DNA of 32,000 bases, from the NCBI GenBank assembly GCA_016432445.1, contig CP066689.1, positions 360,001 to 392,000 of the forward strand, in the 5' to 3' direction. This document shows, one piece after another, positions 1 through 32,000 of this stretch. Below the pieces are notes generated by a model that was not told where the DNA came from, searched no databases, and saw only the letters and a program-made list of their open reading frames with translations. Origin of the DNA: Candidatus Saccharimonadota bacterium (lineage in GTDB: Bacteria > Patescibacteriota > Microgenomatia > UBA1406 > GWC2-37-13). How positions within the stretch are numbered: the first letter of the stretch is position 1; each line of letters opens with the position of its first letter. A program made the position numbers and the translations under genes.

Positions 1-2
1 AT

Positions 3-188
3 ACACCTATTGGTGCCCTAAGAGTAAGAGAGGAGGCATCAATAAGCGCTTCAGAATCTGCTCGGGTAAACGCCGGAGACAAGTTTGAACTTCTTGATGA
101 GGATGAAGGGTGGTATAAGATAGAGTACGAAAAAGGCAAACAGGGCTGGGTCTACTCACAATATGCGTTAAAGCAAGAATCTCAATAA
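3..188 (+). CDS. C-terminal fragment of an SH3b-domain protein (5' end outside window)
   Basis: Frame 3 is open from the window edge to TAA at 186-188. The translation ...ARVNAGDKFELLDEDEGWYKIEYEKGKQGWVYSQYALKQESQ* shows the bacterial SH3 pattern (GWYKI...GWV..Y). Confidence 0.55.
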   Translation, partial: TPIGALRVREEASISASESARVNAGDKFELLDEDEGWYKIEYEKGKQGWVYSQYALKQESQ

Positions 189-233
189 CGATTTACCATA
201 GATTTGTTTAGTCAGATATGCGATAATATCAGT

Positions 234-548
234 ATGAAACAGGAGAAAAATCTAAAACTTCCTAATTTTTTTCGCTCCTATTTTTGGGATATAGAGTTTA
301 ATAAGCTGAAAACTAAAACACACTCTTCTTTAGTCATAAAACGAGTACTCGATAGAGGGAATCTTCGTGACATACGTTGGTTAGTAAAAACATATGGAAA
401 AGACGCAATCAAAGAAGTGGTTATGAAAACACGAGATTTAGCCCGCCCCACCTGTAATTTTTGGGCAGATGTTTTAGATCTTGATAAAAGTAAAATACCA
501 TGTTTACAAAAACCTTACTTCCCGATACATTTCGGGCTATCCAGTTAA
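234..548 (+). CDS. small protein overlapping the AbiEii-family gene; putative cognate antitoxin/partner
   Basis: The track ORF 204-548 begins at a TTG; the first ATG is at 234 (MKQEKNLKLPNFFRSYFWDIEF...). Its 3' end overlaps the next gene by 49 nt, a typical antitoxin-toxin arrangement. I cannot name a domain with certainty. Confidence 0.5.
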   Translation: MKQEKNLKLPNFFRSYFWDIEFNKLKTKTHSSLVIKRVLDRGNLRDIRWLVKTYGKDAIKEVVMKTRDLARPTCNFWADVLDLDKSKIPCLQKPYFPIHFGLSS

Positions 549-1132
549 TTTCAGGCATTTCCGAGATAAAAAAAGGTTATCTTGCTGGAGGTACTGCTTT
601 AGCGCTTCAGATTGGACATAGAATTTCCGTGGATCTTGATTTCTTCACTCAAGAGGAATTCAATGTAACTGAATTATCTGAGAAATTTTCCTCTTTATCA
701 GAATTCTCACAAGATGGTACCTCAAAATGGACGATATGGGGAAAAGTTGGCCAAACGAAATTTAGTATATTCTACTATAAATATCCATTACTTGAAAAAA
801 CTTTGCCATTTGAAGGGATTCAACTGGCAAGTCTCTCTGATATTGTCGCCATGAAAATCCATGCGATTGAAGATAGAGGGACTAGACGGGATTTTGTAGA
901 TATTTATTTTCTTTTGAAAAAGTATACTTTTGAAGAAATGATTAGTTTTTATCAAAAAAAATATTCTGTTTTAGAAGATCATTTATATTCAATTCTTCGC
1001 GCTCTTGATTATTTTGAGGATGCGGAACAAGAAAGTCAAATGCCAAAAATGATACTTGAGGTCAATTGGGAAGAAGTAAAAGAATGTTTTAGAAAAGAGA
1101 CGTACCGCCTCATTAAAAAAAAGTTAAAATGA
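500..1132 (+). CDS. nucleotidyltransferase, AbiEii/AbiGii toxin family
   Basis: The N-terminal YLAGGTALALQIGHRISVDLDFF matches the GGTAL..R.S.D.D nucleotidyltransferase signature of AbiEii (DUF1814-type) toxins. The 210-aa ORF has an ATG start. Confidence 0.75.
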   Translation: MFTKTLLPDTFRAIQLISGISEIKKGYLAGGTALALQIGHRISVDLDFFTQEEFNVTELSEKFSSLSEFSQDGTSKWTIWGKVGQTKFSIFYYKYPLLEKTLPFEGIQLASLSDIVAMKIHAIEDRGTRRDFVDIYFLLKKYTFEEMISFYQKKYSVLEDHLYSILRALDYFEDAEQESQMPKMILEVNWEEVKECFRKETYRLIKKKLK

Positions 1133-1208
1133 CGATGCTCCCTAATAAGCGACAAAACAAGAGCCTGAATAAAAGAGCGGGCATTATTAGGGGTGTAACC
1201 TATAGTAT

Positions 1209-1237
1209 TTGATTTCTCGCCAGGATTTTAGTATAAT
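1209..1237 (+). promoter_or_regulatory. sigma70-type promoter, leaderless configuration
   Basis: TTGATT (1209-1214), a 17-nt spacer, TATAAT (1232-1237), then 6 nt to the ATG at 1244. No SD is present. Confidence 0.55.
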
Positions 1238-1243
1238 TCATAT

Positions 1244-2029
1244 ATGACTGAAACCCCCAATTTTTACGAACCTGCAACTCCTTTTAAATACCCTCTTCTT
1301 GATACTGATTTTTATGCAGATAGTACAGAGATAAAGCGATTAAAACATTTTCCGCACAAAGTGGTAAGAATAACAGAAGGAACTTATGATAATCGTCCTC
1401 TAGGTTCATTAAAAAATCAACTTAAATCAACTCAATATGAATACATTGAAGGCCGTAAAATTCTTCAAAGATTAAATGATCATTATCATATTCCTGTACC
1501 TGATTTTGATATCGTTATCGGGTCAGGGAATGATCAGCAAGTAACCTATTACACAATAGTCGACAAAATCTCAGGTAAAGATTTAGAATATTGTTCAATT
1601 AAACCTCGGGAAATGAAGCATGTAAAAAAGTTAGTAGATGAATTGTACGGTTCAATTGCCCAATATCTTTGGGATACTTATCAAGAAGGCGGATGGTATT
1701 TAAGTGATCTAGTAAAAGATGATTCCCAACTTGTTTATGGGAAGAAGAAAGGAGAGAAACAAAAGAGAATATATTTTGTAGATATTGAACCACGATTAGA
1801 GTATTTAGATTTACAAGATTCTAGGACTCATACACAAGTACTCATATTGGCTTTTAACTGGCTTTATGAAATGATTAAGTCCAGAGAATATGAATTTGGA
1901 TCAAAATTAAGACACGCGCGACAGACTTTACTCAATTTTGCAAATACTGTTTCTCCTTTTAATGAATATTTTCCAGATGTCCAAATGGTGAAAGAAGAAT
2001 TAGAAAGAGGAAATTTTTTAGAAGAATAA
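1244..2029 (+). CDS. hypothetical protein with weak protein-kinase/aminoglycoside-phosphotransferase-like features
   Basis: This is a 261-aa ORF. SDLVKDDSQLVYG resembles a HxDxxxxN-type catalytic loop, and RIYFVDIEP resembles the metal-binding IDxE/DFG strand. The function is tentative. Confidence 0.6.
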   Translation: MTETPNFYEPATPFKYPLLDTDFYADSTEIKRLKHFPHKVVRITEGTYDNRPLGSLKNQLKSTQYEYIEGRKILQRLNDHYHIPVPDFDIVIGSGNDQQVTYYTIVDKISGKDLEYCSIKPREMKHVKKLVDELYGSIAQYLWDTYQEGGWYLSDLVKDDSQLVYGKKKGEKQKRIYFVDIEPRLEYLDLQDSRTHTQVLILAFNWLYEMIKSREYEFGSKLRHARQTLLNFANTVSPFNEYFPDVQMVKEELERGNFLEE

Positions 2030-2089
2030 TTCTATAAGAGCATAAAACTTAAATAATACTAATTAATTGATTTTGATAAAATTTACTAT

Positions 2090-3922
2090 ATGGGAGAAGG
2101 TACTCCATTACCATCTAAGGTAATAACAAATAATCTTCAAGAAGGATCTAACGGCGCTAATACGTATGATAATAGGAATAATCATTTAGATTCGGCTGTT
2201 CTATCGCAACAAGAGGGGTTAAGTGCACTAAATAGGTTTCTCCAAAGAAAAGCTGGTTTTGATTCCTTAGGGATATTTGTAATAGATTTAAATGGAGAAA
2301 AATACAAAAAAAAATCGGGTAATTGTCAATTCTATTTGGGTAGATTGGAAGAAAGCTCCAAAAATCCGTATTATCTTAGTATAAATCCTGCTTATTATTT
2401 GGGACACATGCCAGAATTGTTATTTGTTGTTCCTCGAATAGCTCATGTTGGAAAAAAACCATACTACTGGGTTGAATTTACAGACGAACTTATCGATGGT
2501 ATCATAAAGCCAGCTTTTACTTCCTGTCGTCTAAGACCTGATCAATCGACATCTAAGATCGACTCTGTTTACTGGAGAGGTTTTGAAGAGCAATTACTCG
2601 TAGATTTTATTCGAGGGGAAAATAACATTACAACTTCAGACTTAAGGCCATTTCGAATTAAATTACATTCTAAGGATCCTTACTCGTTTGGAGGAATTCA
2701 GGATCTGAAACTTTGTCTAACTGCCAATTCCAAGATTAATGGTGGAGACGAACTGCTTATAGTTCCGCGAACCGATTCACAGAATCTTTATTCATGGATA
2801 GACATATATAAACAGACAAAAACAGGAGAAGAACTTATAAAAATTTCAACACATCGAATATCGCAAGAAGAAAAAAAACTTATAAGCATTGGTTGGAAAA
2901 ATCCTGAAACTCAATATTTGGTTGATTATTTATCAGGAGATCCTAAAGTTACTTTCAACAACTTACGTCCATTACGTTTAAAACTTCCTGAACATCTTGG
3001 TCAAACATATGTTGGTTTAGAAGCAAACAACAAAAAAAAATTTTTAATTTCTATCCATAAGTTTGAGGTAGATGAGGTAATTTTAATTCCGAAGCAAGAT
3101 CCTAAAGGGTTGTATCAATGGGTTGAAGCTTATGAATTTGATCCTGAGACAGGAGAGCCTATTGGTGAAGCCATAACTTCTGTAAGAATGACACGAGGTG
3201 TGGGATTTGAAAAACTTGGCTGGCTTGGAGCTGGAATACAAAGTCTAATTGATTATTCCAGTGAGGTAAGAATGTTCAATGACCTTTTGCCAATAACTTT
3301 GAAAGTTGGTGCAAACACTAAAATGCTTGATGTATGGGGTACGAAAAATGAACATGTTTGGTTAACCCTTTCAGTAAAATCTGGTTTAAAAAGTGGTGAT
3401 AGTATTGAACTTATTCCCGACAAGGAATTAGAGGATACTATTGTTTATAAAATGGTACGTGGACAAACAGAATTAGGTTCTTATAGTTTTGATAGAAAAA
3501 CTAAAAAATTTAGCGTTATTGAATTTCATGATTTTCGAAATATTATTCTTCAACCAAGAGATTATTTGCTAGATTATTCGCAAGGTAAAATTGGATTTAC
3601 AGAATTAAAAACGATTCATTTAACAGTAAAAAAAGATCCTGGGATGATTGATATTCTTTCAAAAGGGAAAGTTCGTATTTACATAACGCCTTCTAAATCC
3701 TTTGGTTTAGTTCCAGAGGATGAGGTGGAACTTATTCCACAAGAAGAAAATGAAGGTCAAGCAATATTTGCATTCGTCAAAAATGGAGTAGTATTGGGGC
3801 GATATATATATGAATCTCAAACAATGAAATTTTATCAAGAACCTATAAGGGATGTTCAAGCTTTACCACTTATTTCTCGAGAAGAAGCTTTAAGAGTATT
3901 AGGTATGTTTTTTGATAATTGA
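2090..3922 (+). CDS. 610-aa protein built from a ~108-aa unit repeated about five times; no recognised domain
   Basis: Self-alignment anchors are ELLFVVP(aa109), ELLIVP(221), EVILIP(329), SIELIP(438), EVELIP(545) and LVDF(169), LVDY(277), LIDY(386), LLDY(492). TGaTAAAAT (2074-2082) lies 7 nt before the ATG. Confidence 0.8.
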   Translation: MGEGTPLPSKVITNNLQEGSNGANTYDNRNNHLDSAVLSQQEGLSALNRFLQRKAGFDSLGIFVIDLNGEKYKKKSGNCQFYLGRLEESSKNPYYLSINPAYYLGHMPELLFVVPRIAHVGKKPYYWVEFTDELIDGIIKPAFTSCRLRPDQSTSKIDSVYWRGFEEQLLVDFIRGENNITTSDLRPFRIKLHSKDPYSFGGIQDLKLCLTANSKINGGDELLIVPRTDSQNLYSWIDIYKQTKTGEELIKISTHRISQEEKKLISIGWKNPETQYLVDYLSGDPKVTFNNLRPLRLKLPEHLGQTYVGLEANNKKKFLISIHKFEVDEVILIPKQDPKGLYQWVEAYEFDPETGEPIGEAITSVRMTRGVGFEKLGWLGAGIQSLIDYSSEVRMFNDLLPITLKVGANTKMLDVWGTKNEHVWLTLSVKSGLKSGDSIELIPDKELEDTIVYKMVRGQTELGSYSFDRKTKKFSVIEFHDFRNIILQPRDYLLDYSQGKIGFTELKTIHLTVKKDPGMIDILSKGKVRIYITPSKSFGLVPEDEVELIPQEENEGQAIFAFVKNGVVLGRYIYESQTMKFYQEPIRDVQALPLISREEALRVLGMFFDN

Positions 3923-3951
3923 TATCCATTTGATAAAATTACAGGAATATT

Positions 3952-6900
3952 ATGGGAAAGGAAAATGAAGAAATTATAGCATCAGCTAATCAAAGAGCTG
4001 GATTAAACGAACCGCAAGAATTACCTGTCCTAGGATCAAACGCTAAAGCTTTGATTGAAAAAATCATAACTCTTAATCCAAAAAACCCTGATTATCCTTT
4101 TTCTCAACCTTTTGACAAGCATTATGCAGGAATGGTCTCAGATGATCCTGGAGTTTATGCACGTAAATATACTCTTGCAAGAGCACTTATTGCAGATGGA
4201 AGATATGGGAATATAAGATTTCTCGATACTGCTTTTATTCCTCAAGGAGAAGAAGTTCCTCCTCAAGTACAGGCTTTAAAAGATGATCTTCATGTGAGAG
4301 TAAGGGAAGAACTATTGAAAAGAGGAGATAAAAAAGTAACGGCAGAAGTGGAAGAAGATATGAGAAATTTTACTCAAGAAGTAGATGAGGGTAAAACACT
4401 TGACGCTCAAGAGTTTAGAAAACTTGTGCATCTTTTTGGAGGTTCCCGTGTTGTTGATATTCTCTATCGGACTCGGCCGGAATTTCGAGGAATGCCAGTT
4501 GAAAAAGTGAAAAGCATTATTGCTGATTTTTTGGGTGATTTCTTAGTTAAAAAAGGCGGTTTTAATCCTGACGATATTGAGGTTGGAATAAAATATTTAT
4601 CAGAGGCAACATTTCAGGAAGGATTGTATGAAACAATAAAAGATAATTGCCTTCAATTTTATAACTTCCAAAAAAAAGCAGGTTCGGCAGAATCAGATAG
4701 AGAATTAACTAATGAATATTTTGATATTGCCGATATGGAAATACAAGGTTTTAAGAACCCTCATCTGGATCAGATTTTACAAAGAGCAAGGCAATATTAT
4801 ACGTCACTTTACGAAGACTTGCCTAAACCACCTCAAATTATTGGCGAGCTTAAAGAAGGAAGATCTTTTCCTGACTTGAATCAGCTTATTAATATGAAGG
4901 AAGTGGTAGATAAAAGAAGAGTTGCTATTGCTGATGACATGGGACTTGGTAAAAGTGCTTCAATGATACTGACAAAAGAAATGCTACATCTTAAATGTGC
5001 TTTGGTTGCAGCACCAGCTAATGTTATTTCAACTTGGCAACGTTATTTATCTGATCAAAAAGTAGATGGTAAACAGATGGGATATTTTAAAGAAGGGATG
5101 GCTCCCAAAGTAGTTATTATTGATAATCCTTTAGCTTTACATGAATCTGATTTTTCTCAAGCTGATTATGTTCTGATTTCTCATGAACGATTAAATGATT
5201 CTTATACCCCAGTTTTAGAGCAAGTGCCTTTTGAAATGGTAATTGTTGATGAGGTACATAAACTAAAAAATCTACAAAAAGGAGTAAGAGCAGGTAATTT
5301 AATTAAAATTGCGCAAGCCGCAGAAAGACGTAATGCCTACTTAGGAATTTTATCAGGAACACCAGTCCCAAATAAAATTCAGGACGTCGCTATGATATTA
5401 AAATTGCTATATCCGGAAAGATTTGGTGAAGCTTCTAACAAAGATCTTGTTAAAAAAATCATTAATGGAGATCTTCTAGATTTGAGAAGTTTACTTATAC
5501 CACGAATGCAGATGAAAGGTAAAGAAAGTCTTAATTTGCCTGAACTTACACAAGATGTTATTAAAGTTGATATGTCTCCTGAAGAAAAAGAAGTGTATGA
5601 GGTACTTATGGAAAATGACGAAATGGAAGCAACGGAAAAAATTCAGGTGTTGAGACAGTTTTTAATGAATCCAAAGCTTCTTGATATGACTCCGAATATG
5701 GAAGGCTCAAAAATTAAAGCAGTAGGTCAACATCTTAATAATGTTTTTCAAAATAAAAATAAAGTAGTAATGTTTGTTAATGGTTACGTTCAAGGAATAA
5801 TAAGAGGCGATAAGGAAAAAATAATTTTAGGCAGAATGGGTTTACCTGATGATGTTGAGATAAAAGTAATTCATGGTGAAGATATGGGAAATATCGAACG
5901 TGAAAGAATACAATCTGAATTTAATAACTCTGATAAAAAAATACTACTTGTTGTCAGCGGACAGACTGCTGATGTTGGAATTGATTTATCAGGAGGAGAA
6001 GAAGTTGTTTTCTACAATGAACCTTGGTCACTTTATGATAAACAACAACAGTTGGCAAGAGTGCATAGAGAGGGCGTAAAACATCCTGTTAGAAGTATGA
6101 CATTTATAACTAATGGAACAATTGAAGATGGAATAAGCATATATATCCAAATGAAGCAAAATGCAATAGAAAAACTTCTTAGAGGGATAGAACTATCCAA
6201 GATGGACAAAGAGTTACTTGAAAAAGATGAGAAAGTTGAGGGTTCAAACCTAGAGGTTAATCGAGAACTTGCCGATTATTATTTTTCATCATTAGATAGG
6301 ATGATGAAAATTTTTGGCCACGTTAGAGAATTAGGTGAGGAAGCATTCATAAAATTTTTGGAAAGATATGGTGAGGATTATGCAGAGTGCTATAGCGATT
6401 TGGGTAGCCGAAACTATCAATCAAATGCTTGCCGGATAAACGGAACTATTATTGCTGAGATGATTGAGAAACATGGTCAAGATCTAGTAGGCTTGAGGAT
6501 ACTTGATATTGCGTCAGGACCTGAAATGTTAAGAAAACACATTACAGATAAATATCAAGATAGAATAATAAGCCTTGATATTAATGCTTTGCATTTTAAA
6601 GGTGAAGGAGGAAACAGAATTGTGGGGAGTTTTACTGCTTTGCCGGTTGAGAGTGGTTCTATCGATTATGCTAATCTCTCTTTAGCTTTACATTATTCAA
6701 GGTTTGTACCAAGTAAAGGAGAATATGAAAGATTAAAGGTTTTGGCTGAGATGAATAGAGTTTTAAAGATTGGAGGTAAAACAGTTCTTAATCTCATGTA
6801 TAATGCAGATCTAAAAAGTTTTGAAAAGTTTAAGACAATTGTCGAAGCACTTGGTTTTAAAATTGATGAAGAATATACGGATAATGTTATAGTAGGTACA

Positions 6901-7293
6901 CAATATCAGTCACGAATTATTACATTAGAAAAGATTCAAGATATAGATCCAGATATTAATGTGGTTATTAGTAACATAGATAAAGAAGCTTATGATGGAT
7001 TAAAAATGCCAAAAGGAAGTTGCGGGTTAAAAAATCCCCGCAAGATTGTAAGAGCATTTGTGGTAAATGGAGTAAATCATCCAGTTAAATTCAATGATAG
7101 CGATCAGGCTGTTTTGGAAGAAGAAACAACCATAATGACAGAAGGAGAACAGCTAAGAAATATGTACGGCGGGGTTAAATATATCCCAAGAGATGATATA
7201 ATCCAAAATGGATATGCTCGTGTTCTTATAGCTAATAAATACGTTTTGTTTAAAAAACTTCAGAATAACAATGGGGTTGTTATTATAAGATAA
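3952..7293 (+). CDS. SNF2-family ATPase/helicase fused to a C-terminal class I SAM-dependent methyltransferase domain
   Basis: SNF2 motifs are DDMGLGKS (nt 4933-4956), DEVH (5248-5259), LSGTPVPNK and QLARVHREG (6049-6075). The methyltransferase fold shows ILDIASGPE (6502-6525), IISLDIN, GSIDYANLSLALHY and LKIGGKTVLNL. About 310 aa at the N-terminus and about 150 aa at the C-terminus are unassigned. Confidence 0.85.
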   Translation: MGKENEEIIASANQRAGLNEPQELPVLGSNAKALIEKIITLNPKNPDYPFSQPFDKHYAGMVSDDPGVYARKYTLARALIADGRYGNIRFLDTAFIPQGEEVPPQVQALKDDLHVRVREELLKRGDKKVTAEVEEDMRNFTQEVDEGKTLDAQEFRKLVHLFGGSRVVDILYRTRPEFRGMPVEKVKSIIADFLGDFLVKKGGFNPDDIEVGIKYLSEATFQEGLYETIKDNCLQFYNFQKKAGSAESDRELTNEYFDIADMEIQGFKNPHLDQILQRARQYYTSLYEDLPKPPQIIGELKEGRSFPDLNQLINMKEVVDKRRVAIADDMGLGKSASMILTKEMLHLKCALVAAPANVISTWQRYLSDQKVDGKQMGYFKEGMAPKVVIIDNPLALHESDFSQADYVLISHERLNDSYTPVLEQVPFEMVIVDEVHKLKNLQKGVRAGNLIKIAQAAERRNAYLGILSGTPVPNKIQDVAMILKLLYPERFGEASNKDLVKKIINGDLLDLRSLLIPRMQMKGKESLNLPELTQDVIKVDMSPEEKEVYEVLMENDEMEATEKIQVLRQFLMNPKLLDMTPNMEGSKIKAVGQHLNNVFQNKNKVVMFVNGYVQGIIRGDKEKIILGRMGLPDDVEIKVIHGEDMGNIERERIQSEFNNSDKKILLVVSGQTADVGIDLSGGEEVVFYNEPWSLYDKQQQLARVHREGVKHPVRSMTFITNGTIEDGISIYIQMKQNAIEKLLRGIELSKMDKELLEKDEKVEGSNLEVNRELADYYFSSLDRMMKIFGHVRELGEEAFIKFLERYGEDYAECYSDLGSRNYQSNACRINGTIIAEMIEKHGQDLVGLRILDIASGPEMLRKHITDKYQDRIISLDINALHFKGEGGNRIVGSFTALPVESGSIDYANLSLALHYSRFVPSKGEYERLKVLAEMNRVLKIGGKTVLNLMYNADLKSFEKFKTIVEALGFKIDEEYTDNVIVGTQYQSRIITLEKIQDIDPDINVVISNIDKEAYDGLKMPKGSCGLKNPRKIVRAFVVNGVNHPVKFNDSDQAVLEEETTIMTEGEQLRNMYGGVKYIPRDDIIQNGYARVLIANKYVLFKKLQNNNGVVIIR

Positions 7294-7315
7294 AAGTTAT
7301 AGAATATGTTTCAAT

Positions 7316-7816
7316 ATGGAAAGACCTATAGTTCCAAATGAAGCTCGAACCCATGCTTTCTTTGATCGTTCAGCTGCAGATGTTGCTGAAGATATGGCAG
7401 AAAGAGTATATGAACGGATAGAGGATAAAGTAACATACAGAGAAGGCCGAGCTAAAATTCTTCAAGTTAGTACTACAGAGGGTCAGAAACAATACGTTAT
7501 CGCAGTGGCAGAACCTTATTCTGCAGCGAATCCAAATAGAGTATGGAAGGGTAAAAGACTTGATGAAATAAAAGCAAGTAAACCTGGAGATATAGAAGTA
7601 TATGGTTACAGAGCTGGAATACTTCCTTTTGGAACAGCAAAAGGAGGAGATAATGTGTTGATTCGTGAGTTAAGAGATCTTGAGACAAATGAACAAATAA
7701 AATCTCCTACAGCTGTAGCAAGGGTATTAGGTCTTGTTCATGGAGATAGGGGAAAATTAACTTTCTCCGGAGAAAATCAGTTGAGATTTGAAAGGATAAA
7801 TACTCCTCAAAGATAA
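7316..7816 (+). CDS. divergent 3-methyladenine (alkyladenine, AAG/Mpg-type) DNA glycosylase-like protein
   Basis: FFDRSAADVAEDM resembles the FF.R....VA..LLG N-terminus. VAEPYSAANP resembles the ETEAY acid/aromatic motif. GDIEVYGYRAG...GGDNVLIRELRD resembles G..YVY..YG...G.AVLIRA. SPTAVARVLGL resembles GPg.l..alGi. The protein is shorter than typical family members, so the call is tentative. Confidence 0.45.
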   Translation: MERPIVPNEARTHAFFDRSAADVAEDMAERVYERIEDKVTYREGRAKILQVSTTEGQKQYVIAVAEPYSAANPNRVWKGKRLDEIKASKPGDIEVYGYRAGILPFGTAKGGDNVLIRELRDLETNEQIKSPTAVARVLGLVHGDRGKLTFSGENQLRFERINTPQR

Positions 7817-7820
7817 TAAA

Positions 7821-8930
7821 TTATCGTTTGTGTTTCCAGATGACTTTGTTGTAGAAGAAGTAAGAGTAGGGTATGACGATGAAGACGATGACTGCGACTT
7901 TGTAAATGTATAATAGTTTGATTCCAAATAATGCTTTAAGGATCTCGACTCCTACAGTTTGAATAATAATATTTCCAGAGGATACAAGATTAAACTTAAA
8001 GAAACCTTTTATATAAGATTTTTTATTATGGTCGACTTTCTTGTGAGCAAAACTCCAAAAATTGTTAAGCATAAAATTTGATAAAACAGCAGTTTCGGTA
8101 CTTATCAAATTAGCTTTCCAGCTTACAAGATGAGCAAATTTTGTTAGAAAGTAAAATATTCCAAAATCAATGACAAAACCGATTGCGCCGACAATCACAA
8201 ATTTTACAAACGATGAATTTGTGAAAACATAAAGAAGAGTTTGAAAAATGGTTTGGAAAGAGTTAAGTTTGGATACACCATAATTTCTATCTTTAAAATT
8301 AATAGGAGTTTCGGCGACTATAGCATGTTTTTTAAGCGCATAATCTAAGAAAGCTACTTGAAATACATAGCCGCTGTAATTTTTGATGTGAGGAGAGGCT
8401 TCTTTGACAATCCACGATTTTATGGCGCGGTATCCTGATGTCCAATCAGTAATTCTTGGTTTCATAAAACCTACTTTAATTATAAGATTGCCGACAACCG
8501 AAAGAATTTTTCTATGAATTCCCCAATTTTCGGGAATTGATCCTCCTTTGATATATCTTGAACCAATGACAAAATCAGCGCCTTTTTCGATTTTATGAAG
8601 AAAGTTGGGGATACTAGCCGGGTCATGGGAAAGATCTGCATCCATCTCAAAAATAAGATAAGGATTTAATTTTTCTATGGAAACAGTAAAGCCTTCAATA
8701 TAAGCTTTACCTAAACCCTCTTTTTTAGTCTTAATCAAGTGAAGTCTCGGATATTTTTTAATCAGATTAGTTACAATTTCCTGAGTTTTATCTTCGGAAT
8801 CACTGTCAACAACAACAATATGAAGTTCCCAGTTAGGAGTTTTTTTATTTTGCTCAAAAATATCTATAATAAGAGTTTCTATTGTTCCTGCTTCATTATA
8901 TGTCGGTACTACTATTGCCGCTTTTTTCAT
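7821..8930 (-). CDS. GT2 polyprenol-phosphate (dolichol-P-mannose synthase-like) glycosyltransferase fused to a GtrA-like membrane domain
   Basis: VVPTYNEAGTIETLI, VVVDSDSEDKT and EMDADLSHDP are GT2/DPM1-type motifs. The C-terminal four-helix region FVKFVIVGAIGFVIDFGIFYFL... is typical of GtrA. An ATGA overlap joins it to the upstream UXS gene. Confidence 0.8.
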   Translation of the reverse strand: MKKAAIVVPTYNEAGTIETLIIDIFEQNKKTPNWELHIVVVDSDSEDKTQEIVTNLIKKYPRLHLIKTKKEGLGKAYIEGFTVSIEKLNPYLIFEMDADLSHDPASIPNFLHKIEKGADFVIGSRYIKGGSIPENWGIHRKILSVVGNLIIKVGFMKPRITDWTSGYRAIKSWIVKEASPHIKNYSGYVFQVAFLDYALKKHAIVAETPINFKDRNYGVSKLNSFQTIFQTLLYVFTNSSFVKFVIVGAIGFVIDFGIFYFLTKFAHLVSWKANLISTETAVLSNFMLNNFWSFAHKKVDHNKKSYIKGFFKFNLVSSGNIIIQTVGVEILKALFGIKLLYIYKVAVIVFIVIPYSYFFYNKVIWKHKR

Positions 8931-9871
8931 AAAAATCTTTGCTTAAAATACACAATAGTTTTTCGCATTCCTTCTTCAATACTAACGGAAGGTTGCCAAT
9001 TTAAAAGTTTTTTTGCTTTGGAAATATCAGGTTTTCTTTTTTTAGGATCATCCTCATCCAGCGGTTTAAAAACAATTTCCGATTTTGTATCGGTCATTTT
9101 TTTAACTAAGTTAGCTAATTTCAAAACTGTCATTTCATTAGGATTGCCTAAATTTATGACTTCTCCTTTTATATTATCAGTTTTTCCTAAAGCATATAAA
9201 CCTTCAATCATATCGGATACAAAGCAAAAAGATCTTGTTTGATCGCCCTTTCCATAAACAGTTAAAGGCTCATTAGTAATCGATTGCATAATAAAATTAG
9301 AAACCACACGGCCATCATTTTTTTCCATATTGTGTCCATAAGTATTGAAAATTCTGGCGATGCGGACATTTAAATCATAGCGCCGGTAATAAGACATGAC
9401 TAAAGCTTCAGAAAATCTTTTGGCCTCATCATAACATGAGCGGACTCCTACAGGATTGACATTACCCCAGTAATCTTCAGTTTGAGGGTGAACTAGGGGG
9501 TCGCCATAAGTTTCTGAGGTTGAAGAAATGACAAAAGTTTTACTTCCAGATGACTTGAAAAACTCAAGCATTTTATAAGTACCTAAAGAATTAGTCATCA
9601 TGGTTTCGATATTGTATTTTTTATACTGAACAGGCGAAGCAGGGGAAGCAAGATGATAGATAACATCAAATACCGGCAGTTTAAGAAAATCAAAAGAGGT
9701 GATGTCAGCTTCTATAAATGTAAGTTTTTTTTTATTAGTAAGCTCTTCAATATTTTTTTTGTTTCCGGTTACGAGATTATCAATTATGTAGATGTCGTCA
9801 TTTAAATTAAGATGATATTGAGTAAGATTTGAGCCTATAAAACCGGCTCCTCCAGTAATTAAAATATTCAT
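8927..9871 (-). CDS. uxs: UDP-glucuronate decarboxylase (UDP-xylose synthase), SDR family
   Basis: ILITGGAGFIGSNL is a Rossmann motif, and SCYDEAKRFSEALVMSY carries the YxxxK of UXS-type enzymes. The gene lies downstream of ugd. Confidence 0.8.
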   Translation of the reverse strand: MNILITGGAGFIGSNLTQYHLNLNDDIYIIDNLVTGNKKNIEELTNKKKLTFIEADITSFDFLKLPVFDVIYHLASPASPVQYKKYNIETMMTNSLGTYKMLEFFKSSGSKTFVISSTSETYGDPLVHPQTEDYWGNVNPVGVRSCYDEAKRFSEALVMSYYRRYDLNVRIARIFNTYGHNMEKNDGRVVSNFIMQSITNEPLTVYGKGDQTRSFCFVSDMIEGLYALGKTDNIKGEVINLGNPNEMTVLKLANLVKKMTDTKSEIVFKPLDEDDPKKRKPDISKAKKLLNWQPSVSIEEGMRKTIVYFKQRFL

Positions 9872-9876
9872 ACTAT

Positions 9877-11175
9877 TTATAAAATAGGTTGTCTTCCCGT
9901 GGAGATATATGTAAATCCGAGCTTTTTAATAAACTCCAACTGATAAATATTCCTTCCGTCAATAATGACAGGATTTTTCATCAGACTTTTCACTTTTTTT
10001 AAATCAGCCTGTTTAAACTCATTCCACTCAGTAAGAATGCAAAGGGTACAAGCGTCTTTGACAGCATCATAAGCGTTTTGCGCGTAAGTAATTTTGTCGC
10101 CAAACATTTTTCTAATATTTTTTGTAGCCTCAGGGTCATAGACTGTTAGCTTAAAACCTTGTTCAAGCAAGGCTTTTATTAAAAATACAGAAGGGGCGGC
10201 GCGGATATCATCAGTATCAGGTTTAAATCCCAGTCCCCATATGGCAATATGTTTACCTTTACAATGTTTCAATACTTTATCTAAATAATTATTTCTGGAA
10301 TCAGCGTTTATTTTCTCAACTGCATCCAAAAATTTAACATCAATTCCAAAGTTCCGCCCGGTATGAACTAAAGCATTAACATCTTTTGGCAAACAAGAGC
10401 CGCCGTAGCCCACACCCGGGTATAAAAATACTCTGCCGATTCTTTTATCAAGCCCGACAGCATTAAGTACAGTTTCAACATCAGCTCCAGTTTTTTCACA
10501 ATAAAAAGCTATAAGATTGGCAAATGAAATTTTGGTCGCAAGCATTGCATTGGATGTATATTTGATAAGCTCAGCTGATGCCAAATCAGTAATGACCCGG
10601 TCTCCAGTAAGAGGTTCATGAAGTTCCAAAAGCCGATCAATTGCTTTATTGCTGTCTGAACCAATAACTATGCGGTCGGGATTGATCGTATCATGCAAAG
10701 CTGTTCCTTCCCGCAAAAACTCAGGACAGGAAGCTACCGCGACTTGAGCATCTTTTCTTTTGTTTTTGTTTAAAATTTCTTCAACCTTTTTATTAGTGCC
10801 TACCAAAACTGTGCTTTTGCAGGATACAACTGTAAAACCTTTTTTCAAATTTTTGCCGATATTAGTTGCCACATCAAAAACCGCGGAAAGGTCAGCTTCT
10901 CCATTGTGAGTTGGTGGGGTGCCCACAGTAATAAATACAATATCGGATTCCGAGACTGCCTGTTTGTAATCTAGGGTAAAATGAAGTCTTTGAGCCGCGA
11001 GATTTTTCCCCAAAAATTCTTTTAGCCCAGGTTCATAAATTATGGGGTCGCCTTTTTTTAACCGGTCTATTTTTTCAGGAGTGTGTCCTACTACCCATAC
11101 TTTGTTGCCAAAATCTGAAAAAACGCAGGCTGTAACTAGTCCTACGTAGCCATGACCCACAACAGTAATTGTCAT
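9877..11175 (-). CDS. ugd: UDP-glucose 6-dehydrogenase
   Basis: VVGHGYVGLV forms the NAD-binding site, and GYGGSCLPKDV carries the catalytic Cys motif. The length is 432 aa. Confidence 0.9.
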   Translation of the reverse strand: MTITVVGHGYVGLVTACVFSDFGNKVWVVGHTPEKIDRLKKGDPIIYEPGLKEFLGKNLAAQRLHFTLDYKQAVSESDIVFITVGTPPTHNGEADLSAVFDVATNIGKNLKKGFTVVSCKSTVLVGTNKKVEEILNKNKRKDAQVAVASCPEFLREGTALHDTINPDRIVIGSDSNKAIDRLLELHEPLTGDRVITDLASAELIKYTSNAMLATKISFANLIAFYCEKTGADVETVLNAVGLDKRIGRVFLYPGVGYGGSCLPKDVNALVHTGRNFGIDVKFLDAVEKINADSRNNYLDKVLKHCKGKHIAIWGLGFKPDTDDIRAAPSVFLIKALLEQGFKLTVYDPEATKNIRKMFGDKITYAQNAYDAVKDACTLCILTEWNEFKQADLKKVKSLMKNPVIIDGRNIYQLEFIKKLGFTYISTGRQPIL

Positions 11176-11242
11176 AAGGAATAATAATATAAAATTAAAA
11201 CCGAAAATTCAATCAAAAGTCTAAATATCAAAATTCAAATTA

Positions 11243-11280
11243 CAAATGTCAAATCAAATTTCAAGTTCAAATGTCAAATG
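11243..11280. repeat. low-complexity CAAATGTCAAAT direct repeat (2 copies) in an intergenic spacer
   Basis: caaatgtcaaat occurs at 11243-11254 and 11268-11279. The complementary motif atttgacattt recurs at 21123-21133. Confidence 0.6.
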
Positions 11281-11316
11281 AATGTTTTAAGGTTCGGATT
11301 TTAAATTTTGGATTTG

Positions 11317-11338
11317 ACCTGCCTGCCGGCAGGCAGGT
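11317..11338. repeat. perfect 22-nt GC-rich palindrome (ACCTGCCTGCC|GGCAGGCAGGT) between two minus-strand operons; likely terminator/insulator hairpin
   Basis: The palindrome can be read directly. It sits 7 nt downstream of the rfbD stop. Its arms match the stem of the 14521-14571 element. Confidence 0.7.
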
Positions 11339-11344
11339 TTAAAA

Positions 11345-12187
11345 TTAGAGCTTTGTCATTTGGATTTTTATTTCATTGAGTCCTTCTTCAAATGTTTTCA
11401 TGGAGTGGAAATTATTTTTTTTACTTTTTATTTGAGAATATTGAGATCTGACAGCTTTATCTTTTGAATATTCCTCAAAAGTAGTCGGGACAATAAGCGA
11501 CTCATCTAAATTAAATGTTTTAGCGATTAAGTTGGCAGCATCATAAGGTGAAAGGCTATCAGCTCCAACCACATGGTAAATCTCAGGAGAGTAGTTATTC
11601 ATTAAATATTTTAGCGAGTAGGCGATATCGTCAACAAATGTCGGAGTGATTAAAGAGTCGGTAATCATCTTAAGCTGAGTTCCTTGTTTTAAATAATCAA
11701 TTAATTTTCTGACTAAATCTTTTTTTATTTCATAATTGGCGCGGTAAGGATAAGAAAGCCGGACAATCATGGCATTGTTGTTAACAATCTTTTCTCCTTC
11801 ATACTTAGTTTGCGCATAATAGCCAGTAGGGTCAGGCGTGCTGTCTTCAAAATAAGGAGGATTTTTTCCGTCAAAAATAAAGTCGGTTGAGATATAGATA
11901 AATTTTTTATTTTTTTTGGAAACAAAATCGAAAACATTTTTTGTTCCCTCAACATTTATTTTGTGAGCAAGTTCTTTTTGGTTTTCTGCCCCATCAACAT
12001 TGGTGTAGCCTGCTAGGTGAAGAAATAAATCAAAGTCTAAGTTGGCAAGGTTTGATTCAACTGAGTCAGGATCGGTAATATCCATATCTTCGATAGAAAG
12101 GGAAAGGAACTCAAAATCATTTTGAAGAAGTTCAACGATTCGCGAACCTATTAAACCGCTAGCTCCTGTAATTGCTATTTTCATCAT
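11345..12187 (-). CDS. rfbD: dTDP-4-dehydrorhamnose reductase (RmlD-type SDR)
   Basis: KIAITGASGLIGSRI and YAQTKYEGE (YxxxK) are present. The gene is 280 aa and starts 5 nt downstream of rfbB. Confidence 0.7.
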   Translation of the reverse strand: MMKIAITGASGLIGSRIVELLQNDFEFLSLSIEDMDITDPDSVESNLANLDFDLFLHLAGYTNVDGAENQKELAHKINVEGTKNVFDFVSKKNKKFIYISTDFIFDGKNPPYFEDSTPDPTGYYAQTKYEGEKIVNNNAMIVRLSYPYRANYEIKKDLVRKLIDYLKQGTQLKMITDSLITPTFVDDIAYSLKYLMNNYSPEIYHVVGADSLSPYDAANLIAKTFNLDESLIVPTTFEEYSKDKAVRSQYSQIKSKKNNFHSMKTFEEGLNEIKIQMTKL

Positions 12188-12190
12188 ATT

Positions 12191-12232
12191 AGTTATGGGT
12201 GATGAGTTTTGGGTTGTGGGTTGAACTCAGAA
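12191..12232. repeat. GGGTT-type degenerate repeat (half site) overlapping the rfbB stop
   Basis: agttatgggtgatgagttttgggttgtgggttgaactcagaac belongs to the same family as 23209-23272, 24778-24860 and 25268-25300. Confidence 0.6.
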
Positions 12233-13203
12233 CGATATTTAATTTTCTGCCACCACTCTTGATTATCTTTATACCATTCAATAGTTTTATTCAAATATTC
12301 ATCAAAGCTGTATTTTGGCTGCCAGCCAAATTCCTGTTTCATGCGTGACCAGTCTATAGCATAGCGGCGGTCATGTCCTGGTCTGTCTTTAACAGTCTCC
12401 ATCATCTCTTCATCTTTTCCCATAATCTTTAAGATTTTTTTAATGACCTCAATGTTAGGGATATCTTCGGTCAGTCCGCCGATAAGATATGTCTCGCCGA
12501 CTTTTCCTTTTTGCAAAATGACATCAATGGCTTCGCAGTGATCTTCAACATAAAGCCAGTCACGGACATAAAGGCCATCACCATAAACCGGCACTTTTTT
12601 TCCTTCCAAAAGATTTGTGATTGCCAAAGGAATCAGTTTTTCAGGAAATTGGTAAGGACCGTAATTGTTGGAACAGTTGGAAATTGTCATTGGCAGTCCG
12701 TAAGTTTCCGCATAAGCTCGGACTAAAAAATCAGATCCCGCTTTTGATGCTGAGTAGGGACTGCGGGGGTTGTAGGGCGTTTTATCATTAAATTTTTCGG
12801 TTGTATTTAAAGGCAAAGCTCCAAAAACTTCATCGGTTGATACATGATGAAATCTTTTGACCTTGTTTTGCAAAGCGGCGTTAAGAAGAACGCCTGTGCC
12901 TTCAACATTAGTTTTAATAAAAGGAGCCGGGTCAAGAATCGAGCGGTCAACATGCGATTCAGCTGCAAAATGAACGACTGTGTCTACGCCCTTCATCAGT
13001 TCATTCATCTTTTCTCTATCACAAATATCGGCATGTTCAAAAGAATAATTAGAGTTTCCTTCAATACTTTTAAGATTTTCCAAGTTGCCGGCGTAGGTGA
13101 GTTTGTCAACATTCACAATCTGGTCCTGGGGATATTTTTTTAACCAATATAAAACGAAGTTAGACCCAATAAATCCCGCCCCACCCGTAACAATCAGTTT
13201 CAT
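12193..13203 (-). CDS. rfbB: dTDP-glucose 4,6-dehydratase
   Basis: LIVTGGAGFIGSNF, the YSASKAGSD catalytic YxxxK and HVSTDEVFG are present. The length is 336 aa. Confidence 0.9.
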   Translation of the reverse strand: MKLIVTGGAGFIGSNFVLYWLKKYPQDQIVNVDKLTYAGNLENLKSIEGNSNYSFEHADICDREKMNELMKGVDTVVHFAAESHVDRSILDPAPFIKTNVEGTGVLLNAALQNKVKRFHHVSTDEVFGALPLNTTEKFNDKTPYNPRSPYSASKAGSDFLVRAYAETYGLPMTISNCSNNYGPYQFPEKLIPLAITNLLEGKKVPVYGDGLYVRDWLYVEDHCEAIDVILQKGKVGETYLIGGLTEDIPNIEVIKKILKIMGKDEEMMETVKDRPGHDRRYAIDWSRMKQEFGWQPKYSFDEYLNKTIEWYKDNQEWWQKIKYRSEFNPQPKTHHP

Positions 13204-13210
13204 GTCTTAA

Positions 13211-13239
13211 ATTATAACTGATAAAGTCTTAAAAACCAA
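13211..13239 (-). promoter_or_regulatory. putative promoter of rfbB, leaderless configuration
   Basis: On the minus strand: TTGGTT (complement of 13234-13239), a 17-nt spacer, TATAAT (complement of 13211-13216), then 7 nt to the ATG at 13203. Confidence 0.45.
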
Positions 13240-13273
13240 AATTATGATTTAATTCAATTCTGGAGCTTTACAA

Positions 13274-13297
13274 CAACCTTTCCAACCCGAGAGGTTG
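13274..13297 (-). terminator. possible intrinsic terminator after the NUDIX gene
   Basis: A CAACCT/AGGTTG stem (13274-13279 and 13292-13297) is followed on the minus strand by TTGTTGT. Confidence 0.3.
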
Positions 13298-13343
13298 AAC
13301 ATCGCTTTCTAGCAACGTGAAAGACTTTATTTTGTAAAATTTA

Positions 13344-13859
13344 TTAAGCTTCTTTTACAATTTCTAACGGCTTTTTTGGATAATCACCTTTTATTATATC
13401 CGGAAGATACTGAGACAGTAGAGTAGGAAATATTGTTTCTTTACTGTTTGTAATTTGGTTAAGAGAAAACCATGCAAGCTCTTTAACTACTCCGATTTCT
13501 TCTTCAGTCAAGTTGGTGATAGAAACATCTTTCTTTTTCGTCCTTGCCACAATATACTTTTCCTTAATATGAGTTGGTTTGCCATACAATATAAGATCTA
13601 GTTCTCCAGTCCAAACAACCGGCCCCAATTCAATATCTTTTTCACTCAATCCTGTTTCTTCAGCTAATTCCCGGATTGCAGTTTTTTCAATATCTTCCCC
13701 GTTTTCTATTTCTCCGCCGGCAAGTGTCCAAAACCGGCCTTTGTATTCTTCACCAATCTGTTTTGTCCGGGGATCATCAATGCACATTAAAAGCAGTTCA
13801 TTCTGATCATTTAAAAGAATAATTCTGACACTATTTCGTATTGGGTAATTGAGATTCAT
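13344..13859 (-). CDS. NUDIX hydrolase
   Basis: The Nudix box GGEIENGEDIEKTAIRELAEETGL is present. The track ORF extends to a TTG at 13910; the first ATG (MNLNYPIRN...) is at 13859. Confidence 0.8.
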   Translation of the reverse strand: MNLNYPIRNSVRIILLNDQNELLLMCIDDPRTKQIGEEYKGRFWTLAGGEIENGEDIEKTAIRELAEETGLSEKDIELGPVVWTGELDLILYGKPTHIKEKYIVARTKKKDVSITNLTEEEIGVVKELAWFSLNQITNSKETIFPTLLSQYLPDIIKGDYPKKPLEIVKEA

Positions 13860-13910
13860 AGCTTTACCTATTATATCAGGAGGACAGCTTGGTGTAGCAA
13901 AGTTATTCAA

Positions 13911-13929
13911 CCCCGTACGTGGATTGAGT
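13911..13929 (+). repeat. 19-bp perfect direct repeat, copy 1 (CCCCGTACGTGGATTGAGT)
   Basis: It is identical to 14500-14518. The two copies bracket the GNAT gene plus miaB-tail relic C. Confidence 0.9.
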
Positions 13930-13962
13930 CTAAGGTGGAAATGATGTTTATACAGAACATTT

Positions 13963-13971
13963 TGCTATACT
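13963..13971 (+). promoter_or_regulatory. extended -10 promoter of the GNAT gene, leaderless configuration
   Basis: TGcTATACT at 13963-13971 is followed by 6 nt and then the ATG at 13978. Confidence 0.45.
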
Positions 13972-13977
13972 TTTTTC

Positions 13978-14436
13978 ATGAACATTACGTTGGTTCCTAT
14001 TGGACTACAAGAAAAAGAACACTTAAACAATTTGCTCATTAAATATAAAAAGGAACTTACTGGTAATCTTGGTAGATATAAATATCTGGATAGTTATTTT
14101 GAAGAAAAAGATCGCTATCCTTTTTTTATAAAAGTAGATGGTAATGTGGCAGGGTTTGTACTAGTCAATAATTACTCAATTGTAGCGAAGGGTGCTAAAA
14201 GCATTGGCGAGTTTTTTGTAGAACAGAAATATAGAAAACAAGGAGTAGGAAAGGAAGCTGCAAAAAAAGTATTTGATTTATTTCCAGGAAAATGGGAAAT
14301 AAGACAGCTACATTCAAATCCTCAAGGACAAATATTTTGGAGAAAAGTAATTAAGGAGTATATCGATGATAACTATCAAGAAGTAATGCTTAACAATGAG
14401 AAATGGCATGGAACAGCTCAGATATTTAAAACGTAA
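13978..14436 (+). CDS. GNAT-family N-acetyltransferase
   Basis: FFVEQKYRKQGVGKEAAKKVF carries the Q/RxxGxG/A acetyl-CoA binding motif. The length is 152 aa. Confidence 0.75.
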   Translation: MNITLVPIGLQEKEHLNNLLIKYKKELTGNLGRYKYLDSYFEEKDRYPFFIKVDGNVAGFVLVNNYSIVAKGAKSIGEFFVEQKYRKQGVGKEAAKKVFDLFPGKWEIRQLHSNPQGQIFWRKVIKEYIDDNYQEVMLNNEKWHGTAQIFKT

Positions 14437-14495
14437 TTACTTATTGAAGTGGGGTTTGAAGATGAGGTGGTCGAGTTTGACAATCGTTTTTTTCT
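14437..14495 (-). pseudogene. relic copy C of the miaB 3' terminus
   Basis: The minus strand reads (R)QKKTIVKLDHLIFKPHFNK*, compared with the live miaB tail KKKRWLKLDSLIFKPIRNQK*. It shares GGTTTGAAGATGAGG and the TTACTT...CGTTTTTTCT ends with 15319-15380. Confidence 0.7.
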
Positions 14496-14499
14496 GGCG

Positions 14500-14518
14500 C
14501 CCCGTACGTGGATTGAGT
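14500..14518 (+). repeat. 19-bp perfect direct repeat, copy 2 (CCCCGTACGTGGATTGAGT)
   Basis: It is identical to 13911-13929. Confidence 0.9.
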
Positions 14519-14520
14519 TT

Positions 14521-14571
14521 GCCTGCCGGTCTTCGACTCCGAGGTTGCTCAGACTCGAGGAGCAGGCAGGG
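14521..14571. repeat. GC-rich hairpin element (CCTGCC...GGCAGG stem), same family as the insert in the helicase gene
   Basis: The central GTCTTCGACtCcgAGGttGCTCAGACtCGA aligns with the reverse complement of 26844-26890 (GTCTTCGACcCtaAGGggGCTCAGACcCGA). Confidence 0.7.
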
Positions 14572-14630
14572 CTAAATTAGAATTGATGTTGGAGAACACT
14601 TCCAATTTACGGCTAAATAACCTACGCGGT

Positions 14631-14650
14631 TGACAATTATTGACAATTAT
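14631..14650 (+). repeat. tandem duplication TGACAATTAT x2
   Basis: It can be read directly, and it creates two TTGACA-like hexamers. Confidence 0.6.
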
Positions 14651-14652
14651 TT

Positions 14653-14708
14653 TCAATATTTCTTTGGTTTGTAGATGAGATTGTCCAGGCGGAGCCAGCG
14701 TTTTTTCT
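14653..14708 (-). pseudogene. relic copy A of the miaB 3' terminus
   Basis: The minus strand reads *KKRWLRLDNLIYKPKKY*, compared with the live tail KKKRWLKLDSLIFKPIRNQK*. The GCCAGCGTTTTTTCT end is identical to 15366-15380. Confidence 0.7.
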
Positions 14709-14731
14709 AAATTTGCAGATTATCCTATAGT

Positions 14732-14760
14732 TTGATTTATCTATTCATTCTTGCTATAAT
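14732..14760 (+). promoter_or_regulatory. sigma70-type promoter, leaderless configuration
   Basis: TTGATT (14732-14737), a 17-nt spacer, TATAAT (14755-14760), then 6 nt to the ATG at 14767. The geometry is the same as at 1209-1244. Confidence 0.55.
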
Positions 14761-14766
14761 TCCGCC

Positions 14767-15318
14767 ATGTCAGAAAATCCTCAAAGAGGTTCCGAAAATA
14801 GAGTTCGTGGAATTATCGCTTCTTCGATAGTACTATGGTATAAAGAAAATCCTGTTGAACTTGAAGATGCAGCTGAAGTAATGATGCTTTCATCAGGAAA
14901 TCAATTACTTTTAGGTAGAATAACGAAATTGGCTGAAGCTGTTAGAACAAAACAAGGAAAAGAAGTAGGAGATTTCTTTATGAGAGGTGTCGCAGTGTCT
15001 TTTTTATATGAAATTGAAGTTGCAGAAGAGTTTCATGAACAGATAAAAATTGTTACAAAAGAAGATATTGAGAGGGTGCAAAAAGAAAGACAAGAACGTC
15101 GCAGGCAACGTACAATTGATTCAGAGTTTTATGTAGGTAAAGATTTTGAGTTAAAAAGAATTCAACAGATAAAAGGAGAAGGGGATAAGCTTGATAAGCC
15201 TTTTTTTGGCGCAGTTTCAATGATTTTAAATCTACTTAAAGATCAGAAAGTTTCAGACCCGCAATGGATGTCTTTTCTAAATGGCGTGTTAATAACTAGT
15301 CAACTTCTAAGAAAATAG
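14767..15318 (+). CDS. hypothetical protein (183 aa), no recognised domain
   Basis: The ORF has its own promoter. Its stop codon (15316-15318) directly abuts the complement of the miaB stop (15319-15321). Confidence 0.65.
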   Translation: MSENPQRGSENRVRGIIASSIVLWYKENPVELEDAAEVMMLSSGNQLLLGRITKLAEAVRTKQGKEVGDFFMRGVAVSFLYEIEVAEEFHEQIKIVTKEDIERVQKERQERRRQRTIDSEFYVGKDFELKRIQQIKGEGDKLDKPFFGAVSMILNLLKDQKVSDPQWMSFLNGVLITSQLLRK

Positions 15319-16527
15319 TTACTTTTGATTTCTGATTGGTTTGAAGATGAGGCTATCTAATTTCAGCCAGCGTTTTTTCTTCACAGCAGGTGGGACATCA
15401 TCTATTAGATTTTTAGTGGCGGCGGTTTGGGGACGGGGAGAATAGCGGGCAACATAGGCTTTTTCAAAACCGACTTTTTTGCAAAGTTTATAGGTATTCT
15501 CAAATTCTTCATCAGTTTCTCCGCAGAAGCCGACTATGATGTCGGTTGTGAATTTGACATTTGAAATTTGATCTTTGATCTTAGATATTAGATCAAGATA
15601 CTCTTTGGTGGTGTACCAGCGGTTCATGCGTTTTAAAACTTCATCATCTCCTGATTGGATAGGCAGGTGAATTGTTCTTGTGATGTTGGGGTATTTAGCA
15701 ATAACACCAATAAGTTCATCAGAAAAATCCCATGGGTTAGAAGACATAAAGTCAACTTTTTCAAAACCCATTTTGGCAACTTCTTCTAAAAGGTGAGGGA
15801 AAAGAGTGGGGATACGGTGTTTGCCAAGATGCTTAACATAGACAGGTTTAAAATCTTTAACTTCGCTCGATACCGCGTTTTTCACTCCGTGGGAGCCCTT
15901 CCCTTTTCGGTTAATCGGGTTCCCTCCCAAGTCGTTCAAAACGGGTATCTTCGCTCCGTTTAATAAGAGATCTGATCCGTAGGAGTTCACGTTTTGCCCC
16001 AGGAGGGTTACCATTCGGTAACCTCTTTTTTTTAGTTCAAGGCACTCGTTAATAATATCTTTGTATGGCCGGCTGACTTCTTTTCCCCGGGAAAAAGGCA
16101 CGACACAATAAGTGCAAAAGTTATTACAGCCATTGGAAATAACTACAAAACCTGTATTGGGGTCGGTTTGAACTGCTGGATTATCAAAGCCAACTTCTTC
16201 AATGGGCATAAATTCATCGACTTCCGGCATGCGTTCTTTTAGTTTCTGTAAATATTTTCCGGTGGTATCTCTTGCTGCTATCCCAACCATACAGCCGGTG
16301 ACAATTATTTTAAGAGACCGTTTTTTTTTAATTTTATTTAAGTTTATTACCATTCCATAGACCCGGTCTTCAGCTGACCGGCGGACCATGCAAGTATTAA
16401 TAATCACATAATCGGCCTCTTTAATTGATGAAGCTTTAGTCATCCCGCGGGCTTGAAAAGCATTTTCAATCCGGCCCGAGTCAGTTAAGTTTTGCTGACA
16501 CCCAAAGGTTTTGATGAAGTATTTCAT
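15319..16527 (-). CDS. miaB: MiaB-like radical-SAM methylthiotransferase, apparently lacking the C-terminal TRAM domain
   Basis: The N-terminal FIKTFGCQQN carries the UPF0004 Cys, and CNNFCTYCVVP is the CxxxCxxC radical-SAM motif. The protein ends about 20 aa after DDVPPAVKKKRW, where homologues continue into TRAM. An ATGA overlap joins it to the upstream GT4 gene. Confidence 0.8.
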   Translation of the reverse strand: MKYFIKTFGCQQNLTDSGRIENAFQARGMTKASSIKEADYVIINTCMVRRSAEDRVYGMVINLNKIKKKRSLKIIVTGCMVGIAARDTTGKYLQKLKERMPEVDEFMPIEEVGFDNPAVQTDPNTGFVVISNGCNNFCTYCVVPFSRGKEVSRPYKDIINECLELKKRGYRMVTLLGQNVNSYGSDLLLNGAKIPVLNDLGGNPINRKGKGSHGVKNAVSSEVKDFKPVYVKHLGKHRIPTLFPHLLEEVAKMGFEKVDFMSSNPWDFSDELIGVIAKYPNITRTIHLPIQSGDDEVLKRMNRWYTTKEYLDLISKIKDQISNVKFTTDIIVGFCGETDEEFENTYKLCKKVGFEKAYVARYSPRPQTAATKNLIDDVPPAVKKKRWLKLDSLIFKPIRNQK

Positions 16528-17600
16528 TCTACGTTGTTTGAGTATTTTACCACGTCTGTTTTTTTTATTTTTTCAAGTAGGAAAATGAAGATTAAAAGCA
16601 TAATGGCAATACTAATAAATCCAATTAATTTTTCGATTCCTTGTAAACGGAGGCTGACTAGTCCTAAGATAAAAGTAATTAAATAGTAAAAAACAGCAAT
16701 TCTTCTTTTTCCCCATCTTATCTCCAAAAGTTTATGGTGAAGGTGTCCCCAGTCAGCCCTAAAAGGCGACTGTTTTTTTATGATTCTTCGGACAATTGTG
16801 TAGAAGGCATCAATCATGGGAATAGCTAAAATAAAAACTGCAGTGCCGACTTTTCCGAAAGAAAGAATCGATAGAATTCCCAGCAAAAATCCAGCCAAAG
16901 CTCCACCGCCATAGCCTGGCATTATTTTTTGAGGATAAAAATTAAAAGGCAAAAAGCCTAAGAAAGAGCCGGCAATAATAAATGAAAAAAGAGTTACTGT
17001 TTGGATACTGATATCATGGCCGGTAAACCTTTGAGAAAGAAACCCTAAAAATATGGCGGCTATGCCAACAAATCCCGGCATCTGACCGTCAACGCCCTTG
17101 CTCCAGTTAATCATGTTCATAATAGCAGTCAGCCAGATAACAGCCACAATATCAGCCAATACTAAAACATTATGCTTACCTAAAATATCAAATGACAGTT
17201 GCCATTGGTCAAGGCGGATGGGATCGCCAAAGGGGTTAGAAATGTAGGGAATTCCCAGTCCGAAAGAAACAACTATTATAGAAATAATTAAATTACCGAC
17301 AAAACGGGAATAAGGTGAAAGATCCAGATAATCATCCAAAACTCCCATAAGGATAAGAAGAAAGCTGGCAAGAAGTATGCCGAACATTATTTTATTTAGA
17401 GGCAAAAAAATTAAGACAGTGATTAAGATAGCAATGAATATCGGTATGCCGCCTCCTCTTGGTATGATGCCTTTATGAGTGTGGGCGGGGTGCATTCTTT
17501 TTTCCTTATCTGTTACCAGATTGTATTTTTTGGCAAAGTAGATGGTTGGGATTGTTAAGATGAAAGATAAAACCAGCGCAACGATAAAAACGGTTAACAT
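16524..17600 (-). CDS. glycosyltransferase family 4, MraY/WecA-type polyprenyl-phosphate sugar-phosphate transferase
   Basis: It is a polytopic membrane protein with GVLDDYLDLSP and NMINWSKGVDGQ motifs. The track ORF starts at a GTG (17639); the first ATG (MLTVFIVAL...) is at 17600. Confidence 0.75.
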   Translation of the reverse strand: MLTVFIVALVLSFILTIPTIYFAKKYNLVTDKEKRMHPAHTHKGIIPRGGGIPIFIAILITVLIFLPLNKIMFGILLASFLLILMGVLDDYLDLSPYSRFVGNLIISIIVVSFGLGIPYISNPFGDPIRLDQWQLSFDILGKHNVLVLADIVAVIWLTAIMNMINWSKGVDGQMPGFVGIAAIFLGFLSQRFTGHDISIQTVTLFSFIIAGSFLGFLPFNFYPQKIMPGYGGGALAGFLLGILSILSFGKVGTAVFILAIPMIDAFYTIVRRIIKKQSPFRADWGHLHHKLLEIRWGKRRIAVFYYLITFILGLVSLRLQGIEKLIGFISIAIMLLIFIFLLEKIKKTDVVKYSNNVE

Positions 17601-17694
17601 AATATTATTTCGCTCAATATTTGTTTCTCGCCGCCTCACCCTGGAAGGGAACCCAGGCGATTGCTCGAAACAAACATTTTCGCTTCATTTTATT

Positions 17695-18000
17695 TTAAGA
17701 TATATAAAAAATTATCTTTAAAAATATTAATGTAAAAGCGACAGTTAAAGATGAGTTTAGTATGAAAACGACTTTTCTTAAGACATGATCTGGAAAAAAG
17801 AATTTATTATAAAGATAAATATTTAGAAAAAAGAAAAGGTGAAGGCTTAATGGCAGTATAAAAATAAACCAGTAATCAACCAGCTGTTCTTCTCCCCAGA
17901 TATTGGAATAAATAAGAGGAATTTGAGGAGGAAGGGAAGTGAATTTCAAAGCAAAAGCCCCCGCCATCAATACATCAGCTATGATAAGAGCAATGATCAT
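17695..18000 (-). CDS. small integral membrane protein (101 aa, about 3 TM helices)
   Basis: The ORF is hydrophobic, with an ATG start preceded by a -10 box. Confidence 0.55.
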   Translation of the reverse strand: MIIALIIADVLMAGAFALKFTSLPPQIPLIYSNIWGEEQLVDYWFIFILPLSLHLFFFLNIYLYNKFFFPDHVLRKVVFILNSSLTVAFTLIFLKIIFYIS

Positions 18001-18015
18001 TGATATATTATAGCA
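18001..18015 (-). promoter_or_regulatory. extended -10 promoter, leaderless configuration
   Basis: On the minus strand, TGcTATAAT (complement of 18007-18015) is followed by 6 nt and the ATG at 18000. Confidence 0.45.
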
Positions 18016-18061
18016 CTACATTTAAGCCATGAAAAAAAACACCCACTAACTTTTTAAGAAA

Positions 18062-18097
18062 CCCCGCAAAGCGGGGAGCCCCGACATCATTGTCGGG
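18062..18097 (-). terminator. GC-rich double hairpin; intrinsic terminator of the GC-rich two-gene module
   Basis: The minus strand reads CCCGAC-aatgat-GTCGGG, then CCCCGC-ttt-GCGGGG, followed by TTTCTT. Confidence 0.65.
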
Positions 18098-18125
18098 ACC
18101 GGGGTGTTTTTGGTGCTGCGGAAAT

Positions 18126-18590
18126 CTATTCGAAGAAGTCAGGGGCGGTGTCGTCGTCAATCTTGGCGATGAACTCCCGACAGAGACCCTGGATGGCTGA
18201 AAGAACCCACCAGCCAATGGTTTCATCCCAATGGTTTGCCAATCCAGAGCCGGCGACCACGAGGCCATGCTCAGTGACAGAACCGACGTATCGTGTGTCA
18301 CTCTTCTGGTAAAGCCAAGGTGCGTTGACTTGAACATCTCTAGTTGTTAGGCCAGTGCGAGTGGCAATGGTTCCTTTGGATCCGGCGATCTTGTCGTAGG
18401 GATATTCCCATCTTGGTCGATCGCCGTATACGTCGTCGGCGAGAATGTCATCGGTGCCAAGATCAAAAACAGCAATATAGAAATCCTTCCTGCCGCCAAC
18501 TAGTTCCGTGCCCAAAATAGCTTCAATTGATGGCCTGATCATGGCGAGGGCTTTCTGAGCGAGTTCCTTCGTTAGAATGTAGGTGACCAT
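18126..18590 (-). CDS. hypothetical protein, possibly GlcG/HbpS-like (DUF336-type) fold
   Basis: This 154-aa ORF is GC-rich, with a strong SD (GAAAGGAGAAGGA) upstream. IAGSKGTIATRTGLTTRDV and GSVTEHGLVVAGSGLANHWDE loosely resemble the GlcG motifs (..KA.TA.. and G.iGaiGvSG...D). The function is tentative. Confidence 0.65.
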   Translation of the reverse strand: MVTYILTKELAQKALAMIRPSIEAILGTELVGGRKDFYIAVFDLGTDDILADDVYGDRPRWEYPYDKIAGSKGTIATRTGLTTRDVQVNAPWLYQKSDTRYVGSVTEHGLVVAGSGLANHWDETIGWWVLSAIQGLCREFIAKIDDDTAPDFFE

Positions 18591-18636
18591 TTTTTCCTTC
18601 TCCTTTCAAATTGAGTAAGTTACTTTGCAGTGTGTG

Positions 18637-18924
18637 TTAGTTCAGCTCGACCACCCAGTGGGTGCCGTCGTTGGCGAGAACAAAGTTCCAGCCCGCCATT
18701 ACATATCGATCCTTCAGTTCAATGATCGTGTTGATGGCATTGGTATCGTAGGGTAGTTCTACGACAGCGTATCTTACGGTCTCTCCTCCTTTGTAGTTCG
18801 CGACCAAAGCCGCATCTATGCCAGCTTCGATTGCCGCTACCTGTTGTGAGTGTGCAAGCGTTCTTTGAAGATAACCCTCCTGATCCTCGAGTTCTTCCTG
18901 GAAATGAATTTTGAGTAGTGCCAT
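18637..18924 (-). CDS. hypothetical protein (95 aa), GC-rich, no recognised domain
   Basis: The ATG at 18924 is preceded by AAGGAGGA. The longer track ORF (to 19128) runs through the promoter and is unlikely to be real. Confidence 0.65.
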   Translation of the reverse strand: MALLKIHFQEELEDQEGYLQRTLAHSQQVAAIEAGIDAALVANYKGGETVRYAVVELPYDTNAINTIIELKDRYVMAGWNFVLANDGTHWVVELN

Positions 18925-18961
18925 TTGCTTTCCTCCTTTAGCTTTTAGCCATTTTATTTTT

Positions 18962-19017
18962 GAGCACACTGCTCTTTCTAGCAATAAATTTATTATAGCC
19001 AAAAAGAGCATGTGCTC
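18962..19017 (-). promoter_or_regulatory. putative promoter flanked by two GAGCA-N2/3-TGCTC palindromes (operator-like)
   Basis: The minus strand reads GAGCAcaTGCTC (complement of 19006-19017), tttttggc, TATAAT (complement of 18992-18997), aaatttattgctagaaa, GAGCAgtgTGCTC (complement of 18962-18974). Confidence 0.4.
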
Positions 19018-19139
19018 GAGTTTTCCGCAGTATGTTAAAGTGCTTGGAATGAAAAAAGGCACGCAAAAGCCTAAATCCATTCTTTTTGCAAGGCCAATTA
19101 TATCAAAAAAAGCAGATAAAAGCAACAACTATGGGATAT

Positions 19140-20471
19140 TTAATAGGAGGTTTTGAGGTGGAATTTTTTGCAGAGGGCCAAAACTTCCTTTTTTATATTG
19201 GGAATAATTTTAGACTGTGAGATAATTTCCTTTCTAACTTCTTTTTTCTTTTCCTCATCCATAGTATATTTTTTCTTCTCTTTTATTTTCATCAGTTCCT
19301 CAACGATTTGATTCATCCAAACGGCAATTTTTTTCATTTCGCGTTCTTTCATTCCTCTACTGGTTAAACCAGGAGTGCCCAGTCTTAATCCTGAAGGATA
19401 AAAAGGAGGATTAGGATCAAAAGGAACACTATTGCGGTTGGTTACAATGCCGGCTTTTTCATAAGCTTCCGCAACAGTATTACCCAGCAAATTTTTATTT
19501 CTTAAATCAATTAATATAAGGTGGGAATCAGTGCCGCCCGTTGAAAGATAAAAGCCATATTTTTTCAGTTCTTCTGACAAAACTTTAGCGTTGGCAATTA
19601 TTTGTTTAGCATATTTAACAAATTTTTTTGTTGAGTCTTCTTTTAAGGCAACTCCAATAGCAGCAATAGTATTCATGTGAGGTCCGCCTTGAATGCCTGG
19701 AATTATGGCTTTGTCTATTTTTTTTGCTAAGTCAGGATCTTTTTTTAAACCTATATCAGTAACCATAATCATTGCCCCTCTTGGAGCTCTGAGGGTTTTA
19801 TGAGTGGTGGTTGTTACAATATGGGCATAAGGTACTGGGCTGGGATAAACTCCGGCGGCAATAAGTCCGGCGACATGGGAAATATCAGCTAAAAGATAAG
19901 CTCCAACTTCATCGGCAATTTGGCTAAAACGTTTCCAGTCAAGTATTCTTGAATAAGCAGTAAACCCGGCAATAATAATTTTTGGTTTTTCTTTTTTGGC
20001 AAGTTTTTCAATGGCGTCATAATCAAGATAGCCGTTTTTGTCAGTTTCGTAAGGAACTGAACGGAAATATCTGCTGCTGGCATTAAGATCTGCTCCATGA
20101 GTTAAATGGCCGCCAAATTTTAATGAAAAACCCATAAGAGTATCTCCTGGGTTAAGTAAAGCCGTGTAGACTGCAAAGTTGGCTGGTGAACCGGAGTGAG
20201 GCTGTACATTTACGGCAGGAACTCCGAAAAGTTTTTTAGCTCGTTCAATTACCAAAGTTTCCACTTGATCAATAATTTCTTGACCCTGATAATAACGCCG
20301 TCCAGGATAGCCTTCAGCATATTTATTGCCCAAACATGAACCGGCGGCTTCCTCAACCGCTTTTGAAACAATATTTTCCGAAGGAATCATCATCAGAGTC
20401 TCTGCCTGTCTTTTTTGCTCAAGTTTTATGAGGCGTTCCATCTGCGGGTCAGCTTTGCCAAGATATTTCAT
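19140..20471 (-). CDS. glyA: serine hydroxymethyltransferase
   Basis: VTTTTHKTLRAPRG contains the PLP-lysine motif, and there is full-length similarity to SHMT. The track ORF start (TTG at 20507) lies inside the -35 box; the ATG at 20471 (MKYLGKADPQ...) is the likely start. Confidence 0.93.
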   Translation of the reverse strand: MKYLGKADPQMERLIKLEQKRQAETLMMIPSENIVSKAVEEAAGSCLGNKYAEGYPGRRYYQGQEIIDQVETLVIERAKKLFGVPAVNVQPHSGSPANFAVYTALLNPGDTLMGFSLKFGGHLTHGADLNASSRYFRSVPYETDKNGYLDYDAIEKLAKKEKPKIIIAGFTAYSRILDWKRFSQIADEVGAYLLADISHVAGLIAAGVYPSPVPYAHIVTTTTHKTLRAPRGAMIMVTDIGLKKDPDLAKKIDKAIIPGIQGGPHMNTIAAIGVALKEDSTKKFVKYAKQIIANAKVLSEELKKYGFYLSTGGTDSHLILIDLRNKNLLGNTVAEAYEKAGIVTNRNSVPFDPNPPFYPSGLRLGTPGLTSRGMKEREMKKIAVWMNQIVEELMKIKEKKKYTMDEEKKKEVRKEIISQSKIIPNIKKEVLALCKKFHLKTSY

Positions 20472-20478
20472 AAGGGTT

Positions 20479-20507
20479 ATATTAGTAATAGTTTTATTAA
20501 AAATCAA
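20479..20507 (-). promoter_or_regulatory. glyA promoter, leaderless configuration
   Basis: On the minus strand: TTGATT (complement of 20502-20507), a 17-nt spacer, TAATAT (complement of 20479-20484), then 7 nt to the ATG at 20471. Confidence 0.5.
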
Positions 20508-20519
20508 CAGTAAAATTAT

Positions 20520-20549
20520 TTGACACTTTTGACATACATGTGTTAAGAT
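20520..20549 (+). promoter_or_regulatory. promoter of the TA operon
   Basis: TTGACA (20520-20525), an 18-nt spacer, the extended -10 TGtTAAGAT (20541-20549), then 8 nt to the ATG at 20558. Confidence 0.45.
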
Positions 20550-20557
20550 TTATTTAT

Positions 20558-20845
20558 ATGACAAACTTTATTTCTCCCCGCGATTTGCAAAGAAGTTCAA
20601 AAAAAATTCTAGAGGAGGTTAATAAAACCAAAAAACCAGCGATTATCCTAAGCAAGAAAAAGCCGGTAGGGGTGATTATTACTTATAAATTTTTTGAAAA
20701 AATGACTAGTCAGTCTAGGCTCGAAAAAGTATTTGCGGAAGCGTTAAAAGAGTCTAAATCAGGCAAAACAAAGGTAATTGATACTCCAGAAAAACTCAAG
20801 AAAGATTTAGAAGAATTAGAAAAGTATATTAATGATAAAGATTGA
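20558..20845 (+). CDS. Phd/YefM-family type II antitoxin
   Basis: SPRDLQRSSKKILEEVNKTKKPAIILSKKKPVGVIITYKFFEKM fits the Phd/YefM N-terminal fold pattern. The track start at 20540 is a GTG inside the promoter; the ATG is at 20558. The gene overlaps the toxin gene by 14 nt. Confidence 0.7.
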   Translation: MTNFISPRDLQRSSKKILEEVNKTKKPAIILSKKKPVGVIITYKFFEKMTSQSRLEKVFAEALKESKSGKTKVIDTPEKLKKDLEELEKYINDKD

Positions 20846-21101
20846 GTACTCAACTCACTTTCAAGCAGAACGTAAAAAATTTGTCCGTAATAATCGTAAA
20901 AGATTCAATGATTATGCAAAAACGCTTCGTCTTTTTGTTAGTGATCCTTCTCACCCGAGTTTGAATATGGAGAAGTTAAAAGGTGGTAATATTTATACTT
21001 TAAGGTTAAACAAAGGAGACAGAATATTTTTTATTTGGAAAAATAAAACAACGGTCTTATTTACTGATATCGGAAAACACGACAAATACAAAGATTACTA
21101 A
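20832..21101 (+). CDS. RelE/YafQ-superfamily type II toxin (mRNA interferase-like)
   Basis: The 89-aa sequence ...SHPSLNMEKLKGGNIYTLRLNKGDRIFFIWKNKTTVLFTDIGKHDKY fits the pattern H..L...KL.G...Y..R....yRi.f......i.......H. Confidence 0.65.
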   Translation: MIKIEYSTHFQAERKKFVRNNRKRFNDYAKTLRLFVSDPSHPSLNMEKLKGGNIYTLRLNKGDRIFFIWKNKTTVLFTDIGKHDKYKDY

Positions 21102-21160
21102 CACGCTAATGAGATTTTTGAGATTTGACATTTATTCATTAATCTGAAAAAATAAATTAA

Positions 21161-21874
21161 ATGGATCCTCAAACTCAACCACAGATTAATCCTGAACCCA
21201 CCGTTTCTCCTCAACCATCATCTAAGTTACCTTTAATCATTGCCGGTTTGGTTTTAGTTTTGGTAGTTGGAGCAGGAAGTTATTATTTTGGTCAGAGGTC
21301 TGTTAAAGTCACAAAAGAAAATGTCTCTACTAATTCAACAGTTTCCCCGACAATAAAAAAAGGTTCATCAATTACTATCGAAAATACAGATGAAACCTCC
21401 AGCTGGAAAAAGTATAAAAGTTCAAAGTATGGATATTCCTTTAAATATCCTGAAAACTGGATATTATCAAAACCCGATGATGAAGTACAAAACTTTTATC
21501 TTAATCAGGCTTTTGCGGATCGTGGAGGTCCTGGAGGCATTTTCAGTGTGGTAAATTTAGAAAAAGAATTAATGGAATTGAATGTAAATTCTAAAGACCC
21601 AATAGGAACACGTAAAGAAACTGGAGATAAAATTTTTGTTACAAAAGTACAAAATATTAATTTAGATGGAAAATCTGGTTTCCGTTATAAACAGGAAGTT
21701 ATGTCTGGAAGTCAAACTGACGCGCAACCAGAAATAGGTGCATTTGTCAATTTGGAGAATAAAGCAATTAAAATTACACTACCGTTAGTAACTAATGTCA
21801 ATCCTTTAATTCTTGACCAAATCCTCTCAACCTTTAGGTTCGACGAGCTCACTACTAGCAAATTCGCTCAATAA
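21161..21874 (+). CDS. membrane-anchored extracytoplasmic protein of unknown function
   Basis: It has a Pro/Gln-rich N-terminus and one TM helix (LPLIIAGLVLVLVVGAGSYYF), followed by a soluble domain containing YGYSFKYPENW. Confidence 0.65.
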   Translation: MDPQTQPQINPEPTVSPQPSSKLPLIIAGLVLVLVVGAGSYYFGQRSVKVTKENVSTNSTVSPTIKKGSSITIENTDETSSWKKYKSSKYGYSFKYPENWILSKPDDEVQNFYLNQAFADRGGPGGIFSVVNLEKELMELNVNSKDPIGTRKETGDKIFVTKVQNINLDGKSGFRYKQEVMSGSQTDAQPEIGAFVNLENKAIKITLPLVTNVNPLILDQILSTFRFDELTTSKFAQ

Positions 21875-23199
21875 AGAGATTGGATGGTATAGGAGAGGTC
21901 GGGTTTTAAAATGAAGGCTTTTTTGGGATAAAGAGGCAGTTGATTAACAACTTTTTCCTTAGGTATTAAAGCTTTGCCGACATAGGGTGGAATTTCTTCA
22001 TAAGGTTTTTCAAAAATATAAACTCGGTTTTTATCAAAGTAATACTGGGCGGTGAAAAAATCCAGTTCACTGGTTACATAAACAACATCATTTTTTTGAG
22101 ACAAGGATTTTATTTCTTTAAAGGTTTTAGCGTAATCAGATTTAACCCTGTATTTTAATTCCATACTGTTATATACAAAACACATTAAAAGCAAAATAAA
22201 AATTAAGAGTAAGCGCGGTTTTATTTTTATTTGTTCAAGAGCAAGAATGATGAGAAGATATAAGCCAATATTAGTAAATATTAAGTATCTGGGCAGAAAC
22301 AGAGGTTTAAAAAAAGAAATGACAAATATTAAGAGTGAGGGTATAAAAGTCCAGTAAAAAAAGAGAATAAATAATGAATAAACATTTTCATATCTGTCGC
22401 TTTTAATTTTTTTATAACCTAACAGAAGTAAACCGATTAAAAACATGGAGATTAGTAATAAAAATGAGGTACTGGGAAACTTCGATGAAAGAAATCCAAA
22501 ATCTTTTTCATAGCCGGTAAAAATCTGTGAAGGTATTAATAAAATATCACCCAGTTTAGGAGTGGTAATCCAAAAAGATTCTGCAAGTATTTTTTTTTGA
22601 GTAAAGACGAATAAGACCCAAGGAAGAAAAAAGATAAGAGGAAAAAGCATTTGTTTCAAAAGATAACGAAAATGTATTTTGCCACGTTCCATAATAAAGG
22701 CATAAACAAACTGGGCGAGCACCGCCAGGATCATAAAATAGTGAGTATAGAGGCCAAGCGTAGTTATGACTTTATATAAAGTTATTTTTCTTTGATGAAA
22801 AGCATAAAAAGAGAGTGTTGCCAAAAAAGCAAACATAGTATACATTCTGGCTTCAAAAGCATAATATATTAAAAGAGGATTAAAAATAAAAAAAATTAGA
22901 TATATTACGCTTTTTCTTGTGTTAAGCTTCATGATTTCGTTAAGGAACAAATATACTGTGTAAAGAGTTGCCCAATAAAAAATAATTGAAAGACTTCTTA
23001 AAGCTATTTCTGAAGAACCAAATATTAGCATCCAAAATTTAAGGATAATATAATAAAGCGGAGGGTTAAAATCTTTAGCCGTTGCAATAAGTAGCTGAAA
23101 AATATTTTGCGAAGCCAAAATATAGGAAAAGGCTTCATCCCGCCAGAAGCTTTGGACTAAGAGTTTAAGATGTGTGTTCTGGAAAATGAAATTCATCAT
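21868..23199 (-). CDS. GT-C fold membrane glycosyltransferase (family 39 / ArnT-PMT-like)
   Basis: The protein is 443 aa with many TM helices and an N-terminal acidic loop motif, FWRDEAFSY. Confidence 0.55.
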   Translation of the reverse strand: MMNFIFQNTHLKLLVQSFWRDEAFSYILASQNIFQLLIATAKDFNPPLYYIILKFWMLIFGSSEIALRSLSIIFYWATLYTVYLFLNEIMKLNTRKSVIYLIFFIFNPLLIYYAFEARMYTMFAFLATLSFYAFHQRKITLYKVITTLGLYTHYFMILAVLAQFVYAFIMERGKIHFRYLLKQMLFPLIFFLPWVLFVFTQKKILAESFWITTPKLGDILLIPSQIFTGYEKDFGFLSSKFPSTSFLLLISMFLIGLLLLGYKKIKSDRYENVYSLFILFFYWTFIPSLLIFVISFFKPLFLPRYLIFTNIGLYLLIILALEQIKIKPRLLLIFILLLMCFVYNSMELKYRVKSDYAKTFKEIKSLSQKNDVVYVTSELDFFTAQYYFDKNRVYIFEKPYEEIPPYVGKALIPKEKVVNQLPLYPKKAFILKPDLSYTIQSLY

Positions 23200-23208
23200 T
23201 AGTTGACT

Positions 23209-23272
23209 AGTTCTGGGTTATGGGTTCTGAGTTATTAGTAAAAACCCACAACCCAAAACTCATAACTCATAA
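23209..23272. repeat. imperfect inverted repeat of GGGTT-type units (hairpin without cargo)
   Basis: The left arm is gttctgggttatgggttctgagttat and the right arm is acccacaacccaaaactcataactcataac. About 20 of 26 positions are complementary, and the mismatches are mostly G:T. Confidence 0.65.
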
Positions 23273-23276
23273 CGTA

Positions 23277-24755
23277 TTATACCTTTTCAGTTACTTTATA
23301 GGTAATCTTCTTTCCGAGTAATAATCTCGTATGCGCTTCCAAGGCCGGTAAGGATGAAAGCGCAAAAGATATAACTGGTAAAAGATACCATTGTATCAAA
23401 AGGAAAGGAACATTAATAGGCCGCGTTTTAATATCAACCTTTTTTCTAAGCTGAATATCAAGATAAATGTATAGGACAAGCATTGCTGAAGCAATAGTTA
23501 AAATAAGCCCTGAAAGATTGGGGAGCAAAAATCCTAAAACTGTTCTTTTAAAAACAGGATTAATTAAAGGGGGAACAGAGGCACTTATAGTGAGGATAAA
23601 AAATGAGGTTGGCCACAGAAGATGAGTTTCAGCTAAAAAAATTATTCTTTTTAATTTTGGCAATAAAGGAATATGAGGAGTAGTAAAAAGTTTCCGCCAG
23701 GCATAGCCCATATCGCTTACTCCCCAAGCCCAGCGTTTTTCCTGTTCATATCTATTTTTTAAGGTTTTTAACAAACTGCCTGAATAAACAGCATCACCGT
23801 TGATGATCGTATAAAGAGGAATGGTTTTTATTTTTTCCCCAAATGTAAAAAATGCCTGGAAAAAAACATGCCAGTCTTCAGGTATGATATCAACATCCCA
23901 AAAATCAATCTGTTTCAAAAGCCATAGATTAGTAGTGTAGGTTGAAATTTGAATTAGGCTATTAGTTTGAGATAAAAAGGCCAAACGCAAAAGCGAGGAC
24001 AAAGTAGCCTGCATACGGACAAAAAATGGTAGTTTCGCAAAGTTGTTATAAAGCAAAACCGGAGCCCAGTAAAAATGATAAGCGCCTTCCTTATCTTTTA
24101 AATATTCATAAGTGACGTAGGAGAAATAATTTTTAGGCAGTAAGCTGTCAGCATCGCAGATGGTGATCAAAACATTTTTTTCCGGAAAGTTATTCTTTTG
24201 AACATATTCATCAACTGCCCTGGCCGCAAATGTTTGATTACTGGCTTTTCCAGGTTCTTCATTAGTTTCTAAGATATGATAAGAAGTGATTATATCTTTA
24301 AATTTGCTTTGATATTTTGCTTGGAAATAATTAGCTTTTTCTATTGCTTCTTCTTCTCTTTTTTCGAAAGCCATAATTAAAAAAAGATTTTGATAAGGAT
24401 AGTCATTTTTAACAATTGATTCTATGGTTGATTCGATTTTATTTAAAGGTTCCTTATAGTTGGGGATAATAATAAAATGCTGAATCTCCTGACTTTTTTT
24501 ATTGTTTGCAATTTTTTTAAAATAAGGAATTTTTTCATGTTGAATGATTTTTAAATAAGAAACAGTGGCGTAGTAGGCGGTAAGAAGCGATTTATACAAA
24601 AAATAAAGGTCAAATAAAATTATAAAATAAGCAACGATTGCCGGATGAAATGGAGAGAACCAAAGAGGAAAAGTAATAATTACCCAGGTCAAAAAAGGCA
24701 CAGCCGACTCCCCGATTCTATTGAAAAAATTTGATTTTATAAACCGTTCCGACAT
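23277..24755 (-). CDS. membrane GT2 processive beta-glycosyltransferase (cellulose/chitin-synthase-like)
   Basis: IIIPNYKEPL, ICDADSLLP (DxD) and QEKRWAWG (QxxRW) are present, with flanking TM helices. The track start is a TTG at 24773; the ATG is at 24755. Confidence 0.65.
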   Translation of the reverse strand: MSERFIKSNFFNRIGESAVPFLTWVIITFPLWFSPFHPAIVAYFIILFDLYFLYKSLLTAYYATVSYLKIIQHEKIPYFKKIANNKKSQEIQHFIIIPNYKEPLNKIESTIESIVKNDYPYQNLFLIMAFEKREEEAIEKANYFQAKYQSKFKDIITSYHILETNEEPGKASNQTFAARAVDEYVQKNNFPEKNVLITICDADSLLPKNYFSYVTYEYLKDKEGAYHFYWAPVLLYNNFAKLPFFVRMQATLSSLLRLAFLSQTNSLIQISTYTTNLWLLKQIDFWDVDIIPEDWHVFFQAFFTFGEKIKTIPLYTIINGDAVYSGSLLKTLKNRYEQEKRWAWGVSDMGYAWRKLFTTPHIPLLPKLKRIIFLAETHLLWPTSFFILTISASVPPLINPVFKRTVLGFLLPNLSGLILTIASAMLVLYIYLDIQLRKKVDIKTRPINVPFLLIQWYLLPVISFALSSLPALEAHTRLLLGKKITYKVTEKV

Positions 24756-24777
24756 GTGGATATTATACCGCAAATAA

Positions 24778-24860
24778 GTTATGAGTTATGGGTTGTGGGT
24801 TCTGGGTTCTGGGTTCCAAACATTATATAGTTATGGGCTCTGGGTTGTGGGTTTTGAGTA
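24778..24860. repeat. GGGTT-type degenerate repeats (left arm of the four-helix-bundle cassette)
   Basis: gttatgagttatgggttgtgggttctgggttctgggtt is followed by gttatgggctctgggttgtgggttttgagta. The second block encodes the C-terminal tail KTHNPEPITI of the 4HB protein. Confidence 0.7.
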
Positions 24861-25200
24861 GGGATTTTTTGAGATTGGCGATCATTCTGCTTAAGCTACT
24901 GCAGCTGCTATAAAGTATTTCATATTGTATTTGATTTATATATTTTCTTTTAAGTGATATTGAGATAATTGCTACACATTCAAAACATGATCCCTTTGAT
25001 AAATCAAGAAAGTGATTGAAATCTTTTCTTGTACGACTTGTTCCTTCGGCAATATTCAAAGCTATTGATACGGCTGCACGTCTGAATTGGGATGTAATTC
25101 CAAACATTTCATTATCTGGAAAAGAATTTGTAAATGAATAAACTTTATTTATAAATGTTAATGCTTCTTGATAAACTCTTAATTTTTCAAAAGTAAACAT
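24823..25200 (-). CDS. four-helix-bundle protein (23S rRNA intervening-sequence protein family)
   Basis: MFTFEKLRVYQEAL...ITSQFRRAAVSIALNIAEGTSR...FLDLSKGSCFECV is the characteristic pattern of this family. The track start at 25209 is a GTG; the ATG is at 25200. Confidence 0.85.
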   Translation of the reverse strand: MFTFEKLRVYQEALTFINKVYSFTNSFPDNEMFGITSQFRRAAVSIALNIAEGTSRTRKDFNHFLDLSKGSCFECVAIISISLKRKYINQIQYEILYSSCSSLSRMIANLKKSLLKTHNPEPITI

Positions 25201-25267
25201 ATCAAACACTTTACTTTTCTATGTATTCTATTTCTATAGAATATAAACAACAAAGTTGAGTATTTTA

Positions 25268-25300
25268 ACTCACAACCCAGAACTCATAACCCAGAACTTA
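25268..25300. repeat. AACCC-type repeats (right arm, inverted relative to 24778-24860)
   Basis: actcacaacccagaactcataacccagaactta is the reverse-complement type of the left-arm units. Confidence 0.7.
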
Positions 25301-25308
25301 AGCCTTAA

Positions 25309-28300
25309 TTACCACGCCTCACAAATCATCTTAAAAGAGCAGAAGGAACAGAGGGCGCTTACCTTTGGTTTAAAATCATCACTTCGTATTTTCGTGACTA
25401 TCTCAACGATTTCATTTTTCACTTCACTCATATCTTCATCAGTTCGTTTAATTAATTTTTTTTGCATATCTTTTAAGTAATAAAAAGCAAGTCCGACTTG
25501 TTCCAATTTTTTTCCATAAAGTCCTTTATCGGTTGCCGCCAAAGCATAAATTGAAAGCTGAAGACTTTTTGCAAGTTCCTTGTCATCAGGCATACTTCCG
25601 GTTTTATAATCAATAATCTCGATTCCTCCATTTTCTGTTTTATCAACTCTGTCAATTTTGCCGGTTAGGAAGATATCATCAACAAGTTTTATTTTGAATA
25701 ATTTTTCAAGCGCCATAATTTCAATGTCGGGATTGTGGTAGTTTTTAAAATATTCATCAATTATTTTTTCCCCTTCTTGTTTCATTTTTTCCTGATGTTC
25801 GGCTGAGGCATAACCGATCGGGACCCATTGTTCATGATAAATTTCCCTTAACCTTGGTAAACCAATTTTTTTATCATTAATATATTCTTGATAAAATCTT
25901 TGCAAAGTTTTATGTATAGTATCTCCAAAAGAGGCGGCAGACGAAGAAAGAGTTGGAATCTTTAATATATATTGATATTTATACTGCAAAGGACATTTGT
26001 CAAAACATTCAAGCTGGGAAAAAGAGAAGTTAGTTAGCATGAATTTTTCTTTAATAATGTTCTCTTCTGGTTTTTTAAAATCAAAAATTGAAAGCTGAAG
26101 TTTCTCTTCTTTTTTCTTAGACTCAATTTGTTTCATGATGTCTTCTCCCAAGGCTTCAATGACAAAAGGAGAGATTTTTCTTTCCCTTTTTCCCTCTCCA
26201 TAACTTTGAGACAAAGATAAGTATAGGTTGTCTTTAGCCCGGGTCATGCCAACATAAAACAATCTCCGTTCCTCCTGCATATGATAATCGCCTTGAGGAA
26301 GGATTTCTTTTATAAGTTCATTGGGAATTGGTATGGGTTCTTTTTTTTCATAGGTGGGAAAGCGCCCCCGGCTTAAATTAACTAAAAAAACAATTGGAAA
26401 TTCTAAACCTTTAGCAGCATGAGCAGTCATAATATTGACAGCGTCATAGTCAGCAACATCATCTTCAGCTACAATCGGTGATTCACCCACCTCCATACTC
26501 ATATCAAGGTAATCAACGACTGCGTAAACTGAGGCATCAGAATGTCCGTTTTCGTAGGATTTCAGTTTGCTGAAAAACTTACTAATATTAAGAGCGATTT
26601 TTTCCTGTTTTTGCGATTGATAAGTAACGATTTGTTTTATGTAGCCGGTATCTTCCAAAAAGTAATACAATATTTGTCCTGCTGAGTCTTTTTTAACCAG
26701 TTCAAGATGACGATGAATCATTTTATAGATTTTATCTAATGCAACTTTTGTATCTTCATGCAAAAGAGGAAGAAACTTTTTATAAATCTGCAAATTGTCA
26801 TTGCGAGGCATAGCCGAAGCAATCTCCGCATTAGATTCCTTCTCCGCCAGCCCATTCGGGTCTGAGCCCCTTAGGGTCGAAGACTGGCGGATCGGAATGA
26901 CAGAGATAAGAAACAGATAAACTTCAATAGCCAATAAAAGAGGGAGATTGGTTTTTTTTGAAAAAGTAATTAATAGATTAATATCCCTCGTGTCAATATT
27001 AAAAATATCCATACTTAAAACCCGGTAAAGAGATATAGAATCTTCAATGTTATAAAGAACTTTAAGATAAGCGATAAGATCTTTTACTTCAGGCTGTTTA
27101 AAAAGCATTCCCGGTCCAAAAAATTTATAAGGAATGCCTTGACGTATAAACTCGGCAACAAATGGATCAGCATGGTTATTGGCTCTAACTAAAAGGGCAA
27201 AGTTGGAATATTTATAATTTTTTTTTTGTTTAAGCTTTATTATCTCTCTTGAGACAAACTCTGATTCGCGGTTGATATTATCTGCTCCATAAAATTGGAC
27301 AGTCGTTTTATTCTGTCCTCTTTGGGCAGTTAATCTTTTTGATATTCCAAGCTGAGTTTCCAAGGTATCAGGATTATTATTTTGAATGAGCTTGTAGGAA
27401 GAATCAAGGATATGCTGATAAGAACGATAATTAGTTTTTAGGGTTACCTGCATAGCTTGAGGGTAATCTTTCATAAAGGTTAGTATATTGGAGATTGAAG
27501 CGCCCCTGAATTTATAGATAGCTTGAGAGTCATCGCCGACAACTGTTAGATTAGGGTTGGAGTCTGTGGGACAAAGGAGCTTAAGCAAAAGATACTGGGC
27601 AATATTTGTGTCTTGGAACTCATCAACCAGCACATATTTAAACTGCTGCTGATATTTTTTTAAGATTGAAAGGCGGCTGCGGAAAAGCTTCAAAAGATAG
27701 AAAATTAGATCTGAAAAATCAAAAAATCCTTCTTTAATTTTTAATTCCTGATAAGTTTTGTAAGCATTCGCCAGTTCTAGTATTTTTTCTTTTTCTTCCT
27801 CGCTTAAATCGGAGTTATGTGGTTTGTTATTAACCCAGGTTAAATATTGCTCGGGTGAAATATCTTCGTCCCTTAATCTTGAAAAATGCTGTAACATGGC
27901 TCCTAAAAATTTGTGGGGGTTGCCTAAAGGCCGGAAGTATTTAAGATTAAATAAAAACAAATTATTTTTCAAAAACATTATAGTTTCCGCTTGAGTTAAA
28001 AGTTTGTATCCTGCATTTAAGCCAATATGGCTGATTTCATCTCTTAAAATCTGATCGGCAAAAGAGTGGAAGGTTGAGATCCACATCTGAAAATATCCAT
28101 AAGGCATTTCACGATCTACTCTTTCTTCCATCTCAGCACTAGCTTTCTCAGTGAATGTCAGAGCTAAAATTTCGTCAGGTTTGGCTAGTTTGTTAGCAAT
28201 AATATCCTTAATCTTTTCAATAATTACTGTAGTTTTTCCAGTTCCTGCCCCGGCGATAATAAGCAGCGGTCCTGAATTTACAGCAACTGCTTTTTTCTGT

Positions 28301-28335
28301 TCATCATTTAATAAATTATTAGGCGCCAGCTGCAT
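25309..28335 (-). CDS. UvrD/PcrA-type superfamily 1 helicase fused to a C-terminal PD-(D/E)XK (Cas4/AddB-like, Cys-containing) nuclease domain
   Basis: Helicase motifs are AGAGTGKTTVI (Walker A) and VLVDEFQDTN (motif II). In the C-terminus, CPLQYKY, GKIDRVD...IEIIDYKTG and CSFCSFKMIC form the nuclease core plus the Cys cluster. Confidence 0.9.
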   Translation of the reverse strand: MQLAPNNLLNDEQKKAVAVNSGPLLIIAGAGTGKTTVIIEKIKDIIANKLAKPDEILALTFTEKASAEMEERVDREMPYGYFQMWISTFHSFADQILRDEISHIGLNAGYKLLTQAETIMFLKNNLFLFNLKYFRPLGNPHKFLGAMLQHFSRLRDEDISPEQYLTWVNNKPHNSDLSEEEKEKILELANAYKTYQELKIKEGFFDFSDLIFYLLKLFRSRLSILKKYQQQFKYVLVDEFQDTNIAQYLLLKLLCPTDSNPNLTVVGDDSQAIYKFRGASISNILTFMKDYPQAMQVTLKTNYRSYQHILDSSYKLIQNNNPDTLETQLGISKRLTAQRGQNKTTVQFYGADNINRESEFVSREIIKLKQKKNYKYSNFALLVRANNHADPFVAEFIRQGIPYKFFGPGMLFKQPEVKDLIAYLKVLYNIEDSISLYRVLSMDIFNIDTRDINLLITFSKKTNLPLLLAIEVYLFLISVIPIRQSSTLRGSDPNGLAEKESNAEIASAMPRNDNLQIYKKFLPLLHEDTKVALDKIYKMIHRHLELVKKDSAGQILYYFLEDTGYIKQIVTYQSQKQEKIALNISKFFSKLKSYENGHSDASVYAVVDYLDMSMEVGESPIVAEDDVADYDAVNIMTAHAAKGLEFPIVFLVNLSRGRFPTYEKKEPIPIPNELIKEILPQGDYHMQEERRLFYVGMTRAKDNLYLSLSQSYGEGKRERKISPFVIEALGEDIMKQIESKKKEEKLQLSIFDFKKPEENIIKEKFMLTNFSFSQLECFDKCPLQYKYQYILKIPTLSSSAASFGDTIHKTLQRFYQEYINDKKIGLPRLREIYHEQWVPIGYASAEHQEKMKQEGEKIIDEYFKNYHNPDIEIMALEKLFKIKLVDDIFLTGKIDRVDKTENGGIEIIDYKTGSMPDDKELAKSLQLSIYALAATDKGLYGKKLEQVGLAFYYLKDMQKKLIKRTDEDMSEVKNEIVEIVTKIRSDDFKPKVSALCSFCSFKMICEAW
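26798..26901. repeat. ~104-bp GC-rich, inverted-repeat-bounded hairpin element (MITE/REP-like) inside the helicase ORF, read through in frame
   Basis: The ends are GTCATTGCGA (26798-26807) and TCGGAATGAC (26892-26901), complementary at 9 of 10 positions. An inner hairpin CCGCCAG (26844-26850) / CTGGCGG (26884-26890) has a core homologous to 14521-14571. It encodes ...IRQSSTLRGSDPNGLAEKESNAEIASAMPRNDN.... Confidence 0.7.
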
Positions 28336-28394
28336 AGTCTATCAATTGTATACTACTGTATTCTGATTTTGCAAAGTGAAGTGTTTTTTTGTAA

Positions 28395-29309
28395 TTATTC
28401 GGGTTTTATCAAAGTAAGTGCTACCATGTAAGGTCTATATTTATTGAAAACAGGAGAATGCATTGTAAGTGAGATTTCCCGATCGCCCATTTGATTAGTA
28501 AGGTCACTGTATGAATATTTTTTTTCTTGAATAGTTAGCCCTTTTTGGCTCCAGTGCTTTTTTACTTCATCTAAGGTTTCTCTATTATTTCTTTTTTCAG
28601 AATTTATAAGCCAGGGAAAAAATACTGCGCGTCCTCCTGGTTTTAAACTTGCAGCTACTTTGTCGGCAAATTCTATATGTGTTTTAAGTGGAAATCCATC
28701 AAAATAGAAAGGATAGGCTTCAATACCACTAATAAATGCCAAAGAATTAGGTTGAAATGGATAATCAAGCAAATTTGCTCTTACATGATCTTTCATTTCA
28801 CCTGCTTTCCAAAAAAATATAGTATCTCTATATTCTGCAGGAAAGCTACTTTCTGCGCGGCGTTCTATTTCTTTAGGATCTTCTATATCCAAGCTAAATA
28901 TTCGAAACTTACGAAGTTTTGGAGCTAATTTTGCGGCAAAAAATGTAGCCAAATCAGCGATTAATTCACCTGCAACTTCTTCTTCAACTATCGTTAATAA
29001 TTCATCTTTTAAAGTTTGACGGGCATCTTTTGGTAGTATAATTTGCCAGCGTCCTCGTCCAATCAGCTTTTCCCGTTCATACCTTTCATTAAATATAACA
29101 ACGGAAGTTTTAAACTGAGAGTTTAATAAATCTCTAATACTTTCAACATCTTTATTAATTATTGCAAATTCAGTGTTACCTACAGGAACAGTTGGCGGAT
29201 CATATAATAAATCTTGCAGTACTGCCTGCATTAACTTTCTGGGATTAGAATTATGGGGAGAGATTAAATCTCTGACTTTTCTTATTTGCAATTCGTCAAG
29301 TTTACCCAT
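28395..29309 (-). CDS. hypothetical protein; C-terminal half weakly resembles a class I methyltransferase fold lacking the Gly-rich SAM loop
   Basis: The protein is 304 aa. KFRIFSLDIEDPKE, NSLAFISGIEAY and LKPGGRAVFF are spaced like MTase motifs I, IV and post-II, but no GxGxG is present. Confidence 0.55.
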   Translation of the reverse strand: MGKLDELQIRKVRDLISPHNSNPRKLMQAVLQDLLYDPPTVPVGNTEFAIINKDVESIRDLLNSQFKTSVVIFNERYEREKLIGRGRWQIILPKDARQTLKDELLTIVEEEVAGELIADLATFFAAKLAPKLRKFRIFSLDIEDPKEIERRAESSFPAEYRDTIFFWKAGEMKDHVRANLLDYPFQPNSLAFISGIEAYPFYFDGFPLKTHIEFADKVAASLKPGGRAVFFPWLINSEKRNNRETLDEVKKHWSQKGLTIQEKKYSYSDLTNQMGDREISLTMHSPVFNKYRPYMVALTLIKPE

Positions 29310-29326
29310 TGCTGGAATTTGATTCT

Positions 29327-29674
29327 CTAAAGGAAGACGCGATTGTTTTTTTGTACAGAAACCACAACTTCTCCAATAATCTTTCGTGCATCATCATAAC
29401 AAGCTTGTTTTCTTCTTTCTCGTATCATCTGAGCGTAAGTAGGGTAGGAAGAACAAACATCTAACATAAAAAAATCACCACAGGTATTATCAACAGCTTT
29501 AAGAAAATCTTTTTGGGTGACTAAGCGGGCAGTTTTGCCCCATGCATACATTGTTCCGTTTACTTGAGGATCACCAGTTAATCTAATAAGCAGGTTTTCT
29601 TCAGGCGTATTTCCTAATCTCATATCATCAGCTAGATCTTTATCAAAACCCCCACTTAGTTTTTCCCCTGACAT
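29327..29674 (-). CDS. hypothetical protein (115 aa)
   Basis: The ORF ends 17 nt upstream of the 304-aa gene and has no recognised domain. Confidence 0.5.
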   Translation of the reverse strand: MSGEKLSGGFDKDLADDMRLGNTPEENLLIRLTGDPQVNGTMYAWGKTARLVTQKDFLKAVDNTCGDFFMLDVCSSYPTYAQMIRERRKQACYDDARKIIGEVVVSVQKNNRVFL

Positions 29675-29716
29675 TGGCGTATTTTAACATATAAACTCAG
29701 CGACTTTAATTAATAT

Positions 29717-30574
29717 TTAAAAGAAGCCTCTTTTATGATGGGGGGAAACGACATAGTGACATTCGTGGATGGCGAAGCTTAAAAATAGAAATGTCAGGGC
29801 AAAAAAAGTTATGGGTAATATCGCAATCCTAGGATCAATTATTCCTAGTATGTAATTAACAAGAAGAGGTAGAGTAAAAGCGTGAAATGCGATTTGTAAA
29901 GTTTTTCTTAAGGTGATTCCTTTAAAATAGTATTTTGCAAAAAAGTGAACGACAATGCTGGCAAGCAGTAAATATAAAAAATTAACAATTATTACAATCA
30001 GAGGCAATAAAATAATAAAGACAAAAGGCATAAGTAAATAGATAGTTGATATTACATTTTTGAGAATATCATTAATTTCCTCGACCTTTGCCTTATCGAT
30101 AATTATCGAATCCTTATCGAATGAGTTAATAATATATTTATTTTTATCAAATAGACTTCTTGAAATTACAGCTTCATGAGTTAATAGAGTTAGTGCGTTA
30201 TAATCCTTTATGGAAGTTTGAGTGCCATTTTCGTCAATGACTAATAGAAGTATTTTCTTTTGATTGTTATCCATCCACATAAAATAAGGCCGGTTGTAGT
30301 TCGTAGTTAATTTGCCATTTTTTATGGAAATGATTAAATCATCTGGAAAAGCAGCTAAGCTTTTATAAAAATTGGTGCTGGCAAGAGAAAAATTTTGAAA
30401 AAGATTAAATTTGAAAGCGTAGATGCAAACAAAAACTAAATAAACAATAATTGAAAGAAACAAAAAATATTTTAAAGAAAAGCTAAATTTTGTTTTAATC
30501 AGTTTATGATAAAAAGGTTGATGCGGCAATAGACTGCTTCTAAATACGTAAAAAAAGGTCTTGACTTTTTTCAT
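29717..30574 (-). CDS. polytopic membrane protein of unknown function
   Basis: It contains several TM helices. The track start at 30613 is a TTG; the ATG (MKKVKTFFYVF...) is at 30574. Confidence 0.6.
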   Translation of the reverse strand: MKKVKTFFYVFRSSLLPHQPFYHKLIKTKFSFSLKYFLFLSIIVYLVFVCIYAFKFNLFQNFSLASTNFYKSLAAFPDDLIISIKNGKLTTNYNRPYFMWMDNNQKKILLLVIDENGTQTSIKDYNALTLLTHEAVISRSLFDKNKYIINSFDKDSIIIDKAKVEEINDILKNVISTIYLLMPFVFIILLPLIVIIVNFLYLLLASIVVHFFAKYYFKGITLRKTLQIAFHAFTLPLLVNYILGIIDPRIAILPITFFALTFLFLSFAIHECHYVVSPHHKRGFF

Positions 30575-30684
30575 ATTTAGAATTATGATATGTAGGTAGA
30601 GGAAAAATATCAACAGTATTTACTCCATTAAAAATATTGGAGTTAGTTATTTTTTTAGTAGCATTTTCCCTATTATTTAAAAGT

Positions 30685-30690
30685 TATATT
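30685..30690 (+). promoter_or_regulatory. -10-like box 7 nt upstream of the tuf ATG
   Basis: TATATT at 30685-30690 is followed by ttttatt and then the ATG at 30698. No SD is visible and the -35 is poor. Confidence 0.3.
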
Positions 30691-30697
30691 TTTTATT

Positions 30698-31882
30698 ATG
30701 GCAGAAGGTGTATTCAAGAGAACTAAACCTCATATAAATATTGGTACTATTGGTCATGTCGATCATGGTAAAACTACGACAACTTCAGCAATTCATTATG
30801 TTCTTTCAAAAAAAGGAACAGCTAAATTCTTAAAATATGAAGAAATTGATAAAGCTCCTGAGGAAAAAGCAAGAGGAGTCACTATTAATATCCATCATTC
30901 AGAATACGAAACTGATAAAAGACATTATGCACATATTGATGCTCCAGGACATGCTGATTACATAAAAAATATGATTACAGGAGCCGCTCAAATGGATGGA
31001 GCTATACTAGTAGTATCTGCTCCTGATGGTCCAATGCCTCAGACAAGAGAACATATTTTATTGGCAAGACAGGTTAATGTGCCCGCTATAGTTGTTTACC
31101 TAAACAAAATAGATATGGTTCAGGATAAAGAAATCGTTGAACTTGTTGAGATGGAAGTAAGAGATCTCTTGAAGAAATACGGATATCCTGGAGATGATGT
31201 TCCTGTCATCAAAGGGTCTTCTCTTAAGGCCTTACAAGATGATCCCGAATCAATAAAAGCCATTGAAGATCTTATGAAAGCCGTTGATGAATATATTCCA
31301 GAACCAGTTCGTCCGGTTGATAAACCATTTTTAATGCCTGTTGAGGATGTCTTCACCATTCAAGGAAGAGGTACTGTTGTCACAGGTAGAGTTGAAAGAG
31401 GAGTTCTTAAAGTAAACGAAGAGATTGAGATTGTTGGAGTAAAAGCAACAAAAAAAACGGTTGTTACTGGTATTGAGATGTTTAGAAAAACATTAGATGA
31501 AGCTCGAGCCGGAGACAACACTGGTTTGCTTTTAAGAGGAGTAGAAAAGACTGATGTTGAAAGAGGTCAGGTTATTGCCAAACCAGGTTCAGTTACTCCA
31601 CATACAGAGTTTGATGCACAAATTTATGTTTTAACAAAAGAAGAAGGTGGAAGACACACGCCATTTTTCAAAGGTTATCGTCCTCAATTTTACATAAGAA
31701 CAACTGATGTAACAGGAGAACTTAATTTACCTGAAGGTGTTGAGATGGTGATGCCTGGTGACGATGTAAAAATTTCAGCTAAATTAATTTACCCAATTGC
31801 CTTGGAAGAAGGGCTTAAGTTTGCCGTTCGAGAAGGCGGTCATACCGTTGGAGCAGGAGTAGTCACCAAGGTAATTAAGTAA
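30698..31882 (+). CDS. tuf: translation elongation factor Tu
   Basis: The [17 protein letters not shown] and NKID G-domain motifs are present, and the 394-aa product matches EF-Tu over its full length. Confidence 0.98.
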
Positions 31883-31957
31883 TCATATAACGGGTATAAT
31901 GGTTATAACAATTATAACTGTTATAATTGTCGAAAAATTAAGTTTGCACTTTTAAAT

Positions 31958-32000
31958 ATGCCAAAAGGAAGAATTAGAATTAAACTGAAAGCATACGATC
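31958..32000 (+). CDS. rpsJ: 30S ribosomal protein S10, 5' fragment (continues past window end)
   Basis: MPKGRIRIKLKAYD matches the conserved S10 N-terminus (..IRIKLKAfD) and lies in the canonical position after tuf. Confidence 0.75.
   Translation, partial: MPKGRIRIKLKAYD

Follow-up and report, generated by a model that had tools for sequence, protein, structure and literature searches.

The functional unit carried by the DNA analysed here (a stretch of 32,000 nt of a Candidatus Roizmanbacteria genome, hereafter the window) is best explained as a two-part core, encoded by orfC and orfD, with a variable third part, rather than as a four-gene operon (Table 1). The conserved core of the module is orfC, the product of which fuses an SNF2 ATPase to a class I SAM methyltransferase (SNF2-MTase). 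Tentatively, the module is read as an accessory unit for DNA-tracking methylation and base recognition, probably related to genetic conflict. The original prediction had described four ORFs on one strand, and these are present with gaps of 60, 29, and 22 nt; the operon that it deduced from them survives in part. The pairing of orfC and orfD recurs in other genomes, whereas a conserved four-gene unit does not, orfA being missing from all 65 other SNF2-MTase loci.

Table 1. Coordinates of the genes and features discussed in the text, in nucleotides of the window and residues of the encoded protein.
Feature	Position (nt)	Strand	Protein (aa)	Remarks
DUF6922 gene	204-548			67.2 bits; overlapped by the AbiEii gene
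AbiEii-type gene	500-1132			directly upstream of the cluster
Promoter-like TTGATT-17-TATAAT	1209-1237	+		10 of 12 positions matching
orfA	1244-2029	+	261 aa	uncharacterised family of about 250 aa
orfB	2090-3922	+	610 aa	five tandem repeats of about 110 aa
orfB, repeat 1	2174-2527	+	29-146	repeat HMM domain
orfB, repeat 2	2531-2869	+	148-260	repeat HMM domain
orfB, repeat 3	2852-3202	+	255-371	repeat HMM domain
orfB, repeat 4	3176-3502	+	363-471	repeat HMM domain
orfB, repeat 5	3491-3823	+	468-578	repeat HMM domain
orfC	3952-7293	+	1113 aa	SNF2 ATPase and class I SAM methyltransferase fusion
orfC, N-terminal region	4309-4917	+	120-322	family-specific; conserved in two alignments
orfC, methyltransferase and C-terminal domain	6274-7290	+	775-1113	AlphaFold2 model, pLDDT 90.1
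orfD	7316-7816	+	166 aa	putative divergent AAG/MPG-fold family
orfD, homologous region	7352-7753	+	13-146	

The predicted SNF2-methyltransferase fusion is recovered by Pfam, which places SNF2-rel_dom at aa 324-563, Helicase_C at aa 588-708 and Methyltransf_11 at aa 851-945 of orfC. Scores of 66.2 bits for PF00176 (cut-off 24.9) and 45.2 bits for PF00271 (cut-off 23.5) assign the motor to the SNF2 family, and its PDB matches include the Sulfolobus Rad54-like protein 1z63, CHD4, and ISWI. Walker A (G333/K334/S335), DExH (D433/E434/H436), and motif VI (Q699/R703) residues are invariant in 34 sequences. The conserved N-terminal region has no known relative, and a PDB search with a 14-sequence profile of it returned no match.

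Homologues of the fusion form 117 clusters (E ≤ 1e-10) in 5.8 billion proteins, some 114 of which extend over nearly the full length. Scan patterns that recover 111 of the 117 known members located SNF2-MTase loci in 63 of 185,579 GTDB species, all apparently Patescibacteria. Of 66 loci, 28 have an orfD-like gene within 7 kb of the SNF2-MTase gene (18 of about 39 where at least 2 kb is available on both sides); the distance is mostly below 160 nt, and the pair takes three arrangements across many CPR lineages. The conserved co-occurrence expected among relatives is thereby found for the core, as orfC and orfD lie adjacent at 27 further loci, which differ in lineage and orientation, and in the nearest relative (L069) the order upstream gene, orfC, orfD is retained. 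About half of the well-flanked loci have no AAG-like neighbour, and a search for hidden AAG-like genes in loci without one found none. The flanking genes are diverse (151 Pfam families over 148 neighbours, each in at most four), and they include serine recombinases at five loci, a TraG-like gene at one and OLD/GajA-type ATPases at three to four. The family occurs rarely and patchily and in CPR alone, its architecture varies, and recombinases or toxin-antitoxin genes sometimes adjoin it; it is therefore read as an accessory, conflict-type system (defence or DNA-marking) rather than as a housekeeping one. Viral contigs, and likewise PHROGs, yielded generic SNF2 helicases only (20-28% identity) with the N-terminal and methyltransferase parts uncovered, so a phage origin is unsupported. 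In the supplement to a Southlakia Tn-seq study, an SNF2-type domain is listed for PriA only (PMC10633639).

The gene upstream of the motor supplies the variable part. The five-fold repeat ascribed to orfB is evident from Smith-Waterman scores between units of up to 135, compared with 26 ± 5 after shuffling; the protein has no match in Pfam, PADLOC or the PDB, and a repeat-unit profile searched against the PDB was also empty. The same repeat type recurs in genes upstream of SNF2 at four loci (L002, L011, L017, L066), and at other loci variable repeat proteins are encoded upstream of the SNF2-MTase gene or fused to the SNF2 N-terminus. Long SNF2-MTase proteins have N-terminal extensions to which upstream proteins encoded by separate genes show homology (in one case at E = 7e-95), a Rosetta-stone link. 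The orfB repeat itself was not directly detected in these extensions, and the link therefore runs via other repeat types occupying the same gene position. Even in close relatives the upstream gene turns over in a cassette-like manner; the L069 protein has only its first 48 aa in common with orfB. From this pattern we infer that orfB is a variable adaptor or targeting subunit.

The description of orfD as AAG-like stands at the level of its family and not of the single protein. On its own, orfD has no match in Pfam (E ≤ 0.1), NCBIfam, PADLOC or the PDB, a word-indexed homologue search returned two relatives only, and a single-sequence AlphaFold2 model reached a pLDDT of 34.7. The family profile, by comparison, aligns with true MPGs in hhalign (probability 95.5%, E = 1.3e-8), and a family HMM built without MPGs retrieved one true MPG at E = 4e-10, the other at only 0.034. 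Among the relatives of orfD, PF02245 scores 27.2 bits in L039 (cut-off 27) and 17.5 bits in L060, with no score in the others; a profile search of the family against the PDB, made with a poor alignment of 132 columns, was empty. By these profile comparisons the orfD family is a remote offshoot of the AAG/MPG glycosylases, which gives the AAG-like label of orfD itself remote support. The "AEPY" of orfD aligns with the "TEAY" part of ETEAY, the catalytic motif, in an alignment that is uncertain at such divergence; the catalytic Glu of this motif is Glu125 in human AAG. In the same uncertain alignment, the catalytic column is Glu, as it is in orfD, in 8 of 26 family members; 3 have Asp and the remaining 15 yet other residues, a distribution that argues against excision as the general mechanism.

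A glycosylase ancestry would also suit a role in alkylation-damage repair or genome maintenance, which we consider somewhat less likely than the preferred reading but a serious alternative to it. Here, the AAG-like protein would sense or excise alkylated purines, the SNF2 motor would clear or remodel protein-DNA complexes at lesions in the manner of eukaryotic CSB, ALC1 and Rad54-type remodelers, and the methyltransferase domain would be regulatory or would methylate a protein partner. The neighbourhoods offer some encouragement: flanking genes are mostly housekeeping, PF08713 (DNA_alkylation, AlkD-type), an unrelated alkylpurine-glycosylase family, adjoins the SNF2-MTase gene in L047, L048, and L065, true MPG genes lie at 4-6 kb in L043 and L049, LexA is close by in L014, L058, and L063, and LigA is immediately upstream in L015 and L033. 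Several of these repair-gene neighbours, however, come from closely related loci and count as few independent events. Furthermore, a repair function leaves both the strictly conserved SAM-binding methyltransferase and the fast-swapping repeat modules without a role, most AAG-like members lack the catalytic Glu, and the family is very rare and patchy for such a function. The accessory DNA-tracking unit remains preferred.

The methyltransferase domain raises the question of substrate. Its class I SAM-dependent type is indicated by PF08241 (28.5 bits, cut-off 21.2), and the structural model has 827 PDB matches at E ≤ 0.001, of which the 50 listed are all class I methyltransferases or methyltransferase-fold proteins. 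The best solved structure is nucleomethylin/RRP8 (2zfu; E = 9.5e-9, TM-score 0.73 on the target), with Bud23 and Trm11 among the generic class I methyltransferases ranking after it, and a sequence-profile search of the PDB matched 1ve3 and 2zfu. Residues D852, G856, P857, and D876, read as SAM-binding motifs, are invariant in the 34 sequences. No DNA amino- or C5-methyltransferase family is among the Pfam, NCBIfam, and PADLOC matches of orfC, and the domain is not of DNA-methylase type. Its best structural matches being methylases of rRNA, tRNA, and small molecules, the substrate of orfC could be RNA or protein.

Such a substrate is central to a second alternative, in which the module is a factor of RNA, ribosome or RNA polymerase: a RapA-like SNF2 protein with an Rrp8-like domain methylating rRNA, tRNA or protein, and an AAG/FMT_C-fold partner binding RNA. 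In favour of this proposal, RRP8, Bud23, and Trm11, which methylate rRNA or tRNA, are the nearest methyltransferase folds; the L002 module lies between nusA-infB and rpsO-pnp, and translational GTPases are close by in six loci. It is nevertheless improbable in our judgement. SNF2 ATPases are double-stranded-DNA translocases, the long SNF2-MTase forms carry N-terminal HTH DNA-binding domains (Pfam), and NCBIfam gives no RapA model for orfC. Only a few loci show synteny with translation genes, and a core factor of translation or transcription could not be as rare as this family is.

The remaining parts of the cluster fared less well than its core. No match supports the label "kinase-like" given to orfA, either in Pfam, NCBIfam, PADLOC, and PHROGs or in the PDB with a 40-sequence profile. 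A word-indexed search returned two relatives only, and 538 relatives were found at E ≤ 1e-3 in a representative library; two close homologues adjoin divergent SNF2-like modules, and more distant ones occur in unrelated genomic contexts. Probably, orfA is not a core module component. The claim of one strong promoter was not upheld, as 41 promoter-like sites occur in 9 kb compared with 36 ± 6 in shuffles. The site ends 6 nt short of the orfA ATG, which leaves a leaderless start or a match by chance as its explanation; orfB, orfC, and orfD are each preceded at 6-12 nt by a -10-like hexamer, and a clear Shine-Dalgarno sequence precedes none of these three. The AbiEii-type gene reported upstream was confirmed by PF08843 (E = 3e-15; 57.2 bits, cut-off 22.5) and by 17 matching PADLOC AbiEii models. 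Its partner is a DUF6922 gene with no recognised AbiEi, so the antitoxin half of an AbiE pair is matched by position only, and at none of the 65 other loci does the pair accompany the module. The DUF6922/AbiEii pair and orfA are neighbours of the module and not demonstrated components. In the window, no tRNA, flanking repeats or GC shift marks island boundaries. That the four genes form no system at all, being unrelated neighbours in chance adjacency in a compact genome, would agree with the dispersed orfA family, the undistinctive promoter and the unlinked AbiEii pair, but it is contradicted for the core by the recurrent orfC-orfD adjacency, the gene order kept in L069 and the fusion of upstream repeat proteins to SNF2 in other genomes, and is scarcely credible except for orfA.

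For the accessory methylation and base-recognition unit, everything from DNA as substrate and the type of methylation to the reading or excision of bases and the role in the cell is inferred, as follows. Repeat or HTH modules would position the motor on DNA, the fast-changing orfB-type repeat proteins most likely being the targeting or adaptor part. orfC would act as an ATP-driven SNF2 translocase of double-stranded DNA that carries its own Rrp8/Bud23-type SAM-dependent methyltransferase, and while the motor moves along DNA the tethered domain would methylate a base, possibly at a purine ring nitrogen by analogy with the nearest methyltransferase folds. orfD, a small diverged protein of putative AAG/MPG fold, would be a base-flipping binder of purine lesions; the AAG-like partner would thus bind the methylated bases and might excise them if it retains the catalytic Glu, as orfD does. 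The absence of a nuclease or other obvious effector from the module counts against this reading, as do the mainly housekeeping flanks, the recurrence of repair genes nearby and the loci without an AAG-like neighbour. A bolder version, which we regard as improbable, casts the module as a new kind of system, exclusive to CPR, for marking DNA or for immunity, in which an N-methylpurine writer (m7G, m3A or m1A, as the Rrp8/Bud23 likeness hints) is paired with an AAG-fold reader or excisor that is often catalytically degenerate, and swappable repeat cassettes confer specificity.

To our knowledge, no recognised epigenetic or immune strategy relies on the deliberate enzymatic N-methylation of DNA purines. 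Should the mechanism be as proposed, the module would be the first DNA motor with a non-canonical (rRNA-type) base methyltransferase working with a glycosylase-fold reader, and would provide a defined biochemical handle on CPR/Patescibacteria, the accessory biology of which is almost entirely uncharacterised. Read conservatively, the analysis yields a new and testable set of protein families, comprising the SNF2-MTase, an AAG-like offshoot and repeat adaptors, and a case of the AAG fold being recruited as a dedicated translocase partner. No description of an SNF2-MTase fusion or of its pairing with an AAG-like protein was found in a literature search of incomplete coverage, which does not prove novelty.

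As originally proposed, the cluster falls outside the named systems, with no assignment by PADLOC, NCBIfam or Pfam. The PADLOC matches of orfC (ZorD, 9.4e-27; BrxHII, 4.6e-13; DpdE, 8e-12; DrmD) correspond to the generic SNF2 core at aa ~320-760. DISARM likewise combines an SNF2-family ATPase and a methyltransferase at one locus, and DrmD weakly matches the ATPase core of orfC; however, the NCBIfam DrmD model gives 37.6 bits (cut-off 610), the DrmA helicase, DrmB (DUF1998), and DrmC (PLD) are missing, and the AAG-like partner is present here. Moreover, DISARM uses an N6A or C5 DNA methylase, whereas the orfC methyltransferase is an Rrp8-like class I domain fused to the motor. ZorD models of Zorya match aa 321-758, with ZorA/B/C and the Mrr-type nuclease of ZorD missing. 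For Dpd, DpdE (NF041062) reaches 45.4 bits (cut-off 500), with neither the TGT-like DpdA nor any other Dpd match, and for BREX a BrxH-type match to the core comes without PglX/PglZ. RapA/HepA is also a bacterial SNF2 ATPase without nuclease, but lacks a methyltransferase and is widespread and vertically inherited.

Among enzymes, Rrp8/nucleomethylin is the nearest solved fold to the methyltransferase domain, from which orfC differs in its identity of only 16-19% and in its PF05148 score (17.8 bits, cut-off 27). Unlike Rrp8 and Bud23, the orfC domain shares a polypeptide with a DNA translocase and is followed by an extra C-terminal domain of about 110 aa. R.PabI-type systems pair a DNA glycosylase with a methyltransferase for restriction-modification; their glycosylase has the HALFPIPE fold as opposed to an AAG-like one, their methylase is an N6-adenine DNA methylase, and they contain no translocase. 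Finally, the orfD family is homologous to AAG/MPG (PF02245) by profile-profile comparison, and differs from it in that its proteins are shorter (100-170 aa), no conservation is seen in the His and Asn columns, and the orfD-like genes are dedicated neighbours of the SNF2-MTase gene.

The evidence supports a unit made up of the SNF2 ATPase-methyltransferase protein (SNF2-MTase; orfC in the window), a facultative AAG-fold partner and variable modules of repeat or HTH type, encoded as part of the SNF2 protein or by genes of their own. As originally predicted, orfA to orfD lie on one strand with gaps of 60, 29 and 22 nt. orfC joins the ATPase to a class I SAM methyltransferase, and its PDB sequence matches are Rad54-like, CHD and ISWI proteins. 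An alignment of 34 sequences shows no variation at the Walker A, DExH and motif VI residues, nor at D852, G856, P857 and D876, which we read as SAM-binding; both activities are probably intact. When aa 775-1113 are modelled with AlphaFold2 (pLDDT 90.1), the closest structure is 2zfu, the methyltransferase domain of nucleomethylin/RRP8 (E 9.5e-9, TM 0.73 on target), which a sequence profile also finds; Bud23 and Trm11 rank after it among generic class I enzymes. The domain shows no sign of a DNA amino- or C5-methylase, and no relative could be detected for the conserved N-terminal region (aa 120-322).

Features of the window and of other loci around SNF2-MTase or orfA homologues (L numbers)
Locus	Feature	Position	Strand	Details
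Window	DUF6922 gene	204-548		upstream of orfA; PF21956, 67 bits
Window	AbiEii nucleotidyltransferase gene	500-1132		upstream of orfA
Window	TTGATT-17-TATAAT	1209-1237		
Window	orfA	1244-2029	+	261 aa
Window	TTTGATAAAATT	2072-2083		ends 6 nt before orfB ATG
Window	orfB	2090-3922	+	610 aa
Window	TTTGATAAAATT	3929-3940		ends 11 nt before orfC ATG
Window	orfC	3952-7293	+	1113 aa
Window	SNF2-rel_dom	orfC aa 324-563		Pfam
Window	Helicase_C	orfC aa 588-708		Pfam
Window	Methyltransf_11	orfC aa 851-945		Pfam
Window	orfD	7316-7816	+	166 aa
Window	sugar cluster	7821-13203		
Window	AddA-type UvrD helicase-nuclease fusion	25309-28335		1008 aa
L011	large serine recombinase	11680-13218		
L013	large serine recombinase	4633-6288		
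L013	SMC_N/AAA_15 ATPase	12245-14032		
L026	SMC_N/AAA_15 ATPase	3142-5448		
L064	SMC_N/AAA_15 ATPase	5951-8188		
L047	PF08713 gene	7464-8129		
L048	PF08713 gene	3059-3468		
L065	PF08713 gene	13106-13822		
L066	split, divergent module	8824-15912	-	
L066	orfB-type repeat protein			836 aa
L066	helicase			862 aa; 23% identical to orfC
L066	methyltransferase			202 + 252 aa
L066	weakly AAG-like protein			188 aa
L068	orfA homologue, 791-aa protein, SNF2-like gene	765-6308		

The fivefold repeat once proposed for orfB is present as five units of about 110 aa, with no family or PDB match. Genes at this position are very variable across loci, and the orfB repeat type recurs upstream of SNF2 in L002, L011, L017 and L066. 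In the nearest relative (L069; orfC 70% and orfD 62% identical), the upstream protein has only its first 48 residues in common with orfB before a different repeat type follows, which looks like cassette exchange. Long SNF2-MTase proteins (1400-1900 aa) carry N-terminal extensions homologous to separate upstream proteins of short-SNF2 loci (E down to 7e-95), a gene-fusion argument for physical cooperation.

orfD itself has no direct match in any database searched. Its family profile (26 sequences) aligns with two bona fide alkyladenine DNA glycosylases (AAG/MPG; hhalign probability 95.5%, E 1.3e-8), which themselves match PF02245 at E 9e-68 and 6e-58. Against an HMM built without MPGs, one of the two scores E 4e-10 and the second no better than 0.034, and one family member just reaches the Pfam threshold of PF02245; as a statement of remote homology, the AAG-like label is thus correct. 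orfD keeps the Glu and Tyr positions of the ETEAY motif, whose Glu we take to be the catalytic base, after human AAG. Since no more than 8 of the 26 members have Glu in this column, many are probably binders rather than glycosylases.

Among 5.8 billion proteins, the orfC family forms 117 clusters (90% identity, E<=1e-10), of which about 114 are near full length; it occupies 63 loci in 185,579 GTDB species genomes. Two scan patterns match 111 of the 117 known members, so the canonical family is truly rare. Carriers include Levy-, Moranii-, Kaiser-, Taylor-, Doudna-, Peri-, Gracili- and Absconditabacteria, Saccharimonadia and Paceibacterota, a distribution that is patchy yet spans the CPR. A Candidatus Roizmanbacteria MAG encodes a protein 100% identical to orfC. 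The titles of many GTDB carrier records read “uncultured Gammaproteobacteria” or “Bdellovibrionales” (TPA assemblies; L006, L011, L012, L017, L021, L026, L030 and others), probably placeholder or wrong labels rather than true occurrence outside Patescibacteria. IMG/VR contigs yield only generic SNF2 similarity and no orfC family. In the Southlakia epibionticum Tn-seq supplement, the term “SNF2” occurs only in PriA's domain list (PMC10633639).

Clustering of neighbouring ORFs places an orfD-like gene in 28 of 66 loci (18 of about 39 with >=2 kb on both sides), with no further hidden copies in the remaining loci. Its distance from the SNF2-MTase gene is usually <160 nt, and three arrangements occur, with the orfD-like gene upstream in the same orientation, downstream in the same orientation, or downstream and convergent. 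The 148 nearest neighbours span 151 Pfam families, none in more than 4 proteins, and most are housekeeping (LigA, penicillin-binding proteins, PPDK, translational GTPases). Other neighbours are of mobile or defence-like kinds. In five loci (L011, L013, L038, L044, L060) a large serine recombinase is encoded no more than a few kb from the module, in L011 and L013 together with a common block of two unknown genes, and in L030 a TraG/VirD4-like gene is found upstream; integrative or conjugative elements may carry some of the copies. OLD/GajA/AriA-type ATPases occur near the module in 3-4 loci. An SMC_N/AAA_15 ATPase of about 600-770 aa directly adjoins it in L013, L026 and L064 and may be a lineage-specific extra component; PADLOC mad3 models match the neighbour set (E down to 4.8e-63), probably on these ATPases. 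DNA alkylation repair genes (PF08713, AlkC/AlkD-type) stand beside SNF2-MTase in L047, L048 and L065, a second alkylpurine-glycosylase family at this position, unrelated to AAG; L065 carries an AAG-like gene as well. A true MPG occurs near the module in two loci and LexA in three.

For orfA, originally called kinase-like, searches of Pfam, NCBIfam, PADLOC and PHROGs give no match, nor does the PDB even with a 40-sequence profile, which leaves that label unsupported. orfA is absent from the 65 other SNF2-MTase loci; two close homologues adjoin divergent SNF2-like modules, one of which, the split module of L066, is convergent with its orfA homologue, and three members looked up in the wider family (538 representatives) all adjoin unrelated housekeeping genes. 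That family (about 250 aa, at least 538 clusters at 50% identity) is uncharacterised and lacks a Pfam model; P13 and D180 do not vary among its members, R42, Q162, G166 and Y177 hardly do, and some members are fused into 350-770-aa proteins. The DUF6922 and AbiEii genes overlap by 49 nt and look like a toxin-antitoxin pair with DUF6922 as upstream partner and no recognised AbiEi; no other SNF2-MTase locus has the AbiEii pair. One strong promoter (TTGATT-17-TATAAT) had been proposed before orfA, but the scan that detects it yields 41 promoter-like sites over 9 kb where shuffles give 36 +/- 6, so it is not established. A -10-like hexamer lies 6-12 nt upstream of each of the four ATGs (6-10 nt for orfA and orfD), none with a clear Shine-Dalgarno sequence; these may be internal promoters of leaderless or near-leaderless mRNAs or plain AT-richness. 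The 12-nt extended -10-like TTTGATAAAATT is present in two identical copies. G+C is flat across the module region (0.32-0.36), with no tRNA genes or flanking repeats found around it. Downstream lies a cell-envelope sugar cluster (GT2/GtrA glycosyltransferase, UDP-sugar dehydratase/epimerase-family enzyme, UDP-glucose dehydrogenase, RmlD/RmlB-like enzymes), and beyond it a gene for a 1008-aa protein that joins an AddA-type UvrD helicase with a PD-(D/E)XK nuclease. At 18001-19000, G+C rises locally to 0.48 (about 0.35 elsewhere), with several small minus-strand ORFs (101-163 aa); Rfam has no match in the window.

We tentatively favour an accessory module for DNA-tracking methylation and base recognition, with a conflict-type role: it is rare and patchy, its architecture is plastic, its adaptors resemble cassettes, mobile or toxin-antitoxin genes occasionally lie nearby, and it follows the helicase-plus-methylase theme. 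DNA would be the substrate, orfC would methylate a presumed position, and the AAG-fold partner would presumably read the base or excise it. The main rival, alkylation repair or genome maintenance, draws on the partner's glycosylase ancestry and the repair genes close by; it seems somewhat less likely and leaves the conserved methyltransferase and the swapping adaptors unexplained. A role on RNA or RNA polymerase, suggested mainly by the methyltransferase fold, appears improbable. Chance can be excluded as the reason why orfC and orfD lie together, but may account for orfA.

A system in which an enzyme marks DNA with N-methylpurines and a dedicated AAG-fold protein reads them would be categorically new, and seems an unlikely outcome. 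No description of the SNF2-MTase fusion or of its pairing with an AAG-like protein was found in the literature searched, and PADLOC and NCBIfam place the module in no named system, as anticipated from the sequence. Its components belong to known superfamilies, and the module is therefore rated as kin to helicase-methyltransferase nucleic-acid modules.

What the first reader, a model, noticed from the sequence alone, without database searches (positions are those of the whole stretch)
3952..7293. SNF2 ATPase fused to a methyltransferase that is not of the DNA type
The SNF2 motifs I, II, III and VI are intact: DDMGLGKS, DEVH, LSGTPVPNK and QLARVHREG. The fused MTase domain has the class I motif I (ILDIASGPE) and the LKIGGKTVL strand.

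I see no (D/N/S)PP(Y/F/W) motif, which N6-adenine and N4-cytosine DNA MTases carry. I also see no PCQ or ENV motifs, which C5 MTases carry. The domain therefore resembles small-molecule, RNA or protein methyltransferases.

About 310 N-terminal and 150 C-terminal residues have no assignment. The methyl acceptor of a translocase-tethered MTase of this type is an open question.
Basis: partly seen in the sequence, partly recalled or inferred. Interest (0 to 1): 0.65.

Follow-up and report, generated by a model that had tools for sequence, protein, structure and literature searches.

The report
DNA motor–methyltransferase with glycosylase-like partner
A rare, uncharacterised gene module of ultra-small (CPR) bacteria joins a DNA-tracking SNF2 motor to an rRNA-type (Rrp8-like) methyltransferase, and pairs it with a variable repeat protein and a divergent methylpurine-DNA-glycosylase-like protein, which hints at an unknown way of methylating and then processing DNA bases.

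Summary
ORF 3952-7293 (1113 aa) has intact SNF2 motifs and a class I SAM methyltransferase domain. It has no (D/N/S)PP(Y/F/W), PCQ or ENV motif, and neither do 114 relatives.

The methyltransferase is closest to eukaryotic Rrp8/nucleomethylin (PDB 2zfu), the top hit by both fold and sequence profile. The N-terminal 300 aa form a confident all-alpha domain with no structural match.

The architecture defines a small family:
- About 155 clusters at 50% identity among 1.84 billion representatives.
- 72 of 185,579 species genomes, across all CPR classes.
- One possible DPANN archaeon.
- Absent from phage collections.

1. Variable repeat arrays (HTH-type, HNH_repeat-type or other) are fused to the N-terminus in long forms. 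In short forms they are separate upstream genes, here ORF 2090-3922.
2. A small protein flanks the module in 27 of 70 loci, here ORF 7316-7816. It is a divergent methylpurine-DNA-glycosylase (AAG/MPG) fold (hhalign 98%, E 4e-14).

Best reading (about 0.4): an accessory DNA-tracking enzyme that methylates a purine ring nitrogen in DNA, which the AAG-like partner then recognises or excises. RNA, protein or SAM-sensing roles remain possible. No biochemistry exists.

The parts
2090..3922 (+). Upstream 610-aa repeat protein with four to five divergent units of about 105 aa. Predicted targeting or anchoring partner of the SNF2-methyltransferase.
   Evidence: It ends 29 nt before the SNF2-MT start on the same strand. 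The repeat units align at 18-30% identity. BLASTP hits the ORFs that lie directly upstream of SNF2-MT genes in other loci: the L013 847-aa ORF (1.7e-15) and the L158 493-aa ORF (8e-12). In long-form relatives, repeat arrays are fused to the N-terminus of the SNF2-MT protein; in L001, L021, L023, L044 and L061 they are separate upstream genes. It has no Pfam hit.
3952..7293 (+). SNF2-methyltransferase fusion protein, 1113 aa. This is the finding itself.
4039..4836 (+). N-terminal all-alpha domain (aa about 30-295), acidic, with no known fold relative.
   Evidence: AF2 model of aa 1-320 has pLDDT 91.8 and pTM 0.83, all helices. Foldseek best E is 0.15 against PDB and 0.16 against BFVD. Median pI is 5.1. 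It is conserved from aa about 132 in all relatives.
4837..6186 (+). SNF2 ATPase core (aa about 296-745), comprising a Q-motif-like FPDxNQxIN and motifs I, II, III and VI.
   Evidence: Pfam SNF2-rel_dom and Helicase_C. PDB phmmer best hit is 1z63, the Sulfolobus Snf2/Rad54-like ATPase (2e-15), followed by CHD4 and ISWI. The motif residues are invariant.
6187..6471 (+). Three-helix linker or lid preceding the methyltransferase (aa about 746-840). It carries the conserved Y810, Y814, Y822, N825 and R828.
   Evidence: AF2 helices 12-32, 37-58 and 63-81 of the C-terminal model. Invariant residues are listed.
6472..6951 (+). Class I SAM-dependent methyltransferase domain, Rrp8/nucleomethylin-like (aa about 841-1000).
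   Evidence: AF2 pLDDT 91.6, pTM 0.90. Foldseek top hit is 2zfu_B (E 1.4e-8, TM target 0.69). The A2 profile against PDB ranks 2zfu first (E 1e-6). Pfam census: Methyltransf_11 in 40/40 and Methyltransf_8 in 31/40 family members. No DNA-methyltransferase motifs.
6952..7293 (+). Conserved basic C-terminal alpha/beta domain (aa about 1001-1113), function unknown.
   Evidence: It is modelled as one compact unit with the methyltransferase. Median pI is 9.0, the only basic domain. All relatives end at the same C-terminus. N1048, D1051, I1078-P1079, R1090 and G1108 are invariant.
7316..7816 (+). Downstream 166-aa protein with a divergent methylpurine-DNA-glycosylase (AAG/MPG) fold. Predicted reader or excision partner.
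   Evidence: It starts 22 nt after the SNF2-MT stop on the same strand. hhalign against an MPG profile (human AAG 1f4r plus six bacterial MPGs) gives Prob 97.7%, E 1.7e-12 for the 6-sequence profile, and 98.2%, E 3.7e-14 for the 27-sequence profile. AEPY aligns with E125/Y127 of AAG, VY-GY with Y159/Y162, and LIRE with R182. jackhmmer finds exactly one such ORF in 27 family loci, always flanking the module and never elsewhere. Four of five further database members on long contigs also lie next to an SNF2-MT gene.

Best explanation
ORF 3952-7293 is the core of a rare accessory module of CPR (Patescibacteria) genomes. The module has up to three parts.

1. **Repeat array.** It is lineage-variable and in many relatives made of HTH-type or homing-endonuclease-type DNA-binding repeats. 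Here it is the separate upstream 610-aa repeat protein, whose units have no assigned fold. It is inferred to anchor or target the complex on DNA.
2. **SNF2 ATPase with tethered methyltransferase.** The ATPase has all catalytic motifs intact and is inferred to translocate on double-stranded DNA. It carries an Rrp8/nucleomethylin-like class I methyltransferase with an intact SAM site.
3. **AAG/MPG-fold partner.** This small protein is encoded directly next to the module. It is inferred to recognise, and where the catalytic Glu is kept (as here) probably to excise, the methylated base.

The methyltransferase fold family methylates ring nitrogens of nucleobases and lacks the motif needed for exocyclic-amine or C5 methylation. 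The dedicated partner belongs to the fold that handles N-methylpurines in DNA. The most likely acceptor is therefore a purine ring nitrogen in DNA, of the m7G, m3A, m1G or m1A type.

The biological role is most likely genome conflict or DNA marking, not housekeeping.

**Shown:** the domain identities, conservation, gene linkage and distribution.
**Inferred:** DNA translocation, the acceptor, excision and the role.
For: **Architecture and intact catalytic motifs.**

**Rrp8-like methyltransferase.**
- Foldseek top hit is 2zfu; the next hits are RNA base methyltransferases.
- The profile search of PDB ranks 2zfu first.
- Methyltransf_8 matches 31/40 members, and Bmt2 matches one.
- Rrp8 makes m1A in 25S rRNA (PMC6085284, seen).

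**Rosetta-stone link to repeat arrays.**
- N-terminal extensions of long forms are tandem repeats with summed hits to HTH_23/24/28/29. One lineage hits HNH_repeat at 8e-18.
- Homologous repeat proteins are separate upstream genes in short-form loci.

**AAG/MPG-fold partner.**
- hhalign gives 97.7-98.2% probability, E 1.7e-12 to 3.7e-14, collinear over 124-127 columns.
- Other neighbouring proteins give E >= 0.09 as negative controls.

**Exclusive adjacency.**
- 27 of 70 family loci have the partner (19 of 49 with both flanks), from several CPR classes. No hit lies elsewhere in the flanks.
- A distant relative, L073, has it too.
- All close database relatives lie next to SNF2-MT genes.
- 4 of 5 independent look-ups do as well.

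**Accessory nature.**
- 72 of 185,579 species genomes carry the family, although the scan patterns match 113 of 117 known members.
- There are 155 clusters at 50% identity.
- No other conserved neighbour exists.
- A large serine recombinase lies within 6 kb in 8-9 loci.
- An AbiEii toxin gene lies just upstream here.
Against: - No biochemistry exists for any member.
- The closest methyltransferase relatives act on RNA, not DNA.
- 61% of family loci have no adjacent AAG-like gene, so the partner is not obligatory.
- About half of the partners, including the whole Saccharimonadia group, lack the Glu/Tyr pair at the AAG E125/Y127 positions. Those may bind but not cut.
- One AAG-like gene has no SNF2-MT within 7 kb.
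- From my own knowledge, m1A, the Rrp8 product, is normally repaired by AlkB and not by AAG.
- The methyltransferase, linker and N-terminal domains are acidic, which is not typical of DNA-binding surfaces.
- The window's own 105-aa repeat has no assigned fold, so its DNA binding is only extrapolated from other lineages.
- No known defence system is matched in PADLOC.
Confidence: 0.4

Rival explanations
1. Co-transcriptional RNA methylation. The SNF2 motor follows or associates with RNA polymerase on DNA, in the manner of RapA. The Rrp8-like domain installs a ring-nitrogen methyl group, such as m1A, on nascent rRNA or tRNA. The repeat arrays direct it to particular operons.
For: The nearest fold and sequence relatives are RNA base methyltransferases: Rrp8, Bud23, Trm11, Trm9, METTL6 and one Bmt2 hit. 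Nucleomethylin itself acts at rDNA chromatin as well as on rRNA (PMC4278288 and PMC6085284). In one Levybacteria locus the module sits between infB and rpsO-pnp.
Against: The family is present in well under 1% of species genomes, so it is not a housekeeping rRNA modifier. The dedicated partner has a DNA-glycosylase fold, which has no known RNA role. No RapA-type N-terminal domain or NCBIfam match was found. Gene context is otherwise unconserved.
Confidence: 0.15
2. Protein methyltransferase on DNA-bound proteins. This would be a prokaryotic remodeler-plus-writer that methylates a nucleoid protein, RNA polymerase or an invader protein it meets while translocating.
For: Class I folds of this type include protein methyltransferases among the Foldseek hits, such as NTM1 and CypM. 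The large acidic N-terminal alpha domain (pI 5.1) looks more like a protein-binding surface for a basic partner. Eukaryotic SNF2 remodelers work on protein-DNA complexes.
Against: There is no motif of a known protein methyltransferase class; for example, no NPPY. No conserved candidate substrate gene lies nearby. The AAG-fold partner is unexplained by this model.
Confidence: 0.15
3. The methyltransferase-like domain is a SAM sensor or regulatory module that gates the ATPase according to SAM level. It would not be a catalyst.
For: SAMTOR, a SAM sensor with this fold, appears among the Foldseek hits.
Against: SAM-site residues and many residues outside it are invariant across all CPR classes: Y810, Y814, Y822, N825, R828, H881, H914, R927 and E933. 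That pattern is more typical of a substrate pocket. The AAG-like partner again points to a modified base.
Confidence: 0.08
4. An ordinary restriction-modification, BREX or DISARM-like component that makes m6A, m4C or m5C in DNA.
For: SNF2 helicases occur next to DNA methyltransferases in DISARM, BREX and Hma. The ATPase gives weak generic hits to ZorD, DpdE, DrmD and BrxH models.
Against: No (D/N/S)PP(Y/F/W), PCQ or ENV motif occurs in 114 members. No DNA methyltransferase is among the top 50 structural hits. All PADLOC and NCBIfam hits are far below the equivalog cut-offs and cover only the ATPase. No partner genes of those systems lie in the window.
Confidence: 0.03

Closest known systems
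Rrp8 / nucleomethylin (Pfam PF05148 Methyltransf_8; PDB 2zfu)
   Same: Best structural match (E 1.4e-8, TM target 0.69) and best PDB sequence-profile match (E 1e-6) for the methyltransferase domain. The shared strand order and motifs include the 'LGFK...' C-terminal strand. 31 of 40 family members hit PF05148.
   Different: Rrp8 is a eukaryotic nucleolar protein with no ATPase, and it methylates N1 of an adenine in 25S/28S rRNA. Here the domain is fused to an SNF2 motor, has an extra conserved C-terminal domain, and occurs in CPR bacteria. The window protein scores below the PF05148 gathering threshold (17.8-20.1 against 27 bits).
SNF2-plus-DNA-methyltransferase modules of defence and mobile elements (DISARM DrmD/DrmMI, BREX BrxH/PglX, Hma, 'polyvalent proteins' of phages and plasmids, PMC5512222)
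   Same: A Snf2-family ATPase combined with a SAM methyltransferase, in accessory genome regions with sporadic distribution.
   Different: Those use N6A, N4C or C5 DNA methyltransferases with canonical motifs and have defined partner genes. This one has an Rrp8-like methyltransferase, hypervariable repeat arrays and an AAG-fold partner. It matches no PADLOC system and is absent from phage collections.
Methylpurine/alkyladenine DNA glycosylase (AAG/MPG, PF02245; PDB 1f4r)
   Same: ORF 7316-7816 and its relatives are collinear with the MPG fold (hhalign 98%). The window copy keeps the equivalents of E125, Y127, Y159, Y162 and R182.
   Different: It is too divergent for Pfam, with no hit for the window protein. 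It is much shorter in many lineages (about 105-130 aa). N169 is replaced by Phe. Half of the members lack the catalytic Glu. It is found almost only beside SNF2-MT genes, not as a stand-alone repair gene.
Sulfolobus SSO1653-type and other prokaryotic Snf2 ATPases (PDB 1z63); RapA/HepA
   Same: The ATPase core is most similar to 1z63 (2e-15), with eukaryotic CHD and ISWI next. All helicase motifs are present.
   Different: It has no RapA-type N-terminal domains. Instead there is a novel all-alpha N-domain, a C-terminal methyltransferase and a basic domain.
Eukaryotic remodeler-assisted DNA methylation (DDM1/LSH with DNMTs) and writer/eraser pairs (DNMT with DME/ROS1 glycosylases)
   Same: The same functional logic, stated from my own knowledge: an SNF2 motor gives a methyltransferase access to DNA, and a glycosylase removes the methylated base.
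   Different: Those are separate proteins acting on 5-methylcytosine in chromatin. There is no homology of the methyltransferase or glycosylase with the proteins here. This is an analogy only.

Membership tests
Snf2-family ATPase (PF00176 + PF00271) | Pfam domain scores above gathering thresholds | tested here: met
   66.2 bits against a cut-off of 24.9, and 45.2 against 23.5.
Snf2-family ATPase (PF00176 + PF00271) | Helicase motifs I (GxGKS/T), II (DExH), III (SGTP) and VI (QxxxRxxRxG) intact and conserved | tested here: met
   Motifs lie at aa 328, 433, 467 and 700. They are invariant in 25 relatives.
Snf2-family ATPase (PF00176 + PF00271) | dsDNA-stimulated ATPase and translocation | not testable with these tools
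   Biochemical property; inferred from family membership only.
Class I SAM-dependent methyltransferase (Methyltransf_11) | Rossmann-like fold with motif I glycine-rich loop and an acidic residue at the end of strand 2 | tested here: met
   ILDIASGPE (D852, G856) and SLDIN (D876) are invariant. The AF2 model has pLDDT 91.6. PF08241 scores 28.5 bits against a cut-off of 21.2.
Rrp8/nucleomethylin family (PF05148) | Pfam score above the gathering threshold (27 bits) | tested here: not met
   The window protein scores 17.8 bits full length and 20.1 bits for the C-terminal fragment. 31 of 40 relatives hit at E <= 0.01, with a best of 1.9e-9.
Rrp8/nucleomethylin family (PF05148) | Closest solved structure and closest PDB sequence | tested here: met
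   2zfu ranks first in Foldseek and in the profile search.
Rrp8/nucleomethylin family (PF05148) | N1-adenine methylation of large-subunit rRNA | not testable with these tools
   Needs biochemistry.
DNA amino-methyltransferases (N6A/N4C) | Catalytic motif IV (D/N/S)PP(Y/F/W) | tested here: not met
   Absent in the query and in 114 of 114 relatives. The post-strand-4 position reads LALHY.
DNA C5-cytosine methyltransferases | PCQ and ENV motifs | tested here: not met
   No PC[QK] in the query or in any relative. No ENV in the query; four chance ENV matches among 114 relatives.
Methylpurine DNA glycosylase (MPG/AAG, PF02245), for ORF 7316-7816 | Pfam hit above gathering threshold | tested here: not met
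   No hit for the window protein even at E <= 10. One relative (L065) hits at 17.5 bits, below the 27-bit cut-off, over 25 residues.
Methylpurine DNA glycosylase (MPG/AAG, PF02245), for ORF 7316-7816 | Homology to the MPG fold by profile-profile comparison | tested here: met
   Prob 97.7%, E 1.7e-12. Prob 98.2%, E 3.7e-14. Controls give E >= 0.09.
Methylpurine DNA glycosylase (MPG/AAG, PF02245), for ORF 7316-7816 | Catalytic Glu (human E125) and base-stacking Tyr (Y127) | tested here: inconclusive
   They are present in the window protein (AEPY) and in about half of 27 relatives, and replaced in the Saccharimonadia group. This rests on a remote alignment.
Known anti-phage systems with SNF2 helicases (DISARM, BREX, Dpd, Zorya, Hma) | System-specific partner genes (DrmA/B/C, PglZ/BrxC, DpdA-C, ZorA/B, HmaB/C) and equivalog-level model scores | tested here: not met
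   There are only generic ATPase-core hits, far below the NCBIfam cut-offs (for example DrmD at 37.6 against 610). None of the five neighbouring ORFs scanned (204-548 to 2090-3922, and 7316-7816) hits a partner model; the only hit is AbiEii.

The most novel reading that the evidence does not exclude
A 'write-and-excise' DNA alkylation system. A translocase-tethered, Rrp8-type methyltransferase enzymatically installs N-methylpurines of the m7G, m3A or m1A type on DNA selected by hypervariable DNA-binding repeat arrays. A dedicated AAG-fold protein then reads them or converts them into abasic sites. This would be a previously unknown form of restriction-like genome conflict, or of reversible non-canonical DNA marking, in CPR bacteria and possibly DPANN archaea.
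Probability: 0.3. Interest if true: 0.9.

Novelty: new variant of a known kind. Interest (0 to 1): 0.72.

Why it matters
All known enzymatic DNA methylation in prokaryotes gives m6A, m4C or m5C. N1, N3 and N7 methylpurines are treated as damage.

This is a conserved module in which a DNA motor carries a ring-nitrogen-type methyltransferase and travels with its own methylpurine-glycosylase-like protein. That would make deliberate, targeted formation of such bases directly testable.

If the reading is right, it adds a new chemistry to prokaryotic genome conflict or epigenetics. It also gives a first functional handle on an accessory system specific to CPR organisms, whose biology is largely unknown. 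The lineage-variable arrays of 5-13 HTH-type repeats could also be of interest as modular DNA-binding scaffolds.

If the acceptor turns out to be RNA or protein, this would be an SNF2 ATPase coupled to that kind of methylation; I found none described.

Tried and rejected
- **Canonical DNA methyltransferase.** Rejected by motif scans of 114 members and by structure.
- **Known defence system.** PADLOC and NCBIfam give only generic ATPase-core hits.
- **Phage or plasmid cargo.** IMG/VR and GenBank phages hold only unrelated SNF2 helicases at 20-27% identity. PHROGs likewise.
- **Fold of the N-terminal domain.** No significant match in PDB or BFVD.
- **Conserved enzymatic neighbours.** A Pfam census of 100 flanking proteins gave 137 families, none in more than 4 loci.
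- **ORF 1244-2029 (261 aa) as a system component.** It has no homologue in any related locus and no family hit.
- **Fold of the 68-aa PEGW...HPEWF...YSPEL repeat.** A profile search of PDB gave nothing significant. Only summed weak HTH hits in Pfam were found.
- **First attempts to place ORF 7316-7816.** These failed: Pfam, a PDB profile search and a word-indexed homologue search. The link to MPG appeared only after I built an MPG profile from the human AAG sequence (verified against 1f4r) and six plasmid-borne bacterial MPGs.
- **Literature.** Five searches found no description of this architecture.
- **Housekeeping role.** Rejected on distribution.


Full report
**1. The observation**

The window holds an ATG-to-stop ORF at 3952-7293 on the + strand, encoding 1113 aa.

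Pfam assigns three domains, all above gathering thresholds:
- SNF2-rel_dom, aa 324-563
- Helicase_C, aa 588-708
- Methyltransf_11, aa 851-945

A sub-threshold hit to Methyltransf_8, the Rrp8 family, overlaps the methyltransferase. The protein has no [DNS]PP[YFWH], PC[QK] or ENV motif. The first two are also absent from the C-terminal 360 residues of 114 relatives. Residues 1-310 and about 980-1113 have no family assignment.

**2. A conserved, small, CPR-restricted family**

A search of 5.8 billion proteins returned about 117 full-length relatives at 37-70% identity. Where named, they come from Levybacteria, Magasanikbacteria, Moraniibacteria, Parcubacteria and other Patescibacteria, and they share the same domain order.

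A scan of one genome per species (185,579 species) found 72 loci covering all CPR classes. These include Saccharimonadia, Gracilibacteria, Absconditabacteria/SR1, Peribacteria and Doudnabacteria. One short contig is binned as a Micrarchaeota (DPANN) archaeon and encodes a 25%-identical protein, cut at its N-terminus by the contig end, with the SNF2 core, methyltransferase and C-terminal domain.

The two peptide patterns used for that scan match 113 of 117 known members. The low count therefore reflects rarity, not insensitivity. From my own knowledge, CPR account for thousands of species in that collection, so the gene is present in roughly 1% or fewer of them. This estimate is an inference.

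An exhaustive HMM search with the methyltransferase-plus-C-terminal module against 1.84 billion representatives found only 155 proteins at E <= 1e-30. In nearly all long proteins the module sits at the extreme C-terminus of an SNF2 protein; most of the shorter hits are probably fragments.

The family is absent from IMG/VR and from GenBank phages. Only unrelated SNF2 helicases match there.

The rest of the window is ordinary CPR chromosome: sugar-nucleotide and glycosyltransferase genes, a MiaB-like radical SAM enzyme, SHMT, an AddA-like helicase-nuclease and EF-Tu.

**3. Anatomy of the protein**

Alignment of 25 relatives shows conservation from about aa 132 to the very last residue. All ATPase and SAM-site residues are invariant. 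I modelled the two unassigned ends with 40-sequence alignments.

*C-terminal 354 residues.* They fold with pLDDT 91.6 and pTM 0.90 into one compact unit. It consists of three long helices, a Rossmann methyltransferase core and an extra alpha/beta domain.

- Foldseek against PDB puts the methyltransferase domain of human nucleomethylin/RRP8 (2zfu) first, at E 1.4e-8 and TM 0.69 on the target.
- The next hits are Trm11, Bud23/WBSCR22, Trm9, METTL6, UbiG and other class I enzymes.
- No DNA methyltransferase appears in the top 50.
- Independently, a sequence profile of the region hits 2zfu best in the whole PDB, at E 1e-6.
- Methyltransf_8 matches 31 of 40 relatives, and one relative hits the m1A methyltransferase Bmt2.

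Yeast Rrp8 makes m1A645 of 25S rRNA, and nucleomethylin also acts at rDNA chromatin (PMC6085284 and PMC4278288, seen). So the domain is Rrp8-like in fold. The window protein itself stays below the PF05148 threshold, so I do not file it as a member.

*N-terminal 320 residues.* They fold confidently (pLDDT 91.8) into an all-helical domain. It has no significant match in PDB or in the viral structure library.

*Charge.* Every domain is acidic except the last 113 residues, which have a median pI of 9.0.

**4. First partner: variable repeat arrays**

Relatives range from about 1100 to over 1900 aa. The extra length is always N-terminal.

These extensions are tandem repeats. The commonest unit is about 68 aa with the signature PEGW...HPEWF...YSPEL. 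It is present in up to about 12-13 copies and gives summed hits to HTH_23, HTH_24, HTH_28 and HTH_29. Another lineage uses the homing-endonuclease-associated HNH_repeat (8e-18). Others use further repeat types.

In short-form loci, homologous repeat proteins are encoded as one to four separate genes directly upstream on the same strand. This is seen in L001, L021, L023, L044, L061, L157 and L158. This fusion-or-neighbour pattern is classic evidence for a functional link.

In the window the corresponding gene is ORF 2090-3922 (610 aa), which ends 29 nt before the SNF2-MT start. It has four to five divergent repeats of about 105 aa. It matches the upstream ORFs of two other loci, at 1.7e-15 and 8e-12. 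Its fold is unassigned.

**5. Second partner: an AAG/MPG-fold protein**

ORF 7316-7816 (166 aa) starts 22 nt after the SNF2-MT stop. Standard searches found nothing for it. It reminded me of alkyladenine DNA glycosylase, so I tested that idea in steps.

1. A recalled human AAG segment proved 100% identical to PDB 1f4r residues 6-168.
2. I collected six annotated bacterial MPG genes from plasmids and aligned them with it.
3. Profile-profile comparison with the 166-aa protein's small family gave probability 97.7%, E 1.7e-12 over 124 collinear columns.
4. A 27-sequence profile gave 98.2%, E 3.7e-14.
5. About 27 other neighbouring proteins, used as controls, gave E >= 0.09. The exception was the L001 downstream gene, which is also AAG-like at E 1.8e-6.

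In the window protein the alignment is as follows:

| Window motif | Human AAG residue |
|---|---|
| AEPY | catalytic E125 and Y127 |
| VY-GY | Y159 and Y162 |
| LIRE | R182 |
| Phe | N169 (replaced) |

About half of the relatives keep an acidic-plus-aromatic pair at the first site. The Saccharimonadia group does not.

**6. Strength of the linkage**

An iterative search over every ORF of 60 aa or more in the related loci converged on exactly one AAG-like ORF in each of 27 loci. In each case it lies either within 130 nt of the SNF2-MT gene or immediately upstream of its repeat genes. There were no hits anywhere else in the flanks.

Counting only clear family loci, and adding the L001 partner found by hhalign, 27 of 70 have the partner. 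Among loci with more than 500 nt on both sides, 19 of 49 have it. The distant relative L073 has it as well.

The closest relatives found in the 5.8-billion-protein database all lie beside SNF2-MT genes. As an independent test I looked up five further members on long contigs. Four were adjacent to an SNF2-MT gene, one of which is fragmented. One was an orphan.

No other neighbour is conserved. A census of 100 flanking proteins gave 137 Pfam families, none in more than four loci. Large serine recombinases lie within about 6 kb in eight or nine loci. An AbiEii toxin gene lies just upstream in the window. Both fit an accessory, mobile genomic setting.

**7. How it most likely works**

*Shown:*
- An intact Snf2-type motor.
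- An intact SAM site in an Rrp8-like fold.
- No motif for exocyclic-amine or C5 methylation.
- A Rosetta-stone link to arrays that in most lineages are HTH-type.
- A near-exclusive gene pairing with a methylpurine-glycosylase fold.
- A rare, patchy distribution.

*Inferred:*
- The arrays hold or target the complex on DNA.
- The motor translocates on dsDNA.
- The methyltransferase methylates a purine ring nitrogen in DNA.
- The AAG-like protein binds or excises that base.

From my own knowledge, AAG handles 3-methyladenine, 7-methylguanine, 1-methylguanine, hypoxanthine and ethenoadenine, whereas m1A is normally an AlkB substrate. An m7G, m3A or m1G-type product would therefore fit the partner best, even though Rrp8 itself makes m1A.

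The pair could act in several ways: as mark-then-destroy restriction, as a reversible mark, or as a toxic writer with a protective repair partner. I cannot decide among these.

I put about 0.4 on the DNA-purine model. The rivals are:

| Rival | Confidence |
|---|---|
| Co-transcriptional RNA methylation | 0.15 |
| Methylation of DNA-bound proteins | 0.15 |
| SAM sensing | 0.08 |
| Canonical m6A/m4C/m5C methylation | 0.03 |

The main weaknesses are these:
- 61% of loci lack the partner.
- Half of the partners lack the catalytic Glu.
- The nearest methyltransferase relatives act on RNA.
- Most domains are acidic.
- There is no biochemistry for any member.

**8. Comparison with known systems, and novelty**

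The ATPase is a bona fide Snf2-family member. The methyltransferase is a bona fide class I enzyme that resembles Rrp8, but the window protein does not pass Rrp8's family threshold. It fails the defining motifs of the DNA methyltransferase families.

It matches no PADLOC system. DISARM, BREX, Dpd, Zorya and Hma models hit only the generic ATPase core, far below their cut-offs, and none of the neighbouring ORFs scanned hits one of their partner models.

Five literature searches found no description of this architecture. A 2026 preprint on CPR methyltransferases mentions SNF2 ATPases only in passing, in the context of restriction-enzyme-like proteins.

I rate it a new variant of a known kind, namely translocase-plus-methyltransferase modules. 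There is a substantial chance (about 0.3) that the chemistry and logic are categorically new.

Noticed in passing
window 204-1132 (+): ORF 500-1132 is an AbiEii-type nucleotidyltransferase toxin (Pfam 3e-15; several PADLOC AbiEii models). A 114-aa ORF (204-548) overlaps its start and could be a short or degenerate antitoxin. This abortive-infection/TA gene lies about 100 nt upstream of the four-gene cluster that holds the SNF2-methyltransferase.
   Followed up: partly
window 1244-2029 (+): A 261-aa ORF lies 60 nt upstream of the repeat-protein gene on the same strand. It has no family hit and no homologue in any related locus. It is not present upstream in the closest relative's contig. Whether it belongs to the operon is unknown.
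   Followed up: partly
L016:3463-6042, L033:3064-6093, L044:3564-4988, L061:3183-4865: A tandem repeat of about 68 aa with the signature PEGW...HPEWF...YSPEL occurs in up to 12-13 copies per protein. It gives only weak summed HTH hits in Pfam and no PDB match. It looks like an undescribed array-forming DNA-binding module.
   Followed up: partly
L074:1-2358: A contig binned as a Micrarchaeota (DPANN) archaeon encodes a 25%-identical SNF2-methyltransferase, cut at its N-terminus by the contig end, with the same methyltransferase and C-terminal domain. This is either CPR-DPANN gene sharing or a binning error. The contig is only 2.9 kb.
   Followed up: no
L013:11566-13104 and eight other related loci (L016, L017, L030, L042, L045, L049, L065, L076): Large serine recombinases (Resolvase + Recombinase + Zn_ribbon_recom) lie within about 6 kb of the matched SNF2 gene, directly adjacent in L016 and L045; L076 matches only a short stretch of the ATPase core and is not a clear family member. 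IS200-type transposases flank two further loci, and a phage-type integrase lies 7 kb away in L167. This suggests carriage on integrative elements in some genomes.
   Followed up: partly
L158:1-13954: In one Levybacteria genome the whole module, four unknown or repeat genes plus the SNF2-methyltransferase, is inserted between infB and rpsO-pnp. That interrupts the usual nusA-infB-...-rpsO-pnp arrangement.
   Followed up: no
window 18001-19000: There is a G+C spike (0.48 against about 0.35 elsewhere). It coincides with a 154-aa ORF on the minus strand (18126-18590) and overlapping spurious ORFs. No tRNA or Rfam family lies there. It may be a recently acquired gene.
   Followed up: partly
window 25309-28335 (-): A 1008-aa UvrD-helicase plus PD-(D/E)XK nuclease fusion (AddA-like) lies in the same window. 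It is ordinary recombination-repair machinery and is not linked to the finding.
   Followed up: no
L168:7001-7324: One AAG-like gene has no SNF2-methyltransferase within 7 kb. It lies between a secreted 586-aa protein and a NUDIX hydrolase, and the same protein is seen on 18 contigs. This is an orphan copy or a trans-acting arrangement.
   Followed up: partly

Follow-up and report, generated by a model that had tools for sequence, protein, structure and literature searches.

Stacked orphan 3′ ends of a miaB-family gene beside convergent cargo genes in a Roizmanbacteria genome suggest serial gene-end displacement

The locus described here lies in a 32-kb stretch of DNA (the window) from the 1.1-Mb metagenome-assembled genome of an uncultivated groundwater member of the Roizmanbacteria (CPR). 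Its conserved gene, the one whose 3′ end is repeated, is intact and belongs to the MiaB/RimO family (hereafter miaB; Table 1). The encoded protein scores over the cut-off of NCBIfam TIGR00089 (332.7 for a cut-off of 251) and under that of the MiaB equivalog TIGR01574 (328.8 for a cut-off of 355.3), the match to the latter ending at profile position 366 of 437, and Pfam detected no TRAM domain in it. The gene order common to Roizmanbacteria is orf101-GT4-miaB-gap-rmlB-rmlD-UDP-glucose dehydrogenase, and it is the gap between miaB and rmlB that holds the features analyzed below.

Table 1. Features of the miaB–rmlB region, listed from miaB to rmlB
Feature	Position	Strand	Basis or remark
miaB-family gene, intact, 402 aa	15319..16527	-	MiaB/RimO-family radical-SAM methylthiotransferase; Pfam UPF0004 and Radical_SAM
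Tail 1, functional last 20 codons and stop of miaB (KKKRWLKLDSLIFKPIRNQK, stop)	15319..15380	-	real 3′ end
orf183, convergent cargo gene	14767..15318	+	ORF; stop abuts miaB stop
orf183 promoter-like site, TTGATT-17-TATAAT with upstream TG	14732..14760	+	consensus match only
Tail 2, orphan miaB 3′ end (stop, KKRWLRLDNLIYKPKKY, stop, K, stop)	14647..14708	-	repeat and six-frame scans; constraint test
Spacer, non-coding	14519..14646		GC-rich imperfect hairpin at 14519-14575
DR19a, exact 19-nt direct repeat CCCCGTACGTGGATTGAGT	14500..14518		repeat search
Tail 3, decayed orphan miaB 3′ end (QKKTIVKLDHLIFKPHFNK, stop)	14437..14496	-	six-frame scan; constraint test
GNAT acetyltransferase, 152 aa, convergent cargo gene	13978..14436	+	Pfam PF00583; stop abuts tail 3 stop
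DR19b, second exact copy of CCCCGTACGTGGATTGAGT	13911..13929		just upstream of the NUDIX gene
NUDIX hydrolase, 171 aa	13344..13859	-	Pfam; within the variable miaB–rmlB gap
rmlB, dTDP-glucose 4,6-dehydratase-like	12193..13203	-	Pfam; conserved right-hand border of the variable gap

The protein encoded by miaB ends in KKKRWLKLDSLIFKP, and a six-frame scan of the whole window with this peptide returned tail 2 (score 62) and tail 3 (score 48), the next real match scoring 25. In 200 shuffled windows, the best match to the same peptide averaged 25.8 and never exceeded 36, so that the similarity lies far over chance; likewise, GGTTTGAAGATGAGG has two exact occurrences and one with 2 mismatches, all of them in the tails. 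These results bear out an earlier note on this DNA, which had placed three copies of the gene end at these positions, with the refinement that tail 2 extends to its stop at 14647 and tail 3 has the limits given in Table 1. Tail 2 is preceded by an in-frame TAG, has 16 identical nucleotides (AGAAAAAACGCTGGCT) in common with tail 1 at its upstream edge, and keeps an ungapped register with it down to a common TAA at 14647-14649 (62 nt, 73% identity; repeat family D1). In tail 3, an extra A and a compensating 1-nt deletion remove the Arg-Trp pair retained by nearly all related tails examined, a decay that fits the farthest copy being the oldest. The common boundary previously proposed for all three copies holds for tails 1 and 2, which both end in CGTTTTTTCT, but not strictly for tail 3, which has CGTTTTTTTCT, with one T more.

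The manner in which the tails differ is informative as to their origin. Tails 1 and 2 differ at 10 of 42 nucleotides, and yet 11 of the 14 residues are identical and the others conservative, a lysine being exchanged for arginine via three changes and a leucine being kept via two synonymous ones. When equally many changes were placed at random, the observed score was equalled in 5e-5 of trials for tail 1 versus tail 2 and in 1e-3 for tail 1 versus tail 3. Since the differences are mostly synonymous or conservative, the tails must have diverged as working gene ends in separate lineages, which shows that the orphans are foreign alleles rather than local duplicates. All three share the motif LD.LI[FY]KP, which was found in none of the 120 best MiaB homologs drawn from 5.8 billion proteins (none of these exceeding 70% identity to the window miaB) and in none of the 160 related loci. 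To judge from these sequences, the three tails derive from one unsampled clade of Roizmanbacteria.

These observations also make it very improbable that the array arose by local tandem duplication of the miaB end followed by drift, or that it is an assembly chimera of co-existing strain alleles. Slippage can indeed yield direct repeats near a gene end, and the source is a metagenome-assembled genome; however, the divergence is protein-constrained, unlike that of silent local copies, and unrelated genes lie between the tails. Moreover, the arrangement recurs at 100% identity in independent assemblies, namely a Logan contig of 6.3 kb (k=31) present in 6 samples and shorter contigs of other samples. 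The repeats shared within the array measure only 16-19 nt, below any assembler k-mer, and are therefore too short to cause misjoins in assembly graphs built with k of at least 21. The array is not an assembly artefact. A single arrangement was found throughout the Logan contigs of the SRR121133xx-4xx samples, by an exact-protein look-up that is blind to variants with another tail, and no unit-level presence/absence polymorphism was seen in the single population sampled.

The two cargo genes converge on the miaB end and on tail 3, respectively, and their stop codons directly abut those of the tails, as previously described. The orf183 protein had no Pfam, NCBIfam or significant PADLOC match, and a search of 1.84 billion representatives yielded just 8 homologs, all of them distant (25-33% identity); its AlphaFold model (pLDDT 88) is all-helical, with 8 helices, and had no PDB fold match at E<0.35. 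Other Microgenomates encode GNAT homologs (45-58% identity) in gene contexts unrelated to this one, and no relative of either cargo gene elsewhere adjoins miaB. Both genes are absent from the related miaB loci (80 genome loci tested, 160 loci compared), and no tblastn match to the NUDIX hydrolase was found at E≤1e-5 in the same 80 genome loci. Neither Pfam, PADLOC, NCBIfam nor the fold search gave a toxin or immunity signal for the GNAT or orf183. The proposal that each cargo gene has its own leaderless promoter stands in part: putative -10-type motifs lie 6 nt before both ATGs, but the promoter scan listed that of orf183 only, the GNAT motif (TGCTATACT, with the same 6-nt geometry) being read from the sequence. 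The position of the orf183 site, ending 6 nt 5′ of the ATG, suggests a leaderless transcript.

Two features had escaped the earlier note. First, tail 2 is followed by no gene, but by some 150 nt of spacer with a hairpin (fold z-score -3.5, minus strand). The spacer at 14519-14646 had no Rfam match and no second copy in the window or in any fetched locus, and its hairpin likewise occurs once; in one allele, it may originally have been the intergenic region that followed miaB. Second, the 19-nt repeat pair brackets the GNAT together with tail 3; not one match of this kind appeared in 100 shuffles. The orf183 unit (672 bp) is bordered on both sides by the same 16 nt and the GNAT unit (589 bp) by the same 19 nt, the outer flanks being unrelated in both cases. 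The 16-mer is, at the same time, plain conserved coding sequence (KKKRWL), and tail 3 lacks it.

As indicated above, the window locus belongs to a wider set. Among the 160 related loci, the miaB–rmlB gap in the 104 that hold both genes ranges from 19 nt to 5.3 kb and contains variable, mostly convergent genes. Its first gene is convergent in 51 of the 58 relatives with gap genes, and most of these genes overlap the miaB 3′ end by a few nucleotides. These comparisons show that the miaB 3′ end is a hot spot across this phylum-level group, and independent orphan fragments with other boundaries are present in other lineages. An orphan tail follows a single nucleotidyltransferase gene in locus L145, and one of 150 nt follows two cargo genes in a hot-spring clade (L101, L105, L108, L109 and L110). 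On the 5′ side of miaB, L052 carries an orphan miaB head of 40 codons, with an insert of 3.1 kb, and L098 carries one of 10 codons. The orphans start at codon 384 in the window (twice), at about 381-383 in L145 and at 350 in the L109 hot-spring clade.

The comparison with related loci proposed in the earlier note further indicates where such orphans come from, as those of other Roizmanbacteria are closer to the real tails of other lineages than to the resident tail. The real miaB tail of L112 is 91-92% identical to the L109 orphan, compared to only 84% between that orphan and its own real tail, and the CRISPR array after the L112 tail is the same as that after the L109 orphan; L112 is the undisrupted relative of the hot-spring clade. 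Similarly, the real tails of L176 and L142 match the L145 orphan at 83-85% identity, compared to 78% for the real tail of L145 itself. Together with the protein-constrained tails and with cargo absent from related loci, these results support repeated insertion at the miaB 3′ end, each piece bringing a replacement tail, as had been supposed.

Taken together, the data lead us to favor, with somewhat better than even confidence, a model in which the miaB 3′ end was serially displaced by general, recombinase-independent recombination with DNA of diverged relatives from the same unsampled clade. Because the gene after miaB in these compact genomes is usually convergent, with abutting or overlapping 3′ ends, any fragment carrying an intact neighbor gene also brings a miaB tail. 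According to this model, miaB itself would serve as the homology anchor, and the incoming piece would bring part of a miaB gene, the tail belonging to that gene, and a convergent cargo gene under a promoter of its own. One side would be joined by recombination with the resident miaB and the other illegitimately, at the A6 run that precedes the stop by 60 nt. Rather than being deleted, the resident tail would be shunted downstream as a silent orphan and then decay. At least two events are visible at the window locus. The oldest layer would comprise tail 3 and the GNAT, the intermediate one tail 2 with the gene-less spacer, hairpin and 19-nt repeat, and the newest, functional one tail 1 and orf183; we infer this order of events, and likewise each orphan may have been the recipient's own or donor-borne. 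As to the enzymology, the process may have been homology-facilitated illegitimate recombination after DNA uptake, as proposed for T6SS orphan immunity arrays (PMC5361080); instead, a small circle may have entered by a single crossover, the route of the Rhs model. Natural competence has been demonstrated experimentally in the CPR for Saccharibacteria only (PMC10187176, PMC10633639). No parent sequence with more than 70% identity was found in the collections searched.

Several observations count against displacement of this kind. The same nucleotide was used in two events, as expected of a site-specific enzyme, and the perfect 16-nt block of tails 1 and 2 sits exactly at the boundary. An identity of 19/19 between the repeat copies is unexpected where tails differ by 35%, and the exact repeat around the GNAT unit looks, in sequence terms, more like a crossover core than like diverged alleles. 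The sampled population, too, showed no presence/absence polymorphism of units. Regarding the common boundary, both window junctions coincide with the start of a run of at least five A, as does the junction of the L109 clade and, with less precision, that of L145; the chance of this is 3-7% per event. Such positions fit poly-A microhomology joins, which would explain the boundary without a site-specific enzyme, although this explanation is post hoc.

The same features are those on which site-specific capture would be built, which we consider unlikely. According to this alternative, the units would be integrase-less circular cassettes, each with a tail, one gene and its promoter. A recombinase from another part of the genome would insert them at the 19-nt repeat and/or at an att core within the miaB tail (AGAAAAAACG...), rebuilding the gene end each time; the predicted crossover point would lie between AG and AAAAAACG or in the 19-nt repeat. 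Both orphans indeed begin at the identical nucleotide, each unit comprises one gene and its own putative promoter, and perfect 16-nt and 19-nt repeats with unrelated outer flanks conform to a BOP′/POB′ pattern. However, orphan boundaries in other lineages lie at other codons, and orphan heads (L052, L098) occur as well. The middle unit is gene-less, and the tails lack the symmetry of attC-like hairpins. The rest of the window, 170 loci and viral contigs contained no further copy of the tail motif or of the 19-mer, and the relatives of both cargo genes lie away from miaB. In agreement with the earlier note, no recombinase domain (Phage_integrase or other) was found in ORFs of at least 100 aa in the 32 kb around the site, nor was any found among 98 distinct ORFs (at least 70 aa) in the miaB–rmlB gaps over 400 nt of 68 relatives. 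Given these results, and as no polymorphism was seen in the sampled population, the att-site or integron-like mechanism suggested in that note is not supported, and the tails look like recombination footprints rather than parts of a dedicated cassette system. It is doubtful that CPR bacteria have a cassette system, with its recombinase acting in trans, for which the miaB tail and perhaps also the 19-mer serve as attachment site; if true, self-promoted single-gene cassettes carrying replacement ends would make the 3′ end of a housekeeping gene the anchor of an integron-analogous gene-capture platform.

A history of two kinds of events is less likely again than capture by such cassettes. Here, the orf183 layer would have come by tail displacement, and the GNAT unit (13930-14518, with tail 3 hitch-hiking) would have been inserted separately into an intergenic 19-mer downstream of the old miaB terminator, either by single crossover of a small circle over 19 nt or by a target-duplicating element. 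Subtracting one repeat copy and the 570 nt between leaves a plausible ancestor (miaB, tail 2, spacer, hairpin, 19-mer, NUDIX); moreover, the repeat is exact whereas the tails are 65% identical, and re-insertion of excised circles by single crossover is an explicit part of the Rhs model (PMC2935791). Nevertheless, 19 nt is very short for RecA-type recombination, copies of the 19-mer elsewhere are not known from the window, fetched loci or viral contigs, and it would be left unexplained why tail 3 starts at exactly the nucleotide of tail 2.

The nearest models for site-specific capture are SCC elements at rlmH, tycheposons at tRNA genes, and integron cassettes. In SCC elements, as in tycheposons, integration restores the 3′ end of the target gene, and elements stack in tandem. 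For both types of element, as in the window, successive units are set apart by partial copies of the target 3′ end, the newest one adjoins the intact gene, and cargo-only units devoid of a recombinase exist. Both nevertheless depend on a tyrosine or serine recombinase of their own and on an att core that is fixed, whereas no recombinase was found in the window or in the gaps of its relatives; boundaries differ from lineage to lineage, and 5′ orphans exist too. In tycheposons, newcomers push older elements outward and leave partial copies of the target gene (10.1101/2020.12.28.424599). The insertion point in the window and its relatives is not constant across lineages, as it would be for a target-regenerating integrative element.

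Integron arrays resemble the array in the window in that small single-gene units accumulate at a single site and the latest arrival lies closest to the point of entry. No intI, attI or Pc was found at the array. Its repeats are coding gene ends without an inverted-repeat partner, as opposed to attC hairpins, and the only strong hairpin is single-copy. Furthermore, integron cassettes are mostly promoterless and co-oriented with Pc, unlike the window cargo with its own promoter motifs and convergent orientation.

A likeness is also seen in the T6SS orphan immunity arrays of Vibrio cholerae, where imports are anchored in a conserved upstream gene with an illegitimate far end, and older modules stay downstream as an array (Kirchberger et al. 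2017, PMC5361080); these authors remark on both the integron likeness and the absence of an integrase. There, however, selection retains the orphan immunity genes, whereas the orphan tails of the window are non-functional and decaying, and natural transformation, established for Vibrio, is only inferred for Roizmanbacteria.

Finally, C-terminal displacement has been described at rhs loci and also for CdiA and MafB (Jackson et al. 2009, PMC2935791). At rhs loci, an intact gene is followed by same-strand orphan 3′ fragments, each with a short conserved piece; a new end arrives laterally with its downstream gene, and the old ends are shunted downstream and silenced. This process is integrase-free, homologous recombination, possibly via small circles and from related donors only, having been proposed (PMC2935791). 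The window likewise contains same-strand orphan 3′ fragments with conserved sequence after an intact gene, and these are acquired or displaced alleles, as indicated by their protein-constrained divergence, the cross-lineage tail matches and L112. The payload differs. In Rhs, the displaced tip itself serves as payload and encodes a polymorphic toxin domain paired with an immunity gene, the tips being mutually unrelated; in the window, the tips are homologous, functionally equivalent 15-20-codon ends of a housekeeping tRNA-modification gene, and the payload is an unrelated convergent neighbor gene (GNAT, orf183). The hosts, an enterobacterium and a CPR bacterium, differ as well. Overall, the array would thus represent Rhs-like 3′-end displacement with housekeeping-gene tips and unrelated convergent cargo in a CPR bacterium.

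The window (35% GC, AT-rich) belongs to a Candidatus Roizmanbacteria MAG (CPR/Patescibacteria, 1.10-Mb contig) and carries a miaB gene whose last 15 codons ahead of a short terminal extension recur twice further downstream on the same strand. In the six frames of the window, the two repeats, tails 2 and 3, score 62 and 48 (BLOSUM62) against the genuine 3' end (tail 1), as compared to 25 for the next best match and to at most 36 for the best match in each of 200 shuffled windows. With scores so far above the shuffled controls, chance similarity was rejected, and the tail recurrence described in the earlier note was confirmed. The same holds for its observations that the stop codons of the two convergent cargo genes, orf183 and the GNAT gene, adjoin those of tails 1 and 3, respectively, and that each cargo gene has its own promoter (a -10-type motif 6 nt ahead of each ATG). 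Tail 2 follows tail 1 in an ungapped register of 62 nt, to a common TAA, with a perfect 16-mer at the boundary common to both; the upstream boundary reported as identical is indeed shared by the tails, except for a T7 in tail 3 where the others have T6. Two elements had been missed, namely an exact 19-nt direct repeat (19-mer) bracketing the GNAT gene and tail 3, and a spacer of ~150 nt after tail 2, which holds no gene and a GC-rich hairpin.

The encoded protein scores above the NCBIfam subfamily cut-off and slightly under the MiaB equivalog cut-off, and lacks a TRAM domain. This C-terminal RNA-binding domain is likewise missing from all 120 best Roizmanbacteria homologs, for which only PF00919 and PF04055 are recorded; MiaB-family proteins of Roizmanbacteria are ~380-440 aa long, and the protein stops a few residues past the linker helix.

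Features of the window and of related miaB loci (L-numbers); junctions are hypothetical
Feature	Position	Strand	Remarks
MiaB/RimO-family radical-SAM methylthiotransferase	15319-16527	minus	402 aa; UPF0004 and Radical_SAM domains
Tail 1, last 15 residues ahead of the extension		minus	KKKRWLKLDSLIFKP
Tail 2, repeat of those residues	14665-14709	minus	stop, then KKRWLRLDNLIYKP
Tail 3, repeat of those residues	14452-14496	minus	QKKTIVKLDHLIFKP
19-mer copies	13911-13929; 14500-14518
Hairpin	14519-14575		GC-rich, imperfect, in a 35%-GC genome
Array sequence			CCCCGTACGTGGATTGAGT
Junction, miaB fused to tail 2 (orf183 unit lost)			…GTGAAGAAAAAACGCTGGCTCCGCCTGGAC
Junction, GNAT unit lost			hairpin, 19-mer, then TTGAATAAC
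Circle junction of excised orf183 unit			…CTGCAAATTT joined to AGAAAAAACGCTGGCTGAAATTAG
TGnTATA(A/C)T motif, GNAT	13963-13980
TGnTATA(A/C)T motif, orf183	14752-14769
TGnTATA(A/C)T motif, orphan head	L098:68-88
DUF6922/AbiEii toxin-antitoxin pair	204-1132
SNF2 helicase fused to methyltransferase domain	3952-7293		1113 aa
Phd/YefM antitoxin	20540-20845
23S rRNA intervening sequence protein	24823-25209
Orphan miaB heads	L052:2774-2893; L098:86-115		40 and 10 codons
Split rmlB	L035:7295-9367; L070:4450-6291		two different genomes
CRISPR arrays directly after orphan tail	L109:10510-10899; L108:10625-12785; L110:5340-5750
CRISPR array directly after real tail	L112:1866-2450

The same arrangement was found at 100% identity on a 6.3-kb Logan contig (six samples) and on shorter contigs of other samples. 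As these independent contigs are identical and no assembler uses k-mers as short as the common repeats, an assembly artefact was ruled out. No unit-level polymorphism was seen among the Logan contigs of this population, all of which are identical, and no MiaB more than 70% identical was found in the genome collection, the metagenome collection or a search of 5.8 billion proteins. Several independent contigs of the population end within the hairpin (14533, 14557 and 14562) and others near 13861-13887; these ends look like coverage breaks rather than structural variants, and those in the hairpin may stem from a drop in coverage or from a variant left unresolved.

Of 42 nt compared, 10 differ between tails 1 and 2, which nevertheless share 11 of 14 residues, the others being conservative replacements; a Lys to Arg exchange involves three nucleotide changes, and one Leu codon differs by two synonymous changes. 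With as many substitutions placed at random, a protein similarity as high as that observed was reached in 5e-5 of the trials for this pair, and in 1e-3 for tails 1 and 3. These protein-constrained differences are unlike those of silent local copies and indicate that the tails diverged as working gene ends in different lineages. In tail 3, an additional A in the A-run is compensated by a 1-nt deletion, and the resulting loss of an Arg-Trp pair that nearly all related tails examined have kept marks it as a decaying pseudo-end and probably the oldest layer of the array. The motif LD.LI[FY]KP, common to all three tails, is absent from the top 120 MiaB homologs among the 5.8 billion proteins (best 70% identical) and from all 160 related loci, which indicates that the donors were close relatives within one otherwise unsampled clade.

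For comparison, we fetched 80 genome and 80 metagenome loci with a MiaB identity of 58-69%. Synteny is kept (orf101, GT4, miaB, the variable gap, rmlB, rmlD, UDP-glucose dehydrogenase), with a miaB-rmlB gap of 19 nt to 5.3 kb. Neither orf183 nor the GNAT gene nor the NUDIX gene of the window was found in the 80 genome loci tested. Gap genes of the relatives encode inositol monophosphatase, M1 peptidase, alanine racemase, PD-(D/E)XK nucleases, ParE, MazG and nucleotidyltransferases, with no integrase, transposase or resolvase among them. The first gap gene is convergent with miaB in 51 of the 58 relatives having gap genes, and its 3' end usually overlaps that of miaB by a few nucleotides; because the gene ends overlap, every imported neighbour gene carries a miaB tail. 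On the far side of the gap, rmlB is split in two genomes at the same position (~residue 123) by an insert of ~1 kb, perhaps an intron, intein or mobile element.

A scan of every locus with the tail of its own miaB revealed independent orphans. In L145, a ~21-codon orphan lies 0.5 kb downstream, past a single nucleotidyltransferase gene, and in a hot-spring clade (L101, L105, L108, L109 and L110) a 150-nt orphan from codon 350 lies past two convergent cargo genes, where frameshifts and stops show that it is decaying as well. Orphan miaB heads were also found 5' of the intact gene: in L052, the two are separated by a 3.1-kb insert (HEPN/MNT, HNH protein, FkbM methyltransferase), and in L098, where the head has its own promoter (-10 box), by ~70 nt with a GC-rich hairpin. 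The L109 orphan shares 91-92% identity with the genuine miaB end in L112, compared to 84% with that in L109 itself, and the L145 orphan 83-85% with the genuine tails in L176 and L142, compared to 78% with that in L145. Moreover, the same CasY-type CRISPR array follows the intact tail in L112 and the orphan in L109, indicating that L112 represents the undisrupted state. With a 25-nt repeat (GCCTTTTAGTTCCTAACTTTCGGCG), unique spacers of 18-19 nt and ~47-50 units in L108, these putative CasY/Cas12d arrays match the short-spacer arrays reported from hot-spring Roizmanbacteria (PMC6509639), which have spacers of 17-19 nt (10.1101/2023.12.12.571249).

The boundaries differ by lineage, both gene ends are hit, and no recombinase was found in the window or among the gap genes of the relatives, which favours general recombination among diverged relatives over a dedicated att site. 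The core idea of the earlier note, that insertions recurred and that every unit brought a substitute 3' end, is right, whereas the integron or att-site mechanism is not supported. Within the intact gene, the orphans of the window begin at the start of an A6 run at -60, used twice, those of the L109 clade at the start of an A5 run at -150 and, less exactly, that of L145 near an A8 run at -78; just 3-7% of positions per gene qualify as the start of a run of at least five A. Such starts favour microhomology-type joins. They also explain the boundary common to tails 2 and 3 with no need for a site-specific enzyme, but this argument is post hoc. In the most parsimonious history, a first layer would have comprised miaB, tail 3, the GNAT gene, the 19-mer and the NUDIX gene, followed by import of tail 2 with the gene-less spacer, the hairpin and the 19-mer from a relative without GNAT, and then by import of tail 1 with orf183. 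In the reverse assignment, the orphans could have arrived with donor DNA whose anchor lay on the side of rmlB.

The two copies of the 19-mer match exactly, whereas the tails next to them are no more than 65% identical, and the flanks are unrelated on both sides; this is the pattern that a crossover inside a short core leaves. Together with the perfect 16-mer, it keeps two further readings alive. One is a recombinase acting in trans, which we regard as unlikely. The other, which we consider slightly less probable still, is a mixed history with a separate insertion of the GNAT unit at the 19-mer. Neither the 19-mer nor the hairpin has another copy in the window or in the other fetched loci. The spacer is absent from all other fetched loci as well, so that hairpin, spacer and 19-mer were ruled out as recurrent elements. 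A structured RNA or tRNA fragment in the tails, hairpin or 19-mer was also ruled out, as no tRNA, tmRNA or Rfam match at gathering or relaxed threshold was found.

The cargo looks like ordinary accessory genes. GNAT homologs, 45-58% identical, occur in unrelated contexts in other Microgenomates, and the orf183 family has eight distant members, the one examined not being near miaB; on these contexts, the reading that the cargo moves as a miaB-linked cassette elsewhere was rejected. The orf183 model, a confident one (pLDDT 88), is all-helical with no structural neighbour in the PDB, and neither cargo gene has a defence-system signature. A phage origin was rejected, since the 19-mer, GNAT and orf183 had no match in viral contigs. 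The GC content of the cargo (31-34% versus ~40% in flanking core genes) is not decisive. No other window gene has an orphan end, the only matches being paralogous Rossmann N-termini. Further genes of accessory appearance in the window are the DUF6922/AbiEii pair, the SNF2 helicase-methyltransferase fusion, the Phd/YefM antitoxin and the 23S rRNA intervening sequence protein. In this lineage, TGnTATA(A/C)T often lies exactly 6 nt ahead of the ATG, suggesting that leaderless transcripts are common in Roizmanbacteria.

Taken together, the array is best classed as a set of scars of 3'-end displacement at a hot spot of recombination. Footprints of this kind are known, and what is new is the setting (a CPR host, a housekeeping gene, functionally equivalent tips and a neighbour gene as payload); only the discovery of a recombinase would make it a new molecular system. 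CPR/Patescibacteria genomes are tiny, with few recognisable mobile elements, and accessory-gene gain in them is, to our knowledge, poorly documented. Our results suggest that small accessory genes of diverged relatives have repeatedly entered Roizmanbacteria genomes at the edge of a conserved gene, apparently with no dedicated recombinase involved. The scars would represent datable 'ghost alleles' of never-sampled lineages, and a genome-wide screen for their signature, an orphan end like another lineage's real end and joined at a homopolymer run, could map gene flow in uncultivated bacteria. Caution is warranted, as displacement scars mimic att sites and cassette arrays.

As far as we know, 3'-end displacement has so far been described for polymorphic-toxin loci, and the miaB case would extend it to an ordinary housekeeping gene. 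In homology-facilitated illegitimate recombination, as proposed for Vibrio T6SS orphan immunity arrays, a conserved gene anchors one end, and the other is attached at a microhomology (PMC5361080); this route needs natural competence, which has been shown for CPR Saccharibacteria (PMC10187176, PMC10633639). In Rhs 'C-terminal displacement', a small circle with a fragment of the core, the new tip and the genes between them is inserted through one crossover, whereby the old tip is shunted downstream (PMC2935791). Both the Vibrio T6SS and the Rhs models yield exactly the architecture of the miaB array.
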